Positions 1 through 64,000 of a stretch of DNA of 64,000 nt are shown here, piece by piece. The DNA comes from Patescibacteria group bacterium (lineage in GTDB: Bacteria > Patescibacteriota > Minisyncoccia > Phycocordibacterales > UBA918), in assembly GCA_040386275.1 (NCBI GenBank), contig JAZKFU010000008.1, positions 176,219 through 240,218 on the forward strand, read 5' to 3'. Under the pieces are notes generated by a model. That model ran no database searches. It was not told the DNA's origin and was given only the letters and a program-made list of their open reading frames with translations. Both the position numbers and the translations under genes were made by a program. Positions within the stretch are counted from its first letter, which is position 1. Each line of letters begins with the position of its first letter.

Positions 1-144
1 TGCCATCATACAATCGTTTTTCTATCTCAATGATGATGTTGGTGAGTTCTGTGGGTGTAGCACCAGCACGCCGTAGAGAACGGCGTAACTTTTCAATTTT
101 AAAGTACTCGGTACTTCCATCTGCTTTGGTTACCGTGATAGACA

Positions 145-1206
145 CTACAAGATGATACCACCTCCAATACACCTTTCACCTCGGTATAATACACAGGACT
201 GACCAGAAGCAATGGCTTCACTTTGTTGGGTTACTGTAAGAGTGATAGTAGTGTCGTCACTTTTTTCTACGGTTACCGTAAAGGGTTTTTGGCGATACCG
301 ACTTTGGGCTTGAAGCTCCTCTCCGATTTTTAATGTATCGGTAGTGACACACTGAATAAGCGTAATGGTTGATTGTGGTAATAGTATCGGTGCTGTTTCT
401 GAAACAGTGATGGTGTTGTGTACAGTATCTTTAGCTATTACATAGAGTGGCGCGCGATTGGGATTATGGTCATTAAGTATATAGCCTTGTCGTTGCCCGA
501 TGGTGTACACAAACGCTCCCTTATGCGTTCCAATTACTTCCCCCGATTCATTGAGCACACTACCCTCTTTCAAATCTATGTAATGTGATAGGAAATCAGG
601 AATATCAATGTGACCCAAAAAACATACACCCTGACTATCACGTTTGGTAGCCGTCAGTAACCCCGCAGCTAAAGCCTCTGCCCGAATCACATCCTTGGTG
701 CTGTTACCAACTGGAAATAATACTTCCTCTAAAATAGGTTTTGGTAGCGTCCAAAGAAAGTACGTCTGATCTTTCTGAGTATCCACTCCACGATGCATCT
801 CAACTCCTACTGTGCCCTGTATAGTCTGCGCGTAATGACCTGTTGCAATATAATCAGTGCCACGTTCTTTTGCAAAACGATAAAAAGCTCCAAACTTTAC
901 CTCCTTGTTACACATCACATCAGGGTTTGGGGTAAGACCCGCGCGGTAACTTTCAATAAAATAGTGTGCTACTGCATCCCTATATTCTGCTTCCGCATCA
1001 CAGGTAAGAAATGGAATTCCTAGTTTGGCTGCCACACGCATTGCGTCTAACCGTTCTTGTTCCCAGTTACATACCAAAAAATCCGGGTGCCAGACCTTGA
1101 TAAATACTCCGGTCACGGCGTACCCCTCTCGCTGTAGCCGTAACGCTGCAACCGAAGAGTCTACTCCGCCCGAGAGACCAACAAATACTTTTTTACCGTT
1201 CGTCAT
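145..1206 (-). CDS. mnmA: tRNA-specific 2-thiouridylase MnmA
   Basis: 353 aa; N-terminal PP-loop SGGVDSS; length and overall similarity typical of MnmA/TrmU. Confidence 0.88.
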   Translation of the reverse strand: MTNGKKVFVGLSGGVDSSVAALRLQREGYAVTGVFIKVWHPDFLVCNWEQERLDAMRVAAKLGIPFLTCDAEAEYRDAVAHYFIESYRAGLTPNPDVMCNKEVKFGAFYRFAKERGTDYIATGHYAQTIQGTVGVEMHRGVDTQKDQTYFLWTLPKPILEEVLFPVGNSTKDVIRAEALAAGLLTATKRDSQGVCFLGHIDIPDFLSHYIDLKEGSVLNESGEVIGTHKGAFVYTIGQRQGYILNDHNPNRAPLYVIAKDTVHNTITVSETAPILLPQSTITLIQCVTTDTLKIGEELQAQSRYRQKPFTVTVEKSDDTTITLTVTQQSEAIASGQSCVLYRGERCIGGGIIL

Positions 1207-1229
1207 ATGAGCAAAAGAATACCATAGTG

Positions 1230-1284
1230 TTGACTTATTGTGAAATATTATGTTTAATATAACCGAAACAGTAAGGAGGTCCCA
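1230..1284 (+). promoter_or_regulatory. putative sigma70-type promoter and strong RBS for the small ORF at 1285
   Basis: ttgact at 1230-1235, AT-rich -10 candidates (tttaat/taatat) about 17-19 bp downstream, aaggagg 6 nt before the ATG at 1285. Confidence 0.3.
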
Positions 1285-1572
1285 ATGTCAGATGCCCCAA
1301 AAGTTGACTCAAAGATCCACAAACGTTTTCAGGACGTCGGAACCCTGATTACAAAACGAAATGAATTGGTTGAAGCACGTGCAGCTTCTTATTCCGCTTC
1401 ATTTTCATATGCAAATAATCGTGTAGGTGAAGCTGGCCGTTTTAACATTGAACTCGAAATGGATGAGCAAGAAAAGGTGAAAGAATTATTCATCTTGATA
1501 ATTGATGATAAGTTGCGGAAGATTGATGACCAACTGAGGAATCAAGGATTGGGTTCTCTCATTGAAGAATGA
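1285..1572 (+). CDS. hypothetical small protein (95 aa)
   Basis: ORF preceded by strong SD (aaggagg) and followed by a hairpin terminator; no recognisable domain. Confidence 0.5.
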   Translation: MSDAPKVDSKIHKRFQDVGTLITKRNELVEARAASYSASFSYANNRVGEAGRFNIELEMDEQEKVKELFILIIDDKLRKIDDQLRNQGLGSLIEE

Positions 1573-1579
1573 ATGCATC

Positions 1580-1607
1580 AAGGCGGGTTTAACACCCCGC
1601 CTTTTGT
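1580..1607 (+). terminator. rho-independent terminator
   Basis: ggcggg-tttaacac-cccgcc stem-loop followed by ttttgtt. Confidence 0.55.
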
Positions 1608-1608
1608 T

Positions 1609-2619
1609 CTATTTTAGGTAGAGAGCAATATTTTGCCTATGTCCATCAAAATCTTTGGCGTAATAAAATTTCCCGTCATTGCCAGTGATGTAAAACATAT
1701 ACTCAGATGGTGTTGGTTCCAGCACCGCCATGATAGCTTCCATGCCGGGGTTTCCAATGGCGGTTGGTGGTAGCCCGCGATATAGATAGGTGTTATACGG
1801 AGTATCAATTTTTAAATCTTCAGCCGTTAGTTCTTTAAGTGGCTTTTCAAGAATGTATTCCATTGAGGCATCCACTTGTAACGGCATATCAAGCATCAAG
1901 CGATTTTGTAAAATACCGGATACTAATTTCATTGAGTCAGATGAATTGGCTTCACGCTCGATAATGGAAGCGAGAATCACTACGTCGCGTTCTATTAGGT
2001 TACGATTACGCATTACTTCACGTAACGGGGCAATTTTTTCTTCATACATCTCGGTCATCAAAGTAAATAATTCAGTGGGGGTAAATGTTTTAGGGATGCG
2101 GTAGGTTTCAGGGAACAGAATACCTTCTGAGGTGCTTGCTAAATTCATAAATTCTTCCGCGGAAAAGTCCGTTAATTGAGTGCTAGCATTGACTGCAATT
2201 TCTTTTACCGGCTCCCCTTCACGATGAATAAACGGTACTAACAGTGAATTAAAATCACCCCGCACCAAGGCTGCGGCCACCGCGTACACATCATAGGGTT
2301 CAGTAAACACATAGGTACTGGCTTTTACGTCTTCAGGTTCGTATGAGGTAAGGAGCACAAAATATAAAAGTAAATCAGAGCGTACGACGCCCGCTTGTTC
2401 AAACTGTTTGGTAATCGCTGAAATGCTCGAACCGGGTACCACTTCAATTAAAGTGTTGAGGGGGAAATCAGCTGGTGGTGTTGCGAGGTGTTGTAGGTAA
2501 AAAAATCCGCCAATAAGGAGCACGATGACAAACAAAAGAAACAGCGACCCAAAAGATTTCTTTTTTGGTTGTGGTTCCCCGACAGTGCCTGATACGTACG
2601 AAAATTGATTACTAGACAT
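1609..2619 (-). CDS. mltG: endolytic murein transglycosylase MltG (YceG-like)
   Basis: 336 aa; N-terminal TM anchor; C-terminal YNTYLYRGLPPTAIGNPG motif characteristic of the YceG/MltG family. Confidence 0.8.
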   Translation of the reverse strand: MSSNQFSYVSGTVGEPQPKKKSFGSLFLLFVIVLLIGGFFYLQHLATPPADFPLNTLIEVVPGSSISAITKQFEQAGVVRSDLLLYFVLLTSYEPEDVKASTYVFTEPYDVYAVAAALVRGDFNSLLVPFIHREGEPVKEIAVNASTQLTDFSAEEFMNLASTSEGILFPETYRIPKTFTPTELFTLMTEMYEEKIAPLREVMRNRNLIERDVVILASIIEREANSSDSMKLVSGILQNRLMLDMPLQVDASMEYILEKPLKELTAEDLKIDTPYNTYLYRGLPPTAIGNPGMEAIMAVLEPTPSEYMFYITGNDGKFYYAKDFDGHRQNIALYLK

Positions 2620-2625
2620 ACGTGA

Positions 2626-3951
2626 TTACATTGGTAAACCAGTCGGCAGATTAGCCGGTGCTTCTTTACGAGTTGAAGGGATACGAGCGAGACCAGGAGT
2701 CATAACGGTACTACTAGGGAGATGGAATACTGTCGCTAGTTCTTCCACCGACATAATCTGGATTTTCATTGAAGGATTGATTGATGTTCCATGCATCGGT
2801 TGTCGCATTTTATAGTGTTCTACTTCTTCTTTTTTGAGTCGCAATTTTTTCTTGCCTGAATAATCTTGGAACATGTTGTAGTCGTAATCAGTACGCCAGG
2901 CTACCCCAAGTTGGTTGCGACCAATCATATCGTACTGTGAAAAAGAGCGAATTAACGGACTAATCACGTTACCATCAAACGTGCCTTTCTTGGTAATATA
3001 AACCCAACGAATTCCTACTTCGTACGCGTATTTGCCCATGTGTCGTTCCATGGCTTCAATGACATTTCGCTCACCGGTTGTAAGTCGGGGTTGACTTTCA
3101 AGTTCTGCCGGACCAGTTTTATCATGTTCTCGACCCATGAGTTTATCGATTTTATCTTGAATAGCGTGTTCCCACGAGTCATGACCTTGGATGTGTCCAT
3201 TTTTGAAGGTCTTCTTAATATGTGGGATACACAGAAATTGAATCCAAATCCGTTCGTGAGGCTTAATGGTGCCGATATGTTCTATCATCGGTGCCATCGG
3301 ATCCAATTTAAATTCTTCTTTCGGCAGTTTGTCCATTCCAAAATCAATGTACGTTTTAATCGGAAATACCTCGTCCCCTTTTTGACGCATATGCAACGCA
3401 AACAAATCGTACTTTGAGTGATCAGGAATGATTTCAGCTGTGTAGTCAATTTCTTCTTCCACTACTTCTACACCTGGGTACTGCGCGTACAGTTGCGCTT
3501 CCACCGCATTTTTTACTTTCTTGGTGGGACAGTTGATATACAAACGAACATCACCTCCAATCGAAACGATTTCCAGTGACATAATAAGCGGATGCTTGCC
3601 GTCAATATAGGTTTGCCAGAGGTTATCTGATGATTGTGCGTTGTGTACTTGAGCTAGTACGTTTTCCATTGCTTCGGGAGATTTAAAAATTTCTGCCGGA
3701 ATTTTTATCCGGAGCGTAGATCGTCCTTGGCTAATGCGAAACTTTTTGTGTACGTACTCCATCCATTTTTCGTAGAGTAACCAAAACAGTACTACGGGTA
3801 GCCAAATCGGAGTAATGGCTATCATGATAGAAATAATTGGCGTAGCGTCTACACCCATCGCGGAAAAAGTGTACTGCATCACAAAGAACCCTGTTATCAA
3901 TAACAGTGGTGCTGCAATAATTCCAATCAATACTTTAAAGAGATCGCCCAT
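2626..3951 (-). CDS. hypothetical membrane protein (two N-terminal TM helices, large cytoplasmic domain)
   Basis: 441 aa ORF 7 nt downstream of mltG on the same strand; no recognisable catalytic motif. Confidence 0.45.
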   Translation of the reverse strand: MGDLFKVLIGIIAAPLLLITGFFVMQYTFSAMGVDATPIISIMIAITPIWLPVVLFWLLYEKWMEYVHKKFRISQGRSTLRIKIPAEIFKSPEAMENVLAQVHNAQSSDNLWQTYIDGKHPLIMSLEIVSIGGDVRLYINCPTKKVKNAVEAQLYAQYPGVEVVEEEIDYTAEIIPDHSKYDLFALHMRQKGDEVFPIKTYIDFGMDKLPKEEFKLDPMAPMIEHIGTIKPHERIWIQFLCIPHIKKTFKNGHIQGHDSWEHAIQDKIDKLMGREHDKTGPAELESQPRLTTGERNVIEAMERHMGKYAYEVGIRWVYITKKGTFDGNVISPLIRSFSQYDMIGRNQLGVAWRTDYDYNMFQDYSGKKKLRLKKEEVEHYKMRQPMHGTSINPSMKIQIMSVEELATVFHLPSSTVMTPGLARIPSTRKEAPANLPTGLPM

Positions 3952-4250
3952 AATTGTGATGTAATTGTACCTTATAGTACGCCGATTTGTCTCTGCTATT
4001 CACCAAATACTACAAAATTAATACAGTATTGTTTTTTAGAAATTATCTCAATTTTGTGTCCAGAGGCGAGGGCATTTCTAGGCGTGTAAGAAAAATTTTT
4101 TGAGCCGTACATTGGTACGGTGAAATAAATTTTATCGCAACTTGTCCAGCGATTTTCCCAAGTGAAGAAAAAATCGGGACAGAAATTCAGAATTGTCGCT
4201 ACGCTCTGTTCTTCATTCCACAACGAAATGCTCCGTCTATGGATACAAAA

Positions 4251-5357
4251 TTAGTCGGCTAGAGTGTAGGTTCCATTACTCAATCGTTTAAACAAGTTTG
4301 CGTCCTGAAGATTTACGACAATGGTATTATCCTTCACGTATCGTTCTTTACGAACTTTATCAATTAATTCTTCACGTGATAGTGGACCATCGTTAGCGAG
4401 AATTTCTCGGAGTACATCTTTTACTACGCCGGCAGTGTAGCCCCATTCAGTCAACGCGTAGAGTCCACGACCAACCAGTACAAATCGCGCGTCTTTAATG
4501 AGTTCGTTGTGTGTAGTTGCTACGTGGGCTTTATGTTTAAAAAGTTCCTTAATAGATTCTGACACTTCTTTAAAGTGCATCGGTGAACCATGACGCTTAA
4601 CTGCGAGGTACGCGTAATCACGAATTCCTTTTACGCGCACATTTGGACTGTCACTTGGACCCCAATCACCAAGTGGATTTTGGGCAATTTGTTTTGAAAT
4701 TGAAAGCCATCGCTTGAGGGTTTGATCATCATGCTTGTCAGCAATTTCAATTAATTCAGCGCGGAAGCGGTTAAGAATTTCTTGTTCAGACACCAAATCA
4801 TCACGATTGAGTGTGCCGTGTACATTTTTGAGTGCACGCTCTACGGTTTCGGCTACTTTCTTTTCGGTAAACCAACGGTGGGCGTAGAGAGGATTTTCTT
4901 TGCCTTTGTAAAACGCGTCACCTACTACTAAGATGAAGTAAAGGTGATTACGAGTTGATTCGTCTGGTGCGAGATTATCAAGCAGTACGTGTTCAGCGAC
5001 CACACCACCACCAAGTTGGTTGATGAGATCATGGAGTTCAGCGAACAAGTCAGCGTGTTCAGCGTACACGGGAGATTTTTGAATTGACGCAATACCGTAG
5101 TTTTCGATTTGACGAACTCGTTCCCGAGTGATGCCATATGATTGTCCGATAGCTTCCAGCGTAAAAGTCTCGTTATCAGCGCCAAGGCCATAACGTTTTG
5201 TAAGGACATCACGTGCCCGTTCAGGCAGTGCTGCGAGTAGTTTTTTTGTTACTTGTTTTGGTTTGAACGTAATCATACTTGGTGCTAAAGCTTGATAATT
5301 AAGAGTTTCCTCAAAGTGAGTATGTATATTTATATCATGGCATTTACTAAACGTCAA
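4251..5357 (-). CDS. sigma-70 region 4-like HTH protein with C-terminal HARE-HTH (RpoE-delta/Mrr-type winged helix)
   Basis: N-terminal LTKRYGLGADNETFTLEAIGQSYGITRERVRQIE matches sigma70 region 4.2; C-terminal MHFKEVSESIKE...ARFVLVGRGLYALTEWGY matches the HARE-HTH pattern. Confidence 0.5.
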   Translation of the reverse strand: MTFSKCHDINIHTHFEETLNYQALAPSMITFKPKQVTKKLLAALPERARDVLTKRYGLGADNETFTLEAIGQSYGITRERVRQIENYGIASIQKSPVYAEHADLFAELHDLINQLGGGVVAEHVLLDNLAPDESTRNHLYFILVVGDAFYKGKENPLYAHRWFTEKKVAETVERALKNVHGTLNRDDLVSEQEILNRFRAELIEIADKHDDQTLKRWLSISKQIAQNPLGDWGPSDSPNVRVKGIRDYAYLAVKRHGSPMHFKEVSESIKELFKHKAHVATTHNELIKDARFVLVGRGLYALTEWGYTAGVVKDVLREILANDGPLSREELIDKVRKERYVKDNTIVVNLQDANLFKRLSNGTYTLAD

Positions 5358-5370
5358 ATGCTTTGTCCTC

Positions 5371-8214
5371 TTATTGTAATAACAAATTGAGGATTCGTCC
5401 TGGTACGTAAATAACTTTTTTGAGGGTTCCGCTCAGTAATTTTTCTTGTAATAACGGGTTATCTTGGACAGCATTTAACGCTTCTCCTTCCGTAGCGTCC
5501 GGGGCAATGGTGATATTCCCTCGTAATTTACCGTTAATTTGCACGCCAATAACGACAGTTTCATCAATAGCGAGCGTCATATCGGCTACGGGGAAGGTTT
5601 CGGTGTGGACAGAACAAGTGTGTCCAAGCTGAGTCCAGATTTCTTCAGTCAAATGAGGTGCAAACGGAGCGAGAATCCGAACAAATAACTCATATGAGGC
5701 TTTGGTAATACTGCCCTTTTCAGCCAGGTTTACCAAAATCATCATCGCGGAAATAGCGGTGTTATATTTGAATTCCAGAATATCAGTCCCTACTTTTGCG
5801 ATAGTTTTATGGAGCTGGCGAGTAAGTTCTGTTGGTTCAGAATCACCAATATGGTCTACCAGTCCATACACCCGCTCCAAGAACCGTCGCACGCCAGCAA
5901 TGCCTCCAAAGTCCCACGGGTAGCTACTATCAGCGTACGGACCCATAAACGCCAGATAGATTTTTACTGTATCAGCACCAACAAGTGCTACTTGTGCATC
6001 GGGGTCAACCACGTTGCCTTTACTCTTACTCATTTTGTTACCGTCCGGACCCAAAATCATGCCGTGATTCACACGTTGCTTATATGGTTCACTTTCAGTG
6101 ACGAGACCTAAGTCAAAGAGCGCCTTTTGCCAAAATCGTGAATAGAGTAAGTGCATGGTGGTGTGTTCAGCGCCACCAAAATACATATCAATCGGCATCC
6201 ATTCCTTTTGCGCTTCAAGGGAGGCAAGACCTCCTTCGTTTTTGTTATCAAGGTAGCGCAAGAAATACCACGATGAATCAACAAACGTATCCATGGTTTC
6301 TACTTCAGGAGTCCACCCCGAACCAAAGATTTCTTCAGTTCGTTTTTTAAGCGCTTCACTTTTAGCGAGAGGTGCAACCCCGGTTGGTTTAAAATCTACA
6401 TCCTCTGGCAGTACCCACGGTAAATGTTCTTTGGGAACAATATGCGCTTCTCCTGTTGGAGAATAGACAATCGGAATCGGCACGCCCCAATACCGTTGCC
6501 GACCAATAGACCAATCACGCAACCGAAAGGTTGAGGTCATCTCACCGCCCACCTTGGCAACAATTTTTTCTTTAGCCTCTTCCGAATCCATCCCATCAAA
6601 TTCATCGGAGTTTATTAAATATCCATCGCCTGTAATGGCTGATTCTTTTTGTAGCATTTGCCACACTTGTTTTTGGTGGTCAGGAGTTAGTTTTGCAAGC
6701 ACTTCTTTCTCGTCTACCCAAACAAGTGTATGTATTGCTGATTCTGATTCTGGTATGACACCTTGTTCGTTTAGATTCTCAACTTCACCTAAAAATGCGT
6801 ACGTGTGGGCACAACGGTTTTGTTGCTTGTGTGAAGCACAGTATTTAGCAGCAGTAATCCATTTTAATTTTGAAACAATAGTTACTCTGTTGAGAGCTGC
6901 TTCCTCATTCATTTCCGCCAACGCTGCTTCTTCCGGAGTTTGTCCATTTTCAATACCACCCATGATTGCAGTAGTTATACCCTCAAGAGTGCCGTGCCAA
7001 TTAAGGAGTGCGAATTTACCGGTACTTTTGTCTCTGAGATGAATAATAACGGTGTCGCGTTTTACTTCTTTAAATTCCGGTCTTGGTGGATTCTTTGAAT
7101 CATCTGCGCAAGGGACGATAACTTGTTTAATCGGCAATCCAAACTTAGTAGCAAAGGCGTAATCTCGCTCATCGTGCGCGGGTACAGCCATAATAGCGCC
7201 GGTGCCATAACCGCCTAGTACATAATCAGCCACATACACAGGAATCTGTTCCCCGCTGGCTGGATTGGTCGCTGTTATACCAGAGAGTACCACCCCGGTT
7301 TTCTCTTTAGTGGCGTCGAGTCTATCCTGTTCATCCTTTTGCGTAGCTGTTTTTACATATGCATCAACGTCCGCTAAGTTCGAGGTCTCGCCTCGAACTT
7401 CTGATTTGCTGAGTAACGGGTGTTCGGGGGCAAGTACTAAGTACGTAGCGCCAAATAATGTGTCAGGTCGAGTGGTAAATACCGTTACAACATCGCCAGT
7501 TGAGAGGGTGAAGTTTATTTTTGCTCCCTTACTGCGACCAATCCATTGGCGTTGCGCTTCTTTGATATGGTCTGGCCAGGCTACGGTGTCTAAATCATCA
7601 ATTAATCTATCTGCATAGTCGGTGATTTTCATCATCCACTGTGGCATTTCGCGTTTTTCAATCACATCACCCGATCGCTCACAGGTGCCATCGGTTAACA
7701 CTTGTTCATTGGCAACCGCCGTATTACATCCCGGACACCAGTTCACAATACCTTTACCTCGATAGGCAATACTTTTTTCGAAAAATTGGGTAAACATCCA
7801 CTGCGTCCATTTGTAGTAGTCTTGATCGGTTGAATTAGTAGTTTTGTCCCAACTAAACATGTTACCCATGCGTTCGAGCTGTTCACGCATAAAGGCCATA
7901 TTTTCATAGGTCCAATCTTTGGGATTGAGGTTACGTTTAATAGCAGCATTTTCAGCCGGAAGACCAAAGGCATCAAATCCAATCGGATACAGTACCTGGT
8001 GACCACTCATACGTTTATAGCGCGCGTAAATATCGGGTACAGCAAACGCATACCAGTGGCCAATATGTAAATTGCCTGAAGGGTACGGCCATTCTACGAG
8101 GACGTAGGACTTTGGCTTTGATCGATCGCGCTCCCCTACATTGTATATACCTGATTCTTTCCAAATGGCTTGCCATTTCTTTTCTATCTCACCAGAATCA
8201 AATTTTTTGTGCAT
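5371..8214 (-). CDS. leuS: leucyl-tRNA synthetase (947 aa) with an internal Nudix-like insertion
   Basis: HIGH motif (PYPSGNLHIGH), KMSKS (KMSKSKGNVVDP), TTRPDT CP1 motif at residues 247-252, RLRDWSIGRQRYWG; extra ~135 aa with a Nudix-box-like GGIENGQTPEEAALAEMNEEAAL between the CP1 hinge and the catalytic core. Confidence 0.9.
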   Translation of the reverse strand: MHKKFDSGEIEKKWQAIWKESGIYNVGERDRSKPKSYVLVEWPYPSGNLHIGHWYAFAVPDIYARYKRMSGHQVLYPIGFDAFGLPAENAAIKRNLNPKDWTYENMAFMREQLERMGNMFSWDKTTNSTDQDYYKWTQWMFTQFFEKSIAYRGKGIVNWCPGCNTAVANEQVLTDGTCERSGDVIEKREMPQWMMKITDYADRLIDDLDTVAWPDHIKEAQRQWIGRSKGAKINFTLSTGDVVTVFTTRPDTLFGATYLVLAPEHPLLSKSEVRGETSNLADVDAYVKTATQKDEQDRLDATKEKTGVVLSGITATNPASGEQIPVYVADYVLGGYGTGAIMAVPAHDERDYAFATKFGLPIKQVIVPCADDSKNPPRPEFKEVKRDTVIIHLRDKSTGKFALLNWHGTLEGITTAIMGGIENGQTPEEAALAEMNEEAALNRVTIVSKLKWITAAKYCASHKQQNRCAHTYAFLGEVENLNEQGVIPESESAIHTLVWVDEKEVLAKLTPDHQKQVWQMLQKESAITGDGYLINSDEFDGMDSEEAKEKIVAKVGGEMTSTFRLRDWSIGRQRYWGVPIPIVYSPTGEAHIVPKEHLPWVLPEDVDFKPTGVAPLAKSEALKKRTEEIFGSGWTPEVETMDTFVDSSWYFLRYLDNKNEGGLASLEAQKEWMPIDMYFGGAEHTTMHLLYSRFWQKALFDLGLVTESEPYKQRVNHGMILGPDGNKMSKSKGNVVDPDAQVALVGADTVKIYLAFMGPYADSSYPWDFGGIAGVRRFLERVYGLVDHIGDSEPTELTRQLHKTIAKVGTDILEFKYNTAISAMMILVNLAEKGSITKASYELFVRILAPFAPHLTEEIWTQLGHTCSVHTETFPVADMTLAIDETVVIGVQINGKLRGNITIAPDATEGEALNAVQDNPLLQEKLLSGTLKKVIYVPGRILNLLLQ

Positions 8215-8352
8215 ACAATGGTATTACGCGTGTTAGGAATAGATTCACATTATGTCTTTAGTTTCTTAAATAGTCAAAGACGCTCCATAAAAATGAAGCG
8301 TCGTAGTTTTACCGTTGTTCGTGTATGCACGAATCTATTGTATGAGTTGTAG

Positions 8353-8454
8353 TTACGCAAGTGCCCTCATAATCAGAATACTGCCGGCTGCCACCAGCAA
8401 TAGTATACTCCAGGTCGAGATGTCGATATTGCGTAACCGTTTAAACACCCGCAT
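8353..8454 (-). CDS. small hydrophobic peptide (33 aa), not in the ORF track
   Basis: ATG preceded by agggagg SD at optimal spacing; translates to MRVFKRLRNIDISTWSILLLVAAGSILIMRALA, which includes a single predicted TM helix. Confidence 0.4.
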   Translation of the reverse strand: MRVFKRLRNIDISTWSILLLVAAGSILIMRALA

Positions 8455-8569
8455 GGCGCACCTCCCTCTTTGTACCAGCCTTACTTTATTTTACAATATC
8501 AGTATTATTTGTAAATAGAAAACAAGCGTTTGTATATTAAAATAACCACTAGTGGGTTCGAGTGACTTT

Positions 8570-8938
8570 TTATACGATAAGTTCTTTTACACGCTTTACT
8601 AACTCATCAAGACTAGTGTGCGCTTTTACAATGTAGTCTTCGAGCTTTGCTTCATGAGCATGACCAATATTGGCCACGTCATCCATGGCGGAAAGTACAA
8701 CTACGTGAGCGGTTTGGCCCCACGGGTCTTGGCGGAGACGTCGTAACATTTCGTGCCCATCCATAATCGGCATCATCAAGTCCATTAAAATTAAATCTGG
8801 TTTTTCAGCTACGGCAAATTCTAAACCAGTTGCACCATCAGGAGCAGCAGACACATTAAACCCACCTTCAGTTAATGCTTCAACCATTGCCTCTCGTAGG
8901 TCCGGTTCATCTTCAACAATTAGAATATGCTTACTCAT
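8570..8938 (-). CDS. receiver-only response regulator (CheY-like)
   Basis: MSKHILIVEDEPDLRE...LILMDLMMP...; start set at the internal Met preceding the REC domain; no output domain. Confidence 0.75.
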   Translation of the reverse strand: MSKHILIVEDEPDLREAMVEALTEGGFNVSAAPDGATGLEFAVAEKPDLILMDLMMPIMDGHEMLRRLRQDPWGQTAHVVVLSAMDDVANIGHAHEAKLEDYIVKAHTSLDELVKRVKELIV

Positions 8939-9016
8939 TGTCGAAAGTATACCACAGCTTTTACGCTGCAATATATACAATGATTCACATGAGAACGTGA
9001 TGAAAGATGATACGAT

Positions 9017-10288
9017 ATGATTATGGAGGTTTCGATTAGTGATACCACAGCCCATCGATTACGAAATATTTTTATACTAGTGGTTTTTACCATTATTTTT
9101 GCCAGTGTCACGGCTATGGGCACGGTATTTTTGATACCCTATAGTTTAATTTGGCAAACCGCAATCTTCTTTTTCCTACTCCTTTTATACTTGGGATTGT
9201 ATGGTTCACCTGACGAAGAGCTTAAAAAAAATCATGAGGGTCAAATTCATGCCTCGCGAGAGTTGTATGCTACTTTGTATAAACAAAGCCCGGTTCCCTA
9301 CCTCACCCTGGATGAAAAAGGTAAGGTCACAACCTGTAACCAAGCCGCATTACGGCTACTACAAACAAACTCTGAAACTATTTTTGGCACTACCATTATT
9401 GATCGGTTAAGTAATCCGGACGACAATGTGTTGTCAGTTACTTTGGGTAAACTACAAGCCAATGTTTCGTTTTTTGATACTGAATTTGAAATCACAACCT
9501 ATACTGACGAAAAGCGCTGGGTGTCAGTGTCGTTGTTTGTAAATGAGACGTTTAACCAACGATTAGTTTCATTAGTTGATATGACGCATCGTAAACAAAT
9601 TGATACCGCTAAAACAGAATTCGTGGCCTTGGCTACTCACCAATTACGAACCCCCATTGCGGCGATTCGCTGGAACGTTGAATTGCTGGAACGATCATTG
9701 CGAACCGTAACGAACGACAAGCAGAAGAATTACATTGATAAAATAACGCGCAACGTCAGTCGTATGCTCGCTTTAATCAACGACTTTTTAAGTGTTTCAA
9801 AATTGGAAACGGGGACTTTTGCTACCACGTACGAAACCATTAGTGTTCGAGAATATATGGAAGCGATTATTGACGAGTACCAGCAAGCAGTGACCGAAAA
9901 GCAAATTAACCTTATTCGTTCGTTTGAGCCGGCTGATTTGCAGATGAGTACTGATACCCGGTTATTCCACATTATTACCAGTAACTTGCTCTCAAACGCG
10001 GTGAAATACGTTCAAAATAACGCCACTATTCAAGTGAGTTATGTTGTATCAAATAATGCCCTGGTTTTTACATTGGCTGATACGGGTATTGGTATTCCGA
10101 CCGAACAATTAGAACGATTGTTCACCAAATTCTTCCGGGCGAGTAATGCCTTGCTCCATCGGGCGGAAGGTACTGGGTTAGGGTTATATATTGTGAAGGA
10201 ATCAGTTGAGATATTGGGCGGTATTATTGAAGTAAATTCAATTGAAAATCAAGGCACCACCTTTGTGGTCACTATCCCTATTCCGTAA
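9017..10288 (+). CDS. membrane sensor histidine kinase (TM + PAS-like + HisKA + HATPase_c)
   Basis: H-box THQLRTPIAAIRWNVELLE, G-boxes GTGLGLYIVKESVEILGG; N-terminal TM helices; divergent from the response regulator gene. Confidence 0.8.
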   Translation: MIMEVSISDTTAHRLRNIFILVVFTIIFASVTAMGTVFLIPYSLIWQTAIFFFLLLLYLGLYGSPDEELKKNHEGQIHASRELYATLYKQSPVPYLTLDEKGKVTTCNQAALRLLQTNSETIFGTTIIDRLSNPDDNVLSVTLGKLQANVSFFDTEFEITTYTDEKRWVSVSLFVNETFNQRLVSLVDMTHRKQIDTAKTEFVALATHQLRTPIAAIRWNVELLERSLRTVTNDKQKNYIDKITRNVSRMLALINDFLSVSKLETGTFATTYETISVREYMEAIIDEYQQAVTEKQINLIRSFEPADLQMSTDTRLFHIITSNLLSNAVKYVQNNATIQVSYVVSNNALVFTLADTGIGIPTEQLERLFTKFFRASNALLHRAEGTGLGLYIVKESVEILGGIIEVNSIENQGTTFVVTIPIP

Positions 10289-10299
10289 ACTATAGACAT

Positions 10300-10338
10300 A
10301 AAAAAAACACCTGGCTCACGGAACCAGGTGTTTTTTAG
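10300..10338. terminator. bidirectional rho-independent terminator
   Basis: acacctgg...ccaggtgt stem flanked by A-run upstream and T-run downstream, between convergent genes. Confidence 0.6.
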
Positions 10339-10348
10339 TAAGACGTAC

Positions 10349-11242
10349 TTATTTAGTTACGCGATCAAAACAGTATTCACCGGCTTTGTATGACCAATTA
10401 TCTGGGTTTTTAATAGGCATTGATGCATCACGGGTCATTCCAAATTCTCCTTCTGGATTAATGCTATCCGCTGAAAAGGTGGCGCATAGCCGAAAGCCTT
10501 TGTCAGTTGATTCATATTTGTAGGCTGGGCGTCCTTCTGGTGCTTGCGGGATATCAAATTCTCCATAGATATCCTCAAGTGTTGTTGGGGTAGTGCTGCT
10601 GGTAATCAGTTGGTCTTGTAATCGCCACTGGATGTTTTGTAAATCATTGACTTGTTTTTCATCAAGCTTTAATTCTCGCACTGAATTAGGGGTGTCGATA
10701 TGGGCAAAGCCAATTGCAAGAACTACAAAAGCGGCAATCATTGCTCCATACCCATACATCACTGACTTACTCTCATTTTTAAGCCAAAATCCGCGAGCAT
10801 CCAAAATGTAATAGTGAAAAGCTGCTCCTACTACCACAAGTACCCCGAGCGCTTTAAAAATAAATCGTTGCGTCATATCACCTTCGAGGAAGGCCATAAT
10901 CACTGCCACCAAGTCACCCAGTAATATTCCCCCCCCTACTAAAAGGGATAAGTAGACGAGCCATTTTGTTAAAGCGAGATACGAACTATTTTTTTCTTTA
11001 CGACGTAGTTGGTTTACTAAACGTGTGAGAATAATATAAGTTGGTAAAAATACTATCACCATTGCAATGCCTAGCCGCACCGCGTCAGTAGCTGACTCGA
11101 TAGCCCAGTACCCTTCCGTAGCATCGGGGAAGCGTAAGTTAATAACGCCAAATAATAAACTGAGTAAAAATCCTAACGATAGGTATAAACTAATAAGTGA
11201 GCCTAACTGCAACACAAAATGTTTTGGTGTTTGATTTTCCAT
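10349..11242 (-). CDS. hypothetical multi-pass membrane protein (possibly DUF5671-like)
   Basis: 297 aa; 4-5 predicted TM helices in the N-terminal half, hydrophilic C-terminus. Confidence 0.45.
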   Translation of the reverse strand: MENQTPKHFVLQLGSLISLYLSLGFLLSLLFGVINLRFPDATEGYWAIESATDAVRLGIAMVIVFLPTYIILTRLVNQLRRKEKNSSYLALTKWLVYLSLLVGGGILLGDLVAVIMAFLEGDMTQRFIFKALGVLVVVGAAFHYYILDARGFWLKNESKSVMYGYGAMIAAFVVLAIGFAHIDTPNSVRELKLDEKQVNDLQNIQWRLQDQLITSSTTPTTLEDIYGEFDIPQAPEGRPAYKYESTDKGFRLCATFSADSINPEGEFGMTRDASMPIKNPDNWSYKAGEYCFDRVTK

Positions 11243-11305
11243 AGCTATAAGTATACTCCTATTTTATAAAAATATGCCCCCTACCAAGGAGTGGTAGAGG
11301 GCATA

Positions 11306-12190
11306 TCAGTTGAAGGTAAAACGACCAATCACTGAAGCGTGATCAGAGGGTGCCTGTAGATCAGGCTTGAGGTACACGGCATTTTCGGCCAAACGAGGGC
11401 AGGCCATAACAAAATCAGCCTCAGGTTCTTGTTCCCACTTTGAGTAATGGTTGGTTCGCGTACGCACAACATCAAACTGATGATTGAGGACGATTCCTCC
11501 TTCACTGCCGAACAATGACTTGGCGCGCAAATCTTCAAGCGCACGCAAATCCGAACGGTAGTTGAGGTCTCCCAACACAATTAAGCGGGTATCTTTGGCG
11601 GTTGCTGAGAGCACCCGCCCTACATGCCAGTCGATACCTTGGTTCTGCGTAAACCGCTCTGGCATGTCGATTTTACCGTGTCGTGACCAAAATCCATGAA
11701 GGTTGGTAACAACAATTTTTTCGCCGGAGGGTATTTGCAACGAAACTGATAACGCTGCTTTTCCGGCGGGAGTCCCGCCTTCATGCTCGGTGTTGAACTG
11801 ATTACGGCGACCATACACAAAGTCGCTTCTAAAAAAATCAACTACACAGCGAGTATGCACAAACAACGCTTGTCCGTACAAACTCTCATAGGCACACCCT
11901 TCCAGATCGTGTACCCCTTGCAAGTGGGCAGCGAAATATGAAGTGTATGTCGGCCCAAGCAAGCTTTTTAACTCATCATACAGATGAAGTCGAATCGGAT
12001 GCGTGCGCTTACCCGGATCATTCGGCATGAACAATGTCGGTGCCTCAGGCTTTTGGGCGTTGTGCACCTCTTGAAACGCAATCACATCCGGTGACTTTTC
12101 CGCCACCAGTGTTTTTACGTATTCATGAAAGTGCGGTCGGCCACCACTTTCAGTGTTGAAGGTGATGGCGACGAACGTTTTATCGGACAC
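11306..12190 (-). CDS. endonuclease/exonuclease/phosphatase (EEP) family protein
   Basis: DVIAFQEV N-terminal motif, GDLNYR and C-terminal SDH motif typical of the EEP fold. Confidence 0.6.
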   Translation of the reverse strand: MSDKTFVAITFNTESGGRPHFHEYVKTLVAEKSPDVIAFQEVHNAQKPEAPTLFMPNDPGKRTHPIRLHLYDELKSLLGPTYTSYFAAHLQGVHDLEGCAYESLYGQALFVHTRCVVDFFRSDFVYGRRNQFNTEHEGGTPAGKAALSVSLQIPSGEKIVVTNLHGFWSRHGKIDMPERFTQNQGIDWHVGRVLSATAKDTRLIVLGDLNYRSDLRALEDLRAKSLFGSEGGIVLNHQFDVVRTRTNHYSKWEQEPEADFVMACPRLAENAVYLKPDLQAPSDHASVIGRFTFN

Positions 12191-12309
12191 AGGGTACTCC
12201 TTTCACATGAGAAGATCAAAACTAGCTGTAGTATAAACTACAAACTACATCACTCGCAATTGTAGACAAGGTTTGTTTATAGTTACACAATGCGGTACCA
12301 TAGAAGTAT

Positions 12310-12579
12310 ATGAAATCAGAAGATCTTAAACGAGCTCCCAAATTATTCTGCGAAAGTATCAACATCGGTTACACACCCGAGTTCTTTATAATGGCTTTAA
12401 GTTCAGGCAGTCAAAATCAAATTTATTCTCTAACCCCACAACACGCCAAGCGTCTCCAGCAGTATATTACGCACCAGCTTAATGAGTACGAAAATGAACA
12501 TGGTTCAGTGAAAGCTGATTGGAGTCCGACGATTGTGAGTCCGGTGCAGAGAGCTAATCCCCCAATGGAAGGTAGTTAG
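12310..12579 (+). CDS. hypothetical protein (89 aa)
   Basis: ORF only. Confidence 0.3.
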   Translation: MKSEDLKRAPKLFCESINIGYTPEFFIMALSSGSQNQIYSLTPQHAKRLQQYITHQLNEYENEHGSVKADWSPTIVSPVQRANPPMEGS

Positions 12580-12584
12580 CCGAA

Positions 12585-12700
12585 CTTTCAGAATTGGCGA
12601 ACTACTGCGTTAGCCTGCGTAAAATAATCCTCACCGTACAAAAAGTACGGCTCGTCATATTTTACTAGTCTGCCTTGTATTTCATCCAATTCTGAAAGTT
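12585..12700 (-). repeat. dispersed ~90-nt element, copy E1 (reverse orientation), overlapping a 58-bp local direct repeat
   Basis: reverse complement gacgagccgtactttttgtacggtgaggattattttacgcaggctaacgcag matches the consensus seen at 13741, 17535, 27325 and 57779. Confidence 0.6.
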
Positions 12701-12837
12701 CTAAACCATACTTTGATTACTCATACAACTAATTTTTGAGGCAATTTTTTCTTATATTTGGAAAATCGCTGGACCGCTGCGAAAGATGTTCTTGCGCTTC
12801 TAGCACTGCACTCAATTTAAAATTCCTTACCCTATAT

Positions 12838-12895
12838 AAAGTACGGCTCGTCATATTTTACTTGTCTGCCTTGTATTTCATTCAATTCTGAAAGT
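12838..12895 (-). repeat. 58-bp direct repeat copy E2 (about 92 percent identical to 12642-12699), partial copy of the dispersed element
   Basis: aaagtacggctcgtcatattttact(a/t)gtctgccttgtatttcat(c/t)caattctgaaagt present twice, 196 bp apart. Confidence 0.6.
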
Positions 12896-12999
12896 CCAAA
12901 TCTATTACTTGGGTACTTCAAATTGTTTACTACTGATTGATTTACATAATGTAGATATGTGATATAAAAATTGGTAGAAACATCCTTGTGGGGAGGTAC

Positions 13000-13470
13000 A
13001 TGATGTCGACTGCTCTTTGGACTATTGGTTTTATCGTGTTTGTTTTACTGGTTCGATTGATGATGAGACGAGTCGCACTGTCTCGGCTCTACTCCTCGAA
13101 TCTGTTCAAGTTTTTGCAATCAGATGAATGGAAATCAATTCAAGACTGCTATGATGCCGGCTTTCGAAAGAAAAGTACAGCAAGGATACTGGAGTTTTTC
13201 TACCAGCAGAAGCGTCTTGAAGTGCGGTTACCAGATCATAGGTTCAACTGCGAAGCTTGTGGCGTACATATTGCTGACCGAGTCATACGTGACCCAAATT
13301 TCAATTATGATGATCTCCCCAAAAATCTGACATTGGAGGAACTCAAAAAATCATTTTTGAAACCTTTGAAGACAATATGTTCGATACCTACAATATGGGG
13401 TACTTTGAGTTTCGAACAGTTAACAGAGGAGGTCAGCCTCGCCGACAACAGCAAGAACGTTTTAAATTGA
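13000..13470 (+). CDS. hypothetical membrane-anchored protein
   Basis: gggagg SD 3-6 nt before ATGATG at 13000; N-terminal TM helix; the ORF-track start at 12988 is a GTG upstream of the SD. Confidence 0.45.
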   Translation: MMSTALWTIGFIVFVLLVRLMMRRVALSRLYSSNLFKFLQSDEWKSIQDCYDAGFRKKSTARILEFFYQQKRLEVRLPDHRFNCEACGVHIADRVIRDPNFNYDDLPKNLTLEELKKSFLKPLKTICSIPTIWGTLSFEQLTEEVSLADNSKNVLN

Positions 13471-13504
13471 AGCAAGTTCTGGTCAATGCATGACCCCAAA
13501 ACAA

Positions 13505-13535
13505 AAGTGCGACCCCACCAGGGTCGCACTTAAAT
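13505..13535. terminator. hairpin terminator
   Basis: gtgcgaccc-cacca-gggtcgcac perfect stem, AT-rich flanks. Confidence 0.45.
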
Positions 13536-13740
13536 TTTATATACATTTCTCACCAAGATTACTTTAAAAAAGCTAGCTTCAACTCGGACAGCTAATATAC
13601 TCTAAAGGATTTCTTAAAATTGATTAGATTCAAGTGAGAAAGCGTATAGCTTTCGCAAGACCATTTGAGATTATTTTATTTTTATTAAAAATAAAATAAT
13701 TCATATGGTGTACAGCTCATGTAAGGAGGCGTGAGTAAAA

Positions 13741-13815
13741 AAATTAGGAGACGTACTTATTGTACGTTGACGATTATTTTGCGAGCTGCAACGCAGAAGC
13801 TAACGATTTTTAGGA
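13741..13815 (+). repeat. dispersed ~90-nt element, copy A
   Basis: gacgtacttattgtacgttgacgattattttgcgagctgcaacgcagaagc: hairpin plus conserved tail. Confidence 0.55.
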
Positions 13816-13818
13816 ATT

Positions 13819-14916
13819 CTAGATTAGGAATTCGATTACGTCTCCATCTTTCACAATATACTCCTTCCCTTCCGTCCGCATCTTTCCCTGTTCTTTGGCT
13901 ACTGCTTTACTACCCGCGGCTACTAAATCTTCAAAGGTGATGACTTGGGCGCGGATGTATTTTTTCTCAAAATCAGTGTGAATGGCGGCGGCTGCGCGGG
14001 GGCCGGTGCTACCAATGGGAACGGTCCAGGCACGAGTTTCTTTTTCACCGGTGGTGAAGTAACTCATAAGCCCTAAACGGTCGTAACAAGCGCGAATTAA
14101 GCTTCCTACACCACTATCTTGAGCGCCGTACTCTCTCCGGAAGTCATTTTTTTCATCTTCACTTAAGTCACGAAGCTCATGCTCCATCCCGGCATCAACC
14201 ACGACGTATTCACTGCCCGATTCTTCAAAAAATTCAACCAGGTCTTGCCACCGACTATCGTTTTGTTCATCCAGGTTAAAGGCGTCAGTTTTTTTGTTGC
14301 AGATGTATAAAAACGGCTTCATCGTTAACAGGTGCAGGGCTTTAACGGCTTTGATTTCTTCCACCGTCATGGATAGTGTATTCGCCAGCTGACCTTCACG
14401 TAAATGTGGTAACAACCGCACGAGCACATCACGTTCAAGGATGGCATCTTTGTCTCCCTTTTTCGCATCACGTTCAACATTCCCCAAACGCTTTTCTACG
14501 GTTTCGGTATCTGCAAATACCAATTCTAAGTTAATCACTTCAATATCACCCAACGGATCAACTCCTCCAGATACGTGGTGAATATCACTATCTTCAAAAA
14601 TACGTACTACTTGCGCAATCATGTCCGTCTCACGGATGTTAGCGAGGAATTTATTTCCCAGTCCTTCACCGGTTGAAGCTCCTTTCACCAACCCTGCAAT
14701 ATCAACAAACTCCACCACAGCTGGGATGATTTTGTCTGTTCCGGAAATTTTTGCCAAGGTGGCTAAACGACTATCTGGTACGGCAACCACACCCACGGTT
14801 GGGTCAATGGTCGCAAACGGGTAGTTTGCAATTAAAACCTCATTTTTAGTGAGGGCGGTAAAGAGCGTTGATTTACCAACGTTTGGGAGTCCAACAATTC
14901 CAACTGAAAGTGACAT
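13819..14916 (-). CDS. ychF: ribosome-binding ATPase YchF (Obg-family GTPase)
   Basis: MSLSVGIVGLPNVGKSTLF G1 motif, DIAGLV, C-terminal TGS domain; start set at the conserved Met rather than the longer ORF. Confidence 0.85.
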   Translation of the reverse strand: MSLSVGIVGLPNVGKSTLFTALTKNEVLIANYPFATIDPTVGVVAVPDSRLATLAKISGTDKIIPAVVEFVDIAGLVKGASTGEGLGNKFLANIRETDMIAQVVRIFEDSDIHHVSGGVDPLGDIEVINLELVFADTETVEKRLGNVERDAKKGDKDAILERDVLVRLLPHLREGQLANTLSMTVEEIKAVKALHLLTMKPFLYICNKKTDAFNLDEQNDSRWQDLVEFFEESGSEYVVVDAGMEHELRDLSEDEKNDFRREYGAQDSGVGSLIRACYDRLGLMSYFTTGEKETRAWTVPIGSTGPRAAAAIHTDFEKKYIRAQVITFEDLVAAGSKAVAKEQGKMRTEGKEYIVKDGDVIEFLI

Positions 14917-15061
14917 AGTATAAAAATGATTTAAGAAAGCGTGGCGGGAATAAACCAACCACGCTTCTGACACATGACCTGTCGAGTCTTGGGGAAGATG
15001 AGCGACAGATCAAACGTCAGGCCTGATTTATACCACACTAGTACCGATAATAAAAGCCTCA

Positions 15062-15904
15062 TTAGAACAACGGCGCAACGTATTCACAGAATTCAATTTC
15101 GGAAACATCCTTTTCTAATTTTTCTGCAAAGTACGCTTTGACTGAGTCTCGATTACCAATGGCATCAATTAACTTAGCCTCTACCGCTTTTTCTCCAATG
15201 ACTGTACTACCGTCGGCGAGCTTGTTCACCTCTTCTTCTGAAAGATTTCGGTTCTTCGACACCAATTTCACAAACTCATTTTTTATCGTATCCAACTGTC
15301 CTTGGAAGTAGGTCCGATCTGATTCACTTAACGGTTTATTAGGGTCGCCAGCATCTTTAAATTCGCCCGTTGTTAAGGGGACATAGGTCAGACCTTCTTC
15401 TTCGTTTTTCTTTGATTCTTCTACGTATGACATCGTTACTCCAATACTCCCGACATCAGACATTGCTGAGGCAAAGATTCTATCAGCCGCTGAAGCCACC
15501 ATATATCCACCTGATGCCCCAATATCGCCAATTAACGCTACGTTTGGTAACTCAAGCGCACTAATCTGTTTGGCGATATCTTCGGCTGCTACTGGAGTAC
15601 CGCCCGGTGAATTCACTTCAAAGAGCACACCTTCAATAAACAACTCATCATCAGAGACCAACTTCAAAAAATCTCGCACGTCCTTAGGGGTAACGGCAAA
15701 TTCAGGATAGAGCGCTCCTGTTCCCCACGGCATAATCACGCCTTCAATCGGCATTACTGCAATATTACACTCCCCATCACTTACTGAGCTATAGCCGAAA
15801 CTAAAAAACATAATAATGACACCCAGTAACACCAGCGTCAGGATTACTCCAAACACTTTTAACAACACACTCGCGAGTTCACGTCCAAAAGATATAGTAG
15901 GCAT
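15062..15904 (-). CDS. sppA: signal peptide peptidase SppA (S49 family, 36K type)
   Basis: N-terminal TM; GDIGASGGYMVASAADRIFA catalytic-serine region typical of S49/ClpP-fold peptidases. Confidence 0.75.
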   Translation of the reverse strand: MPTISFGRELASVLLKVFGVILTLVLLGVIIMFFSFGYSSVSDGECNIAVMPIEGVIMPWGTGALYPEFAVTPKDVRDFLKLVSDDELFIEGVLFEVNSPGGTPVAAEDIAKQISALELPNVALIGDIGASGGYMVASAADRIFASAMSDVGSIGVTMSYVEESKKNEEEGLTYVPLTTGEFKDAGDPNKPLSESDRTYFQGQLDTIKNEFVKLVSKNRNLSEEEVNKLADGSTVIGEKAVEAKLIDAIGNRDSVKAYFAEKLEKDVSEIEFCEYVAPLF

Positions 15905-15927
15905 TAGAAACGATTATACTATAGATA

Positions 15928-16323
15928 CTACCAGTTAAGATAGGTTATCGTACACTGCAACGTCGTCGCTATACTCACCCACACCAAATACGGAATATTT
16001 ATATAGGTTACCCAGGGAGCGTAGGGATAAATGACATACATCAGCCACACTAATGTTCCTAAAACCAAGAATATATCTATCGCTGCCAAAAGATTATTTT
16101 GCAATCCAAACTGAATGGGTGTAAAAATAGCGTTAAAAAATAAATTGAGCACAAACGGTGCAGCTACCCATAACGGAATTTCTCCCTGATAGATTTTGTA
16201 AAACACATACCCAAAGGAAATGGCGATAAGCGTATACAGTACCGACCAAATTGGACCAAACACCCATGATGGCGGCGCCCACTCTGGTTTAATTAAAGTC
16301 GCGTACCATTGTTGTGTATTCAT
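15928..16323 (-). CDS. tspO: TspO/MBR family tryptophan-rich sensory protein
   Basis: WYATLIKPEWAPPSWVFGPIWSVLYTLIA matches the TspO signature; multi-TM, Trp-rich; somewhat short at 131 aa. Confidence 0.75.
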   Translation of the reverse strand: MNTQQWYATLIKPEWAPPSWVFGPIWSVLYTLIAISFGYVFYKIYQGEIPLWVAAPFVLNLFFNAIFTPIQFGLQNNLLAAIDIFLVLGTLVWLMYVIYPYAPWVTYINIPYLVWVSIATTLQCTITYLNW

Positions 16324-16360
16324 AGCGCCAGTATATCACGAAGGAAATTTTGAAAATTAA

Positions 16361-16397
16361 AAACGGGCGCCTCTTGTATGAAGAGGCGCCCGTCAAA
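16361..16397 (-). terminator. rho-independent terminator for the lipoprotein gene
   Basis: gggcgcctctt...aagaggcgccc stem; T-run on the minus strand. Confidence 0.6.
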
Positions 16398-16401
16398 TTG
16401 T

Positions 16402-16758
16402 TTAGTAGTACACCACCCTGCGTCCGCGACTCTGTTTGTAGGTGAAGTACATGTCCCAGTCGTGTTGAAACTGGTAGATCTTCACCCGACCGTGACGATA
16501 GGAATCGTATTCTCCCCGATCACGGATAGCCGTCATGGGAACGTACGAACAGCCAGCCGGCAAGTTCATTCCTTCCCGATGGTTGTCGAGGTAATCGTAC
16601 AGGCCAGCCATCGTCGTGCACGCGAGAACCGATTCACCTCGCGGAAACATTTTCTGCGCCCGCGATGGCTTGTTCGAGTAGACGGTCGTTGTCTCGATGT
16701 AGACATCGCCCACACAGCCCGACACTGCAAACATCATAAGTAGAAAGAGAACTTTCAT
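16402..16758 (-). CDS. small lipoprotein
   Basis: MKVLFLLMMFAVSGC signal peptide with lipobox VSGC; start set at this Met. Confidence 0.5.
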   Translation of the reverse strand: MKVLFLLMMFAVSGCVGDVYIETTTVYSNKPSRAQKMFPRGESVLACTTMAGLYDYLDNHREGMNLPAGCSYVPMTAIRDRGEYDSYRHGRVKIYQFQHDWDMYFTYKQSRGRRVVYY

Positions 16759-16837
16759 CACCGTTTCCTCCAATAAATCCAACCAATATAATACATCAAA
16801 TATCAAAAAAGTCAACCAATTGGCTGACTTTTTCTAC

Positions 16838-17416
16838 TTATATTCCCTTTCGTCCCATCACTTCCATTTCTCTTAGCCACTTCTCTCGACAGATACCATC
16901 AACTTTTTCACAGGGCCCGTAGGCAGAAACTGCAGTGCGCAATCCAGCAAACTCGAGGATTCCGTATTGAATTTCATTGGTAAAGTCACCAAAGTTCCAC
17001 CAGGTCTTAAACGGAGAGTGCGAACCAGACAAAATAATCACCCGAGCCGTTCGTCCTTTAAGGTGTTTTTCAATACGCTTGGTTTCTTTATTAAAATTAA
17101 ACGCAAAACCTGGTAACCAAAAACGATCAAACAAGCCTTTAAGAATAGCTGGCATCGTACACCACCAGTTCGGGTAGACAATCATAATGTGATCAGCGTC
17201 GCGAAATTTGTTTTGCAAATCAAGCAAATCTGGTTCCAAGTGTTGAATCTCTTTGTACCCTTTGTGCAAAATGGGGTCAAAATTAAGTTCACCAATATTA
17301 ACCCGCACCACAGTGTGTCCCGCATCTTCAGCTCCGGCTTGATAATGATCTGCTGCATTCCCACTAAACGAATCTTTGTCCGGGTGCCCACACAACACGA
17401 GAATTTTCTTTGACAT
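16838..17416 (-). CDS. flavodoxin-like fold NAD(P)H dehydrogenase (quinone) family protein
   Basis: MSKKILVLCGHPDKDSFSGNAADHYQAGAEDAGHTVVRVNIGELNFDPIL matches Flavodoxin_2/NQO-like proteins. Confidence 0.65.
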   Translation of the reverse strand: MSKKILVLCGHPDKDSFSGNAADHYQAGAEDAGHTVVRVNIGELNFDPILHKGYKEIQHLEPDLLDLQNKFRDADHIMIVYPNWWCTMPAILKGLFDRFWLPGFAFNFNKETKRIEKHLKGRTARVIILSGSHSPFKTWWNFGDFTNEIQYGILEFAGLRTAVSAYGPCEKVDGICREKWLREMEVMGRKGI

Positions 17417-17534
17417 AATTAAACCAAGTATAACGCAACAGTGCGCAGACAAAGTCCACGCACTGTTGATTACTCTTATCTTCAAATCAATTTTTTAATT
17501 TTAGTGTTCAAGTAGACATTCAGAAACGAGTGCA

Positions 17535-17630
17535 GTGCTAGGAGCGCAAGAATAATTTTATGTAGACGTACTTCTTGTACGGCGGAATAAAATTTTCGTA
17601 GCAGCGACAACGCAATGTGCCGTTTGTGGA
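17535..17630 (+). repeat. dispersed ~90-nt element, copy D
   Basis: gctaggagcg...atgtagacgtacttcttgtacggcggaataaaattttcgtagcagcgacaacgcaatgtgccg. Confidence 0.55.
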
Positions 17631-17643
17631 TGTCGTCTCTACT

Positions 17644-17958
17644 TTAGCGTCTTATAGATCCATTGGGATTGAATTTGCCCTGACTGCCCATCTGCATCTT
17701 CATCATCTTCTCCTTCATTTCTGGGGTCATGGCGCCCATGATTTCTTGCTGGTACTTCGGTAAGACCTTCATTGCTGCTGTCATTTGATTATTACCGTTA
17801 CTTTTAAGCTCGGCTTGCATTTCTTTGGCGATTTTTTCGAACAAAGCCGGGTCTTTTTCCAACATGGTCATGATCATTTCTTGTTGATCAGCGGGCACAT
17901 TTTTCATTTGTGACTGAATCACCTTCTTTACTGCAAAATTTTTTATTTTTCCAAACAT
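17644..17958 (-). CDS. hypothetical Met-rich small protein
   Basis: 104 aa, many MxxM/MKM motifs; no domain recognised. Confidence 0.35.
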   Translation of the reverse strand: MFGKIKNFAVKKVIQSQMKNVPADQQEMIMTMLEKDPALFEKIAKEMQAELKSNGNNQMTAAMKVLPKYQQEIMGAMTPEMKEKMMKMQMGSQGKFNPNGSIRR

Positions 17959-18028
17959 ATAGTCAGAATTTTACCATACTCTCCTTATTATTTCAGAAAA
18001 TCTAAAGTATAGACAAATCAGTAAAAAA

Positions 18029-19657
18029 GTGTTATTATTCCGCCATTATTCAATAGTAGTTATATGTATGGCATTTTTGAGCAACTTATTTGACCGAGCG
18101 ATTACCTTTATTAGTTTTATAATTTTTGGTGTGTTATTTAAGACACTTCTACGAACTGCTATCACATTATTGGTGGTAGCGTTTGCGGTGTACTTCCTTT
18201 TCTTTGCTGGTGAGGCAGTAACTGATGAACAAACAGCGGAAACGAAACTTCTGACCGTAGTGGTTGAGAGTGCGGCCAATACCAGTGGCGACAGTACCTT
18301 TACGGCTGTTGGAACACTGCAAGCTGTATCTGAAGCTAAACTCCAAACGGAGTCAGGTGGACGAATTATCGGTGTTTACACTGAACTTGGTGCCAATGTG
18401 CGAGCGGGCTCTATTATTGCACGTCTGGAAGGGTCATCTGAAAGCGCACAGCTCTTGCAAGCGCAAGGAGCGTATGAAGCAGCGATTGCTGGTTCTGCTC
18501 AAGGTGATGTAGGAAAAAATGAAGCTGAAAATGCCAAACGTGCTGCCCAAAACGCTGCAGTAACTACGTACAAAAATGCCTACACGTCTGTCTCGGGCGT
18601 AGTATTTACCTCACTTGATAAATTCTTTGCCAATCCAAACTCACAAGTTCCTGGAGTACGTATTAGTAAGGCCAATACATCGTTCCAAAATATGGAACGA
18701 GTGAACCTGCAAACTACCCTTCCCGCCTGGCAATCAAAAGCCAACTCGCTTACCACTACTAGTAACCTTAACGGCGCTTTAACTGAAGCTGAAATAACTA
18801 CAAAGAAAGTATTGGCTATGGTTGATGATTTTATCATCGGCTTTAACAATGAAGACGCAAACATCCAATACACTGCCGCTGATTATATTCGCTTTACTAG
18901 TGAATTTAATGCACTGCGTGGTCAACTCGTAGGGATTCTGTCGAGTATAGATGCTGCTCGTACTGGCCTCGCTAATGCCGACGAAGCTATCAAGCGAGCA
19001 TCAATTGCAGGTTCAGGCAGTCAGGTATCAAGTGCCGACGCTCAAATCAAAATCGCCCTTGGTTCACTTCGGGCCGCTCAAGCTAACTACGAAAAAACTT
19101 TGGTTCGCTCACCAATTAACGGTGTGGTAAACGCGCTCTACCTAAAAACAGGTGAATACGCTGCGCCTTCTGCGCCAGCGGCTATTATTGCAAACAACAA
19201 CCAAGGTCTTGAAGTTTCAACCTCAGTTAGTCAAGAAGAAAGTGCGCTCATTAAAATTGGCGATCAAGTACGCATTGATAAAGTAGCGAACGGTACAATC
19301 GCAGCCATTGGTGGCTCGATTGATCCAACGACGGGTAAAGTAGCGGTTAAAATTAGCGTCGACGAAAACAACACTCTACAAAACGGTTCAACCGTTTCAG
19401 TAGTATTCACGACAGCGACGAGTTCAGATACATCTGAAGTGAGTATCCCCCTTTCTGCAGTTAAAATGACCGGTAGTGGGCCGATTGTGTTTACTGTTGA
19501 TGCAGACACCAATACCCTCATTTCAAACCCAGTCGTGCTCGGGAACATCCGTGGTGATGTGGTGGTAGTCACTGAAGGAATCAACCGCGATACTCCAATC
19601 GTTACTGATGGACGTGGACTTAAAGAAGGAGCAGAAGTAACAATCGAAACTAAATAA
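18029..19657 (+). CDS. efflux RND periplasmic adaptor (membrane fusion protein, HlyD family)
   Basis: N-terminal TM, long coiled-coil region, TLVRSPINGVVNALYLKTGEYAAP beta-barrel motif; immediately upstream of the RND pump. Confidence 0.75.
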   Translation: MLLFRHYSIVVICMAFLSNLFDRAITFISFIIFGVLFKTLLRTAITLLVVAFAVYFLFFAGEAVTDEQTAETKLLTVVVESAANTSGDSTFTAVGTLQAVSEAKLQTESGGRIIGVYTELGANVRAGSIIARLEGSSESAQLLQAQGAYEAAIAGSAQGDVGKNEAENAKRAAQNAAVTTYKNAYTSVSGVVFTSLDKFFANPNSQVPGVRISKANTSFQNMERVNLQTTLPAWQSKANSLTTTSNLNGALTEAEITTKKVLAMVDDFIIGFNNEDANIQYTAADYIRFTSEFNALRGQLVGILSSIDAARTGLANADEAIKRASIAGSGSQVSSADAQIKIALGSLRAAQANYEKTLVRSPINGVVNALYLKTGEYAAPSAPAAIIANNNQGLEVSTSVSQEESALIKIGDQVRIDKVANGTIAAIGGSIDPTTGKVAVKISVDENNTLQNGSTVSVVFTTATSSDTSEVSIPLSAVKMTGSGPIVFTVDADTNTLISNPVVLGNIRGDVVVVTEGINRDTPIVTDGRGLKEGAEVTIETK

Positions 19658-19659
19658 AT

Positions 19660-22600
19660 ATGCATTCTCTCTGGTTATTTTTTCTCCATAAGCGAGAATT
19701 TAGTATTTTGTTGATGCTTGCCCTGATTGGGTTGGGTGCCTATGCCGCTATTATTATTCCTAAAGAATCATTTCCTGAAGTAATCGTGCCAGTTGGTATT
19801 GTAACGACAGTCTATCCTGGTGCTTCAGCGGCGGATATAGAGGAATTGATTACCAACAAGCTCGAAGACGCGATAGCCAACGTCGAAGACATCGAAAACT
19901 TGACCTCAACGTCACGTGATGATGTTTCAACAATTAACGTTGAGTTCGCGGCGAGTGCTGACATTGATAAATCAATTCAAAAATTAAAAGACGCAGTTGA
20001 TAGTGCCAAAAGTGAACTGCCTAGTGATGCAAATGATCCGTTTGTATCGGAAGTAGACTTTTCGAACCAACCAATTTTGATTGTAGCGATTTCGTCTGAC
20101 CTCTCACCTACCGCCTTTACCGCGCTCGGAGAAGACATTAAAGATGAACTTACTACTATTAACGGAGTGTCTGAAGTGCAGATTTCAGGAACGCGCGCCC
20201 GACAAATTCAAGTCCTCGTTAAAGAAGAGGCGTTAACTGGATTTGGTATTAGTATCAACGAAGTTACTCAAGCCCTAGGCCAAGCCAACCTTACTGTACC
20301 CGTTGGGACCGTTTCAACCGAAGGCATTGAATACGCGGTTCGTTTTGAAGGCAAGCTTAATACCGTAGAAGATATTAAGAGTGTGCCGGTTAAATCAAAT
20401 AACGGCCAAGTGATTTACATTCGTGACCTCGCGGACGTTACTGATGGAGTAAGTCGTGAATCATCTATTTCACGCGTCTCAGTTGATGGTGTGCCATCTG
20501 AAACGTCAATGACGTTAACTATTTACAAAAAAGCCGGCGGGGATGTCACTGACGTGACCGACCCGGTACTCGCCAAAATTGAAGAACTCAAAAAAGATGA
20601 GGGATTACTCAGTGACTCTCAAGTTCTCGTAGTATTTGACCAAGGCAAGCAAGTCCGGAAAGACCTTTCTGAATTGATTAAAGCCGGTCTTGAAACTGTA
20701 GTGCTTGTTGTTCTTGTGCTCTTGCTCACGATTGGATGGCGCGAATCATTGGTAGCGGCGCTGTCTATTCCGCTATCATTTGTGATTGCCTTTATTGGTC
20801 TCTATGCGTCTGGGAATACCATTAACTTCATCTCGCTGTTTGCGTTGATTCTCTCGGTCGGTATTCTGGTGGACTCGGGAATTGTAGTAACCGAAGCGAT
20901 TCACACGCGACTCCGCAAAACGGGTAACGCTATGCAAGCAGCCGAACGTTCTATTCGTGAATACGCCTGGCCATTAATCGCCGGAACTATGACGACCGTA
21001 GCGGTGTTTGCTCCCCTCTTTTTCCTCTCGGGAGTAACCGGTGAATTTATTTCATCTATTCCGTTTACGATTATCTTCGTGTTGATTGCGTCTATCTTTG
21101 TGGCATTAGGTCTAGTGCCATTGATTGCGATTTACCTTACGAGCAACGCGCATTCAAACCGCTTTGAAGAAAAGCAAGAAGAATACACCGAAAAAGCGCA
21201 ACTCTGGTACCGGACTAAATTGGTTAATTTCCTTAAGAGTAAAGTACAACAACGCGTGTTGTTATGGAGTTTGTTCCTAGGCTTGATTTTTGCCTTTGCC
21301 CTGCCAGCAACAGGATTACTTAAAGTAATCTTTTTCCCACCAGAAAACGTTGATGCGCTCTATATTGAGATTGAAACCGCGCAAGGTACACCGGTGACCG
21401 ATACTGACTTAGTAGTACGTGAAGTGGAAGAAATCCTCTATGATAAAGAGTACATTCAATCATTTACCACAACAGCTGGTTCAGGTTCTGCCTTTACCGG
21501 CAGTACTAACGCAGGTGGAAAATTTGCGAATATTACCGTTGAACTCAAACCAGAACGAGAGCAATCTAGTATTGATCTCGCGGTTGAACTCCGAAAAGAA
21601 TTTGCCGACATCAAAGGTGGTACCGTTAAAATTGTAGAACAACAAAACGGTCCCCCAACCGGAGCGCCGGTGTTTATCAAACTTAGTGGTGAAAGTCTCG
21701 CTGACCTACTCCTCGTTTCTGACCGCGCTGAAGAACTTCTCAAAGATATCGAAGGTACACGCGATGTAGAAGCTAGTAGTAAAAGTAACGCCACTGAATT
21801 TGTTCTCACTATCGACAAGGGTAAAGCAAGCACCTTGGGTGTTCCCCCATCAGCAGTCGGTGGTGTACTGCGTAGTGCAGTATTCGGCGTAGAAGCTACT
21901 ACCATCAACCAGGAAGGTGAAGATATTGATGTTATTGTTCGATTAGGTGTTGACCGCAACACCCTTGATAGTTCAGCGACGCCAAAAATTACCATTGATA
22001 CGTTGCGTAACCTAACCGTTACTTCAATTCGTGGTGAAAGCGTCCCACTGAGTAGTATTACCGCCGAAACCTTAGCCTCAGCCAACGCCGCGATTAATCA
22101 CGAAGACAAAAAACGTCAAGTGACCGTCGGAGCCTTCACCGAAGAAGGAGTAGTAGCCGGTGAAGTGGTAAATCAATTTAAAGCTCGTGTTGGTGAACTA
22201 GAAGCTCCAGCTGGTGTAGAGATTGGGTACGGTGGTGAAGCGGAAAACGTAAACCAATCATTTACCGAAATGTTTATCGCTTTGGCTGTGGGGTTACTCT
22301 TGATGCTCGCGATCCTCGTACTGTCATTTAACTCAATTCGTTACTCACTGTACCTTTTGCTCGTCGTTCCCTACTCGCTCATTGGAGTGTTTGCCGGGCT
22401 CGCCATGACAGGTTTAGCACTTTCCTTCACCTCACTCTTAGGAGTGATTGCCCTAGCAGGAGTTATCATCAACCACAACATCATTTTGATGGACTCGATG
22501 ATTACGCATAAGGGTGCGCAAAAGGAAGATGAGTCTCTCATTGACCAAGTAGCTGACGCTTCTGTATCACGATTCCGTCCGATTATGCTCACCACTATCA

Positions 22601-22836
22601 CAACGGTAGTTGGTATGATTCCATTATCACGGATTTCTGACTTCTGGAGCCCGCTCGCATTTGCGATTATGTTCGGACTAACCTTTGCCATGATTCTGAC
22701 GCTAGTACTCGTGCCAACACTGTACTACCGAAATGAATTAGCAAAACAAAACCCGGTAAAGAAACAATGGTTCTTTATCCGCTGGCCAAAGTACCTCTAC
22801 CAAAAGGTTAAAGGTCGAAACATAACGACCGTCTAA
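19660..22836 (+). CDS. RND family efflux transporter permease (AcrB-like)
   Basis: 1058 aa; 12-TM architecture with two large periplasmic loops; N-terminus typical of AcrB/CzcA. Confidence 0.85.
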   Translation: MHSLWLFFLHKREFSILLMLALIGLGAYAAIIIPKESFPEVIVPVGIVTTVYPGASAADIEELITNKLEDAIANVEDIENLTSTSRDDVSTINVEFAASADIDKSIQKLKDAVDSAKSELPSDANDPFVSEVDFSNQPILIVAISSDLSPTAFTALGEDIKDELTTINGVSEVQISGTRARQIQVLVKEEALTGFGISINEVTQALGQANLTVPVGTVSTEGIEYAVRFEGKLNTVEDIKSVPVKSNNGQVIYIRDLADVTDGVSRESSISRVSVDGVPSETSMTLTIYKKAGGDVTDVTDPVLAKIEELKKDEGLLSDSQVLVVFDQGKQVRKDLSELIKAGLETVVLVVLVLLLTIGWRESLVAALSIPLSFVIAFIGLYASGNTINFISLFALILSVGILVDSGIVVTEAIHTRLRKTGNAMQAAERSIREYAWPLIAGTMTTVAVFAPLFFLSGVTGEFISSIPFTIIFVLIASIFVALGLVPLIAIYLTSNAHSNRFEEKQEEYTEKAQLWYRTKLVNFLKSKVQQRVLLWSLFLGLIFAFALPATGLLKVIFFPPENVDALYIEIETAQGTPVTDTDLVVREVEEILYDKEYIQSFTTTAGSGSAFTGSTNAGGKFANITVELKPEREQSSIDLAVELRKEFADIKGGTVKIVEQQNGPPTGAPVFIKLSGESLADLLLVSDRAEELLKDIEGTRDVEASSKSNATEFVLTIDKGKASTLGVPPSAVGGVLRSAVFGVEATTINQEGEDIDVIVRLGVDRNTLDSSATPKITIDTLRNLTVTSIRGESVPLSSITAETLASANAAINHEDKKRQVTVGAFTEEGVVAGEVVNQFKARVGELEAPAGVEIGYGGEAENVNQSFTEMFIALAVGLLLMLAILVLSFNSIRYSLYLLLVVPYSLIGVFAGLAMTGLALSFTSLLGVIALAGVIINHNIILMDSMITHKGAQKEDESLIDQVADASVSRFRPIMLTTITTVVGMIPLSRISDFWSPLAFAIMFGLTFAMILTLVLVPTLYYRNELAKQNPVKKQWFFIRWPKYLYQKVKGRNITTV

Positions 22837-22840
22837 CAAT

Positions 22841-22873
22841 AAAAAACCGCAGGCAATCGCCGGCGGTTTTTTT
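22841..22873. terminator. bidirectional terminator
   Basis: aaccgcaggcaatcgccggcggttttttt; A-run before and T-run after. Confidence 0.55.
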
Positions 22874-22884
22874 ATATGTACAGT

Positions 22885-23385
22885 TTATTTTTTAAGATAC
22901 TTCATCACCCCGTTAACAACCAATAGCGCGACAACCAGTGCTGTGACATACCACACCAAGAACATACTCATAGTTATGTTTATGTCGAGCATCCCAACCA
23001 CGGTAGTGAGGATTCCTAATGTATACCAACTCCCCGCTTGAATCCCCGGCCCCATGGTACTAGGCATGATGCGCTTGGTCATGAGGATGGAATTGAGTAA
23101 CAAGACAAAGGCTACGAGTAATTGCGCCCAGAGGTACGTAGCGACTGAAGCTACATCAACCGTCGAGAGAGCCGATAGAATCAAATATCCCGTAGTAACA
23201 AAGATCAATGCTAACGCAATCTTTAACACCACATACACAACACCCATCATTTTTCGTTCACCGGGATCAATCGTACCGTCTGCAATCGCTACAAAAAAAT
23301 TACTAATAGCTAATGTTGAACCTCCCATCCCTAACGCAATTCCCGTCCCCTGCAATATAATTGCCAGCATAATTAACAGTTCCAT
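22885..23385 (-). CDS. hypothetical polytopic membrane protein
   Basis: 166 aa, 5 predicted TM helices. Confidence 0.4.
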   Translation of the reverse strand: MELLIMLAIILQGTGIALGMGGSTLAISNFFVAIADGTIDPGERKMMGVVYVVLKIALALIFVTTGYLILSALSTVDVASVATYLWAQLLVAFVLLLNSILMTKRIMPSTMGPGIQAGSWYTLGILTTVVGMLDINITMSMFLVWYVTALVVALLVVNGVMKYLKK

Positions 23386-23465
23386 AGCTATATAGTAGCC
23401 TACACCAAGCCCTCCTGTGCAGCCGCACTGTTTATTACCTAAATTTGATATACTAAAGTATCACT

Positions 23466-24170
23466 ATGACACACTACAAACACTTATTTTTCGACATGGA
23501 CATGACCATCGCTCCCTCACGGCAACCGATACTGCCCGAGATGTTCGAGTTACTCAGTAACGCCACCCAGGACATAGTAATAGTTTCAGGCCAAGAAGTA
23601 TCAAAAATTCAATGGCAAAGTAATAACCTACCCGCTATTGTGCTCGGGCAAAATGGAAACCACGCTATTGATACTGCAGGCAACGAACTCTGGAACATTC
23701 CGCTTGAACCGCATCATCGTGATCAGATACTCGACCATATAAGTGAAATTGTTGAACTGCTTGACCATGAACTCAATCACGACTGGAACCCAATTGAAGA
23801 TAGAGGGGCCCAAATTACCTTTAGTCCGGTTGGTAACACCGCACCAGTAGAGGTCAAAAAAACCTACGACCCAGATCGCAAAAAACGTGAGTCGCTACTG
23901 GCTCAAATTCCCTTTGCGTCCGAAGACTTAATTGTAAAAATCGGTGGCTCGACTAGCCTCGACTATATTCATAAAGACCGTCATAAAGGCACTAATGTGC
24001 AAAAATTAATTGATTGGATGGGCTGGAACAAAGACGAATGTATTTACTACGGTGACGGTCTTTTCACTGGTGGCAACGACGAAGCTGTTATCGGTGTAAT
24101 TGATACCGTACTGGTGGAAGATCATATTGATACCTATAATCGCCTGAAAAATCTCCTTTCAGAAACCTAG
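23466..24170 (+). CDS. HAD-superfamily hydrolase
   Basis: motif I FFDMDMT (DxDxT) and motif IV YYGDGLFTGGNDE. Confidence 0.5.
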   Translation: MTHYKHLFFDMDMTIAPSRQPILPEMFELLSNATQDIVIVSGQEVSKIQWQSNNLPAIVLGQNGNHAIDTAGNELWNIPLEPHHRDQILDHISEIVELLDHELNHDWNPIEDRGAQITFSPVGNTAPVEVKKTYDPDRKKRESLLAQIPFASEDLIVKIGGSTSLDYIHKDRHKGTNVQKLIDWMGWNKDECIYYGDGLFTGGNDEAVIGVIDTVLVEDHIDTYNRLKNLLSET

Positions 24171-24246
24171 GAACACCCCGTATCTTTACCAGCTATAGAA
24201 TGGGTGTAGACTATGATCAGAATGCAAACAAAGGAGGGACACGACC

Positions 24247-24894
24247 ATGAAAGTAGTTCTTGCCGCTCTTGCGCTCACCTGTTCCTTGCTGTTTTCTCTG
24301 CCTACGCGGGCAGAAGAAACACTCAACAAGCTCCATCTCATTATCTCATGGGATATGAGTGGGAGTATGCGTACCAACGGACCCGTTGACTGGACCCGGG
24401 CCGGTGCTGACTTCTTTAACGAGTATTTTTCCAACTACCATCATCGATGCCAGGTAGTAACGGTAGATATGATATCGTGGGGACTACAGTCACTGCCACC
24501 AGTTCATATCGAGCTGAAGTCGCGCGACGAAAGCGACTTGCTCGCCGACTACGCGAGTAAACTCACCCGCTTCAAGCATGACGGCACTAGTCCTCGAGTT
24601 GGAATGCTGTATGCCAATAGCTATGTTGCCCCGGGGTATAACAAAACGGTCATTCTCTTCGTTAGTGACTCAGGTATAAACGGTGAAGGCAATTCCGAAC
24701 TTTGGCACCTCGTTGAACCAACTACCGAGTTCTACGGAATTTCGTTGAGCGATAGTCTGTCTCGCAACTATGTTGCGAACCACATTGTCCCGCAACACGG
24801 AAGGCATTTCCACGCTGAGACCGAAAGTCACTTCCGGGACATCCTGACAATGATCCTCGACGACCTTGGGCAAGATAATTGCCCGACCAGTTAA
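24247..24894 (+). CDS. secreted von Willebrand factor A-like protein (paralog 1)
   Basis: signal peptide MKVVLAALALTCSLLFSLPTRA; MIDAS-like DMSGSM. Confidence 0.55.
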   Translation: MKVVLAALALTCSLLFSLPTRAEETLNKLHLIISWDMSGSMRTNGPVDWTRAGADFFNEYFSNYHHRCQVVTVDMISWGLQSLPPVHIELKSRDESDLLADYASKLTRFKHDGTSPRVGMLYANSYVAPGYNKTVILFVSDSGINGEGNSELWHLVEPTTEFYGISLSDSLSRNYVANHIVPQHGRHFHAETESHFRDILTMILDDLGQDNCPTS

Positions 24895-25023
24895 CACTAC
24901 CGCATCCCATGTCTATCTGGGGTGCGGTTTTACGTTACCTCTATGCACCCTTTTTTCTTTACAGTACAGCAATACAGGAATACTCTAACAAATGGGAGGT
25001 TCACACGAGTAACGGAGACCATA

Positions 25024-25665
25024 ATGATGAAAAAGTTTCTCATCATAATTATCCTAACTGTGTTGACCATGTTCTCTACCAATACAAGCAAAGCCCAGGA
25101 CGCTACGGCACTCATCGTCATCGCTGCGGATCAGAGTGAGAGTATGTTCCAGAGTAAGCATAGCGATATCCAGCGCGATGGATTTATCACTGCCTTTGCG
25201 AACTACGTGGCCGACTGCAACAATCTACAGGTGGACTATATTGCCTGGGGTGACTCAACGTCAGTTCCGGTCTCAGCCCGGCTTATCAACGAAAAAGCCG
25301 TTGTCGACTACGCAATGGCGCTTTGGCCAGTGAGCCACTATATTCTAAGCACCACCAACCACTCGCTTGGACTGCGTGCTGCACTCAAACAGCTTGCGGC
25401 GTCAGACGCACAACAAAAGGTGCTCGTCTTCACCACCGACGGTGTATCCAATGAATCCCGAAATTGGGATCTAGGGCGAACAATACCAGCCGATGTAATG
25501 GTGTACACCATTTCACTCGGTACTGAAGAAATCAGTAACTTCGTACAGAAACATATCCAGCCAGCAACCGGCGGGGTCCACTTCCACGCGAACAATGCTG
25601 ATGAATTGACGGCAAAACTGGAGGAAGTTTTTGCCGCCGCCAAGACCGACTTGTGTCTAAGTTAG
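25024..25665 (+). CDS. secreted von Willebrand factor A-like protein (paralog 2)
   Basis: signal peptide MMKKFLIIIILTVL; MIDAS-like DQSESM; colinear similarity to the upstream paralog (W.D shared; HFHAE vs HFHAN; C-terminal Cys); start at the Met after ggag. Confidence 0.55.
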   Translation: MMKKFLIIIILTVLTMFSTNTSKAQDATALIVIAADQSESMFQSKHSDIQRDGFITAFANYVADCNNLQVDYIAWGDSTSVPVSARLINEKAVVDYAMALWPVSHYILSTTNHSLGLRAALKQLAASDAQQKVLVFTTDGVSNESRNWDLGRTIPADVMVYTISLGTEEISNFVQKHIQPATGGVHFHANNADELTAKLEEVFAAAKTDLCLS

Positions 25666-25981
25666 ATAAGATGAACCCCTGCCAGTGATGGCGGGGGTTT
25701 TTATAGGAGTTTGCTTGCTTAGGGTCCAATGTGGTCACGAGTTACTAAGTATATTTGTTCACTTTGTTTCAAATCTACTAACAGCTCTCGACCCCGACCC
25801 TAGCGGACTTGTCCTGACGGTCACAAATTCGCTGATGCTCATAAGTGCCGCGGGACACAGCTCGTTCGTGACAAAGTCACATCACTCCGCTGTTCAAGTC
25901 CGCCCGCAATGTGCGCAGGCACATTGCTTAAGGTCCACGAACAAAAAATGGCACAACGCAGTGTGCTCATTTTTGTATTCG

Positions 25982-26054
25982 TGGACCCTAGCGGACTTGA
26001 ACCGCTCACCTCTTCCATGCCATGGAAGCGCTCTACCGGATGAGCTAAGGGCCC
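25982..26054 (-). tRNA. tRNA-Ala (anticodon GGC)
   Basis: cloverleaf GGGCCCTTAGCTCATCCGGTAGAGCGCTTCCATGGCATGGAAGAGGTGAGCGGTTCAAGTCCGCTAGGGTCCA; G3:U70 Ala identity pair; 7-nt anticodon loop ATGGCAT. Confidence 0.8.
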
Positions 26055-26102
26055 GAAATTGGACTGGCTGATTATAGCGGTTTGTGTTGATACAAGCAAG
26101 AA

Positions 26103-26137
26103 AAATAAGGATACCCTGCTGGGTATCCTTATTTTTC
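26103..26137. terminator. bidirectional terminator
   Basis: aaggataccc-tgct-gggtatcctt perfect 10-bp stem followed by attttt. Confidence 0.65.
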
Positions 26138-26153
26138 AACTTTTATAAATAGA

Positions 26154-26423
26154 TTAACGTACAATAACTTTGTCACCGACTACTTGGTAGTCGTCAGCGG
26201 ATTCGAGTAACATAACTCCACTGCGCATATGAATGTTTGGAGCAGTTGCAATAGCCGTCTGCCAATCATTTGCAGTAACTGATTTAACATCTCCCGCCGC
26301 ATCTACATAGGCGTACGTAGCCGCTTGTGTAGATTGAGCGTATACAACGAAAGCAAACATCAATACTACAAGTGCGATAATAGGAACGATAACTGGTAGT
26401 ACATAATTTGATAGCGTTTTCAT
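26154..26423 (-). CDS. hypothetical membrane-anchored small protein
   Basis: 89 aa, single N-terminal TM. Confidence 0.4.
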   Translation of the reverse strand: MKTLSNYVLPVIVPIIALVVLMFAFVVYAQSTQAATYAYVDAAGDVKSVTANDWQTAIATAPNIHMRSGVMLLESADDYQVVGDKVIVR

Positions 26424-26575
26424 AGATTTAAATATTATTTAATAGAAATCAGGTCAATACGGATTCAACTATGTGTATTTTGAAACATACTGAAATCATG
26501 CATTGCCCCACAATGTTATTATATTATAATAACAAATATTTGAAAAGACCTTTTATAAATTATTTGTTAATAGCG

Positions 26576-27223
26576 CTAGGCTACCTTTTTCGCTGCTCGT
26601 TTGGCAACCGTTGCCTTTTTACTCACCTTCTTTTTAGCTTTAGCCTTCTCGATTGCCGGGGTAACTTTCTTTGGCTTCCGAGTTTTAACTACAATATCCT
26701 CCCCTGCTTCTTCAACTGACTTAGTACCAACAATCGGTAATGCCTCAACAAGTTTTTCAGACGCTTTAATCAGCGCTAAAATTTGATTTATTTTCTCTTC
26801 TACAACACCAAGTTGCTTAACAAGTAGTTTGTAGTCAGGCGGGACAAACGCAGCGGGACTTGGTCGCTCCATAGTTCGGCCTACCATTTCGTTTGGTGTA
26901 AATCGATCTCGAGAAGTGTTGCTGTTTGTTGGGGCTTCATTTTTTGCAGCGAAACAATCACGACATAGTACGGGCTTCTTTCCATCAGGTCGGAACGGTA
27001 CTTCACATGACTTACCACAGGTAGTACAGGTAGCATTGTATAGAGTCACATCTTTCTTCTCTCGATCATTAGAGAATGATGGTCGGTTGTTGCCAAATGA
27101 AGGGCGTCCAGCACCTTCAAAACGCTTCTTTGGAGCATATTTACCCGCATCACTAAAGGGACGTCCACCAAGGTCTGGTTTGCGATTACGTAAACCGCCT
27201 GGTTCAAAGTTTTTCATATACAA
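26576..27223 (-). CDS. zinc-ribbon protein with R/G-rich N-terminus and Lys-rich histone-H1-like C-terminal tail
   Basis: CTTCGKSCEVPFRPDGKKPVLCRDCF (CxxC-x16-CxxC); C-terminus KAKAKKKVSKKATVAKRAAKKVA. Confidence 0.5.
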   Translation of the reverse strand: MYMKNFEPGGLRNRKPDLGGRPFSDAGKYAPKKRFEGAGRPSFGNNRPSFSNDREKKDVTLYNATCTTCGKSCEVPFRPDGKKPVLCRDCFAAKNEAPTNSNTSRDRFTPNEMVGRTMERPSPAAFVPPDYKLLVKQLGVVEEKINQILALIKASEKLVEALPIVGTKSVEEAGEDIVVKTRKPKKVTPAIEKAKAKKKVSKKATVAKRAAKKVA

Positions 27224-27324
27224 AGATTATATCACGAAAAGCAAATAATTCAACCCCACAGTATGGTGAGATGTTCAGTACGTTTTTACAATCAACGCAG
27301 ACAATATGAGGTGTTTTTTAAAAT

Positions 27325-27425
27325 CGAGCAGATGCGCGACGACAAGTAAAATAATGATGAGCCGTACTCCTTGTACGGTGAATTATTATTTTGCGCAGGC
27401 AACAAAGCAGGTGCCGATTTTTAGA
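27325..27425 (+). repeat. dispersed ~90-nt element, copy B (followed by a partial second copy to about 27490)
   Basis: gatgcgcgacgacaagtaaaataatgatgagccgtactccttgtacggtgaattattattttgcgcaggcaacaaagcaggtgccg. Confidence 0.6.
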
Positions 27426-27432
27426 AACAACG

Positions 27433-28071
27433 CTAGGAGCGACCTTCTTTATCTAGGACAAATCTCACAACTTGGACGATGTAGACGAATATAAACAAAT
27501 AAATAATCGCATCCCCTATCGGCTTCATGTATGTCTCGACAATCGAATAGTCACTTAACGCAAAGTACCCAATACTCATTAAGGCTGTGTTCCAGATAAT
27601 CAATCCCGCAAGTGAATACGCCACAAACTTTTTAAAATTCATCCGCACACTCCCCGCTGGGATAGAAATCACCGAGCGCACACCGGGAATCATCCGGCCG
27701 AAAAATACCGCGGGGATTTCATACTTCACAAAGTAATCTGTCGCCTTATGAAAATCTTTTCCGGAAATCGCAACGTACCCCCCGTACTTTCGAAAAAATT
27801 TCTCTAGCTTTGCCGCCGGTGCAAACCACCCGAGCGCAAACCAAAACAACGTACCCAAAAACGAACCAACACTCGCGGTAATTAGCGCAAGGACAAAGTT
27901 CAGTTCCCCTTTAGCCACCGAGTGGCCCACAAACGGCAATACTACTTCAGACGGAATCGGCGGAAAGATATTTTCTGCCACCATCAAAATAAACACGCCC
28001 CAATACCCATTTTGGGAAATAAAGTTAATTACTGCTTCAGCCATATAGTGGATACAGTATACAAGTCTCAT
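27433..28071 (-). CDS. DedA family membrane protein
   Basis: ENIFPPIPSEVVLPFVGH DedA signature; multi-TM. Confidence 0.7.
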   Translation of the reverse strand: MRLVYCIHYMAEAVINFISQNGYWGVFILMVAENIFPPIPSEVVLPFVGHSVAKGELNFVLALITASVGSFLGTLFWFALGWFAPAAKLEKFFRKYGGYVAISGKDFHKATDYFVKYEIPAVFFGRMIPGVRSVISIPAGSVRMNFKKFVAYSLAGLIIWNTALMSIGYFALSDYSIVETYMKPIGDAIIYLFIFVYIVQVVRFVLDKEGRS

Positions 28072-28397
28072 CCCTATCTACCAAATAACAAGAGAATCAA
28101 TAGACATGCAAAAAGGCCAAGGAGTAATCCCTGGCCTTTTGTTCGATTCAGTTTCTATTCTGTGAAAATGTAAACAAAATCAATTTTGGTTCGCGAGAAT
28201 GCATTCTGCGCGGGTGGTATGGACATAGCCGTACCGATCAATGTAGTACACGTTAGTCTTCTGCATGCTTTTTCTCCTTGGTTATAAAAACCCAAGGAGA
28301 CACCTTTACCTTACATAATATATAGGTCGTTTCAAATCGAAAGAACTGCCTCCTCAGAACTGTATTTAACAACAGTATAGACATTTTTGCAAGCCAA

Positions 28398-28430
28398 AGA
28401 AAACCGCGCCAGTTGTTGGCGCGGGTTATT
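28398..28430 (-). terminator. rho-independent terminator
   Basis: aaccgcgcca-gttgt-tggcgcggtt stem; T-run on the minus strand. Confidence 0.55.
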
Positions 28431-28441
28431 CATAATTATAT

Positions 28442-28762
28442 TTATTTGACCAATCTCAGATGTGCAGGCCCATCTTTGATCACGGCCGTCATTGCCGGTG
28501 GAACCGGATCGATGTACCGTGCCCACTTTTTCACGTGCCCTTGATGGAATTCAGAAATGGCATGCAGACCAGTCAACCTCCAGCCCTCGGCGTAGTCTTG
28601 GGTTTTTTCAAATTCACCGTCGAAGTAATCGCACACACTTTTTTCGCTTGCGCTAGCCGTGGTAAAAATTGTCACCATGTGTGAACGGAGAGGATACTTT
28701 CTTTTATCCGTTTTCTCTTTAACGGTTTTGGCTATTGGTCTCGAAATGGTATATACCGTCAT
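28442..28762 (-). CDS. hypothetical protein (106 aa)
   Basis: ORF with downstream terminator; no domain recognised. Confidence 0.4.
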   Translation of the reverse strand: MTVYTISRPIAKTVKEKTDKRKYPLRSHMVTIFTTASASEKSVCDYFDGEFEKTQDYAEGWRLTGLHAISEFHQGHVKKWARYIDPVPPAMTAVIKDGPAHLRLVK

Positions 28763-28870
28763 ACCCGATCCTTTCCCTTATTAGCAACTTTCTACCGATA
28801 GAGTATCGTGCAGATAATAATTGTCAATCATTGAGGCACTGATGTCTCACTACTGAACAATTACAATACA

Positions 28871-29398
28871 TTAATCATCAGACGTCGGTGCACCAGATAC
28901 TTCTTCCTGCTGGCGCTTTTTTCGTTCTTCCTCATCAGGGTCATCGGTACCCGAAATAGTAGCTACAGCAACCCGACGATTCACGTGTGGAATTCGAGGA
29001 ATGATGATTGATGCAAACGTAGCCACCACGGCTATTTGGTAGTATCCAAACCCAATCGCCATACCAATAGCGCCCGCAAACCAAATACTCGCAGCTGTGG
29101 TCAAATTACGCACGGTGAGGCCATCTTTTAAAATCAACCCAGCTCCTAGGAACCCGATACCCGACACAACTTGGGCCGCAATACGAGATTGTGACGCCGG
29201 GTCAACCGTCATGGACATAAAAGTAAACAACATCGCCCCAGAAATCACAAACGAGTGCGTACTAATCCCAGCATCCTTCCCCCGCGACTCCCGTTCAATC
29301 CCAATCAAAGTCCCCAAAACAATAGCAATAAACAAATCAAATGAAAAAGTCACCGTAGTCGGGTCGATATAAATAAGCGAAGACAAATTTTCAAACAT
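28871..29398 (-). CDS. MgtC/SapB family membrane protein
   Basis: LGTLIGIERESRGKDAGISTH matches the MgtC N-terminal signature. Confidence 0.75.
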   Translation of the reverse strand: MFENLSSLIYIDPTTVTFSFDLFIAIVLGTLIGIERESRGKDAGISTHSFVISGAMLFTFMSMTVDPASQSRIAAQVVSGIGFLGAGLILKDGLTVRNLTTAASIWFAGAIGMAIGFGYYQIAVVATFASIIIPRIPHVNRRVAVATISGTDDPDEEERKKRQQEEVSGAPTSDD

Positions 29399-29477
29399 AG
29401 GGAGAATTTATAGCAGAAAATTTAAGTCAGATCAAATATTATTAAATAATACTTATATATTTAAAACTCGAATTTAA

Positions 29478-30113
29478 CTAAATAAACAAATGAAAGTCGT
29501 GGTGTAAGGTTATTGCTGTATTATTTAAATAAACTTTTTTTAAATTTAAATTAATTTTTAAAACACCAACTGTTTTCTTTTTATGACAATTTGGACACAA
29601 TGCCCATAAGTTAGAGATTTCTTCCCCTCCACCATTTGCTTTTGGAATAATATGATCAATATCAATACTATACCGATTTTTGCCATTTCCATCTTTCCAT
29701 TCTATGGACCATCCACACACCTGACAAGAATAATCTTCTAATTTAGAAACAATCTTTTTTTGATTTCTATTCTCAATTCTAATTTTTACAATATGTTTCT
29801 TATGTGATGGTGCAGTTGTAATAAAAGCTTGAGCTTTTTTTATAAGTGCAGCTTTATTTCGTACTGTAATTTTTTCACCTTCAAATGTTTCAAGATCATC
29901 ATATTCAGTAAGTGCATACACTCCTATGTCAACACGCTTAAAATTAAAACCTCGGTAGAGCTCTCTATATAACACTCCACGAATACCCGCTTTCCAATCT
30001 TTTGCGTCCATTGCGTCTGGATAAAATTTTGTGATGTGATTGTAAATATAAGTTAGTGGAGCAGCCCCTCCATTTTCTTTTATAACTTTAACAATAGCTT
30101 GTATTTTAGTCAT
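29478..30113 (-). CDS. HNH endonuclease with N-terminal winged-helix (HARE-HTH-like) DNA-binding domain
   Basis: C-terminal CQVCGW...DIDHIIPKANGGGEEISNLWALCPNCH HNH motif; N-terminal ...IRGVLYRE...RVDIGVYALTE. Confidence 0.7.
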   Translation of the reverse strand: MTKIQAIVKVIKENGGAAPLTYIYNHITKFYPDAMDAKDWKAGIRGVLYRELYRGFNFKRVDIGVYALTEYDDLETFEGEKITVRNKAALIKKAQAFITTAPSHKKHIVKIRIENRNQKKIVSKLEDYSCQVCGWSIEWKDGNGKNRYSIDIDHIIPKANGGGEEISNLWALCPNCHKKKTVGVLKINLNLKKVYLNNTAITLHHDFHLFI

Positions 30114-30121
30114 AAGTTTAA

Positions 30122-31048
30122 TTACTTTATTAAATCAACAAATCTAATTACTTTATTTATTTTCCAATCAATAATTTTTGAATAAATACCGTTATGTTTG
30201 TGCATTCTATTGTAAATACACCCCTCGCACTCATATTCCTCGATTTTATCTAACTCCTCAGTCTGTTCACCAAACAACTTAAATTGCCCAGGTATTGCCT
30301 CAACTTCATGAAAACAAGTCATAGGAACTACATAACGCAATCCATCCATCTGAATAATGTTCCAACTAATTATCTCAGCAAATTCCTCCTGAACCTTCAG
30401 TGATGGTTTCTGGGAGAACTTCGTCTCATAGTAATCAATGAGTGTATAGAGTAGATTTTCTCGAGCAATCAATACATTGTCGCCTTGCCACTCATACCCA
30501 TAACTTGCCTTGAACGCCTCCCGCGCCCAATTTAGCCAATCTTTCTTGTTGTCACAGTAACGAGAAACCACTTTCAACTTCCGGTCTAAAAAACCTACTC
30601 GCCCTGAAATACTGATGAGTGCTCCATGCGCAGTGGGGTTGTATCTAGTGACTATGAATGGCGCTTCTCCACAAGTAATCTCAAGTTTTAGTTCACGGAC
30701 ATACTCCTGCCAATTTTTTTTGTTTGGTTGAGAGCTTTCTAGTGCCTTGTTCATCTGCTCAATAGTCTTGAGTGGTGTAAAGACTTCGGCTTTCTCTTTT
30801 GTTCGATGTCGTTGTTCTTCCAGACTCTTTGCAGCACGAGGCTGAATGAGTAGTCGATACATACCCGTAACCAACTCTGGCTTTATTTGTTTATCCGGGG
30901 CAAATGCTCTCCCATATTGTCCATATGAATCAGTTGCCCAGATAATATTCTTTTTTGTTGTATGGTCGGTGAGAAGAATATCAAGCAAACAACCCTGGCG
31001 ACGAAGGGTGCTTTCCTTGATGTCGATGTCATATGAGGTCGCCACCAT
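30122..31048 (-). CDS. hypothetical protein coupled to the upstream 1323-aa fusion gene
   Basis: 308 aa; its ATG lies 4 nt after the stop of the upstream gene; contains an AEVFTP motif resembling MTase motif X and a possible degenerate CGEAPF; function not assignable. Confidence 0.4.
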   Translation of the reverse strand: MVATSYDIDIKESTLRRQGCLLDILLTDHTTKKNIIWATDSYGQYGRAFAPDKQIKPELVTGMYRLLIQPRAAKSLEEQRHRTKEKAEVFTPLKTIEQMNKALESSQPNKKNWQEYVRELKLEITCGEAPFIVTRYNPTAHGALISISGRVGFLDRKLKVVSRYCDNKKDWLNWAREAFKASYGYEWQGDNVLIARENLLYTLIDYYETKFSQKPSLKVQEEFAEIISWNIIQMDGLRYVVPMTCFHEVEAIPGQFKLFGEQTEELDKIEEYECEGCIYNRMHKHNGIYSKIIDWKINKVIRFVDLIK

Positions 31049-31051
31049 AGT

Positions 31052-34000
31052 TTATGTCATCAGCTTTACGTTTGTTTCTATGAAGTCAATTTCAGTCTTA
31101 TCTAAAGAGTACTTCTTGTATAACTGCTGATCAATTTCAGCAACTGTTTTTGACCAGTCGATATCTGATTTCTTAGTAAAATCTTGCATTGGAACATTAG
31201 ACCAAACACTTTTTGAATTATCTTGTGTTACTTTGAGGGTACCCAGAAGTGAACGATTGAACTTTGTCTTTAGATATTTAATACAGTTTTGCGCTTCACT
31301 ATTTGTTTCGAAAGAACCAATTTGTAAAAATGAGTAAGTGCAGCCTGTTCGAGGCCCAGCAACAATTGGTGTACTCAGAACTTCTCCTAACGTACCGCTG
31401 CCATTTGATTTTGCTAACAGTACTTTCCACTTATTTAACTTAGAGTCATTTACTATAGATTCACTAATGTAACGTTCCGTTCGCTTATTACCCTTTTCAA
31501 GACCTAAAATTTTTATATCCGTATCAGAATTCTGATTTTTTGCGAACACTTTTGGAAACCTTTCAAAATAATTTGGAGCAATACGTAAATCATTTGGATA
31601 TTTTTTGTCCAACACAACATTTAATTTAGTTTCCCCTCTTGGTCCTACAATTGAGCTAAATCTATTACTACCTATTTTTGATAAGACACTCCTCAATTCT
31701 TTATACGGAACAAACGTACCGCCCAGTCCACCAGTTGGTTTATTTTTATTCCACACCGTTATACAAACACCACCCTTAATGTCGACACCGGAGAAGATCT
31801 TTTGTGAATTTGGTTCGTACAAAGCAATGCTTAGATGTGGATCATTAAGCATTTGTCTATTCCACTCTTTAGGGGTAGCACCTGCATTGAAAAGAAAACG
31901 AGCAGGATGAATCAGTGAGACATAGTCAGGACCAAGACTTTTCGCTGCATCAAAAAACAGGTGGTAGACCGGCGTTGCAAAATTTGTCTCAGTATTTATT
32001 TGGTAGGGAGGATTCCCTACCACTGCTTTGAATTTCATATCATTTGGTAGCTTAAATTTTTCTAGTAATTCATTTTTGAGTTCATAGTCTGTAAAACAAT
32101 CTTTCTGCTGTAGCTTTTGCACCAAGTCATTGATATAGACAATGTTCGGCTTGTAACTCTCGTTATAACCAGCGAGCGTACGCTTGGTTATACTCTGTGC
32201 CATCGGGCTTTTACAAAGTACGTATATATGGTTACTGAGTACGTCTGCCCATATTTTATGAGCTTCTCGCTCCTCTAGCTTTTTACTCGCAACAAGCTTC
32301 CGTGAATATACATTGTACGCCGCTAGTAGCGGATACAGACCTGATTTAGAGTTAATTTCAAGTATTTTAGCATCTTCCTGACTCCATACGCTAGTGTCGA
32401 CGCCCTTACTTACCCAAATTGGCTTTCCAGTCTTTTTATCCACTTCACCACTGCTAAAGTTGTGACCACCAAATGCAAGAGTGAGGTGTTTATTAACTAC
32501 ATTCCATGGAGTAAGGACTGTTTCCTTGTCAGGGTTTTTAAAGGTGCTGAAAATATCTGCAATAGCCTGTACTCGTTCAGTTGGTAATAAATCATCACAA
32601 TCAAATGCTTTAGCACGAATGCTATGAGCTACTCCCTTAAAGACATCTTCGTCATAGTATTTTGTAAAATCACGGAACTGAGCTTTTGTCAGCCCGGCAG
32701 GCATAAACTCTTGCCATGATTCTTCATCCACTAAATTAATGAACTTACTGAGAGTAATGTCTTCCCGAATCGAAACATTAGCTCCATATACCAGCATCGG
32801 CATACGAATACTAACTGCCCGTAAGATACTTACTGCTGTTTGCTTTTGCCTACGTGCTTCTTTGAGTTTATTTAACGCTTCTTTCTGCTCCTCTGTCAGT
32901 ACTTCACCTTTTTTCTTTTTGCGTTCCGCTTCTTCCGCTTGCTTAGTCTTGAGATCATCCATTCCTAACTCATTGATCTTTATCTCATTTACACGCTCGG
33001 TTGATGATTTACCAACTAATTCTTTTAGCTGATTGAATTTCGCTATATCTAACTCATCAAGTTTCAATAGCTCATCGTTATAAAGTTTAGGATCATCAAA
33101 ACCATTTCGACTCACGCGCTCTATGATGGCTTTTTTAAGCTGACCCAGCATCATACTTACGTCATATAGCTTCATACTGCCACCTTCAGCAGCCAAAATC
33201 GGACAGAAATTAAGGAACCGCTCCATCGCTTCTTTCTGCTCGGGTGTATTTATCTTGCCAGATTTGTGGTTAAGCTCTATCGCTTCAGCAACAAGCTTTA
33301 GTGTTCGGTCAGGTGCAAAATCAAATACATAGCCCTGGGTCTTTATCTTCCCTTCAATTTTGGCTGGTGTCTGACAACGAAACGCTGTTTGCAAATACGT
33401 AGTAGCGGAATTAGTATCCGACATCATAAATACAGCGGTCCACTCTTTGATAGAGGCTCCTGTAGTGAGCCTCTGTCCTGTGAGAGTAATGGTGAAGTCG
33501 TTGTTCTTGATAGCTGTCGTTACACGATTTTTTGCATCACTGTCCTCCTCATCGTCATGATTGTTACCAGAAATATTTACGATACCAAACTTGCCGAAAA
33601 CGGAATGTTTCTTTAATAGATTCTCCATCGCCTCAATTGTTTTTACCCGATTAGGCAACAACCATAGCGAGTGTTTATTGAAATTACGATACTCTTCAGT
33701 CGCATAGGGAAACTTTGTTGGCAGCGTGTTGTTTACCAGAAGATCTAAAAACTTCTTTACCATTGACTCGTGCACAAACCGAGCTGGCGAATCAGCATCA
33801 TCTTCTGCAATCCTAAAAAACTCATGAAATTTAAATGCTCCGTCAAGTGAATCATGGAAACCTTCACCAAAAGTACCGATATGATTCGCATAGGTATCAA
33901 TATCGTATGTAAAGATATTTAACGCAGGTAACTCTGCATATGGATTTGGAACACCTGGATTTTGTTCGTCCCAGTTTAGCTTTGCTTCTTGCTCCATTAC

Positions 34001-35023
34001 ATAGTCCCAGGTGTAAATGTCCTCCTCTTCATGTTTGTGCAGAATATTAAATGGTGTACCAGACAGTTGTAATGTAAAGTTGGTTGGGATTTTAGAAAAT
34101 GTGGTATCGCCTAGATTACTTTGTGTCCCCTCGTGTGCTTCATCTACAATGACCATATCCCATATGGTGTCGAAAACTTGATCGTTCTTATCGAAACCCC
34201 TTGCTTCGGACCCTGAAGATTCATCAGCAACTACCCGCTTCGAGAGTCGCAGATCCTGAATTGAAGCAAAGTACACAAATGATTTACCGCTTTCCAACAA
34301 AACACCAATATTTTCACCTTTTGACTTTGAAGCATATTCATACCCAGCCCCAGCTAAAACCTTGTTGAAATCATCGTACCAGTCAACACTTACACTGGGT
34401 CGATGGGTAACGATAAGTACTCGCTTCATCTTAATTTCCTTAGCAACTTGCATGGCAGCAGATGTTTTGCCGAAACGCATCTTAGCATTCCAAAGAAAGT
34501 GTTTTCGCTTTTTCGCTATTGCTGTGCTTGTCTTTCTGATAGCCTCAAGCTGATTAGGACGGAAAGAAAATTCTGCTGTGGATTTAGCACTTTTTTCTTT
34601 AGTCGATAGAGCTGTTCTCCCCTCCTTTACTGCTTGAATTGCATTTTTAGCAACTGCCAAATTAACTTCAAACCATTCTGACCGAGTATTTCTTACACTC
34701 TCAGTCTTACGCTCATAACCTGATCGAATAAGTAGCTGGTGAACTTCATGATCTGAAAAACAATCACCCTCATTCATAACTGCAAGTTCTACATATTCAA
34801 GCTTATACGGAATATCAGCAGTTTTAGTTTGAGCTTTAATTCTTTCGTGTGCAGCGATTTCGATATCTTGCTGTGTAGGTTCGAGTGAACTTGTAGTCGC
34901 TTTACCAATTTTCAGGCGTCCTTCATGGGACCTGAGAGGAATTGAGTATACGTAAACAATACCGTATGAAAAAGTTTCATGAATATTATTAATAACAGCA
35001 TGATTCGGTACCCCTTTAGACAT
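31052..35023 (-). CDS. large restriction/defence fusion protein: GIY-YIG/T5orf172-like N-terminus, SF2 DEAH helicase (ResIII-like) and N6-adenine DNA methyltransferase-like domain (NPPY)
   Basis: GIVYVY...LKIGKATT at residues 21-44; Walker A RFGKTSAAM at 183-191; DEAH at 294-297 (nt 34133-34144 verified); motif VI QTAFRCQ at about 545; coiled-coil K/E-rich linker; VVGNPPYQ at 1001-1008 (nt 32003-32014 verified); downstream NGSGTLG at about 1207. Confidence 0.7.
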   Translation of the reverse strand: MSKGVPNHAVINNIHETFSYGIVYVYSIPLRSHEGRLKIGKATTSSLEPTQQDIEIAAHERIKAQTKTADIPYKLEYVELAVMNEGDCFSDHEVHQLLIRSGYERKTESVRNTRSEWFEVNLAVAKNAIQAVKEGRTALSTKEKSAKSTAEFSFRPNQLEAIRKTSTAIAKKRKHFLWNAKMRFGKTSAAMQVAKEIKMKRVLIVTHRPSVSVDWYDDFNKVLAGAGYEYASKSKGENIGVLLESGKSFVYFASIQDLRLSKRVVADESSGSEARGFDKNDQVFDTIWDMVIVDEAHEGTQSNLGDTTFSKIPTNFTLQLSGTPFNILHKHEEEDIYTWDYVMEQEAKLNWDEQNPGVPNPYAELPALNIFTYDIDTYANHIGTFGEGFHDSLDGAFKFHEFFRIAEDDADSPARFVHESMVKKFLDLLVNNTLPTKFPYATEEYRNFNKHSLWLLPNRVKTIEAMENLLKKHSVFGKFGIVNISGNNHDDEEDSDAKNRVTTAIKNNDFTITLTGQRLTTGASIKEWTAVFMMSDTNSATTYLQTAFRCQTPAKIEGKIKTQGYVFDFAPDRTLKLVAEAIELNHKSGKINTPEQKEAMERFLNFCPILAAEGGSMKLYDVSMMLGQLKKAIIERVSRNGFDDPKLYNDELLKLDELDIAKFNQLKELVGKSSTERVNEIKINELGMDDLKTKQAEEAERKKKKGEVLTEEQKEALNKLKEARRQKQTAVSILRAVSIRMPMLVYGANVSIREDITLSKFINLVDEESWQEFMPAGLTKAQFRDFTKYYDEDVFKGVAHSIRAKAFDCDDLLPTERVQAIADIFSTFKNPDKETVLTPWNVVNKHLTLAFGGHNFSSGEVDKKTGKPIWVSKGVDTSVWSQEDAKILEINSKSGLYPLLAAYNVYSRKLVASKKLEEREAHKIWADVLSNHIYVLCKSPMAQSITKRTLAGYNESYKPNIVYINDLVQKLQQKDCFTDYELKNELLEKFKLPNDMKFKAVVGNPPYQINTETNFATPVYHLFFDAAKSLGPDYVSLIHPARFLFNAGATPKEWNRQMLNDPHLSIALYEPNSQKIFSGVDIKGGVCITVWNKNKPTGGLGGTFVPYKELRSVLSKIGSNRFSSIVGPRGETKLNVVLDKKYPNDLRIAPNYFERFPKVFAKNQNSDTDIKILGLEKGNKRTERYISESIVNDSKLNKWKVLLAKSNGSGTLGEVLSTPIVAGPRTGCTYSFLQIGSFETNSEAQNCIKYLKTKFNRSLLGTLKVTQDNSKSVWSNVPMQDFTKKSDIDWSKTVAEIDQQLYKKYSLDKTEIDFIETNVKLMT

Positions 35024-35054
35024 ACAGAAAGAGTAGCATTTTTAACCCTTTTTC

Positions 35055-35345
35055 TCAATTTATGACTTTGTATTGCAATAGTAGATAAAGAGTAGCCACA
35101 TTCTGCATAATAATCAACGGTATCCCTACCTGAAAGTACCATTTTCGGGTTTTGTGGCGAAGCAGGATCATTGCGAGGTAAATCCCTAGGCTACCGCCAG
35201 CAGCGGCTAGGAAGAATAATACGCCTTCTGGGGTACGTTCTATGTTGCCGCCAGCTATGGATTTACGTTTGTCGTTAGCCATGACTAAAAAGGCAAAGAT
35301 GTTAATGACGGCCAGGATTGCTAGCAATATATTTTCTATAGCCAT
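35055..35345 (-). CDS. DUF1294-like small membrane protein
   Basis: ANDKRKSIAGGNIERTPEGVLFFLAAAGGSLGIYLAMILLRHKTRKWYF resembles the DUF1294 family. Confidence 0.5.
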   Translation of the reverse strand: MAIENILLAILAVINIFAFLVMANDKRKSIAGGNIERTPEGVLFFLAAAGGSLGIYLAMILLRHKTRKWYFQVGIPLIIMQNVATLYLLLQYKVIN

Positions 35346-35348
35346 AGA

Positions 35349-35906
35349 TTAGGACAATTTCACACTATCGCTCACTAGGGGCTTTAGGTATTGCTGGTAT
35401 CTGGCGTCAGTTAGGGTTAGCTTGTAGTTGATGCGGTTGATTATTATTTTATAGGTTTTGCCGGCTTTACCGCGGATAGTGGTCTGGATGCGGAAGGTGG
35501 CGGTTTTGCCGGCGGGAATTTTGGCGTAGAGGAGGGTACCGAGAGTTACTTGGGAGACGCCTTCTCCACGGACGGTGACGTCAGCTGTGGTGATGACGCC
35601 TTCACCAGTGCCTTCGATTTGATACATGAAGCCAGTTGGTTTTTTGCCAGAGGCTATGGAGAGCGGGAGAAATACATCGGATTTTTTGGCAGTGATTTCT
35701 ACTGTAATCAGGAACTTTCCGAGTGCTTTGTCTTTCTCCCCTTCTACTTTGACTCGTTCAAAGCGAGCTTGGTCTTTGCCTTGCTTAACCGTGATGTTTT
35801 CATCTTTTCCTTCAGCTTTGTTGGCTATTACAAGCTCGTCTTGTAGGCGCTTTAGTTGTATTGCTAGGTCTTTTAAAAATTGTTTACCCTGAGGTGTTTT
35901 TGCCAT
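35349..35906 (-). CDS. hypothetical protein
   Basis: ORF in the AT-rich island; likely start at the internal Met (MAKTPQGKQ). Confidence 0.35.
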   Translation of the reverse strand: MAKTPQGKQFLKDLAIQLKRLQDELVIANKAEGKDENITVKQGKDQARFERVKVEGEKDKALGKFLITVEITAKKSDVFLPLSIASGKKPTGFMYQIEGTGEGVITTADVTVRGEGVSQVTLGTLLYAKIPAGKTATFRIQTTIRGKAGKTYKIIINRINYKLTLTDARYQQYLKPLVSDSVKLS

Positions 35907-35995
35907 ATCTATAATTATAGGATATAGACTAATGGGTATTTGGGAGTTTGTACCATAAAAAAACGTCACCCCAGGGTATGGGATGACGTCAGTGG

Positions 35996-36973
35996 TTAGG
36001 ACTGAAGGACTAATTCTCGGTGGATCATTTGATTCACTACCAACTGCTTACTGAGCGCGTATTTGCCACACTGGGCATACAGCTGGGCTATACGAGGTAA
36101 ATCGTCCTTTAGATGTTCGTACCCATCAGTAACTTCGGCTAGTTCGTTTAGCTTGTCATGCCGTCGTGTCGCCGAAGTGATCCCCTCTGGCACTACTTCA
36201 TTACGCTCTAGCCAATCTTGTACTCGATTTATACAAGACTGGTAGTCTGCGAGCGTTTTGTTGACGAGAGATGCTCCATCAATCATATACAGCGTGTAGT
36301 TCGGAAAAGAACGTTCAAACGCTGTGATGATGAATTCTAACCGTGCGGTGGGCAGTTGGTATAACCAACGGTTCCCGGACGGGTTCGTGAGCTGTACCTG
36401 TTGTATCAAGAGCCGACGGTTCTCCATCACGGAAAAACTTACGGTCATGACATGCTTTTGACGATGATAGACAAGGAACGCAAACACGCCGTCGATGAAG
36501 GTGCGTGCGTACTTGGAATAGCCAAATTGATTGTAGCCAGTAGTGTAGTCCAACCGCAGTTCAAACTCAGGCGGTAAACCAAGAGAGTACGAGCGTATGC
36601 CGTTGTAGACATCCACGAGTTCGTTCCAAGTACCTTTTCCCACGCCCCAACGCCACCATGAGCTTTGGATTTTTCGAACTACTTCGTGGTTTGGATCCTT
36701 TTCAAAGACCTCATCAACTGTCCGATCCATGATTTTGGCACTCGAGAACCTCATTTTGCAGAGATCCTCAAAGGTAAAGTCAGACAGCTCATTAAGTGGC
36801 AGTTCATGGAACTGACTATAAAAGTCAAAGGAAGAATAATAGGCTTCGATGTACTGCTTACTCCTGGCCAACTTTTCAGTGACATTTTCAATTGACCGCA
36901 CTGGGTTGGTGACATACTCTTCACGAACCTTGTGGAGGTCTGAGGTGAGTACGGAAAGTTCTAGACCAATCAT
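35996..36973 (-). CDS. hypothetical protein (island-encoded)
   Basis: ORF; likely start MIGLELSV; divergent from the PD-(D/E)xK gene. Confidence 0.4.
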   Translation of the reverse strand: MIGLELSVLTSDLHKVREEYVTNPVRSIENVTEKLARSKQYIEAYYSSFDFYSQFHELPLNELSDFTFEDLCKMRFSSAKIMDRTVDEVFEKDPNHEVVRKIQSSWWRWGVGKGTWNELVDVYNGIRSYSLGLPPEFELRLDYTTGYNQFGYSKYARTFIDGVFAFLVYHRQKHVMTVSFSVMENRRLLIQQVQLTNPSGNRWLYQLPTARLEFIITAFERSFPNYTLYMIDGASLVNKTLADYQSCINRVQDWLERNEVVPEGITSATRRHDKLNELAEVTDGYEHLKDDLPRIAQLYAQCGKYALSKQLVVNQMIHRELVLQS

Positions 36974-37091
36974 GGCATTCTCCTGGGCTAAGTTTCTGGG
37001 GTGGATTATACTATGGATTTGGTATTTGTATAGAGTTGAAGTTTGTACCCTTTTGAAGCATTTTAAAATTTTGATTGGTATAATTGGATTC

Positions 37092-37568
37092 ATGAATAAT
37101 ATACATTTCACCCATGAGTTGGTTAAAGGTAAGATTGCTGAATTAATATTTGCCCAAATGATTCGTAGTACTGGAGTGCACACCATCCTTGAATTTGGAT
37201 ATGAAAAAACATTACCTTCTCTTGCTCAAATGCATCCTCGCAGTGAGTCTTCTGCTGAAACAATGGAGATCATTAAACGAGCTCCAGATTTTACAATTAT
37301 CAACCATAAATCAAAAGAGGTACATTTGATTGAAGTGAAGTATATGAAAGAAGTAAAGCCGGCAGTAGTGATGCGTGCTGCTCGTAATATTGAGAAGTCA
37401 TGGAAACAAGCGGCTTTATTTGTTGCTTCACCGACCGGTTTTTACTTTGACCAAATCGATAAAATTATAAAAAACAAAGGACAAATTTCTGAATTTAAAC
37501 ATAATAATATTACGCCTAAAACGCAGAAGGAGTATTTGAAGTTATTGAATGAGTTTATTGCGATTTAG
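37092..37568 (+). CDS. PD-(D/E)xK nuclease-fold protein
   Basis: PDFTIINHKSKEVHLIEVKY fits the D...(E/D)xK core; start at MNNIHF rather than the long upstream extension that overlaps the divergent gene. Confidence 0.45.
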   Translation: MNNIHFTHELVKGKIAELIFAQMIRSTGVHTILEFGYEKTLPSLAQMHPRSESSAETMEIIKRAPDFTIINHKSKEVHLIEVKYMKEVKPAVVMRAARNIEKSWKQAALFVASPTGFYFDQIDKIIKNKGQISEFKHNNITPKTQKEYLKLLNEFIAI

Positions 37569-37654
37569 AGCAGATTCGAGAAGATTCGAACCTTACAGGT
37601 TCAGTACCCGTTGTCGCTAGATTAGTGCGCTTCGCTTCTAATCTAGCTGGCAAC

Positions 37655-37706
37655 AGCTTCGAATCTTCACGCAATGTGTCGTAACACATTGCTTCGGGTC
37701 CACCAT
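37655..37706 (+). repeat. inverted duplicate of the tRNA-Ala(TGC) 3' end (T-arm and acceptor) interrupted by a 9-bp-stem hairpin
   Basis: ttcgaatcttc-[acgcaatgtgtcgtaacacattgcttc]-gggtccacca; the corresponding tRNA sequence is TTCGAATCTTCTCGGGTCCACCA. Confidence 0.55.
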
Positions 37707-37730
37707 AGCCTGCAAGCTTTGCTTGCTAAA

Positions 37731-37768
37731 TCAAAAAACAACCACTAGTAAGTGGTTGTTTTTTGATT
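37731..37768. terminator. bidirectional terminator downstream of tRNA-Ala(TGC)
   Basis: aacaaccact-agta-agtggttgtt 10-bp stem with A-run and T-run flanks. Confidence 0.65.
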
Positions 37769-37773
37769 TGCTA

Positions 37774-37849
37774 TGGTGGACCCGAGAAGATTCGAACTCC
37801 CTGCCTCTTCAGTGCAAATGAAGCGCTCTACCAAGTGAGCTACGGGCCC
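37774..37849 (-). tRNA. tRNA-Ala (anticodon TGC), CCA encoded
   Basis: GGGCCCGTAGCTCACTTGGTAGAGCGCTTCATTTGCACTGAAGAGGCAGGGAGTTCGAATCTTCTCGGGTCCACCA; G3:U70; anticodon loop TTTGCAC. Confidence 0.85.
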
Positions 37850-37917
37850 TGGACCAGTACCTGGGTACTGATAGGTGGGGGTATAATACGCAGTTTAGGG
37901 CGTTAAGTCAAGATAAC

Positions 37918-38538
37918 TTATTGGATAGTAGCTAGTTTCCAGGGGGTGGTGGCGTCTACTGAAGTGGCTGATCCGATAGTTAGTTTTCCGTTACTCCACA
38001 TGGCGGTTTGGGCGGTTTGGGCGTTACTTACTAGTTTGGCACCATCAACCGTTACGTACTGAATGATTTGGTTTTCTACGTCGTAGATAAAGTTGGTGCA
38101 TGAGTCAACTTCTGAGTGTTGTTCGCAGTAGTACACAAAGTTGGCATCATCTGAGGCCATGTATTTAGGGATGGCTTGGTGAACACCTTGGTTAGCAAAT
38201 GATTTTGCGGTTTCAGCGTCTACAGTGGCTAGTTGGGCTGAAAGGAGGACAGCGGCACCATTCACGTTAGCCATTAAGCGGCCGTCTTTATACATCACAT
38301 CTTCATTCATGGTACTGGTGTCTGTTTCGGTTGGTGCTACGACTTCAGTCACTGGTTCGACTTCGTTCATTGATACTTCATTAGCAACTGGTACTTCGTA
38401 GATAACACTTTCTACGGGGCCTGGTTGAGACAGGGTTGATAGACCAAAAATAATAAAGCCGGCGGTAAACCCGGAAACGTATGATAATAATACTAATACT
38501 GCTTTTTCGTGCTTGGTGCCTTCGATGTTTAGATTCAT
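37918..38538 (-). CDS. hypothetical membrane-anchored protein
   Basis: start set at MNLNIEG..., preceding a TM helix (AVLVLLSYVSGFTAGFIIFGL); the longer ORF would overlap the upstream gene. Confidence 0.4.
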   Translation of the reverse strand: MNLNIEGTKHEKAVLVLLSYVSGFTAGFIIFGLSTLSQPGPVESVIYEVPVANEVSMNEVEPVTEVVAPTETDTSTMNEDVMYKDGRLMANVNGAAVLLSAQLATVDAETAKSFANQGVHQAIPKYMASDDANFVYYCEQHSEVDSCTNFIYDVENQIIQYVTVDGAKLVSNAQTAQTAMWSNGKLTIGSATSVDATTPWKLATIQ

Positions 38539-38560
38539 ATGGTAATAATTATACGGCAGA

Positions 38561-38893
38561 TTATTGACGATAGGTACGTCGTCTTTTACTTTCAGTGGAT
38601 AAAGTAAAAATGGTGTCACTGTGTTTGGCGAGATCAAAATCAAGCGCCGAAAGTTTTTTAAGTTCACCGGTCGTGAGTGATACTTTGACCGTGCCGTATT
38701 TCATTGTGATATCGGGATGATGATCAAGGACTTCCGCGTGCACGGCCAAACGGTTTACAAAAATTAAGCCTTCGATGTAGTTACGAAAACGAAATTCTCG
38801 ACTGATGGCAGTGCCTTTGGTGTTGAGTTCCCAGGCGGCATCAAGTGTTGCGAGATTGGTTTTGATAGATTTTTGCGTCAGAGCTTTGTTCAT
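38561..38893 (-). CDS. pterin-4a-carbinolamine dehydratase (PCD/DCoH family)
   Basis: EGLIFVNRLAVHAEVLDHHPDI with the family HHPD signature. Confidence 0.7.
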   Translation of the reverse strand: MNKALTQKSIKTNLATLDAAWELNTKGTAISREFRFRNYIEGLIFVNRLAVHAEVLDHHPDITMKYGTVKVSLTTGELKKLSALDFDLAKHSDTIFTLSTESKRRRTYRQ

Positions 38894-38894
38894 A

Positions 38895-39863
38895 TTACAC
38901 GCGGGCGGTTTTTACCAAATGGTCAATCAAGCCAGAGAACGATAAACCAACTGCTTCGGCAGCTTTAGGGAATAATGACTGAGAGGTTAAGCCAGGCAAG
39001 GTATTTACTTCAAGGAAGTACACTTCCCCATCGCGAATCATAAAGTCCGAGCGGGAGTATTGGGTGAGACCAAGGGCGGTGTGCACTTTGGTGGCGATAT
39101 CAGCAATTATTTCTTTTTCGGTGAATGAAAACCGGCCCGGCACGAGTTCGGTAGTAGCGCCCGAGTATTTTACATCCGCCGCAAAAAAGTCGTGGCTGTC
39201 AGGTGGGATGATTTCAATCGCAGGCAGTACGTAGACTGACTGGTCGCGGAAATTTTCTAAGACGGCACAGGTAGCTTCACGTCCACGAATACGTTCTTCA
39301 ATCATAAACTCATGATCGGCTTTGGCCATTTCTAGCAACGCAGCATTTAAAAGATCACTGTCATTGACCATGATCACGCCGTGTGAGGAGCCACTGCTCG
39401 TGGGCTTCAATACATATTCCGGACCAAATGATTGTTTAATGTGGCGGGCTAAGTCATCAATATCCTCGAGCATGCCGGGAGTAATTTTGATGTGCTTGGG
39501 GGTTTTGATGGCGTGGGGTGCTATGGCGCGTTTGGTGGTGTCTTTGTTAAAGGCGACACTCGAGGGAAACGAGTTACTGCCGGTAAAGGGGATATGGAGG
39601 CGTTCACAGATGCGCTGAATGGTGCCGTCTTCCCCGTAGGAGCCGTGCATGGCAATAAACACTACGTCAGCTGTCGCTAAGGCTACTTCGGGTTTTTTAA
39701 CGAGGCCATTACTGAGCCATTCACCGGTTTTTGAGACGGTAATATCCATGACCGTATACCCGAGCTTCGACAGTGCGTCACTCACCCCTTTACCCGTCGC
39801 AAAAGAGACCTCGTATTCCGAGCTTGGTCCTCCTTTTACTACCGCTACCCGAGTGGCTAACAT
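38895..39863 (-). CDS. ddl: D-alanine--D-alanine ligase
   Basis: 322 aa ATP-grasp; N-terminal VAVVKGGPSSEYEVS, C-terminal EVNTLPGLT motif. Confidence 0.85.
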   Translation of the reverse strand: MLATRVAVVKGGPSSEYEVSFATGKGVSDALSKLGYTVMDITVSKTGEWLSNGLVKKPEVALATADVVFIAMHGSYGEDGTIQRICERLHIPFTGSNSFPSSVAFNKDTTKRAIAPHAIKTPKHIKITPGMLEDIDDLARHIKQSFGPEYVLKPTSSGSSHGVIMVNDSDLLNAALLEMAKADHEFMIEERIRGREATCAVLENFRDQSVYVLPAIEIIPPDSHDFFAADVKYSGATTELVPGRFSFTEKEIIADIATKVHTALGLTQYSRSDFMIRDGEVYFLEVNTLPGLTSQSLFPKAAEAVGLSFSGLIDHLVKTARV

Positions 39864-39893
39864 AGTGATATTTTAGCATACCCCGGCGCGGAG

Positions 39894-40757
39894 TTAGTTA
39901 CTTTTCGCTTCCACTTTCGGTGGATGACCGTATACGCCAGAGAGTAAATCCATATCTTTGTTTGAAGTGGTCAGTAATTCAATGTTTTTTTCAACGAGCG
40001 CCGTCAAGACTGAGTTTCCGAGCGCATCGTGTTCTACTGATTCATAGAGTCGGCGAAAGGCCTCCATATCTTTGATAAAGCAGTGGCCACCGGCGCCACG
40101 ACCGGAACTGTGCATCGGACTCATATGACTGTCGCCGATACGTTTATCGTGCACCAAGGCCTCTTTTAGCGTGTCCCAGTCAGCATTCATACCGCTCGCT
40201 AGGTCATAGACCATATTCATAAAAATCACTTTCGTAAACAAGAAACAGTTGCCGGCGTATTTCAGTAACTCAGCCTCGGTCGAGGACATGACTTTGCTAT
40301 AGGGTGCTTCAGGGAGGATGGAAAGGATGGTTTGTGCGTGCTCGAGTGTTTCGGGGTTGGTATTGGGCACACCGATAATATTTCGCGCGGGGTGAGCTGT
40401 GTCGTACGCGGCGGTAGCTTCAACTAAAAATTCTGGACTATGGATAACAGTAATTGCAGGAAATTCTGTTTGCAAAGCTACCGTAGTGCCGGGGAGCAAC
40501 GTGGATTTAATCACCGCAATCTTCCCGTCTCCGACAAGAGTCAACGCGTCACGCACAATGGAGTAATCAAAGCCGTCAGGTGTGGTTGGGGTTGGTACCG
40601 CGATAAACACCACGTCACAGGTTTTGATCTGGTCTTTATTATTAATATATTGTTCTTCAAGCGCGTACCGTACGACGGTGTAGTCTCGATTTTCAAATTC
40701 ATTTGCGTAGTGTCTACCAATCCAACCCTGTCCGATAAAGCCAATGGATATATTCAT
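39894..40757 (-). CDS. short UDP-glucose/GDP-mannose dehydrogenase family protein (NAD-binding plus central domain only)
   Basis: IGFIGQGWIG Rossmann motif, NPEFL, catalytic-Cys motif GGHCFIKD (compare GGSCFPKD); lacks the C-terminal UDP-sugar-binding domain. Confidence 0.55.
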   Translation of the reverse strand: MNISIGFIGQGWIGRHYANEFENRDYTVVRYALEEQYINNKDQIKTCDVVFIAVPTPTTPDGFDYSIVRDALTLVGDGKIAVIKSTLLPGTTVALQTEFPAITVIHSPEFLVEATAAYDTAHPARNIIGVPNTNPETLEHAQTILSILPEAPYSKVMSSTEAELLKYAGNCFLFTKVIFMNMVYDLASGMNADWDTLKEALVHDKRIGDSHMSPMHSSGRGAGGHCFIKDMEAFRRLYESVEHDALGNSVLTALVEKNIELLTTSNKDMDLLSGVYGHPPKVEAKSN

Positions 40758-40804
40758 ATTTCAATTTGTTATAGTTCATTTTAACAAATTTTTGAACATA
40801 ATAG

Positions 40805-42040
40805 TTACTGCAACGCTCGTTTGCGACTGGTGTTGCGGTAGTAATTAATAGCAAAACGGTGGGATTCGGCGTTCGCGAGGAGGATTTCTAGTTTATGTTG
40901 CTTAAGCAACATCGCTGGTCCCATCAAACGGCTGGCCTTGTGCCGTTCGTCTTTAACTACCGCCACGACCGGAATCGACATATTAAATTCTTTTAAGACG
41001 CTTTCGATGGCGTTTTTTTGGATGATGTTACCGTCTGCGACGATTATCTGCGGAAATGGCCACTCGTCGTGCTCTAATCGGCGCCTGAGGACCTCGCGTA
41101 GGGCGCCTGGATCGTTGGCATCCGTGATGGTTTTGATTTTGAATTTGCGGTATTCGTTTTTATTGGTTTCCCCACCTTCTACGACGGTCATTACCCCCAC
41201 CATATCTTTCCCCGCCATGTGGGCAATGTCATAGGCTTCGATGCGGAGGTTTTTTTCGTCACGGTAGACATGGTTTTCGGTTTTAATAAGGGCGATGTCT
41301 TGGATGTGTGTGAGAGCAAACATTTTCTTTTTGAGTTTCCCAGCCTCTTCAAACTGTTCGAGTTTGGCGGCTTTCATCATGTCGCGTTCAAGTTCATTAA
41401 GTATAGTGTGCTTTTTACCCTCAAAAAACAGTTTAATGTGACGGATGGTGCGAAGATATTCTGTGCGATTACTCACGCTCGGATACAATCCAATCTGCCG
41501 GTTAAAGTCGATTTTACCGCGGGCTAACTTTGAAACTTGTGCATCGACTGAGTCTTTAGTGTCATAGAATTGAAACAGCTTACGCACGATTTTAATGGCT
41601 TCTCGAAAGAGTGAGCCGCTGGGGAACGGGCCAAAGTGGTATTTGATTTCATCACTGCTGTATTTTTCAGTCAGGTCTTTACCTCGCACGACGAGCACGC
41701 GTGGCCATTCTTCGTTGGTGATGATGAGATGGTTATAAGATTTGTCGTCTTTGCTTTTGGTGTTGTATTTTGGTTTGTGACTGCGAATGAGGTTGGTTTC
41801 CAAAATGAGCGCTTCAAGCACACTATCAGTCGCAGTGTGTTCTACGGTTTTAGCAAGGGCGACCATTTGCTCAATCAATGGAGAGCGTTTCTCGATAATG
41901 TCATTGGCAAAATAACTACGCACCCGATTACGCAGTGAGGTGGCTTTACCTATGTATAGAATCTCTTTTCGGGCACCCAAAAAGAAATACACTCCGGGTG
42001 TATCGGGTAGTTTTAGTTTGGCGAGTTTCTCTTTTTCCAT
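40805..42040 (-). CDS. uvrC: excinuclease ABC subunit C, short form
   Basis: GIY-YIG GVYFFLGARKEILYIGKATSLRNRVRSYF, UvrBC-interacting region and RNase H-like endonuclease domain; no C-terminal HhH2; start at MEKEKL. Confidence 0.75.
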   Translation of the reverse strand: MEKEKLAKLKLPDTPGVYFFLGARKEILYIGKATSLRNRVRSYFANDIIEKRSPLIEQMVALAKTVEHTATDSVLEALILETNLIRSHKPKYNTKSKDDKSYNHLIITNEEWPRVLVVRGKDLTEKYSSDEIKYHFGPFPSGSLFREAIKIVRKLFQFYDTKDSVDAQVSKLARGKIDFNRQIGLYPSVSNRTEYLRTIRHIKLFFEGKKHTILNELERDMMKAAKLEQFEEAGKLKKKMFALTHIQDIALIKTENHVYRDEKNLRIEAYDIAHMAGKDMVGVMTVVEGGETNKNEYRKFKIKTITDANDPGALREVLRRRLEHDEWPFPQIIVADGNIIQKNAIESVLKEFNMSIPVVAVVKDERHKASRLMGPAMLLKQHKLEILLANAESHRFAINYYRNTSRKRALQ

Positions 42041-42094
42041 AGGTTTGGATAGCGTACCACAATCTCGCCTTAGTGGCTTTTTTAGCAATTTAGA

Positions 42095-42430
42095 TTAGTC
42101 CCGACGCTTTTCCCAAATATCGTTAATATCAGAAACGAGATTCCGCAGGGAGGCTTCACTGTCGATGCTGGATGACTTGGTAGGGTTCGCTATGGCTCTG
42201 ATGCCGGACTCAAGACGAAGTTCTAATTGTTGTAGTAGCTCTTTTTTATCATTTCGAGACAAGACTGCGATAATTTGATTGAGCTTTAAACCCGTAACGC
42301 CCAGAGCTGAGGTTAGACGATTACACGCATCTTCATGCTGAACGGACAAACGTTCAAACGAACTCACAACGGTGGTTGCTTCTGCACTTAAGGGTTTTTC
42401 TTCTAGATTTATGATGTTTTCTTGTGACAT
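42095..42430 (-). CDS. hypothetical protein
   Basis: ORF only. Confidence 0.3.
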   Translation of the reverse strand: MSQENIINLEEKPLSAEATTVVSSFERLSVQHEDACNRLTSALGVTGLKLNQIIAVLSRNDKKELLQQLELRLESGIRAIANPTKSSSIDSEASLRNLVSDINDIWEKRRD

Positions 42431-42523
42431 AGAAATATTATACCAGAGAGGCTAGGAATATTCGACACGGCAAAACAAAGCCGCCCCAGTCATAACTGAC
42501 GGGACGGTATAAGGTGGTTTATA

Positions 42524-42862
42524 TTAGTATTCTTCCCAATTTTCAACAAACAGACAGTGCTGTAGCCAAGAACTCATGGTAAGCCAGACCGCCACAAACA
42601 TAGCGCCGGCGGACAATACAAGTGAGGTAACGAGAGGGATATACCCCGTGTGCAAGAGCAGAATATCCAACAGACACACAAGCAAACCAACGAGGGCCGA
42701 GAAACAGGTCTTACAGAGCTGTGTACGTTGCCAGCTATGAAAGGTAAAGGGGTTTTGAGTGTTCACTGCGATGATAACTATTGCAAGAATCGCATGTGAG
42801 ATCAGGGTGGTAATGGACCAAAAAACCAATACCAAGTACGCGTATTCGTAGACTGTAGTCAT
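42524..42862 (-). CDS. hypothetical membrane protein
   Basis: 112 aa, 3-4 TM helices. Confidence 0.35.
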   Translation of the reverse strand: MTTVYEYAYLVLVFWSITTLISHAILAIVIIAVNTQNPFTFHSWQRTQLCKTCFSALVGLLVCLLDILLLHTGYIPLVTSLVLSAGAMFVAVWLTMSSWLQHCLFVENWEEY

Positions 42863-42910
42863 GACTGTCTCCTAGTGTCCAAGAACTCTCTTTCAATTAT
42901 AATCATGTAA

Positions 42911-42947
42911 AACCGCCCCGGTCAAATAATGACGGGGCGGATTTTCG
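42911..42947 (-). terminator. rho-independent terminator
   Basis: ccgccccg-gtcaaataatgac-ggggcgg stem; T-run on the minus strand. Confidence 0.55.
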
Positions 42948-43223
42948 TTAGGCAGCGAATCGATAGACGGTGTTCTTCACTCGCTCGTGACGCCGCATCA
43001 CGAGCACAATGGCGGCAAGATCACGTGGATGCACGCCGATTGATCCGGCCCAGGTGAAGATAATTTCGCGACGCTCGGCGCGGGTTGAGAATTCCGCCAG
43101 CGGAATGTTTTCCTCCCAGACAGTTACTGCCGTCGTGGCACAAAGGGCTTTGGCGTCTGCCCTACCACCCTGTTGCCTAAGATTGTAGACCGTGAGTCCT
43201 TGCGTAGGTCTTCCTAGTGACAT
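42948..43223 (-). CDS. hypothetical protein (91 aa)
   Basis: ORF with downstream terminator; locally higher GC; no domain recognised. Confidence 0.35.
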   Translation of the reverse strand: MSLGRPTQGLTVYNLRQQGGRADAKALCATTAVTVWEENIPLAEFSTRAERREIIFTWAGSIGVHPRDLAAIVLVMRRHERVKNTVYRFAA

Positions 43224-43295
43224 TTTTGTACTCCCTTTTTCGGAGGGAACTATACAATACTAATAAATACTTAGCAATATCCACGGAATTTAAAA

Positions 43296-43340
43296 ATTTC
43301 CCCAGTAATTACCGGGGGAAATTTCTAATCTATTAATTTG
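43296..43340 (-). terminator. rho-independent terminator downstream of uvrA
   Basis: aaatttcccc...ggggaaattt 10-bp stem; T-run on the minus strand. Confidence 0.55.
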
Positions 43341-43363
43341 ATGGACTAATTCTATCCAATATT

Positions 43364-46015
43364 CTACAAATGAAGTTTCAAATACTTACCGGTGTATGAA
43401 TTAGGATTCTCGGCTACTTGCTCTGGAGTACCTTTTGCTACTACTGTTCCCCCACCGGCTCCGCCTTCAGGTCCGATATCAATGACGTAGTCAGCTGATT
43501 TAATGACATCAAGACTGTGCTCAATTACCATCACGGTATTGCCTTGATTGACGAGCTCTTGCAGGATTTCGATGAGTTTCTTTACGTCTTCATAGTGCAG
43601 TCCAATGGTTGGCTCATCAAGGAGGTAGATGGTTTTTTGCGTGTGGGGTCGGTAGAGTTCAGAGGCAATTTTTACGCGTTGAGCTTCACCTCCGGAAAGA
43701 GTGGTCGCACTTTGACCAAGCTTAAGATACGACAACCCTACATCAAGCAAGGACTTCAGTCGTTCTTCAATAGCGGGCACTTCATGGAAAAAGGTATACG
43801 CTTCTTCAATGGTCATCTCGAGTACCTGGTGGATGTTTTTCTTGCGGTAGGTCACTTCAAGGGTTTCTTTCGTGAAGCGCTTTCCTTCACAGACATCACA
43901 CTCGACAAACACGGTTGGCAAGAAGTGCATCTCGACTGCAATCACCCCGTTCCCCTGACAGGCTTCACAGCGACCACCTTTGACGTTGAATGAGAATCGT
44001 CCTGGCTTCCACCCACGTGCTTTGGCTTCACTACTATTGGCGAACATATCACGAATGTGTGAGAAGGCACCGGTGTAAGTAGCGGGGTTACTGCGCGGCG
44101 TACGGCCAATCGGTGACTGGTCAATCAAGATAGAACGACCGAGGTATTCAGTTCCGGTAAATTCGGCACAGTTATAGGTTTTGGCAGTGCGGAATTTTTT
44201 CTCCAGTCGGCCTTTGAGGTTACGGTCGACAATCTCGTACATAAACGTTGATTTCCCCGAACCCGATACTCCCGTCACACAGATAAGACGCCCCAGCGGG
44301 ATATCGATGTTGAGGTTTTTAATGTTAAAGGCTTTTCCACCTTTGATTTTAATAGAACCTTTTTCACCGGTACGCCGTTCTGGTACGGCAATCTTTTTAG
44401 TACCACGCAAATAATCTAACGTCACTGAGCCTGAGGGATTGGTTTTAGCGGAGAGTAGTTCTTCGAGGTAGCCGGCGACCACTACTTCGCCTCCGTGAAT
44501 ACCGGCTCCCGGTCCAATATCAACGAGGTAGTCTGCAGCGTAAATCGTGTCTTCATCGTGTTCAACCACGATAATGGTATTCCCTAAATCGCGGAGTTCA
44601 GACAGGGTTTTAATCAAACGGTCGTTATCCCGTTGGTGAAGGCCAATGGTTGGCTCATCAAGCACATAGAGCGCACCCACCAGACCAGAACCCAGCTGTG
44701 ACGCGAGACGGATACGTTGGGCCTCTCCACCAGATAGGGTGTTGGCTCGACGATCAAGCGTAAGGTATTCAATACCAACGTTATTCATAAATTCTAGGCG
44801 GTCAATAATCTCGCGCAACGCAGGCCAGGCAATTTCATGTTGCTTAGGACTTAGTTTCAAATCATCAATAAACTTCGTAGCGTCTTTCACCGTCATCGCG
44901 GTGAAGCCTACTATATTGATACCTAAATCTTTTTTACCATCTCCGCCAAGATACACACGCATCGCCTCGGGACGTAAACGAGCCCCCTGACAGGTCGGAC
45001 ACACATCGGATTGGAAAATACCAACCACCCCGAGTCCATTACATTCAGGACAGGCACCGTACGGTGAGTTAAACGAAAACAATCTAGGCTCAACTTCCGG
45101 GAACGACGAACCATCCACTGGACAGATAAATTTAGCCGACAAAGTACGCACTTCCCCGCCAGGGCTTTCGATTTTAACCAGACCACTCGCGACCGAAAGC
45201 GCCACTTCAACCGCCTCACTTAACCGTTCGTGAGAACCTTTTGGGTCATCGGTAAATTCACTGACATAAATTTCATCAATCAACACATCAATGTCGTGGC
45301 GTTTGGTTTTGGTGAGAATAATTTTTTCCCGGAGCTGTTTAATTTCACCGTCAATTTTAACGGTTTCAAAACCTTTCCCGAGTAAATCGTACAATAGTTG
45401 GTAGTATTCACCTTTACGCCCTACTACTACGGGCGCAAAAATAGACACCCGGCCTTTGCTCACTTGAATACCAAGGACTTTTTCAGACTCCTTTTTAGTT
45501 GCGGCTACTACCTCTTTACTTTCAATTGATTTAAGAATGATGCCTAAAATTTCATCTTGGGAGAGTTTTTGAATCGGCACATCAACATCAAGACAGTATG
45601 GCTGTCCCACCCGTGCGTAGAGGATACGGAGGTAGTCGTAGATTTCGGTAATGGTCGCAACCGTTGATCGTGGATTACGAGAAGCGGATTTTTGATCAAT
45701 GGAAATAGCCGGCGAGAGACCACTAATTTCATCCACATCCGGCTTTTGCATTTTATTTAAAAACTGGCGGGCATACGGCGACAGTGATTCAACGTAGCGA
45801 CGTTGACCCTCGGCAAAAATAGTATCAAAAGCAAGTGATGACTTTCCTGACCCTGATGGACCCGTAATGGCAATCATTTTTCCACGCGGCATTTCAACAG
45901 TGATGTCTTTAAGATTGTGAGTGCGGGCACCACGTACAATAATCTTGTTTTCGCGCTCTGAAGTTTTTGCCTGTGTTTTATCGGTATTTATTTTTCTTTC
46001 GGGTATTTTTGCCAT
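43364..46015 (-). CDS. uvrA: excinuclease ABC subunit A
   Basis: 883 aa; two ABC ATPase modules ([22 protein letters not shown]), zinc-finger Cys clusters, signature LSGGE. Confidence 0.9.
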
Positions 46016-46095
46016 GGTTTATAACATAGTTACACCACCAGATGATGCTGGTGGTCGGTACACTGATTATAACTGAGAAACATCGTATCGTACAG

Positions 46096-47439
46096 TTATT
46101 TTGTTTTGGGTGGCTGAATGGGGAACGTCATGACAATTTGCGTGCCCACGCCTTGAATTGACTCTACACCAATGGTCCCACCCATCAGTTCAATTAGTTC
46201 TTTGGTGATCCACATTCCTAAGCCAGTGCCCGTGGTAGCACTACTTTCTGCGTCTTTGGTACGGAAGAACGGTGCAAAGAGTTTCTTTTGATCTTCTGCT
46301 GAAATACCAGCCCCAGTATCTTTTACCCGCACTTCAACATACGAATGTTCTTTATGGGTAGCAATGGTAACCACTCCTTTATCGGTGTACTTAATTGAAT
46401 TACTAATGATGTTAGTGAGGATTTGATGCGTGCGCTTTGGGTCTGCAAAAATTGTCTGAGAAGTATTTGTGTCGTCCCACACTAATTGACATTGCTTTTG
46501 AGTGGCTACCGGGGTAAATTCGGCCACTACATCGCGAACAACAGTATGCACGTCAATTGTTTCAGGATGGATTTCGAGCTTACCTGATTGCAAACGCGCG
46601 ATATCTAACAAGTCACTCACGATAGTAATTAACCGTTCAGAAGATACTTCTATTCGTGAGGCTTGTTCTTTATAGGTATCTTCAACTACATGTTCTTTTA
46701 ACATGCTCGCATAGCCTCTGATAGCAGTTAACGGGGCGCGTAGCTCGTGCGCTATCATATGCGTAAAAAGGTCTTTGGTTTCGATGGCTTGTCTTGCTTC
46801 TGTATAGAGATAACGATAGTCAGTCAATTTAATGTGCCAGATAGCTAACAACAGAAGGAATATGTAGATAAAAAACAAATGCCAGTAGGCGGCAAACTCT
46901 CGGTCAGCAAAAAGCTGATCTACGGCGGCTAAGGATGATTTAGTATAAATGAAAAACTCACTTCCCTCTGCGCTTGTAAACGCACGGTAGCCATACCAAA
47001 AGCGGCTACCTGATTCCATCGACTCAAAAATTATTGATTCACTGTTAAACAAACGAGCGCTACTAAAAGGTTCAACATTTTCTTCAATTTCACCGAGATT
47101 TTTGCTATCACGCGCGACAAGAGAAATGATGCCTTGAGGAGTAGCTTGTAGTAGTTTTACATCAATAATGTCTGGGTTTTGCTCGGCGAGTGACTGCATT
47201 TGCGTTTCAATAATTCCTAAATCTACGTTGGTGGCAACTGACAAAGACACCAACGCATCGTGCATGATGCCTACTTTGTCTTTTTGTAATCTATCTTGAT
47301 TATACGTTCCTACTTCGAGAAATTTTTGTCCGGTATACAAAAACAACAGCGGAATTACAAACAGCAACATCAGGGCAAACAGCACTTGGGGGTGCTGTTT
47401 GATATAGGTAACCGCTGATAGTAGCTTTTGTGTAGACAT
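46096..47439 (-). CDS. membrane sensor histidine kinase
   Basis: two TM helices flanking a periplasmic domain; H-box HELRAPLTAIRGYASML; GTGLGMWITKELIELMGG. Confidence 0.8.
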   Translation of the reverse strand: MSTQKLLSAVTYIKQHPQVLFALMLLFVIPLLFLYTGQKFLEVGTYNQDRLQKDKVGIMHDALVSLSVATNVDLGIIETQMQSLAEQNPDIIDVKLLQATPQGIISLVARDSKNLGEIEENVEPFSSARLFNSESIIFESMESGSRFWYGYRAFTSAEGSEFFIYTKSSLAAVDQLFADREFAAYWHLFFIYIFLLLLAIWHIKLTDYRYLYTEARQAIETKDLFTHMIAHELRAPLTAIRGYASMLKEHVVEDTYKEQASRIEVSSERLITIVSDLLDIARLQSGKLEIHPETIDVHTVVRDVVAEFTPVATQKQCQLVWDDTNTSQTIFADPKRTHQILTNIISNSIKYTDKGVVTIATHKEHSYVEVRVKDTGAGISAEDQKKLFAPFFRTKDAESSATTGTGLGMWITKELIELMGGTIGVESIQGVGTQIVMTFPIQPPKTK

Positions 47440-47443
47440 GCAT

Positions 47444-50161
47444 TTATGGCTGTGGCTCTGGTACTTCTATCGTTTTACGGCCGATGAAGTTTAATCCAAA
47501 TAACATAAGTATTAACCCAATCGCCATAGTTGATACCCCGAGGATGACATTAATCGCCGCGCTCGAGAACAACCGTGAGTCATCACCCGTAGTAATCGTA
47601 GCTGGTGAATCAACAACTATGCCATCAAACGCTTCTGCTCGCTTTACGAAGGCAAAACGTGCACTTTTAGCGACAATTTTCCCGGCATTGTCAGTCACAC
47701 CTATATAGACCTCATGTTCCCCATCCTCGAGTTCTTTATCAAGTCGATAGTTCCAACTACCATCACTGTCAGTTTTTATCGTCACAATAATCGGCGTACT
47801 ATAAATATAGAGCGTAATGAAACTGTTAGGTAAGGCGTAGCCTGATAGTAACGCGGCAGCGACGGGTTTTGTGCCGGTGGCTACAATGCCGCCTGTATCT
47901 GCTGCGGTGATGGATTTAACCTTAAGGATATCTTCACGGACCACCCCAGTTTCTTTTGGTGATTCGTAGGCAATAAGTACTTCAGGAGTCGCGTCAAGTG
48001 GATCGTACCCACTTTGAATTTCTACACCATCAAGAAATCCGTCATTGTCGGAGTCAGCCACAAAGGGATTGGTACGGTACAAACGAACTTCGTCGTAGTC
48101 AGAAATTAAGTCTTTATCAAAGTCTTCAGACGCTTTTTGTTTCGTGCGTTCGGTAATCAGTGTATTGGTGCGCTCGACGTTTTCTTTGGTACGGGCAATC
48201 ATGCTGTCGAGATAGGTTGCAATATCATTTTGTTCACCTTTTGTATCATCGGTTACTGAACCTTTAAGAGCAGTAATTGTTTCAGTAATTTTAGCAATTG
48301 CTTCTGTATCTTCCATACGTAATGAAACCGACAGCTTATCAAGCTCAAGCGCTAGTTGTTTTTCAATATCGTCATCAATACTGACAGGTGGTTGTGGGGG
48401 TGGTGTTATAAGTGTAGTTGGAGCGACAGCAGTTCGCGGTACTGGAACAGCAGTGGAAGTGGTAGCGACCGTGGACGAAGGGGTACTAGCAATGGTTTTG
48501 ATTGGTTCCAGTGCAATAGACTTGAGGGTTTCGATTTGTGTCGTCTCGATTGGTGTTGGAGCCACCGTCACAATGTTTTTGAAAATTACGCCAGCTCGCA
48601 CAAAATCATATTCACCAAAACTATTTTGTACTACCGCTTTTAGCGCGTATTCTCCATCAGGAAAGATGCTGGTGTCCATACGGTAAATCCAGGTGGCGGG
48701 ACCACTTTTAATAGCGGTCCCGAGCGGACTAAAGCGAAGTGCATTTTTGGGCTGGATTGATAAAACAACACTATTAGCACCAGCTACCTCAATCGAAAGT
48801 CCAACCACACCTTTTAGCGGTGTCGGTGCGAGGACATTAATTTTTACCGGTGGCTTGAGTTCAGTTATAACGGTAGTGGTTGCAACAATGGGATTAAGTA
48901 CGGCTGTGCTACTCGCTAATGTTGTGGTGGTAGTCGCGGTAGTCGGAGCAGCAATTTTATTAACCGTTGCAAACAAACCAGAAACCGAATCGGTATCTCG
49001 ATTGGCTACTGCCCTAATACGATAGGCTCCTAATGGTAGTGACCCTGAATTCCAGGTTCGTCGCCAATTGCCCGTGGCAACCAACTCAGCGTTACCGATG
49101 GGGTACGTTCTATTGGTAGCAGTGTGAATTGCTTCGAGCGCTACAGAATCAGCATTTTCAGTTCTTACGTATAAAATAAACGAATCAACTGATTGCGTTA
49201 CATTAGGCACGACCGAAATAATTCGAATACCCGACACTACGGTTGTGCTTGCTGTTGGTGTGAGGTTATTTGGGTTTACAATTGTGCTGGTAGTTGAAGC
49301 GATTGTGTTACTAACGGTAGTAGTTACGGGCGTAGTCGCTAATTTAGTAATACGGTTGGGAGACACATGATCATATCCACCATAGTAATTAGTAACAACT
49401 ACACGTACGCGATAGGTACCAGCGTCCAGCACCCGAGTATCAAACGGATGCGTCCAGGTGGTGTCTGAAGTTTTATTCATTGAAAGGTATGAGGTAGCAA
49501 CTAGTCCATCGTCAGCTCGAATGAGCTGCATTCTCACTTGTTGCGCATAGGGTACGGTTACATTCACTGGAACGGTGCCTTCAAGATTTTCGGTATTACC
49601 TTCCACATTTACTACCGGGATAGGTCTACGATCTACTAAGTTGGCACATTGGGTGTTGGTGTAATTATCAAGCAACGTACAATCAACGAGCGGCAGAAGG
49701 TCAGTCGTCGAACTCGCCAGTTGAGTTAACTGGGCGGTTTGTGTCAGCGTGTTTAATCCACCTTGGGCACTAAAAAGCGAAAACCAAATTCCAAAACAGG
49801 CAATCAGCACACCTACCCCACGCGAAACCAAACTCATGGTGGTGGCTGTTTTCTCGGATAGTTGAAACTGTGGTATCTGTCGCAATAATACAAAACTTGG
49901 TGGCGGCGGTAGACGAAGGGGCGTCCGGTTACGAAACGATACTACCGTAGGCACTTCAGTCTCAATAAAGACCAGTTGTTTTTTAGTGTGGGTTTTGGGT
50001 ACGGTTACGGTTACCTTTTTTACTGCCTTTACCCTGACTTTTTTAATTTTTGGTAGGGCTGGTTCTGGAGAAACAAGTTTTTTAACCACGCGTTTAGGCG
50101 TTTTTGGTACCTCCTTAGCTTGAGCCAGCTTTTTACTCACCGTCATAGTGTCAGTATACAT
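47444..50161 (-). CDS. large surface protein (Lys-rich N-terminus, TM, Thr-rich Ig-like repeats, TSP3-like Ca-binding motif, C-terminal TM)
   Basis: 905 aa; DSDNDGFLDGVE Ca-binding-like motif; T/V-rich beta-rich repeats; TM near residue 110 and a second TM close to the C-terminus. Confidence 0.5.
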   Translation of the reverse strand: MYTDTMTVSKKLAQAKEVPKTPKRVVKKLVSPEPALPKIKKVRVKAVKKVTVTVPKTHTKKQLVFIETEVPTVVSFRNRTPLRLPPPPSFVLLRQIPQFQLSEKTATTMSLVSRGVGVLIACFGIWFSLFSAQGGLNTLTQTAQLTQLASSTTDLLPLVDCTLLDNYTNTQCANLVDRRPIPVVNVEGNTENLEGTVPVNVTVPYAQQVRMQLIRADDGLVATSYLSMNKTSDTTWTHPFDTRVLDAGTYRVRVVVTNYYGGYDHVSPNRITKLATTPVTTTVSNTIASTTSTIVNPNNLTPTASTTVVSGIRIISVVPNVTQSVDSFILYVRTENADSVALEAIHTATNRTYPIGNAELVATGNWRRTWNSGSLPLGAYRIRAVANRDTDSVSGLFATVNKIAAPTTATTTTTLASSTAVLNPIVATTTVITELKPPVKINVLAPTPLKGVVGLSIEVAGANSVVLSIQPKNALRFSPLGTAIKSGPATWIYRMDTSIFPDGEYALKAVVQNSFGEYDFVRAGVIFKNIVTVAPTPIETTQIETLKSIALEPIKTIASTPSSTVATTSTAVPVPRTAVAPTTLITPPPQPPVSIDDDIEKQLALELDKLSVSLRMEDTEAIAKITETITALKGSVTDDTKGEQNDIATYLDSMIARTKENVERTNTLITERTKQKASEDFDKDLISDYDEVRLYRTNPFVADSDNDGFLDGVEIQSGYDPLDATPEVLIAYESPKETGVVREDILKVKSITAADTGGIVATGTKPVAAALLSGYALPNSFITLYIYSTPIIVTIKTDSDGSWNYRLDKELEDGEHEVYIGVTDNAGKIVAKSARFAFVKRAEAFDGIVVDSPATITTGDDSRLFSSAAINVILGVSTMAIGLILMLFGLNFIGRKTIEVPEPQP

Positions 50162-50198
50162 CCCCGCCTGTCGGTAAAGGTGCTTATTTCAACACACT

Positions 50199-50621
50199 TT
50201 ACTTGGCAGTACTTTTGGCGAGTCGGCGTACTTCAGCGATTAATTCATTTAAATCAGTCATCGCTTTGATGCGGTAGGCGCTAGCACCGAGCTCAATGGC
50301 TTTTGATCGTTCATTATCGCCACTTTTATTAGAAAATATTATCACGGGTGTAGCCTTCACCTGTTCATCGGCTTTTAACTCAGCCAATACCTCAAACCCA
50401 TCTTTACCTGGTAGCATCAAGTCAAGTACAATAACTTGCGGGTCAAATTGTTTTGCTAAATCGAGAGCTTGTAATCCATCATTACTAAACATGTGCGGGC
50501 AATGACTATTAGAGAGCTTTACGGAAAGCATATTACGAAGTAGTGGATCATCTTCAACCACCAGTACGCGCACCACTGCTACGTCTTCAAATACTGGTGT
50601 CAAGGGTGCATAGATAGCCAT
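50199..50621 (-). CDS. receiver-only response regulator
   Basis: VLVVEDDPLLRN...VIVLDLMLPGKDG; no output domain. Confidence 0.75.
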   Translation of the reverse strand: MAIYAPLTPVFEDVAVVRVLVVEDDPLLRNMLSVKLSNSHCPHMFSNDGLQALDLAKQFDPQVIVLDLMLPGKDGFEVLAELKADEQVKATPVIIFSNKSGDNERSKAIELGASAYRIKAMTDLNELIAEVRRLAKSTAK

Positions 50622-50627
50622 AAAATA

Positions 50628-51053
50628 TTAGGTAAGGTTATTAGTAGTAGTAGACAGCGCTTCAACGATTTTAGCTATTACTTCATCCGGTGCAAAATTG
50701 GCTTTGATAATATAATCTCGAATCCCTAGTTTTTGGATTCTTTCAATTTCAATAGATTGACCAGAATTTGATATTACGATTACGGGTAATTGTGGCGTTA
50801 TCTGTTTACTGGCTAACACGTCGAGAATTTGATACCCCGTTAATCCGGGTAAATGGATATCGAGCAGTAATAAATCGGGCAACGTTTTTTCGATAGACGC
50901 CAAACACTCTTCTCCGTTTACAAAATGCGCGACAATTACTCCCTGCATTTCTAATTTTTGAATAATAACACTTGCCAAAAAGGTATCGTCTTCTGCAAGG
51001 TAAATGGTTTTATTTGTCAGGGTAAATTCATGCATAGTAATATTGTATACCAA
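50628..51053 (-). CDS. receiver-only response regulator
   Basis: IYLAEDDTFLAS...LLLLDIHLPGLTG; no output domain. Confidence 0.75.
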   Translation of the reverse strand: MVYNITMHEFTLTNKTIYLAEDDTFLASVIIQKLEMQGVIVAHFVNGEECLASIEKTLPDLLLLDIHLPGLTGYQILDVLASKQITPQLPVIVISNSGQSIEIERIQKLGIRDYIIKANFAPDEVIAKIVEALSTTTNNLT

Positions 51054-51060
51054 ATACTGA

Positions 51061-51894
51061 CTATACGCTCCCGGTATGGTGCTTAAACGTTAGGGTAAAG
51101 GTGCTCCCCAGACCTTCACGGCTCTCAAATCGAACGGTACCACCAAGAGAATCCATGATTTTAGACACAATATATAAACCCAGTCCATAGCCGTCAGCAT
51201 CAACTTTTTTGGCATTTTCGGCCCGAGAAAACCGTTTGAAGATTTTATCTTCATGCGCAATCGGTATACCGATACCAGTATCTTCTACTGTGACAATAAC
51301 AGATTCATCAACTACCTTGACACGCACTGTTACGGTTCCACCGGCAAGGGTGTATTTAATGGCGTTATCAATAATATTTACAAGCACATCTTTTACTGAA
51401 GAAGCGTCGGCTAACACAATCGCAGGAGTCGGAGCAAGATCTACCAAGACACGAACGTTGTGTTCAGTGGCTTTATTGATAAATTCATCACACGACTCTT
51501 TAACGAGTACATTAATATTGATAGGCAGGGCGGGCTTGAGTTCGGTTTGTAGCTCCAAATGTTCAACTTCAAGGAGGTTATTAACGAGCTTTACTAAGCG
51601 TACAGTACTTTGCTGGGCCAACGAGACAACGTCTCGTTGCCTGGGATTAAGTTCACCCAAATCTCCATCGAGCAACATCTGTTGCGACCAACGTAAGGCC
51701 GAGAGTGGAGTTCTGATTTGGTGGGCAGCGATTGATATAAATTCTGATTTCTGGGTGTCGAGGGTTTCTAGTTTGATATTAGCCCGGCGTAACTGCAAAT
51801 CACGCTGTACTAAGAGACGGGCGCTTTTATCCATTGAATCAACAATCGCGTTTAAGCGATAGATTTCATTTTCTAATTCTTTTACCCTATCCAT
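51061..51894 (-). CDS. soluble histidine kinase (HisKA + HATPase_c)
   Basis: H-box AAHQIRTPLSALRW; G-box GYGLGLYIVSKIMDSLGG; no TM segments. Confidence 0.75.
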   Translation of the reverse strand: MDRVKELENEIYRLNAIVDSMDKSARLLVQRDLQLRRANIKLETLDTQKSEFISIAAHQIRTPLSALRWSQQMLLDGDLGELNPRQRDVVSLAQQSTVRLVKLVNNLLEVEHLELQTELKPALPININVLVKESCDEFINKATEHNVRVLVDLAPTPAIVLADASSVKDVLVNIIDNAIKYTLAGGTVTVRVKVVDESVIVTVEDTGIGIPIAHEDKIFKRFSRAENAKKVDADGYGLGLYIVSKIMDSLGGTVRFESREGLGSTFTLTFKHHTGSV

Positions 51895-51912
51895 AGATTA
51901 CACAGCACTACG

Positions 51913-53115
51913 TTATTCTCCCAAAAGCGTTATTACGACGGTTTCATTATGTAGTTGAGGAGTACATTTATTAATGGAGTATGACGTACCATTAATTGGT
52001 GCTTGTTCAGCATACGTATAGAAGCCGATGATGGGAACGTCTTTTCCAATAACTGCTTGAATGGCTTGAATTTCCTCTCGGGCAGTTTCTTTATCCGCAA
52101 ACAGCGTATTACGTACGTGGCAACTAAAAATGAAAGCTACTTTAGGGGTCGTACCTAAATTTTCCAGCGCTGAGGTTGCGGCGCGGCTCGCTGCGGCTAT
52201 CGCATCTTCTTTTGACCCCACCATTAATTGTACTTGGGAACCTTCAAGCACTTCACCACCGCAGACAATAGAACCATCCTCAGTTACAGCAAACGGAGCG
52301 CGCAAAAGAAACTCCTCACTATGTGTATCTTTAATTCCAAGCGGGTAGGACAGAGCCACTTCTCCTAACATTACTTCTCGAAGATTGGAGATTTCCTGTA
52401 CACCTAAATACCGTTCATACAACGAGACGGCGGGCTTATGATTTATTTCATGAATGGTGGTGCCAACAGACTTCGTTATGATTTGTGGTGCGCCAACTAC
52501 ATTCCAGCCATGATTCACTCCTACAGAGTATTTAAAATTCCCCGAGAACCCCACCCCCACTACGGCATCAGTTTGAACTTCAGCACCAAAAAATTGATGG
52601 GTTTCCACTAATTTTCCATTATCACCAGCTGACCCTCCAACCACCGGGAAATTCTGACCAAGAACGGAAGTAACCCCCCGCAATACCGCTGAGCCGTTCC
52701 CTTTTAATCCGTCTGCAAACATCATGACGAGTTCGGGATTATGGGCTTGGAGTTGCGTGGCGAGAGCACTTCCCGCCGAAGTTGAGTCAGCTGTCAAATT
52801 CGGAGCGATAGCAGTGGTACAGGTAAGCGTATCGGAAGCAAGCACCATAATAGCTACGGAATCCCGCATAGTAGGGCCTGCTTTAGTAATTTCTCCGGCG
52901 GTTGAAGCGCCAACCACTTTCACCATATCGCCTACGACTGAGGTTACACCTTTAAGAACAGCCGTATGATCAAATGAACTTGAAGCAAACACAAACGCAA
53001 TATGTGCAGGCATTGCACTCTGAGCCAGTAGCTCTTGCAGGGCTTGATTCACCGCATTCACTCCCGCAACAAAACTATCCGCATCAGAACTCGTTCCAAT
53101 TCCAATTGATACCAT
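51913..53115 (-). CDS. FIST domain sensory protein
   Basis: 400 aa; two-lobed FIST N/C pattern (FVFASSSFD..., VVGASTAGEI..., GFYTYAEQAPING...HNETVVITLL). Confidence 0.55.
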   Translation of the reverse strand: MVSIGIGTSSDADSFVAGVNAVNQALQELLAQSAMPAHIAFVFASSSFDHTAVLKGVTSVVGDMVKVVGASTAGEITKAGPTMRDSVAIMVLASDTLTCTTAIAPNLTADSTSAGSALATQLQAHNPELVMMFADGLKGNGSAVLRGVTSVLGQNFPVVGGSAGDNGKLVETHQFFGAEVQTDAVVGVGFSGNFKYSVGVNHGWNVVGAPQIITKSVGTTIHEINHKPAVSLYERYLGVQEISNLREVMLGEVALSYPLGIKDTHSEEFLLRAPFAVTEDGSIVCGGEVLEGSQVQLMVGSKEDAIAAASRAATSALENLGTTPKVAFIFSCHVRNTLFADKETAREEIQAIQAVIGKDVPIIGFYTYAEQAPINGTSYSINKCTPQLHNETVVITLLGE

Positions 53116-53149
53116 AGGATTATATTACTTATTAATACCGTAAGTATAG

Positions 53150-53195
53150 CAAACAAAAACCCCCGCTCTGTGAGGAATCGGGGATTTATAGGTAA
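53150..53195 (-). terminator. rho-independent terminator downstream of uvrB
   Basis: cccccgctctgtgaggaatcggggg stem; tttttgtttg on the minus strand. Confidence 0.5.
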
Positions 53196-55337
53196 TTAAA
53201 ACAACCCTTTCTTCTTCTTGACTTTGATACCCGTGGACTGTTCTTCAAAAAAAGCAATTTCATCACGAATAATAGCTGCGGTTTCAAAATCGAGAATGGC
53301 TACCGCGTCTTCCATTTGCTGACGTTTTTCTTTAAGGACTTTAGCGGGGTTACGTTTAAAGAGTTCTACGTCGACCTTAAGCAAAGTTTCTACTGTTTCG
53401 TCGTGTTCGGTGCGCATCTGATCGGTAATTGATTTAATGTCTTTGGCGATAGTAGTCGGAGTAATGCCATGTTTGGTATTATGAGCAACTTGAATCGCGC
53501 GACGACGATTAGTTTCATTTATGGCGTACGTTAACGCATCAGTCATTTCATCCGCATACAGAATCACGCGACCCAACACGTTACGAGCAGCACGACCAAT
53601 CGTTTGAATTAACGCCGTCTCACTGCGAAGGAACCCAGCCTTATCAGCATCAAGAATCGCTACTAGCTCCACTTCCGGTAGGTCAAGCCCTTCACGCAGT
53701 AAGTTTACCCCCACTAAACAATCAAACTTCCCTTTACGAAAATCAGTTAAGATTTCGATTCGTTCAATAGTTTTAATATCACTGTGAATATACTTGGTGT
53801 TTATTTTCTTCTCCGTTAAAAATTCAGCCAAGTCTTCAGCCATTTTTTTTGTTAGCGTAGTTGTAAGCACTCGACCTCCGCCCGCTATGACCCGCTCTGC
53901 TTCGGCGATAAAGTCTTTAATCTGCCCTGGGTAGTCGCCAATTTGATTTACTTTCCGTAAATCAATTTCCGGATCAATTAACCCCGTTGGGCGAATAATT
54001 TGTTCAACCACAGCACCTTTTTCAAGACAAAGATTAAGGTCAAAACCTTTAATCCACTCTGACCGAATGGATTTAACTTCCCCGGCCTTTTGCACAGGCG
54101 GACAGGCCATAGGACAACATAGTTCGTATTCTAATCGTCCTGGAGTAGCTGAGGTGTAGATTCGTTGTCCTACGCGTTCATCAAATTCAGCGTATTTAAG
54201 CGGCCGGTTATCAACGGCCGACGGTAATCGAAAGCCGAATTCAACCAGCGTGTCTTTACGACTACGATCGCCCGCATACATACCATTTAATTGCGGCAAC
54301 GTTACGTGCGACTCATCAATAATGGTGAGAAAATCTGGTTTTCCTTCAGGTGTGTGAGGGAAATATGATAACAGCGTAAACGGTGCTTCGCCGGGTTTAC
54401 GACGATCAAAGTGTCGCGAATAATTTTCAATCCCGTTACAGTAACCAATCTCACGCATCATCGCTAAGTCGTGATTGGTGCGCCGACGCAACCGCTCTGA
54501 TTCAAGCAACTTGCCTTCTTTTTTAAATTTCTTTAATTGTTCATCGAGCTCAAGTTTTATATCTTCAATGGCAACTTTCCGCTCATCTTCTGGTGTCACA
54601 AAGTGTTTGGCTGGAAATAAGAAAAAGACTTCCGGTTCCTCAATAATGGCGCGACTAACACTATCAATTTTGGTAATTGATGAAATGACATTTCCTGAAA
54701 AGCCCAGACGATAAATCATCCGTTCGTTGGTGGGCATGATTTCAATGGTATTTCCGACCGCCCGGAAATGACCAGGCAATAAATCAGCGTTGGTTCGTTC
54801 AAAGTACATATCAATCAAGATACGCAGTAACTCCATCCGCGTCGTTTCAAACCCGCGTTTAATCTGTAAATGTTTCTTTAAATATTGGGCTGGCGAACCC
54901 AATCCATAAATACATGATACTGAAGCCACAATAATCACGTCTTTTCGCGTTAACAACGCTTGGGTTGACGCGTGCCGCAATCGGTCAATCTCTTCGTTTA
55001 CCTGCGATTCCTTTTCAATAAACGTGTCTGAGGTTGGCATGTACGCCTCTGGCTGGTAGTAGTCGTAATACGACACAAAGTAATGCACGGCATTATTAGG
55101 AAAAAAGTCCCGGTATTCTTGCGCGAGCTGAGCCGCCAGGGTTTTATTGTGAGCAATAACAAGCGTCGGTTTTTGAATCTGCTGAATCACATTCGCCCCG
55201 GTAAACGTCTTTCCTGACCCAGTAACACCTAAAAGTGTCTGGTGTTTTTGCCCAGCCCGTACCCCCGCCACCAACTGTTCAATCGCCTTAGGCTGATCCC
55301 CCGCTGGTGTTTTTTCCGTAGAAATCTCAAATTGCAT
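53196..55337 (-). CDS. uvrB: excinuclease ABC subunit B
   Basis: MQFEISTEKTPAGDQPKAIEQL N-terminus, Walker A GVTGSGKT, helicase motifs, C-terminal UVR domain AAIIRDEIAFFEEQ; start at the internal Met. Confidence 0.9.
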   Translation of the reverse strand: MQFEISTEKTPAGDQPKAIEQLVAGVRAGQKHQTLLGVTGSGKTFTGANVIQQIQKPTLVIAHNKTLAAQLAQEYRDFFPNNAVHYFVSYYDYYQPEAYMPTSDTFIEKESQVNEEIDRLRHASTQALLTRKDVIIVASVSCIYGLGSPAQYLKKHLQIKRGFETTRMELLRILIDMYFERTNADLLPGHFRAVGNTIEIMPTNERMIYRLGFSGNVISSITKIDSVSRAIIEEPEVFFLFPAKHFVTPEDERKVAIEDIKLELDEQLKKFKKEGKLLESERLRRRTNHDLAMMREIGYCNGIENYSRHFDRRKPGEAPFTLLSYFPHTPEGKPDFLTIIDESHVTLPQLNGMYAGDRSRKDTLVEFGFRLPSAVDNRPLKYAEFDERVGQRIYTSATPGRLEYELCCPMACPPVQKAGEVKSIRSEWIKGFDLNLCLEKGAVVEQIIRPTGLIDPEIDLRKVNQIGDYPGQIKDFIAEAERVIAGGGRVLTTTLTKKMAEDLAEFLTEKKINTKYIHSDIKTIERIEILTDFRKGKFDCLVGVNLLREGLDLPEVELVAILDADKAGFLRSETALIQTIGRAARNVLGRVILYADEMTDALTYAINETNRRRAIQVAHNTKHGITPTTIAKDIKSITDQMRTEHDETVETLLKVDVELFKRNPAKVLKEKRQQMEDAVAILDFETAAIIRDEIAFFEEQSTGIKVKKKKGLF

Positions 55338-55401
55338 GACTATCCAGTATACCCCGCCCCCCATAATATAAAAAGCCACCCCACCCCCGCCACCATTTCA
55401 C

Positions 55402-55463
55402 ACAAGTACGAGGTTAAACCTCGTACTTGTGCACTCTAAGTCCGAGGTTTAACCTCGAACTTG
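55402..55463. repeat. REP-like palindromes (two tandem copies) upstream of the transposase gene
   Basis: acaagtacgaggtt-aa-acctcgtacttgt perfect inverted repeat at 55402-55430; degenerate copy gtccgaggtttaacctcgaacttg at 55439-55463. Confidence 0.7.
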
Positions 55464-55486
55464 TTGTATCCTTAATTTAAATATCT

Positions 55487-56080
55487 ATGGGAAATAGATT
55501 ATTTACTTTTTCAAGTAATGAAATCTACCACTGTTATAATCGCGGTGTAGATAAACGTACTATATTTGAGGACCAGCAAGATTTTATATATTTTTTAAAA
55601 CTTTTAAGAAATTTTAATACCTCAAAAGTATATGGAAATTTAAGATTATCTCTCAATAAAGAGCCCATAAATCCTCCAGTAACAATACTTACGTATTGCT
55701 TACTTCCAAATCACTTCCATATAGTAATACGTAATAATAGTGACGAGGGAGGATTATCAAAATATATTCAACGAGTTGTAGGCGGTTACACGATGTATTT
55801 TAATCAAAAACATAAAAGAAGTGGTGCTTTGTTTCAAGGAACGTTTAAAGCAAAACATATTGAAACAGATTTGTATTTACGTCATATTTTAGCCTACGTA
55901 CGGTATAACAATATTGTTCACGATGTAGAAGACAAAAATTTGTACCGGAGCTCATTAAATACAAAAGACGACTTAGTACGAGGTTTAACCACAGACCTAG
56001 GAGAAGAAAATATGTTGGAAGTAGTTAAAATTATAAAAGAAATCAGAAGTACGAGGTTAAACCTCGTACTTGAGGAGTAA
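55487..56080 (+). CDS. tnpA: IS200-like / REP-associated tyrosine transposase (HUH Y1 family)
   Basis: YHCYNRGVDKRTIFEDQQDFIYFLKLL, HUH motif LLPNHFHIVI, catalytic-Tyr region AYVRYNNIV; the C-terminal 10 codons read through the right REP. Confidence 0.75.
   Translation: MGNRLFTFSSNEIYHCYNRGVDKRTIFEDQQDFIYFLKLLRNFNTSKVYGNLRLSLNKEPINPPVTILTYCLLPNHFHIVIRNNSDEGGLSKYIQRVVGGYTMYFNQKHKRSGALFQGTFKAKHIETDLYLRHILAYVRYNNIVHDVEDKNLYRSSLNTKDDLVRGLTTDLGEENMLEVVKIIKEIRSTRLNLVLEE
56045..56075. repeat. REP-like palindrome (right flank, inside the tnpA 3' end); a partial extra copy lies at 55974-55990
   Basis: agaagtacgaggttaaacctcgtacttgagg. Confidence 0.7.
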
Positions 56081-56087
56081 ATATAAA

Positions 56088-56128
56088 AATTGACGATGGG
56101 GCGCTTATGCCCCATCGTCTTTTATTTT
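56088..56128. terminator. bidirectional terminator
   Basis: gacgatggggc-gcttat-gccccatcgtc 11-bp stem; A-run before and ttttatttt after. Confidence 0.65.
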
Positions 56129-56394
56129 GCTTTTGTCCAGCCATATGACTGCAACACTAGACTGAACCGCACTTCTTTTTCTGAAGTTGGAGCTTCTGAA
56201 CTGTGCTCCATCCGTACGTTGATGAGACCGGTAAAAGGATCTGCGATTACTCCTACCACCTTGTGCGGTAACTCATAATCGGCTTCTTTGGGAAGAATCG
56301 CGACACGTGTACCCAATTCAGGGGGAACGATGAATTTTGACGTAAGTAATAGGTCTTCACCCGCAACCGTCATACGAAGAACAACAGTGTTCAT
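56122..56394 (-). CDS. hypothetical protein (90 aa)
   Basis: ORF only. Confidence 0.35.
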   Translation of the reverse strand: MNTVVLRMTVAGEDLLLTSKFIVPPELGTRVAILPKEADYELPHKVVGVIADPFTGLINVRMEHSSEAPTSEKEVRFSLVLQSYGWTKAK

Positions 56395-56439
56395 GGAATT
56401 TCTCCTCCTACTATTTAATTCCTAAGGTACAGGAATTTG

Positions 56440-57681
56440 TTATTTTTGCAACAATTGGTCACGCAAATTCTTTGTGAAGTTGACGATGAAATTTAGGTTG
56501 TGGATGGAGGCTAGGTGGGGGCCGAGGATTTCGCCAGCGCGGAACAAGTGGGCTACGTAGGCTTTAGTGTAGGTTTGAGCGACGTGGCCGGTTGAGAGTG
56601 GATCAAGGACGGAATGATCGGTTTTATATTTGGCGTTTAAGAGACTAATTTTTTTAGTTACCGGATAGGTAAAGGTACCACACGGAGTAGTTTTCATTTC
56701 ACCGGTTAGTACATAAATTGTTCCCGTGCGACCAATACGAGTGGGAGCGACACAATCAAAGGTGTCACAGCCCATCAGGATGCCTTGGACGATGTCTTCT
56801 GGCTCACCAATACCGAGCAAGTGACGTGGTTTGTCTTCAGGGAGGATTTCGTTAACAACCCGGAGACTATCTCCCAAATCATCTTTAGAAAAGCTACCAC
56901 CAATACCAAAGCCATCAAAGTCCATATCAGATAATGCCCGGGCTGACTCTTGTCGCAAATCTAAAAATTGACCACCTTGAATCACACCATAGAGACCTTG
57001 CTTCTTTAAGGCTTCATAATTATTTTTATGCGCCATAATACTGCGTTTAGCCCAACGATGCGTACGGTCCATTGCTTCTTTTTGGTAGTCACGGTCGGCT
57101 GTAGGGCTGGTACATTCATCAAAGGCAATAATGATGTCAGCCCCAATAGCATGCTGGATATCAATCGAACGTTCAGCAGTAAAGCGATGCATTGAACCAT
57201 CAAGATGTGATGTGAAGGTTACGCCTTCTTCATCGATAATACAAAGCTTGCCGTGATCTTCGGCCACTTTAAGGGAATAGACATTGAGTCCGTGTTTTTC
57301 TACCGCATCACTGACATCGCCCTGCGCAAACTTAGTAACCCCTTTGCCAAAAGCAGCTCCTAAACTAAACACCTGAAAGCCACCGGAATCGGTCATAGTG
57401 GGCATCTGCCAATTGGCGAATTGATGTAATCCACCCGCTTCTTTAATTACATCGTGACCAGGCTGAAGGAATAAGTGGTAGGTATTGGCGAGGGTAACTT
57501 GATTGCCAACGTACTGTTTTAAATCTTCCGGCATCAGACTTTTAACACTTGCTTTGGTTCCCACCACCACAAATGCTGGCGTTTGAATGTCACCATGGAG
57601 CGTCGAAATCACTCCCGCGCGCGCGAGGTTCCCTTTCCCTTTTGCCTCAATCTTAAACGTAACCGGTTTTGTAATAGCCAT
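56440..57681 (-). CDS. tgt: queuine tRNA-ribosyltransferase
   Basis: TIM-barrel Tgt motifs: TPAFVVVGTKASVK, LANTYHL, GIGEPED, Zn-site CDTFDCVAPTR; start at MAITKP. Confidence 0.85.
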   Translation of the reverse strand: MAITKPVTFKIEAKGKGNLARAGVISTLHGDIQTPAFVVVGTKASVKSLMPEDLKQYVGNQVTLANTYHLFLQPGHDVIKEAGGLHQFANWQMPTMTDSGGFQVFSLGAAFGKGVTKFAQGDVSDAVEKHGLNVYSLKVAEDHGKLCIIDEEGVTFTSHLDGSMHRFTAERSIDIQHAIGADIIIAFDECTSPTADRDYQKEAMDRTHRWAKRSIMAHKNNYEALKKQGLYGVIQGGQFLDLRQESARALSDMDFDGFGIGGSFSKDDLGDSLRVVNEILPEDKPRHLLGIGEPEDIVQGILMGCDTFDCVAPTRIGRTGTIYVLTGEMKTTPCGTFTYPVTKKISLLNAKYKTDHSVLDPLSTGHVAQTYTKAYVAHLFRAGEILGPHLASIHNLNFIVNFTKNLRDQLLQK

Positions 57682-57778
57682 AAACCCCGATACTATACAC
57701 GAAAACCAAAACAAAAACACAAACCAAATGTTTGTGTTTTTGCCTCTAATCTATTAACTCTAAAATTGTTTAAATTAT

Positions 57779-57865
57779 TCGAGATGCGCGAAGGACAAGT
57801 AAATCATCGTGAGCCGTACTTCTTGTACGGTGAATGAGGATTTGCGCTGGCCGACAAAGCAGATT
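57779..57865 (+). repeat. dispersed ~90-nt element, copy C
   Basis: cgagatgcgcgaaggacaagtaaatcatcgtgagccgtacttcttgtacggtgaatgaggatttgcgctggccgacaaagcag. Confidence 0.6.
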
Positions 57866-57877
57866 GGATGATTTTAA

Positions 57878-58411
57878 CTATTTTACTTCTAGTAACTCGA
57901 TTGAGAATACTAGAGTAGCCTTACCCGGGATTGGACCATAGCCATTGTCTCCATACGCCAAATCTGATGGAATCACCAAAATTCGCTTACCACCTACTTT
58001 CATACCAACTACTCCCTCTTCCCAGCCTTTAATCACACGTCCTTCCCCTAGCGTGAATTCAAACGGTTCACCTCGTTTGTTTGAATTATCAAATTCTTGT
58101 CCGTTGGGTAACGTACCGATGTAATGTACCGATACTGTATCTCCGATTTTTGCTTCAGCTCCACCACCAATCACCACGTCATCGATAATTAATTTTTCCA
58201 CAGTACCATTTTGATTAGTGCCTTCGAGTAATGCATTTCGTAACTCCGTGTTTTGGTCAGCTCCGTCCCCTACCGTCACCACCGCACTTGCTACCTGAGA
58301 ATTCGTATCGTTTACTGCAATAGCCGAAGTCTCGAGATTGATAAGATACAAGGCAAGAGCCATAGACATGATACTCGCTCCAATACCTAGTAATTCAAAT
58401 TTATTAAACAT
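57878..58411 (-). CDS. FKBP-type peptidyl-prolyl cis-trans isomerase (membrane-anchored or secreted)
   Basis: VHYIGTLPNGQEFDNS...GEGRVIKGWEEGVVGMKVGGKRILVIPSDLAYG matches the FKBP_C signature; N-terminal hydrophobic segment. Confidence 0.85.
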   Translation of the reverse strand: MFNKFELLGIGASIMSMALALYLINLETSAIAVNDTNSQVASAVVTVGDGADQNTELRNALLEGTNQNGTVEKLIIDDVVIGGGAEAKIGDTVSVHYIGTLPNGQEFDNSNKRGEPFEFTLGEGRVIKGWEEGVVGMKVGGKRILVIPSDLAYGDNGYGPIPGKATLVFSIELLEVK

Positions 58412-58443
58412 ATACCATTAATTTACTGAGTCATCATACCGTT

Positions 58444-59532
58444 TTATGGGTAAGTTGCAAGAGAAAATGGCAGAATAAGCTTGCCAGACTTGATATTTTC
58501 CTTATAGAGCGGGTTACTGCGTCTCGCGAGGTTTGCCAAAAAGAGCGCGCGTTCTGCCTCAGCCATTAGTGCTGGCTGGGAATGACTATTTTCACTTGAG
58601 ACGGGGACTAACTCATACTGAACACTCTCTGCAAGAAAGGAAAGTTTTACGACTAACCCTTGCTCAACATCAACAGAAAAATACTGATCAAATATAAAAT
58701 TTCCGAGTGAATAAAAAATTGGCGCGCCATTATAAACATCAATATCCTGCACGACATGTGGATGATGCCCAATAATTGCGTCAGCTCCGGCATCAATAAA
58801 TTGCCGAGCATACGATTCTTGCGTAGCGGAATGTTTTAGCATGTACTCCTCCCCCCAGTGAATATAGACCACTTGAAAATCAGTAGTGCTCGCGAGCGCT
58901 TGGAGACTGATTGTAATTTGTTCAGGGGTTATGGGGGTAAACACGCGGTTAAGAGCCAGCACGCCGATAGTGACAGTGCCGTTGGGGATGATGACCGTCG
59001 ACAAGCCATCAACTACTGACGGATGTCCAAATGGAGTAATACCCGCTAACTCAAGTGATTGGCGAGTAAACGAAAATGTCGTGCTCCCGTAATCAAACGA
59101 ATGATTATTTGCTAGAGACATATGAGTAAAGTCAGCTTGGGACAAAGTGGGTAGCAAGTTTTTATCAACTGAAAACGTAGTTACGTATGATGGGGTTTGT
59201 CTATGCTGCTCCAATATTGCTGATTCAAAATTGCCAATCACCGCAACATTATCAGCCCCTAGTAACTCTGGTACATTTTTAAAAGGATACCCAACCCCTC
59301 TAGTTTTCATTAAAAATTCTACATTGCGCGCTAACAGCACATCACCGACAAAGGTGAGCGGTTTGAGAGTAACTAACTCATCTGGTTTTTCGGCCGCATC
59401 AGTAGTAATTACGCCCACTGAACTACTCGGGATAGTGATGGTAGACCAGTGCTCAAATTGAATAAATACAATGTATAGAATTAGTGGGAGCACCACTAAA
59501 AAGAATGGCAATATCGCTAACTTATTTCTCAT
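58444..59532 (-). CDS. CapA/PGA_cap family metallophosphatase-like protein
   Basis: N-terminal TM; IDAGADAIIGHHPHVVQ motif; start at the internal Met to avoid a 70-nt overlap. Confidence 0.65.
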   Translation of the reverse strand: MRNKLAILPFFLVVLPLILYIVFIQFEHWSTITIPSSSVGVITTDAAEKPDELVTLKPLTFVGDVLLARNVEFLMKTRGVGYPFKNVPELLGADNVAVIGNFESAILEQHRQTPSYVTTFSVDKNLLPTLSQADFTHMSLANNHSFDYGSTTFSFTRQSLELAGITPFGHPSVVDGLSTVIIPNGTVTIGVLALNRVFTPITPEQITISLQALASTTDFQVVYIHWGEEYMLKHSATQESYARQFIDAGADAIIGHHPHVVQDIDVYNGAPIFYSLGNFIFDQYFSVDVEQGLVVKLSFLAESVQYELVPVSSENSHSQPALMAEAERALFLANLARRSNPLYKENIKSGKLILPFSLATYP

Positions 59533-59944
59533 GAGCAGCAGTGTTCGTGCCGTGGAAAAATCCCGCTTGTTCTTTATACATGAGGTACCCAATACTCGAG
59601 AGTGCTATTATCACTGAAAGGATTAAGGTAATTAATGATGAATGATTAAGTGTTTGTTGTTTATTTCGTTCAGTAAAACTATGGTCTGACAAATTTACTT
59701 CAATCCCTAATAGCTTGGTAATCTCAGCAGATGATAACCGATCATCAGAGTTAAATACCTTATGTAAGGTATCAACGTGGGTTTCTTTATTGACGGTGTT
59801 TTCTTTAAGTACCATAAGCGCTGTATCAACTTCATTATTATTCCACCGAGCACTTAACAGTACCGACCGGATTTCTTCATCTTTGGCTGTGGGTGGAATT
59901 CCATTTACTTTTAAAAAGGCTTCGACGTTTCGTTTTTCAATCAT
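59522..59944 (-). CDS. hypothetical protein with C-terminal TM anchor
   Basis: 140 aa ORF; TM near the C-terminus. Confidence 0.35.
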   Translation of the reverse strand: MIEKRNVEAFLKVNGIPPTAKDEEIRSVLLSARWNNNEVDTALMVLKENTVNKETHVDTLHKVFNSDDRLSSAEITKLLGIEVNLSDHSFTERNKQQTLNHSSLITLILSVIIALSSIGYLMYKEQAGFFHGTNTAAHEK

Positions 59945-59946
59945 AA

Positions 59947-60999
59947 TTATTTCTTACGTTTCTTGTGGGGTTCTGGATCATCATCCATATACACTCCATA
60001 AATTTCTAGCAGCACCATAAACAAACTAATACACACCGGTCCTAAAATAAACCCAATTGGTCCAAACAGCGATACTCCACCCAACACCGCTACCAGCACC
60101 ACAAACGGATGGATGTTACTACCTCGACTCATGAGATAGGGTCCAATAAAGTTATCGACGATTACAATAGCCAATATTCCCCAAATCATCAACCCAAAGG
60201 CATTGCCCATTGAGCCGACAAAAAACAAATACGCAACAGCAGGAATCATAATGCCCGCAGTGCCTATACCCGGAAGTAGCCCCCCGACAGCAGCAATAGA
60301 TCCCCAGAGAATCGCTCGTTCAATACCAAATATACTAAACCCAACCGCCGCCACGATACCTTGAATAATTGATACGAGTACCGTTCCGGTTGTTACACTA
60401 CGAATTGAATCAGCTACGCGATTAAGAATTTCTTTATCTTCAGCATCTTTGAGTGGACTCACGGACACAAACCAATCAACTAGTTTCTTCCCATCCCGGA
60501 ATAGATAAAACGAACCGAGTAACGCAATAAAGAATGCAAAGACAAATGAAACGGTACCGGCAAAAATCATGCCGATATTATTGGTAAACCACCCGACACT
60601 GGCTTTAAGTTGCTCGGCCACATTAAGATCAAAACCAGGGATGTACGCTTGGATTTTGGCTTCTAGACCGTTGAGAGTATTATCAAGCGGCATTTGGGTG
60701 GTAACATCAATGGTGCGATAGAAAGACAAAAACTCGTGCACTAGTAAGGACGAAATCAGATACACCGGCAAGACCACTACTGCAAACACCACAACCGTAC
60801 TAAAAAAGGCCGCCAGTGAACGATTATTTCGCGAAAAATACTTTAATATAAACTCAAACAGCGGATAACAAATGACGACAATAATCGCAGAAAGTGCCAG
60901 GGCGGTCACAAAGGGAGCAAATATCTGTAACACCAGGTAGCCGACGATACCCAGGGCTCCAAAGAAGAAAGCAAACTCTATTGCTCGAGTGTGGTGCAT
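59947..60999 (-). CDS. AI-2E family transporter (UPF0118/PerM-like)
   Basis: 350 aa, 7-8 TM helices, organisation typical of the AI-2E family. Confidence 0.65.
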   Translation of the reverse strand: MHHTRAIEFAFFFGALGIVGYLVLQIFAPFVTALALSAIIVVICYPLFEFILKYFSRNNRSLAAFFSTVVVFAVVVLPVYLISSLLVHEFLSFYRTIDVTTQMPLDNTLNGLEAKIQAYIPGFDLNVAEQLKASVGWFTNNIGMIFAGTVSFVFAFFIALLGSFYLFRDGKKLVDWFVSVSPLKDAEDKEILNRVADSIRSVTTGTVLVSIIQGIVAAVGFSIFGIERAILWGSIAAVGGLLPGIGTAGIMIPAVAYLFFVGSMGNAFGLMIWGILAIVIVDNFIGPYLMSRGSNIHPFVVLVAVLGGVSLFGPIGFILGPVCISLFMVLLEIYGVYMDDDPEPHKKRKK

Positions 61000-61079
61000 A
61001 ATAATTTAACTATACCAAGCAACGTAGCGTAAGGCTACACTAGTTTTATAATAATGGGTATTACTTTAATTCTCTCTTG

Positions 61080-61628
61080 TTACTCTTGGGCAAGAATTGC
61101 GTCAAGAGTACGTTCAAGTTGTTCTTTAGTCACAACACCACGTATGTGTTCAATGATTTTTCCGTCAGTATCATAAATGACAGTTTCGGGCATGGCATAG
61201 CCATCGATACCGGCGTAGAAGAAGTCGTTAACGTCAGTGATACGTTCAATATTGTTATAGGCAGGTTGCGACGCGAGGTAGCGTTCACTCTGGTACCCCG
61301 TTTCTTTACGATTCATCGCGAGCACCCGCACCCCCTTGTCTTTGTAGCGCAACGCGATGTCATCAAGTACCGGAAATTCAATTTCGGTATAGGGACTCCA
61401 ACTTGCCCATACATTAACAACCAATATCGAATCTTCGTATTTTGATAATGAAATCTGGTTATTTTGGGCATCAAGATAGGTAGCATTACTATCTTCACTA
61501 AACAGAGTTTTGACCGCTTCGTTTTGTGCCCGATCTTTAGCGACTGATCGAATGTAGTAGGTAGCACACGCAACAACGAGCACTACCCCAATAATTATCA
61601 GTAACACAAGGAGGCGCTTTTTTGTCAT
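61080..61628 (-). CDS. TlpA-like thioredoxin-fold protein lacking the CxxC active site
   Basis: N-terminal TM; VVNVWASWSPYTE in place of the canonical WASWCGPC motif. Confidence 0.55.
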   Translation of the reverse strand: MTKKRLLVLLIIIGVVLVVACATYYIRSVAKDRAQNEAVKTLFSEDSNATYLDAQNNQISLSKYEDSILVVNVWASWSPYTEIEFPVLDDIALRYKDKGVRVLAMNRKETGYQSERYLASQPAYNNIERITDVNDFFYAGIDGYAMPETVIYDTDGKIIEHIRGVVTKEQLERTLDAILAQE

Positions 61629-61673
61629 GTCTCTATACTATCACAGGTAACTACCCCACTCTTACTTCAATCT

Positions 61674-62153
61674 TTAACCCTTAATAAACAACTCGTATGA
61701 TTCAGGAGTTTCATCGGCTCCCGCTTCAACGAGATTAAGTGCTACTGGTACACCTTGGAACGTAGCCGCTAGGCTCGCCTGATCACTCGCTTGAGCAGCT
61801 ACTGAAAATCGCTGCTTGGTTGGTTTTTGTTCACAATCAGTCGTGGTGTTAACAACTATAAAGGCAAAGGTAACTTGTTCGGGCATCGATTCTGCCACTC
61901 GTGAATCAGCGGTAAGCAAATCGCAGGCGGTTGGCATCGTGACTTCACCCACAATGGTATGTACACCGTTACGGTAGAAATGTTTTGCTTCGATACGCGT
62001 TATCTGGTAGGGATCAGTGGAGGTGGCAGCGGTAGTAGTGCTCGTTGGTTCCGGTGACTCTAACGCCTGCTTTTGAATATATGACAACCCAAATAATCCG
62101 CCGATAAGTAATAAAAATCCTCCGACAGCCAATGCAATTGATGTTTGTGACAT
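61674..62153 (-). CDS. hypothetical membrane-anchored protein
   Basis: 159 aa, N-terminal TM. Confidence 0.35.
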   Translation of the reverse strand: MSQTSIALAVGGFLLLIGGLFGLSYIQKQALESPEPTSTTTAATSTDPYQITRIEAKHFYRNGVHTIVGEVTMPTACDLLTADSRVAESMPEQVTFAFIVVNTTTDCEQKPTKQRFSVAAQASDQASLAATFQGVPVALNLVEAGADETPESYELFIKG

Positions 62154-62196
62154 AGAAAAAAAGTAATTAGTAATCCTTACTCTCTATTATACACCG

Positions 62197-63915
62197 TTAC
62201 TGTCCCACTTCGCTCCCGACATAGATTTTTACGAGGTTGTCTGGAGTGGCGACATCACTTGAAAGTAAGGCTCCAAACAAGGTTTTACTAAGGGTTAGTG
62301 CCGCTTCTTGGTTTTGGGGATTGTACACAATCACTGTTTTAGCATCCGCCCGGTCTAGTTCACTGCGCAAGGTATCAACCGTGTACCCCAGAGTTTCAAG
62401 ACGTTTACGATTTTTTGCTCCCAAACCCGGTACACCGCTACTATTTATGATTTCTAAGGAAAAAGGCAAATCTTGTACCGTTACATCATCATCGGTAATA
62501 ATATATTCCGGTAACGTGTTATATACAATTTGTTCGGATGAAATTTTAACAGAGGCATCGGGGTTATTAATAGTTACTTCGTACGGACGAGACTTGGTAT
62601 TATTCTCTCCAAAAAACCAGGCGGCACAAAAAAGAAGGAATATAACAACCGCTACAGCCACCACAAACAATCGATAGCGTACCAGGAACCGATACATAAC
62701 TATCACTACTTCGCGGGGAGCTTTGACGGTTCGTAAATTTCTGACCAATTCAGTAATTCCAAAACGAACTGGTCCGGTGACGGTTTGATAGCGTCTAATA
62801 ATTACTGTTTTTGCTGGTATCTCTGTGTGTTTACCATAGACACTAGTGTTCTTTCGCGTGAGGCGTACATTTGGATCAACGCCCGCTAAAATCAACATGC
62901 GTCTAATGTAAATCTTGATAGCAAAACTAAAGAACCAAAATAGTAGCAAGAGTACTAAAATAACTATGGAAATTTGTTTTAGGGGTATGACCCAAAAGTA
63001 CGTGGTGCTAGTAGCAAAGTTTTTTGTATCTTCCCCATACCCTAAGGTGGCAATCGCTTTAAAGCGTCCAATATCATAGGAAGATTTTTCACCGGTCCAG
63101 GTAAAACTAAATTTTCGAATACTATTAGGGAGCACATTGCCAAAGTGGGTTTGATAATTAATCGGAATCACCCCTCGTTTGGTTCCCCACATATTAGTTA
63201 TAGTAATATCACCCTGCGGTTGCAAGTGAACATTACCGGTATTTTCAAATCGAACTTCAAAATCAATCGCTGGTTCTGAATATAAACTTTTGATAGTGGT
63301 AAACTCACGGATTCCACCTTTTTCAATGACGTCACCTGAGATACGAACAAATAATAATGATGTAACAAATTGGGCTGTTTGTACTTGGGCTGCCCCACTA
63401 CTGGTTTCTGGTGGTTTCGTTCCCACGAGAATCGCAGCGTAATGACCACCAGGTGCTGGATTTGCCGTCACCTGCACCATAAACGGTATATTAGCGGTTT
63501 GCTGAGGCGCAATGACGACCGACGTTGAGGACAAAGTTACCCACTCGGCCAAGGTTTGCCCTTTGGTCTCGCTCGCAAAAATTGGAATCAAATCACCTTG
63601 CCCTGATTCACCAGACGGTGCAAAATTTACGACCTGCGGATAGACGGTAATGGGATAGTCATTAACGTTAATAACTCTAATTTCACTACTCCACACCTGA
63701 CTTGGGTTTGCGGTCATCTGAAACAAGGTTGGCGAAACACTTAAGGTTTGCGCTTGACCGGGTGTTTGAGCAAAAACCGTTGTGATCCCGGACAACAAAA
63801 AAAGTATCAGAACAAAAAAACGGAAACTATTTTTTAAGGTTAATGTCATGATCGTATTGTGTAGCGGTGGTACCGTTGCGCACATAGACTGAAACTTCTT
63901 CATGTTCGATATCAA
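62197..63915 (-). CDS. membrane protein with secreted N-terminal domain, central TM helices and C-terminal LytR_C (LCP-associated) domain
   Basis: C-terminal ...VQDLPFSLEIINSSGVPGLGAKNRKRLETLGYTVDTL... resembles LytR_C; signal peptide at the N-terminus; TM helices mid-protein. Confidence 0.45.
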   Translation of the reverse strand: MISNMKKFQSMCATVPPLHNTIMTLTLKNSFRFFVLILFLLSGITTVFAQTPGQAQTLSVSPTLFQMTANPSQVWSSEIRVINVNDYPITVYPQVVNFAPSGESGQGDLIPIFASETKGQTLAEWVTLSSTSVVIAPQQTANIPFMVQVTANPAPGGHYAAILVGTKPPETSSGAAQVQTAQFVTSLLFVRISGDVIEKGGIREFTTIKSLYSEPAIDFEVRFENTGNVHLQPQGDITITNMWGTKRGVIPINYQTHFGNVLPNSIRKFSFTWTGEKSSYDIGRFKAIATLGYGEDTKNFATSTTYFWVIPLKQISIVILVLLLLFWFFSFAIKIYIRRMLILAGVDPNVRLTRKNTSVYGKHTEIPAKTVIIRRYQTVTGPVRFGITELVRNLRTVKAPREVVIVMYRFLVRYRLFVVAVAVVIFLLFCAAWFFGENNTKSRPYEVTINNPDASVKISSEQIVYNTLPEYIITDDDVTVQDLPFSLEIINSSGVPGLGAKNRKRLETLGYTVDTLRSELDRADAKTVIVYNPQNQEAALTLSKTLFGALLSSDVATPDNLVKIYVGSEVGQ

Positions 63916-64000
63916 GTGGTTGATTGCCTCGTTTGTGATAGTACAACACTAAGAGTATTGAGAGTAACAATACTATAATAAACAACACAATGAGGGGCAC

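Follow-up and report, generated by a model that had tools for sequence, protein, structure and literature searches.

The six signalling genes on the minus strand at positions 46096-53115 of the window, the 64,000-nucleotide stretch of DNA that we analysed from an uncultured, ultra-small bacterium of the Paceibacterota (CPR/Patescibacteria), are probably two independent cassettes juxtaposed in this lineage within the slot between uvrB and uvrA, a reading to which we assign a probability of about 60%. Cassette A, with a FIST protein, a cytoplasmic histidine kinase and a regulator made of receiver domains, would resemble the NosP-NosK systems. Cassette B would combine a surface-exposed co-sensor of 905 aa with the membrane histidine kinase encoded directly downstream of it.

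An ORF check of the window confirmed that the block contains six genuine, co-directional genes. The intergenic gaps from the FIST gene to the membrane kinase gene are 18, 7 (or 25), 6, 37 and 4 nt, in agreement with the range of 4-37 nt given by the initial annotation, and the block is set off by an 80-nt spacer at either end. The slot is limited upstream by uvrB (53196..55379, minus strand), which borders one or both cassettes in 22 related loci, and downstream by uvrA (43364..46015, minus strand), which does so in 21. The uvrB-FIST spacer (53116..53195, minus strand) holds a weak hairpin with a T-run (53160-53176) and an A+T-rich stretch in which TATAAT lies 3 nt ahead of the FIST start codon; these signals are suggestive only, because consensus matches are no commoner than in shuffled sequence. 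The spacer between the membrane kinase gene and uvrA (46016..46095, minus strand) contains the hairpin CCACCAG-CATCAT-CTGGTGG. Its 34 nt closest to uvrA share 82% identity with the corresponding stretch of the related locus L087, and because this stretch is common to both loci despite their different upstream cassettes, it must belong to uvrA. Promoter and terminator scans of the block returned match counts near those of shuffled sequence and therefore do not define the transcription unit.

Related loci show that the block is composed of two separable parts. Cassette A stands alone between uvrB and uvrA in three relatives (L087/88, L095/96 and L097/98), whose FIST proteins are 75-82% identical to ours, and cassette B stands alone in L003, whose UvrA is 97% identical, as well as in about 20 further loci. 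Both cassettes are present in L089/90, in reversed order (B then A). Cassette A sits outside the uvr slot in one genome (L093), and in another (L091) the FIST gene lies beside a different kinase, which carries Peripla_BP_6 and dCache domains. The spacer that separates uvrB from the surface-protein gene in L003 showed no trace of cassette A, and the regulator-uvrA spacer of L087 none of cassette B; only the uvrA-side leader is common. The view that the six genes are a single unit in which the surface protein is embedded is therefore not upheld, since each cassette occurs alone and their order can be reversed. The uvrB-uvrA interval is instead a chromosomal slot in which close relatives swap signalling cassettes.

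The first gene of cassette B (47444..50161, minus strand) encodes a 905-aa protein anchored at both ends. It begins with a disordered, Lys-rich cytoplasmic tail (aa 1-110; 15% Lys, net charge +17) and a hydrophobic signal-anchor helix, TM1 (aa ~111-131), which are followed by three Ig-like beta-sandwiches (aa ~180-275, 310-403 and 438-528) with Thr-rich linkers, a three-helix segment (aa 597-678), two TSP3-type Asp motifs (aa 680-691, degenerate, and 703-714), a Big_13 domain (aa 771-845; Pfam, 47.8 bits, cut-off 27) and a second, C-terminal hydrophobic helix, TM2 (aa 867-893). The charge, helix and model data thus agree with the topology first described for this protein (Lys-rich N-terminus, TM helix, Ig-like repeats, TSP3-like motif and C-terminal TM helix), although the word "giant" overstates a length of 905 aa. 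More than 30 genomes encode homologues of 855-1002 aa that share this architecture, and the ORF is therefore not an artefact of fused frames. The only Pfam matches are Big_13 and TSP3_bac (residues 703-724; 27.0 bits, cut-off 25); Pfam revealed neither RTX repeats nor a type I secretion signal, no NCBIfam sorting-signal model of the sortase or exosortase type matched at E<=0.01, and no LPXTG or PEP motif precedes the terminal helix, where S866 is the only invariant residue in a seven-sequence alignment. An exact-sequence look-up gave no record, and a PDB sequence search gave no match at E<=1. In the AF2 model, the Ig domains reach a pLDDT of 80-88 and the overall mean is 55.7. With Foldseek, the Ig region matches the tandem-Ig extenders of large adhesins and S-layer proteins (6xi3, 5irb, 2yn5 and 7ptp).

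Conservation within this family is concentrated next to the membrane. Across 36 members, the sole conserved region is a core at aa 661-893 (47483..48179, minus strand), which comprises the TSP3 motifs, the Big_13 domain and the C-terminal TM helix with its conserved G882 and G889; conservation is 0.5-0.74 in the core versus 0.2-0.3 elsewhere. The Asp residues of both TSP3 motifs are at least 85% conserved across 36 homologues, and the motifs are predicted to be calcium-binding repeats of the DxDxDGxxDGxE type. Compared with the protein of L003, TSP3 and Big_13 are 96% identical and the remainder 38-70%, and these two elements hold 61-75% identity (49% for the TSP3 segment of L089) where whole-protein identity is only ~30%. 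The distal Ig-like domains and the Lys-rich tail evolve fast.

The second gene of cassette B (46096..47439, minus strand) encodes a kinase of 447 aa with HisKA and HATPase_c domains. Its parts are, in order, TM1 (residues 19-37), an ectodomain (38-181), TM2 (182-204), a DHp domain with H231 and the CA domain. The ectodomain between the two TM helices has a PDC/Cache fold and is WalK-like, and TM2 continues unbroken into the DHp domain as one helix (171-250); neither a HAMP nor a cytoplasmic PAS domain was recognized by Pfam. A word-indexed search with residues 1-223 returned no matches, and a PDB profile search with the family matched only the catalytic core. Matches in relatives take in the ectodomain too (query residues ~6-440). 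Most genomes encode no local receiver for this kinase.

The surface protein and the membrane kinase are adjacent in 36 of the 38 Paceibacterota loci, and theirs is the sole adjacency that remains invariant across the uvrB/uvrA, pentose-phosphate and other contexts, at least three in all. At the junction, a 4-nt overlap is usual in relatives, and the window has a 4-nt gap. Distant loci revealed no extra conserved partner gene around the pair, whose neighbours there are housekeeping genes (rpiB, rpe, transketolase halves, DAG kinase and cyclophilin). On the strength of the 36 adjacencies, we conclude that the surface protein belongs with the downstream membrane kinase. Our literature search found nothing specific on such a pair, which, judged from these sequences, is a previously undescribed and widely conserved one. 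We propose that the two proteins form a translationally coupled pair in which the surface protein would serve as an accessory co-sensor of the kinase, analogous to the action of YycH/YycI on WalK. The module of TSP3 motifs, Big_13 and C-terminal TM helix may contact the Cache ectodomain, the TM helices or both, and the distal Ig-like domains would face outward, where they would sense the condition of the cell surface or a host, or contact with either.

A less likely explanation, although one to which we leave some chance, is that the 905-aa protein is a structural envelope component, either S-layer-like or an adhesin, and that the kinase senses a small ligand alone through its Cache domain, so that the two genes are linked by co-expression or because the surface protein is a regulated target. 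The PDC/Cache fold of the ectodomain classically binds small ligands, the Ig region finds its best structural matches in adhesin extenders and S-layer proteins, and two family members (L039 and L040) have no adjoining kinase. In addition, the mirror-tree analysis linked the core of the surface protein only weakly to the ectodomain of the kinase (partial correlation 0.31, a value not independent of phylogeny), and the TM segments of the two proteins showed no correlation. However, it would be unusual for co-expression alone to keep two genes side by side through several changes of context, in most cases with the stop codon of one overlapping the start codon of the next. The strong conservation lies in the membrane-proximal module beside the kinase ectodomain and not in the exposed distal part, and the kinase lacks a transcription-factor output with which to control the surface-protein gene locally.

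The proposed pairing may be carried a step further, to a contact-sensing device specific to Paceibacterota (CPR), which we regard as a long shot. The fast-diverging distal Ig-like domains would recognize the surface of a host or partner cell, and a stalk of TSP3 and Big_13 stiffened by Ca2+ would pass binding or mechanical load to the Cache ectodomain. The signal would then pass from the output-less receivers to a target protein, for example in the pilus or attachment machinery, with no transcription factor involved, and the Lys-rich cytoplasmic tail could provide a second, direct output by binding nucleic acid or acidic lipid.

Cassette A opens with a soluble protein of 400 aa (51913..53115, minus strand) that consists of stand-alone FIST_N and FIST_C domains (Pfam: FIST, 157 bits; FIST_C, 113 bits; together residues 40-373) and has no hydrophobic helix. 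The family has 481 matches at E<1e-10, and those carrying names are Patescibacteria. In 40 relatives, H202 is invariant and C285 and H389 are nearly so, and all three are candidate ligand residues. Against the NCBIfam equivalog for NosP (NF041558), the protein scores 93 bits with a cut-off of 450 and is not assigned to that family; because the score is so far under the cut-off, the ligand may have nothing to do with haem or NO. A PDB sequence search matched no solved structure at E<=1, and the literature searched contained neither a specific account of FIST in Patescibacteria nor the haem-ligand residues of NosP. We presume that the protein is the auxiliary sensor of cassette A.

In every relative with cassette A that we examined, the FIST gene is directly followed by the gene for the cytoplasmic kinase (in the window 51061..51894, minus strand), which has 277 aa and no TM segment or recognized sensor domain. 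HisKA (residues 48-114) and HATPase_c (163-272) are its only Pfam domains, and no Pfam model matches the N-terminal 45 residues. The catalytic residues are intact (H58, N-box 173, G1 205 and G2 235). The NahK/ErcS model of NCBIfam (NF041832) gives 111 bits with a cut-off of 400, so the kinase falls outside that family. Certain positions of DHp helix 1 are reported to have a role in partner specificity (Skerker et al. 2008), and these read RWSQQ in the cytoplasmic kinase versus RGYAS in the membrane kinase, from which we infer that the two kinases would differ in their partners.

The third component of cassette A is a tandem receiver cut by one stop codon. REC1 (50628..51053, minus strand; Response_reg, 69.8 bits) has 141 aa when read from a TTG start, but translation probably begins at the ATG at 51035 (134 aa), which matches the start called in relatives. 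REC2 (50199..50621, minus strand) has 140 aa and a Response_reg score of 72.8 bits. The two share a reading frame that is interrupted by a single TAA (50628-50630) at which REC1 terminates, and the ATG of REC2 follows two codons past the stop (read-through translation ...NNLT*YFMAIY...). REC1 is 60% identical to residues 1-128, and REC2 70% identical to residues 154-275, of the 275-aa REC-REC protein of L087. The regulators of 260-280 aa in relatives have two receiver stretches each and no GGDEF, EAL or HD-GYP output in Pfam. Therefore, the initial annotation was right to recognize two receiver-only ORFs, since Response_reg is found in both, but they are halves of a single ancestral REC-REC gene, split in its linker, and not separate regulators. 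This is a natural, domain-level fission of a regulator through one stop codon. Because the stop lies in the linker and an ATG follows two codons later, both domains are complete and keep all their catalytic residues (D22/D23, D65, S95 and K117 in REC1; D24/D25, D67, S97 and K119 in REC2). There is no obvious Shine-Dalgarno sequence ahead of the ATG of REC2, which might be translated poorly. Such a weak ribosome-binding context, the in-frame TAA itself and the absence of cassette A from the near relative L003 could mean that a nonsense codon has inactivated or truncated the regulator and that the cassette is being lost in this lineage, but we give this little credence, since the stop sits exactly between the domains, the same stop is present in an independent assembly (L002) that has slightly diverged elsewhere, and the FIST and kinase genes are unbroken.

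We propose that the soluble FIST protein binds a cytoplasmic ligand, docks on the sensor-less cytoplasmic kinase and sets its rate of autophosphorylation, and that this kinase would phosphorylate the tandem-receiver protein. The stop codon in the linker would yield REC1 and, if translation restarts at the downstream ATG, a separate REC2. Because the tandem receiver has no enzymatic or DNA-binding output, it would have to act through protein-protein contact. The earlier domain calls (FIST, HisKA/HATPase and REC) are all correct in Pfam, which also detected no DNA-binding output domain in the block, as had been reported, and the suggested protein-protein output is plausible.

It remains to consider the original suggestion that all six genes constitute one multi-kinase system, with both kinases feeding the receivers through a phosphorelay or along branches and with the surface protein built in as an input or output of the whole. 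Several observations lean in this direction. The gaps of 4-37 nt enclose no convincing internal terminator in the terminator scan, and both cassettes share the same slot in the lineage of L089. A small receiver precedes the surface-protein gene in six loci (L011, L015, L016, L019, L021 and L089), and the split places REC2 exactly at this position. The distinct ~120-aa receiver of these relatives is closer to REC2 than to REC1 (60-82 vs 44-57 bits), and in L028 a REC2-like regulator (53% identical) lies directly upstream of the pair, although that locus has no FIST protein or cytoplasmic kinase. We nevertheless judge a single system improbable. Each cassette stands alone in close relatives and the order varies; the REC-REC gene is tied strictly to the FIST-kinase cassette by ancestry; the specificity positions of DHp helix 1 differ between the kinases; and no Hpt domain or hybrid kinase was found by Pfam in the block, which thus lacks the components of a classical phosphorelay. 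The shared preference of the cassettes for the slot and their co-occurrence in two orders (the window and L089) could still reflect functional coupling and not independence, and there may be cross-talk now that REC2 lies directly upstream of the surface-protein gene. The third receiver-only regulator that had been counted with the block does exist at 8570-8938 (8570-9055 in the orthology comparison), but it adjoins a divergently transcribed PAS-kinase of its own (9017-10288). We considered it as a relocated orthologue of the ~120-aa receiver and rejected this candidate; the identity is ~30%, no better than with any other receiver.

Signal transduction in CPR/Patescibacteria is almost unstudied. 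Few regulators are kept in their small genomes, so a pair conserved across dozens of Paceibacterota species probably matters for the perception of the envelope or of a host. In organisms thought to live attached to other cells, the pair is a concrete candidate for host-contact or envelope sensing, and cassette A represents a FIST/NosP-type system whose output is a tandem receiver and nothing more.

In the NosP-NosK/NahK-NosR/NarR systems of Pseudomonas, Legionella, Vibrio and Burkholderia, the autophosphorylation of the kinase is modulated by NosP, which binds to it (PMC12570481; PMC8846402). Cassette A likewise has a stand-alone FIST_N and FIST_C protein encoded next to a sensor-less DHp/CA kinase and followed by a response regulator, and we expect the mechanism, in which an auxiliary protein tunes the kinase, to carry over by analogy. 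However, its regulator is a REC-REC protein without a c-di-GMP-metabolising output, here interrupted by a stop codon; its host is a Patescibacteria bacterium; and a role for haem or NO is only putative. Another dual-receiver protein is FrzZ of Myxococcus xanthus (PMC3441718). The ancestral regulator of cassette A also consisted of two receiver domains and nothing else, and it presumably signals by binding a protein target, but it would be fed by a HisKA-type rather than a CheA-type kinase, has no chemosensory gene context and is divided into two ORFs in the window.

The membrane kinase resembles WalK in its extracellular PDC/Cache domain between two TM helices, but it has no HAMP or cytoplasmic PAS domain, scores 170 bits against HK_WalK with a cut-off of 725, and has no adjacent OmpR-type WalR in the block. 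As in WalK/YycH/YycI, the candidate modulator is an extracytoplasmic protein with a membrane anchor whose gene lies in the cluster of the kinase gene. The 905-aa protein is unrelated to YycH and YycI in sequence and fold, has a membrane anchor at each end, contains TSP3 and Ig-like elements and is encoded upstream rather than downstream of the kinase, so the analogy would be functional only. Its tandem beta-sandwiches, flexible linkers and Asp-rich calcium motifs are shared with SiiE, MpIBP, RTX adhesins and S-layer proteins. In contrast to the giant adhesins, it has only four Ig-like domains in 905 aa instead of thousands of residues, and unlike the RTX/T1SS adhesins it is held by one TM helix at each end, extends a Lys-rich tail into the cytoplasm and is genetically coupled to a kinase. 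Known principles are not overturned by this block, and every part of it has a recognizable analogue.

The six minus-strand ORFs of the signalling block (46096-53115) are present at the exact coordinates implied by the initial annotation: a FIST protein (51913-53115, 400 aa), a cytoplasmic kinase (51061-51894, 277 aa), the receivers REC1 (50628-51053, 141 aa counted from TTG) and REC2 (50199-50621, 140 aa), a surface protein (47444-50161, 905 aa) and a membrane kinase (46096-47439, 447 aa), separated in this order by 18, 7, 6, 37 and 4 nt. Alignment with relatives suggests that the real start of REC1 is an ATG at 51035, which gives 134 aa. Pfam confirmed all of the proposed domains with scores far above threshold (FIST and FIST_C; HisKA and HATPase_c in both kinases; Response_reg in both receivers; Big_13 and TSP3_bac in the surface protein), and the catalytic residues are intact in the kinases (H58 and H231; N, G1 and G2 boxes) and in REC1/REC2 (acidic pair, D65/D67, S95/S97, K117/K119). 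The earlier description of the sequence was accurate; its functional reading, a single six-gene operon with an embedded surface protein, needs recasting as two cassettes. The spacers measure 80 nt at both block ends and at most 37 nt inside, and scans of the block for promoter and terminator consensus sequences were uninformative about the transcription unit.

The block is bounded by uvrB (53196-55379, minus strand) and uvrA (43364-46015, minus strand), with tgt farther upstream on the uvrB side. Contigs were fetched for relatives of both the 905-aa protein and the FIST protein, and in them the content of this uvrB-uvrA slot varies. The surface protein and membrane kinase are its only occupants in L003, a relative whose UvrA is 97% identical, and in loci L004-L006, L008-L010, L012-L014, L017, L018, L020, L022, L023 and L029; the same pair is preceded by a receiver of ~120 aa in L011, L015, L016, L019, L021 and two JGI contigs. 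Other relatives carry only FIST, kinase and a 275-304-aa regulator in the slot (L087/88, L095/96, L097/98; FIST 75-82% identical), and L093/94 has these three genes outside it. In L091/92, the order is FIST, periplasmic-binding protein, dCache kinase and regulator. L089/90 has both sets, but reversed (REC, surface protein, membrane kinase, FIST, kinase, regulator), and the order of the window is found only in its own species (L001, L002 and L007, the last a MAG titled 'Patescibacteria group bacterium' in which the locus is 96-100% identical). From this comparison of gene order, we consider the block to be two cassettes side by side, cassette A (FIST protein, cytoplasmic kinase, REC1/REC2) and cassette B (surface protein, membrane kinase). 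Because slot content and order vary and the cassettes occur alone or reversed in relatives, the embedding of the surface protein is a by-product of the placement of cassette A before cassette B.

The slot spacers compared held no cassette remnants that could show gain versus loss. The 34 nt closest to uvrA, which contain a hairpin, recur in a relative whose upstream cassette is different, and uvrA probably has its own leader. An IS200-like Y1 transposase ORF (55487-56080, plus strand; Y1_Tnp, 26.7 bits) lies between tgt and uvrB on the opposite strand and recurs at the same place, beside the variable slot, in L003, L097 and L098; it might be linked to cassette turnover. Among more distant relatives, the labels are Kaiserbacteria, Paceibacterota, Nomurabacteria and Lloydbacteria. 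The identical FIST protein is encoded on an NCBI contig that, like L007, is labelled 'Patescibacteria group bacterium', and the window is accordingly assigned to a Paceibacterota-type CPR bacterium. Contig L021 (JBLIMJ010000008.1), labelled 'Acidimicrobiales bacterium', carries uvrB-REC-surface protein-kinase-uvrA, an arrangement typical of Paceibacterota, with a UvrA 83% identical to that of the window, and has probably been mis-binned; among the surface-protein relatives, several of the 'uncultured Candidatus Saccharibacteria' labels look doubtful too.

The two receivers of cassette A, previously read as separate receiver-only regulators, are halves of one ancestral tandem-receiver gene. The regulator that follows FIST and kinase in relatives consists of two Response_reg stretches and no other Pfam domain; REC1 matches its N-terminal half (60% identity to L087) and REC2 its C-terminal half (70%). 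REC1 and REC2 share one frame, and translation of 51053-50199 reads '...EALSTTTNNLT*YFMAIYAPL...', with a single TAA (50628-50630, minus strand) in the inter-domain linker and an ATG two codons on. The independent assembly L002, from another sequencing run, has the same TAA yet differs at several other residues; therefore, the stop is real and fixed, and not an error. No Shine-Dalgarno-like sequence is visible ahead of the putative REC2 start. The split at the linker could represent natural domain-level gene fission or a site of read-through or re-initiation.

Cassette B is built on a conserved pair. The proteins of the window were compared with every ORF in loci L003-L040: in 36 of these 38, the surface-protein gene is directly followed by a gene for a full-length kinase related to the 447-aa one. 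The 38 loci include the window's own species and three copies of one sequence. Because query residues ~6-440 are covered, the match includes the ectodomain. The junction is usually a 4-nt overlap (a 4-nt gap in the window), and clustering of all neighbouring genes in these loci showed that the pair is the sole invariant adjacency, with no receiver or other partner travelling consistently with it. Its neighbours are uvrB and uvrA in 22 and 21 loci, respectively; elsewhere it lies amid pentose-phosphate genes (rpiB, rpe and two transketolase halves; once between both transketolase genes) or in further contexts. Among the best 150 matches of an exhaustive HMMER search, ~70 representatives (clustered at 50% identity) with lengths of 431-460 aa matched the whole kinase, ectodomain included. 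At a single distant locus, L037, a P-type cation ATPase (4071-6476; Cation_ATPase_N/C) lies directly upstream of the pair and may hint at a calcium link. A literature search on the pair and on FIST in Patescibacteria found nothing specific.

The 905-aa ORF is not an artefact of fused frames, because more than 30 genomes encode homologues of identical layout, 855-1002 aa long and 29-96% identical in sequence. The topology first proposed for it is correct: the N-terminal 110 residues are Lys-rich (15% Lys, net +17), and a hydrophobic helix near 111-131 and a C-terminal helix (867-893) enclose a long Thr/Val-rich exterior. In the AF2 model (mean pLDDT 55.7; folded domains 80-88), a disordered Lys-rich tail (1-109) and the TM helix are followed by three predicted beta-sandwich domains (~180-275, 310-403, 438-528) joined by disordered Thr-rich linkers; next come a segment of three helices (597-678), an Asp-rich stretch modelled with low confidence, the Big_13 sandwich (~747-848) and the terminal helix (867-893). 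Foldseek matched the Ig-like region to tandem-Ig extenders of large adhesins (6xi3, MpIBP 5irb, SiiE 2yn5) and to S-layer proteins, all generic matches. Among 36 family members of 420-1042 aa, conservation is confined to residues ~661-895, which comprise two predicted TSP3-type motifs (D680-x-D682-x-D684...D688-Y-D690-E691 and D703-x-D705-x-D707-G-F-x-D711-G-x-E714), Big_13 and the terminal helix (G882, G889). Relative to L003, identity is 96% in TSP3 and Big_13, 64-70% in the Ig-like domains and 38-44% in the linkers and Lys-rich tail; in relatives at ~30% overall, TSP3 and Big_13 retain 61-75% (TSP3 49% in L089) and the rest 14-53%, mostly 16-38%. Taken whole, the surface protein has diverged faster than the other proteins of the locus in the L003 comparison (63%, vs. 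79% for the membrane kinase, 86% for UvrB, 90% for Tgt and 97% for UvrA). Such a gradient is what one would expect of a protein whose exposed distal part diversifies while its membrane-proximal base is under constraint. Lys-rich tails are not unique to this protein in the genome, since a 215-aa treble-clef zinc-finger protein (26576-27223, minus strand) has a Lys/Ala-rich, histone-H1-like C-terminal tail.

The membrane kinase, aligned with 68 full-length representatives, gave an AF2 model with pLDDT 92 (ectodomain 94-98). TM1 is continued by a long helix that reaches residue 69, and the predicted alpha/beta ectodomain (H74-87, E91-100, E103-109, H123-130, E136-142, E145-155, E161-169) leads into a single unbroken helix (171-250) through TM2 into the DHp; the model contains no HAMP or PAS domain. 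The modelled ectodomain is a PDC/Cache fold, comparable with dCache chemoreceptor domains, and the closer kinase family conserves F40, D61, N88, R146 and D174.

Certain residues of DHp helix 1 determine the partner choice of a kinase. These residues are RWSQQ in the cytoplasmic kinase vs. RGYAS in the membrane kinase, an indication, from general knowledge of kinase specificity, that the two use separate receivers. In some relatives, the membrane kinase probably has its cognate partner in the ~120-aa receiver that precedes the pair. Because this receiver is closer to REC2 than to REC1, and because a REC2-like regulator directly precedes the pair in L028, cross-talk from the membrane kinase to REC2 is possible in the lineage of the window.

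The third receiver-only regulator, earlier placed at 8570-8938, lies in an ORF at 8570-9055 (minus strand; REC at residues 44-156), divergent from a 423-aa membrane PAS-HisKA-HATPase kinase (9017-10288, plus strand) with which it forms a third two-component pair. The window therefore totals three kinases together with three genes that encode receivers only (one is split), and none has a DNA-binding output. Elsewhere, a 1323-aa fused restriction-modification-like protein (31052-35023, minus strand; T5orf172, ResIII/SNF2 helicase and Eco57I-type methylase) lies in the low-GC stretch of the window (0.38-0.40), and this region is therefore likely a mobile defence island. At 18029-22836 (plus strand), the window encodes a membrane-fusion protein of the HlyD type and an RND transporter of the AcrB family (608 bits), both notable in a lineage that, to our knowledge, is generally described as having no outer membrane.

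Cassette A, a stand-alone FIST protein beside a kinase with DHp and CA and without a sensor, has the same published layout as NosP-NosK/NahK. NosP-type FIST proteins bind their kinase and modulate its autophosphorylation (PMC12570481; review PMC8846402). By analogy, NosP logic is most likely: the FIST protein would sense a cytoplasmic ligand and set the activity of the sensor-less kinase, which would phosphorylate the tandem receiver. Without an output domain, this receiver must therefore act on a protein target, and FrzZ-type dual receivers (PMC3441718) are its nearest analogue. Family membership is not supported for either protein (NosP equivalog, 93 bits vs. a cut-off of 450; NahK/ErcS model, 111 bits vs. 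400). How FIST domains bind ligands is poorly understood (PMC8846402); in 40 FIST relatives, H202 is invariant and C285 and H389 nearly so. The family is widespread (481 matches at E<1e-10), and its members are called Patescibacteria wherever the source names them. Cassette A belongs to a known type of system with an unusual split output.

In cassette B, the translationally coupled conserved adjacency, the membrane-proximal constraint and the WalK-like kinase ectodomain point to the surface protein and the membrane kinase as putative physical partners; a mirror-tree test of their co-evolution gave a weak signal. The closest precedent is the control of WalK by YycH and YycI, two membrane proteins encoded alongside it (PMC7355866, PMC5013275). 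However, YycH and YycI have no homology to the surface protein, and the kinase falls outside WalK (no HAMP or PAS, 170 bits vs. 725, no WalR); therefore, cassette B would work like this system without being one. We consider cassette B, which is conserved across Paceibacterota, an undescribed yet recognisable variant of the arrangement in which an extracytoplasmic accessory protein accompanies a kinase.

Follow-up and report, generated by a model that had tools for sequence, protein, structure and literature searches.

A RAYT-like HUH/Y1 gene with REP-type hairpins, probably domesticated, in Patescibacteria

Between uvrB and tgt of a patescibacterial genome lies an intact gene for a HUH/Y1 protein accompanied by short REP-type hairpins (Table 1), which together probably represent a domesticated, single-copy and vertically inherited single-stranded DNA nuclease-transferase of the REP-associated tyrosine transposase (RAYT) type with its cognate hairpins. 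The gene was studied within a stretch of 64,000 nucleotides, hereinafter the window. REP/RAYT systems are the best-known host-tamed transposases with miniature substrates; most of what is described of them comes from Proteobacteria, with repeats that are GTAG-tagged and mostly extragenic. The present locus would place the same logic in the ultra-small Patescibacteria, with a different hairpin and no GTAG, and its layout is unusual in that the presumed substrate is built into the promoter, the coding sequence and the C-terminus of the gene itself, where it appears to be held by selection at the DNA level and not the protein level. The kind of system is known, the lineage new and the layout unusual, and the locus is an extension rather than a new principle, since REP-flanked RAYTs, REPs overlapping the ends of RAYT ORFs and intragenic REPs are already documented.

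Table 1. Positions of the Y1 gene and of the hairpins in the window
Feature	Position	Strand	Description
Distal upstream hairpin (HP1)	55401..55431	.	CACAAGTACGAGGT-taa-ACCTCGTACTTGTG, 14-bp perfect stem
Proximal upstream hairpin (HP2)	55438..55462	.	AAGTCCGAGGT-tta-ACCTCGAACTT
HP1+HP2 inverted doublet	55396..55468	.	single long REPIN-like hairpin, either strand
RAYT-like HUH/Y1 gene	55487..56080	+	197 aa; Pfam, motifs, homologues, AF2 model
Internal hairpin position	55975..55997	+	codons 163-170, LVRGLTTD
3' hairpin	56047..56071	+	AAGTACGAGGT-taa-ACCTCGTACTT, inside the ORF, codes residues 187-195
Bidirectional intrinsic-terminator-like hairpin	56092..56119	.	GACGATGGGGCG-ctta-TGCCCCATCGTC, then T-run
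Standalone hairpin of the same family	7376..7400	.	AAGTTCGAGG-tctcg-CCTCGAACTT, in frame in leuS

A first reading from the sequence only had attributed the hallmarks of a Y1 HUH transposase to this ORF and had named a search with the Pfam profile Y1_Tnp (PF01797) as the check. The profile matches residues 65-140 with 26.7 bits against a gathering cut-off of 23, and is carried by all listed homologues for which a precomputed domain is available. The hallmarks themselves are borne out by a YHCYNRG motif at residues 14-20, the HUH motif H76-F-H78 (nucleotides 55712-55720) and the putative catalytic Tyr137 (55895-55897) within AYVRYNN (55892-55912); H76, H78, Y137 and N141 are invariant across the 32 homologues compared. 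A Foldseek search with the AF2 model of the protein (pLDDT 84.9) recovered the PDB entry 4er8_A as the top fold match (E 6.8e-6, 174 aligned columns), with the IS608 and ISDra2 TnpA ranking next and the first 23 matches consisting entirely of RAYT, IS608 or ISDra2 TnpA proteins. The best PDB sequence-profile match is also 4er8 (E 0.04), the E. coli TnpA-REP, a REP-associated transposase bound to a REP hairpin. The only NCBIfam match is to the equivalog model NF047646 (REP_Tyr_transpos), with 42.2 bits and hence below its cut-off of 80, and the protein is about 16% identical to 4ER8 and has a C-terminal extension of about 50 residues.

The gene order uvrB(-), Y1(+), tgt(-) is kept in 16 of the 16 orthologues with at least 58% identity and enough flanking sequence, and Y1 is single-copy in the window. 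The Y1 distances correlate with those of the neighbours, UvrB+Tgt (Mantel r 0.70, p 0.003), and the median dN/dS is about 0.10 over the 8 pairs with usable, albeit saturated, dS (for the nearest pair, the window and its relative L001, dN is 0.10 and dS 2.2). On these data the gene is intact, it evolves under purifying selection, and its place between uvrB and tgt is fixed; this is a warning for annotation, in that such genes are labelled "transposase" yet behave like housekeeping genes. The matches of Y1 on plasmids are all below 32% identity, and no matches were found in phages. A recent horizontal arrival, as could be read from the GC content of 0.31 against 0.44-0.46 in the adjoining genes, was rejected, since the same dip is common to all 12 syntenic orthologues. 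In one genome there is a second, diverged Y1 paralogue elsewhere, with its own hairpin variant. The sole "empty" site so far is that of L050, where tgt and FKBP are still next door and the gene body between the upstream and internal hairpins has been deleted, leaving the 3' 100 nt; the doublet there was considered as a REPIN mobilised from the 3' end of the gene, its spacer resembling the Y1 C-terminus, until the context identified it as the orthologous locus with a deletion.

To search for hairpins, the window was first scanned with the exact gene-flanking core, allowing up to 3 mismatches, which returned 4 matches against 0.00 expected from 100 shuffles. As the sequence-only reading had noted, the same perfect 25-nt palindrome, AAGTACGAGGTTAAACCTCGTACTT, stands upstream (55404-55428) and downstream (56047-56071). 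The upstream copy extends to arms of 14-15 bp (55401-55431) to form HP1, which lies in the divergent uvrB/Y1 intergenic region with its loop oriented as in the 3' hairpin. Next to it there is indeed an imperfect copy, AAGTCCGAGGTTTAACCTCGAACTT (55438-55462); however, this second hairpin, HP2, is not the degenerate tandem repeat it had been taken for, its loop being inverted relative to HP1 (TTTAA vs TTAAA), and the two fold together into a single long hairpin (-23.7/-25.6 kcal/mol, z about -8.7). HP2 contains one C.A mismatch on the plus strand (G.T on the minus strand), and its position, -40 to -60 from the ATG and abutting a -10-like box, is kept in all orthologues. The partial copy reported within the gene was likewise recovered, as a half copy AGTACGAGGTTTAACC at 55975-55990, with the left arm intact and the right arm decayed (CACAGACC); in most orthologues the hairpin at this position is perfect or nearly so. 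That the internal copy is a conserved feature of the family had escaped the earlier reading, as had the inverted doublet and the further window copy in leuS described below. The terminator-like hairpin at the end of the Y1 transcription unit shows no sequence relationship to those of the REP type. Rfam, at gathering thresholds over the whole window, matched only two tRNAs and none of the hairpins. The 5' flanks of the hairpins read CACAC, CTCT, ATCAG and others, and no GTAG guide tetranucleotide is conserved 5' of the hairpins in the window or of the copies in relatives, some intergenic ones of which share ATTACACCACACTTTT rather than GTAG.

All 19 of the loci inspected have three hairpins, one in the promoter, one near codon 163 and one that lies at the stop codon or immediately behind it, and each locus has its own stem, common to the three. 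The stems differ among orthologues (AGTACGAGG, AGTTCGAGG, AGTCGGAGG, ACTTGGAGG), the commonest of the hairpin family being AGTTCGAGG, and the same three-position layout, with a different stem, ACTTGGAGG, recurs in most of the CPR Y1 loci that were scanned at greater distance. The upstream hairpin sits just before a -10 box that is itself 6-10 nt from the start codon, and its loop is inverted relative to that of the 3' hairpin in most orthologues of the clade (TCTTG vs CAAGA). When the stems were aligned, 89.8% of the cells were paired and both sides had changed in 6 of the 11 stem pairs, with a covariation score of 0.127 against 0.056 in shuffles (reached in 0 of 500), counts that apply to a hairpin set chosen by ability to pair. 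At the same time, the codons carrying the hairpins are monomorphic (CGA 12/12, AGT 13/13, AGG 13/13, CTC 13/13 and CTT 13/13), whereas equally conserved Arg, Ser and Leu codons outside the hairpins use 3-6 synonyms. The stems change by compensatory substitutions, and synonymous sites in the codons that bear them are frozen. With many orthologues, one fixed locus and three matched hairpins at each, the family constitutes a natural data set for the co-evolution of an enzyme with its hairpin; it also offers a testable case of dual coding, in which the motifs VRGL.SN and RS.R.DLEL would be dictated by DNA structure. Symmetry-preserving changes could also have other sources, such as "palindrome correction" by template switching or a dimeric binder of double-stranded DNA.

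The 3' palindrome encodes the last residues of the protein, RSTRLNLVLEE (nucleotides 56045-56077), as had been recognised from the sequence, and the tail is predicted to be disordered (AF2 pLDDT < 50 for residues 192-197). The accompanying proposal of an extension or repair of the frame by REP insertion does not hold for a recent event, since the tail, RS(S/T)RxDLEL, is conserved throughout the uvrB-tgt clade. In more distant relatives the same hairpin lies 1-29 nt past the stop codon, and in one relative the ORF enters it in a different frame. The clade-wide tail and the hairpin just past the stop in distant relatives point to an old event in which translation ran on into a 3' hairpin that was already there, whereby the ancestor of the uvrB-tgt clade would have lost its stop codon and acquired the C-terminal tail.

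The possibility that the palindrome is confined to the Y1 gene was discarded when a scan with the family pattern revealed a fifth window copy, AAGTTCGAGGTCTCGCCTCGAACTT (7376-7400), inside the minus-strand gene leuS, where it encodes EVRGETSNL and differs from the gene-linked copies in one base pair and in the loop. Of the five copies in 64 kb four are at Y1, a count far below that of classical REP families. At the leuS site the hairpin is present in four related genomes and absent from two more distant ones, L115 and L118, whose LeuRS lacks it. A clean 9-codon insertion was rejected, the segment being only 2 residues longer than in the hairpin-free LeuRS; the hairpin is a replacement within a variable linker. 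A scan of the whole 596-Gb collection, for which by our own calculation about 11 matches are expected by chance, yielded 71 hairpin loci, most of them without a Y1 gene; about 45 come from Patescibacteria-type MAGs, with at most 6 separate contigs per MAG. Related MAGs have 3-6 loci each with a perfect copy, in intergenic DNA and in housekeeping genes, and the exact gene-flanking 25-mer recurs as a standalone intergenic copy at the locus L039, which belongs to a MAG that shares 93% DNA identity with the window along 5.2 kb. The hairpin occurs in both orientations at unrelated intergenic sites and also in frame in the relatives' alaS and recG and in their genes for a murC-like ligase, a dinB-like polymerase and a prmC-like methyltransferase. 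None of its six frames is closed, and its translations include KFEARPRT, SSRQDLEL and VRGKTSN. At the orthologous alaS site the loop is flipped (VRGKTSN vs VRGLASN). The dispersed copies do not have the loop or stem variant of the gene-linked ones, and several occupy orthologous sites in different genera and may be old relics. A genome-wide homogenisation of dispersed to gene-linked copies was not seen, the loops and one stem pair being different. Nor does the suggested link through GTACG to a dispersed ~90-nt element stand: the commonest stem, that of the leuS copy included, lacks GTACG, and the element has a different hairpin, CCGTAC-N5-GTACGG.

How, then, would the enzyme and the hairpins be connected? 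By analogy with the E. coli TnpA-REP (4ER8) and the IS608 TnpA, we infer that the Y1 protein binds single-stranded DNA folded into the hairpin, cleaves beside the hairpin by means of Tyr137 and a metal held by the HUH motif, and then rejoins the strands. Such an activity may have seeded the dispersed copies and may keep the gene-linked ones matched to the enzyme. The hairpin overlapping the promoter would probably give the enzyme, or the formation of a cruciform or hairpin, a handle on the gene's own transcription.

The affinities of the domain raise the question of whether the locus is instead a fossil IS200/IS605-type element, that is, a single insertion stuck between uvrB and tgt, whose palindromes are the subterminal hairpins of its left and right ends. 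The Y1_Tnp domain, the IS608 and ISDra2 TnpA as next-best fold matches, the similar subterminal hairpins at the ends of IS200-family elements and the AT-richness of the gene relative to its flanks are all in keeping with this, and an ancestor of this type has been proposed for the RAYTs (10.1101/2021.07.10.451892). However, a dead element would have decayed, and this ORF is intact, with a dN/dS of about 0.1 despite saturated dS, and occupies the identical position in all 16 orthologues, down to 58% identity. Further, the low GC is shared by all the syntenic orthologues, the upstream and 3' hairpins are usually mutually inverted instead of co-oriented, a third, internal hairpin is conserved, hairpins stand alone without the gene, and there are no close plasmid or phage copies. 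We therefore regard a fossil element as quite unlikely; the fixed single locus, the co-divergence with the neighbours and the standalone hairpins sustain the RAYT-type rather than IS200 architecture proposed from the sequence.

Unlikely, too, is that the Y1 protein does not process the hairpins and that they act at the level of RNA or expression (mRNA stability, translation or termination) or as operators of a dimeric double-strand DNA regulator. The internal and 3' hairpins, both within the transcribed region, are able to pair with each other, there is overlap between the upstream hairpin and the promoter region, modulation of expression by REPs and IS200 hairpins is known (PMC3733652), and a perfect inverted repeat around a centre of 3-5 bp is a shape typical of operators. 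Yet the upstream hairpin precedes the -10 box that lies 6-10 nt from the start codon and is, therefore, probably outside Y1's own transcript; regulation specific to a gene leaves unexplained the copies in both orientations at unrelated intergenic sites and in leuS, alaS, recG and other genes; and strict Watson-Crick compensation at several stem positions is expected more for a folded strand than for an operator. A process independent of the protein, such as quasi-palindrome template switching or local gene conversion, with only a historical link to Y1, could produce the loop flips at the orthologous alaS sites, the persistence of perfect stems in coding DNA and the greater likeness of the three gene-linked copies to each other than to the dispersed ones; but the CPR Y1 superfamily keeps the same three or four hairpin positions with family-specific stems, and the invariant catalytic residues would be left without explanation, making such a process very improbable.

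Within the preferred reading of a domesticated RAYT-type enzyme with its own hairpins, a bolder idea, which we put forward tentatively and consider more doubtful than probable, is that the CPR Y1 superfamily retains copies of the hairpin on which it would act at set places, namely the promoter, codons ~60 and/or ~150-165 of the coding sequence, and the stop codon, the copies co-evolving with the enzyme under nucleotide-level selection that overrides synonymous drift. We found no description of such a self-targeting system in the literature searched. If it is real, the enzyme could sense or limit its expression, or its gene could serve it as a reference copy of the hairpin, hairpins open in six frames would have been seeded into essential genes such as leuS, alaS and recG, and the whole would amount to an adaptation of the REP/RAYT system to genomes in which intergenic DNA is nearly absent.

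Among known systems, the closest is the REPtron of E. coli TnpA-REP with its REP/BIME/REPIN sequences, which shares the HUH/Y1 fold (4ER8 being the best structural match), a chromosomal gene that is single-copy, fixed in its locus and passed on vertically (PMC8266576, PMC5581495, 10.1101/2021.07.10.451892), flanking short hairpins including an inverted doublet, dispersed standalone copies, lineage-specific variants, and the occurrence of a second paralogue in one genome with its own hairpin variant. It differs in that the hairpin foot here has neither a GTAG nor a CGTC tetranucleotide; in the score of Y1 below the NF047646 cut-off, its ~16% identity with 4ER8 and its ~50-residue C-terminal extension; in the very low hairpin copy number, classical REPs numbering tens to hundreds; in the hairpin conserved inside the enzyme's own coding sequence and the second one that forms its C-terminus; in the large share of intragenic copies among the standalone ones; and in the patescibacterial host, the RAYT surveys consulted describing other phyla. 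Without the GTAG tag, with a low copy number and with a score below the NCBIfam cut-off, the locus is not a member of the classical REPtrons. No description of such a system in CPR/Patescibacteria was found in the literature, which, the coverage being incomplete, is absence of evidence only.

The TnpA of IS200/IS605 elements (IS608, ISDra2, IS200) has the same catalytic domain, presumably the same chemistry, and recognises subterminal hairpins on single strands; it is the probable evolutionary ancestor. Those elements are multi-copy, mobile and often plasmid-borne, with co-oriented end hairpins and defined cleavage sites, whereas the Y1 gene here is immobile, keeps its synteny across deep divergence and evolves under purifying selection, with hairpins that occur without the gene, no second copy in the 64-kb window and a fixed locus in the 16 orthologues with enough flank. 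Intragenic REPs and the Rickettsia palindromic elements (RPE) likewise place palindromes in frame in housekeeping genes, many of them for DNA replication and repair (PMC3733652), and REPs overlapping the 5' or 3' ends of RAYT ORFs have been recorded as "5'ov" and "3'ov" (PMC3733652); the present case differs in having a 25-nt six-frame-open hairpin with an identifiable, putatively cognate Y1 gene, and conserved codon positions for the hairpin inside that gene across the superfamily. The TIRYT or subclass 2.1 TnpA-Y1 proteins are also RAYT-like, without classical GTAG REPs and with extra C-terminal domains (PMC6006769, PMC3733652); however, theirs are long terminal inverted repeats, and those at the present locus are true short self-complementary palindromes.

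The Y1 gene encodes an intact HUH/Y1 enzyme that is closest to TnpA-REP. The protein carries the motifs YHCYNRG, HFH (residues 76–78) and AYVRYNN with Tyr137; the Pfam Y1_Tnp profile recovers it at 26.7 bits (gathering score 23), and its sole NCBIfam match is the RAYT (REP-associated tyrosine transposase) equivalog model, at 42 bits versus a cut-off of 80. More than 400 homologues were obtained, almost all of about 195 aa and from Patescibacteria-type metagenome bins, and H76, H78, Y137 and N141 are invariant across the 32 that were aligned. An AlphaFold model built from this alignment is of high confidence (pLDDT 84.9) apart from residues 1–4 and 192–197. Its top match among solved structures is 4er8_A, the E. 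coli REP-associated transposase with a REP hairpin (E 6.8e-6, 174 columns), followed by the TnpA proteins of IS608 and ISDra2; a profile-versus-PDB sequence search also places 4er8 first, weakly (E 0.04).

Features of the Y1 locus and of related or neighbouring elements, in window coordinates
Feature	Position	Strand	Remark
LeuRS (leuS) ORF	~5374-8223	minus	
Hairpin AAGTTCGAGGTCTCGCCTCGAACTT in leuS	7376-7400		in frame, coding EVRGETSNL
uvrB	53196-55379	minus	one side of the Y1 region
Exact palindrome AAGTACGAGGTTAAACCTCGTACTT, upstream	55404-55428		arms extend to 55401-55431
Palindrome variant, upstream	55438-55462		one stem mismatch
Y1 gene	55487-56080	plus	ORF of 197 aa
Half copy of palindrome, internal	55975-55990		
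Exact palindrome AAGTACGAGGTTAAACCTCGTACTT, 3' end	56047-56071		second exact copy
Terminator-like hairpin	56092-56119		GC-rich, then T-run; separate from the palindromes
90-aa ORF	56122-56394	minus	no Pfam match; between Y1 terminator and tgt
tgt	56440-57720	minus	in block of three minus-strand genes, other side of Y1
FKBP-type isomerase gene	57878-58411	minus	third gene of the block
Dispersed (C)CGTAC-N5-GTACG(G) repeat	12623-12721, 12819-12917, 13749-13783, 17564-17598, 27314-27410, 57766-57862		about 35-100 nt
44-nt inverted pair	4144-4187, 12731-12774		80% complementary

The palindromes that the sequence-only reading had placed around this ORF are real: a palindrome search of the window returned four matches against none expected in shuffles, and all but the internal copy, which has lost its right arm, remain intact. 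The two upstream copies, in opposite loop orientation, co-fold on either strand as one long hairpin (-23.7 and -25.6 kcal/mol, z about -8.7), and the pair has the geometry of a REP doublet (REPIN). In all 19 loci that we inspected base by base, one locus-specific stem is shared by hairpins at three positions. The upstream hairpin lies 40–60 nt before the ATG, at times preceded by additional copies, as in the window. It runs right up to a TG-n-TATAAT-like box situated 6–10 nt from the start codon (for example CTTGTGTATAATTACAATAATG in locus L003), and is therefore promoter DNA rather than a 5' UTR structure; this -10-like box is weaker in the window than in the relatives. The Y1 mRNA is probably leaderless. 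Downstream of the gene, the hairpin with its T-run looks like a bidirectional terminator. The adjacent 90-aa ORF is missing from the matching gap in loci L001 and L003, where tgt directly follows the Y1 gene.

The internal hairpin falls at codon 162–164 and encodes (L)VRG(L)(A/S)SN. The 3' hairpin lies within the ORF in the uvrB-tgt clade, where it encodes RS(S/T)R.DLEL; it lies 1–29 nt past the stop in distant relatives (L091–L094, L017), and in L088 the ORF enters it in another frame (VRGKTSNL). The earlier observation that the end of the protein is coded by the hairpin is thus confirmed; its proposed history, a reading frame extended or repaired by REP insertion, is to be revised. The C-terminal tail is best explained by an ancestral loss of the stop codon, after which the ORF would have continued into the 3' hairpin, since this hairpin is outside the ORF in the distant relatives, one relative has a frame variant and disorder is predicted for the tail's last six residues.

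Three matched hairpins per locus are held by constraint at the nucleotide level. Stems vary between loci through changes on both arms: the window has AGTACGAGG/CCTCGTACT, most loci AGTTCGAGG/CCTCGAACT, L092–L094 CGAGTT/AACTCG, and L089 AGT(T/C)GGAGG/CCTCCAACT, with protein motifs altered to match (LVGGL, RSRRQDLQL). Across 50 hairpins, 89.8% of cells pair and double changes occur at 6 of the 11 stem pairs; these hairpins were chosen for their ability to pair, which biases the paired fraction and not the double changes. The covariation score is 0.127 versus 0.056 in shuffles (none of 500 reaches it), and slid controls collapse. Moreover, among 13 syntenic orthologues the hairpin codons are nearly monomorphic, both in the internal hairpin (Arg165 CGA in 12/12, Gly166 GGT in 12/13) and in the 3' hairpin (Ser188 AGT, Arg190 AGG, Leu193 CTC and Leu195 CTT, each 13/13), whereas 3–6 synonymous codons are used for Arg, Leu, Ser and Gly residues of equal conservation in the rest of the protein. 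Codon usage is thus independent evidence that the nucleotide sequence itself is the target of selection or of a correcting process.

The Y1 gene is a resident, domesticated gene and not a hopping element. Orthologues at 86% and 63% identity both lie between uvrB and tgt, followed by FKBP and PGA_cap genes, and when all loci holding a Y1 gene were searched for the UvrB, Tgt and FKBP proteins of the window, this slot proved occupied in 16 of 16 orthologues with at least 58% identity and enough flank, and in one further orthologue beyond these. Relatives located elsewhere are at roughly 60% identity or below (L088, at 61%). Pairwise distances of Y1 correlate with those of UvrB+Tgt (Mantel r 0.70, permutation p 0.003) as tightly as UvrB with Tgt. 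Synonymous sites are saturated even in the closest orthologue pair (dN 0.10, dS 2.2), and dN/dS is about 0.1 where estimable. Plasmid records yielded only relatives below 32% identity, and phage records none. A recent arrival could be read from the AT-richness of the gene (GC 0.31 versus 0.44–0.46 in its neighbours); the same low GC is found in all 12 syntenic orthologues tested and is hence intrinsic to the gene rather than a sign of recent acquisition. In every syntenic orthologue (loci compared: L001, L003, L027, L034, L060, L081, L084–L087, L089) it lies 3–14 GC points below the adjacent uvrB and tgt, despite long vertical co-residence.

Copies of the hairpin also occur away from the gene, among them one in the window's leuS and standalone copies in related bins, including an exact 25-mer; their absence elsewhere would have told against the sequence-only reading. 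We scanned 185,579 species-representative genomes (596 Gb) for perfect hairpins of the pattern AAGTWCGAGG-N3-7-CCTCGWACTT and obtained 71 loci against about 11 that we calculate by chance for 596 Gb. Matches in unrelated phyla (26) are singletons with loops mostly of 3, 4, 6 or 7 nt, consistent with the chance expectation. The other approximately 45 loci fall in about 20 Patescibacteria-type bins, have almost all 5-nt loops and include several bins with 3–6 matches on separate contigs. Just six of the loci have a Y1 gene; the rest are standalone hairpins in both orientations, some as inverted doublets 29–73 nt apart, with loop variants mostly uniform per bin (CAAGA, CGAGA and TGAAA, each in a different bin). 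Perfect copies lie at five loci of the closely related bin JAZKIJ01 (92.8% nucleotide identity to the source genome over 5.2 kb). At one of them, L039, the exact 25-mer flanking the window gene stands alone in intergenic DNA. The family is low-copy, and four of the five window copies are at the Y1 gene. Dispersed copies differ from the gene-linked variant by one base pair and the loop. Several intergenic copies have the common 5' flank ATTACACCACACTTTT. A flank ATTACACCACAC(T)TTTT, 2–4 nt from the hairpin foot, is seen at many (L044, L057, L048, L038, L025, L045, L054, L039) and is missing from the hairpins at the window's Y1 gene; it might belong to the mobile unit or serve as a guide or cleavage region.

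Many standalone copies sit in frame within real genes, and the hairpin unit has no stop codon in any of its six frames. The genes include leuS (four bins, same site), alaS (two bins, same site, opposite loop orientation), recG (two bins, same site, different frames and copy numbers), a PrmC-like methyltransferase gene (doublets in two bins), a MurC-like ligase gene and a DinB-type polymerase gene. The window's own leuS holds the fifth family member; the site is also filled in L012, L031, L049 and L052, with bin-specific loops, and in two other Patescibacteria (L115, L118) LeuRS is 2 aa shorter at this point and has no such motif. Several dispersed copies may be old, being found at orthologous positions in different genera. 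The differences at recG (L028 about 2640, L019 1611-1664) and alaS (L077 2520, L059 7782; VRGKTSN versus VRGLASN) suggest repeated events or loop inversion at one spot rather than a single inherited insertion.

The hairpin architecture reaches beyond the uvrB-tgt clade. Many other Patescibacteria contigs carry Y1 genes at only 40–50% identity to the query, and 19 of 26 such loci scanned have the same layout with matching perfect hairpins, built on a different stem, ACTTGGAGG(Y)...(R)CCTCCAAGT, at -37 to -70 upstream, at codon ~58–62 and/or ~147–151, and at or just after the stop. Two paralogues share a 120-kb contig in one genome (L162 2501-3094, L161 2501-3136): the copy in the uvrB-tgt slot has a diverged hairpin (GAAGGAGGC...), and the other adjoins a LexA-like S24 peptidase and a DinB-type polymerase and has four AGTTCGAGGC hairpins. 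This setting, the position next to uvrB and the hairpins found in recG and in dinB-like genes hint at a tie to DNA-repair genes. In bin JBNKWW01, the tgt-adjacent slot (L050 911-1008) retains the last ~100 nt of the Y1 gene alone, from an internal-type to the 3' hairpin, as expected if recombination between the co-oriented upstream and internal hairpins had deleted the rest; at least five other loci with perfect hairpins are still present in this bin.

The behaviour of the gene matches the published definition of RAYTs: single copy, the same extragenic slot per lineage, vertical descent and flanking REP doublets (PMC5581495; 10.1101/2021.07.10.451892). RAYT ORFs overlapped by a REP at the 5' or 3' end are on record, as are REPs inside genes, many of them in replication and repair genes, with a similar leaning toward DNA repair noted (PMC3733652). 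The feature is real and well defined, its RAYT-like identity was rightly recognised from sequence, and we regard a RAYT-type explanation of the locus as likely. Unlike the described RAYT classes, its hairpins have no GTAG or CGTC tag, the protein scores below the curated model cut-off and has a C-terminal extension of ~50 aa, the copy number is very low, and one or two hairpins lie inside the enzyme's own coding sequence, conserved superfamily-wide with frozen synonymous sites. The locus works like a REPtron (a RAYT with its REP/REPIN sequences) that lacks two classical hallmarks, the GTAG tag and a match to the curated model. The locus in itself is of moderate interest; that the enzyme's coding sequence carries conserved hairpins adds to it. 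Our literature search, of incomplete coverage, found no paper on REP/RAYT systems in Patescibacteria, and a broad TnpA-Y1 class survey makes no mention of them (PMC6006769).

By analogy with TnpA-REP and IS608 TnpA (4ER8, PMC8266576), the Y1 protein would bind the hairpin when it folds in single-stranded DNA, for instance at replication forks, cleave beside it via Tyr137 and an HUH-bound metal, and by rejoining strands copy or correct hairpins. The overlap of the upstream hairpin with the promoter suggests possible feedback on Y1 transcription, and the internal and 3' hairpins, being mutually inverted, could also pair in the mRNA.

The window further contains a dispersed repeat with the core hairpin (C)CGTAC-N5-GTACG(G), one copy of which lies between the FKBP gene and tgt, near the Y1 locus. 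The proposed link through a shared GTACG is not supported: among the stem variants GTACG is confined to the A-variant, and it is lacking from the majority variant and from the window's leuS copy, and the ~90-nt element has its own hairpin, CCGTAC-N5-GTACGG, unrelated in sequence to the Y1-linked ones; it has no Rfam match. The 44-nt inverted pair matches a 99-nt stretch of a JAZKIJ01 contig (L039 4679-4775) at 89% identity and is probably a second small dispersed element of the lineage. Finally, residues ~391–518 of the window's LeuRS, between the editing domain and the remaining synthetase, match the Pfam NUDIX domain (34.8 bits), which would be an unusual module in a leucyl-tRNA synthetase; L052 likewise aligns in separate pieces around this segment.
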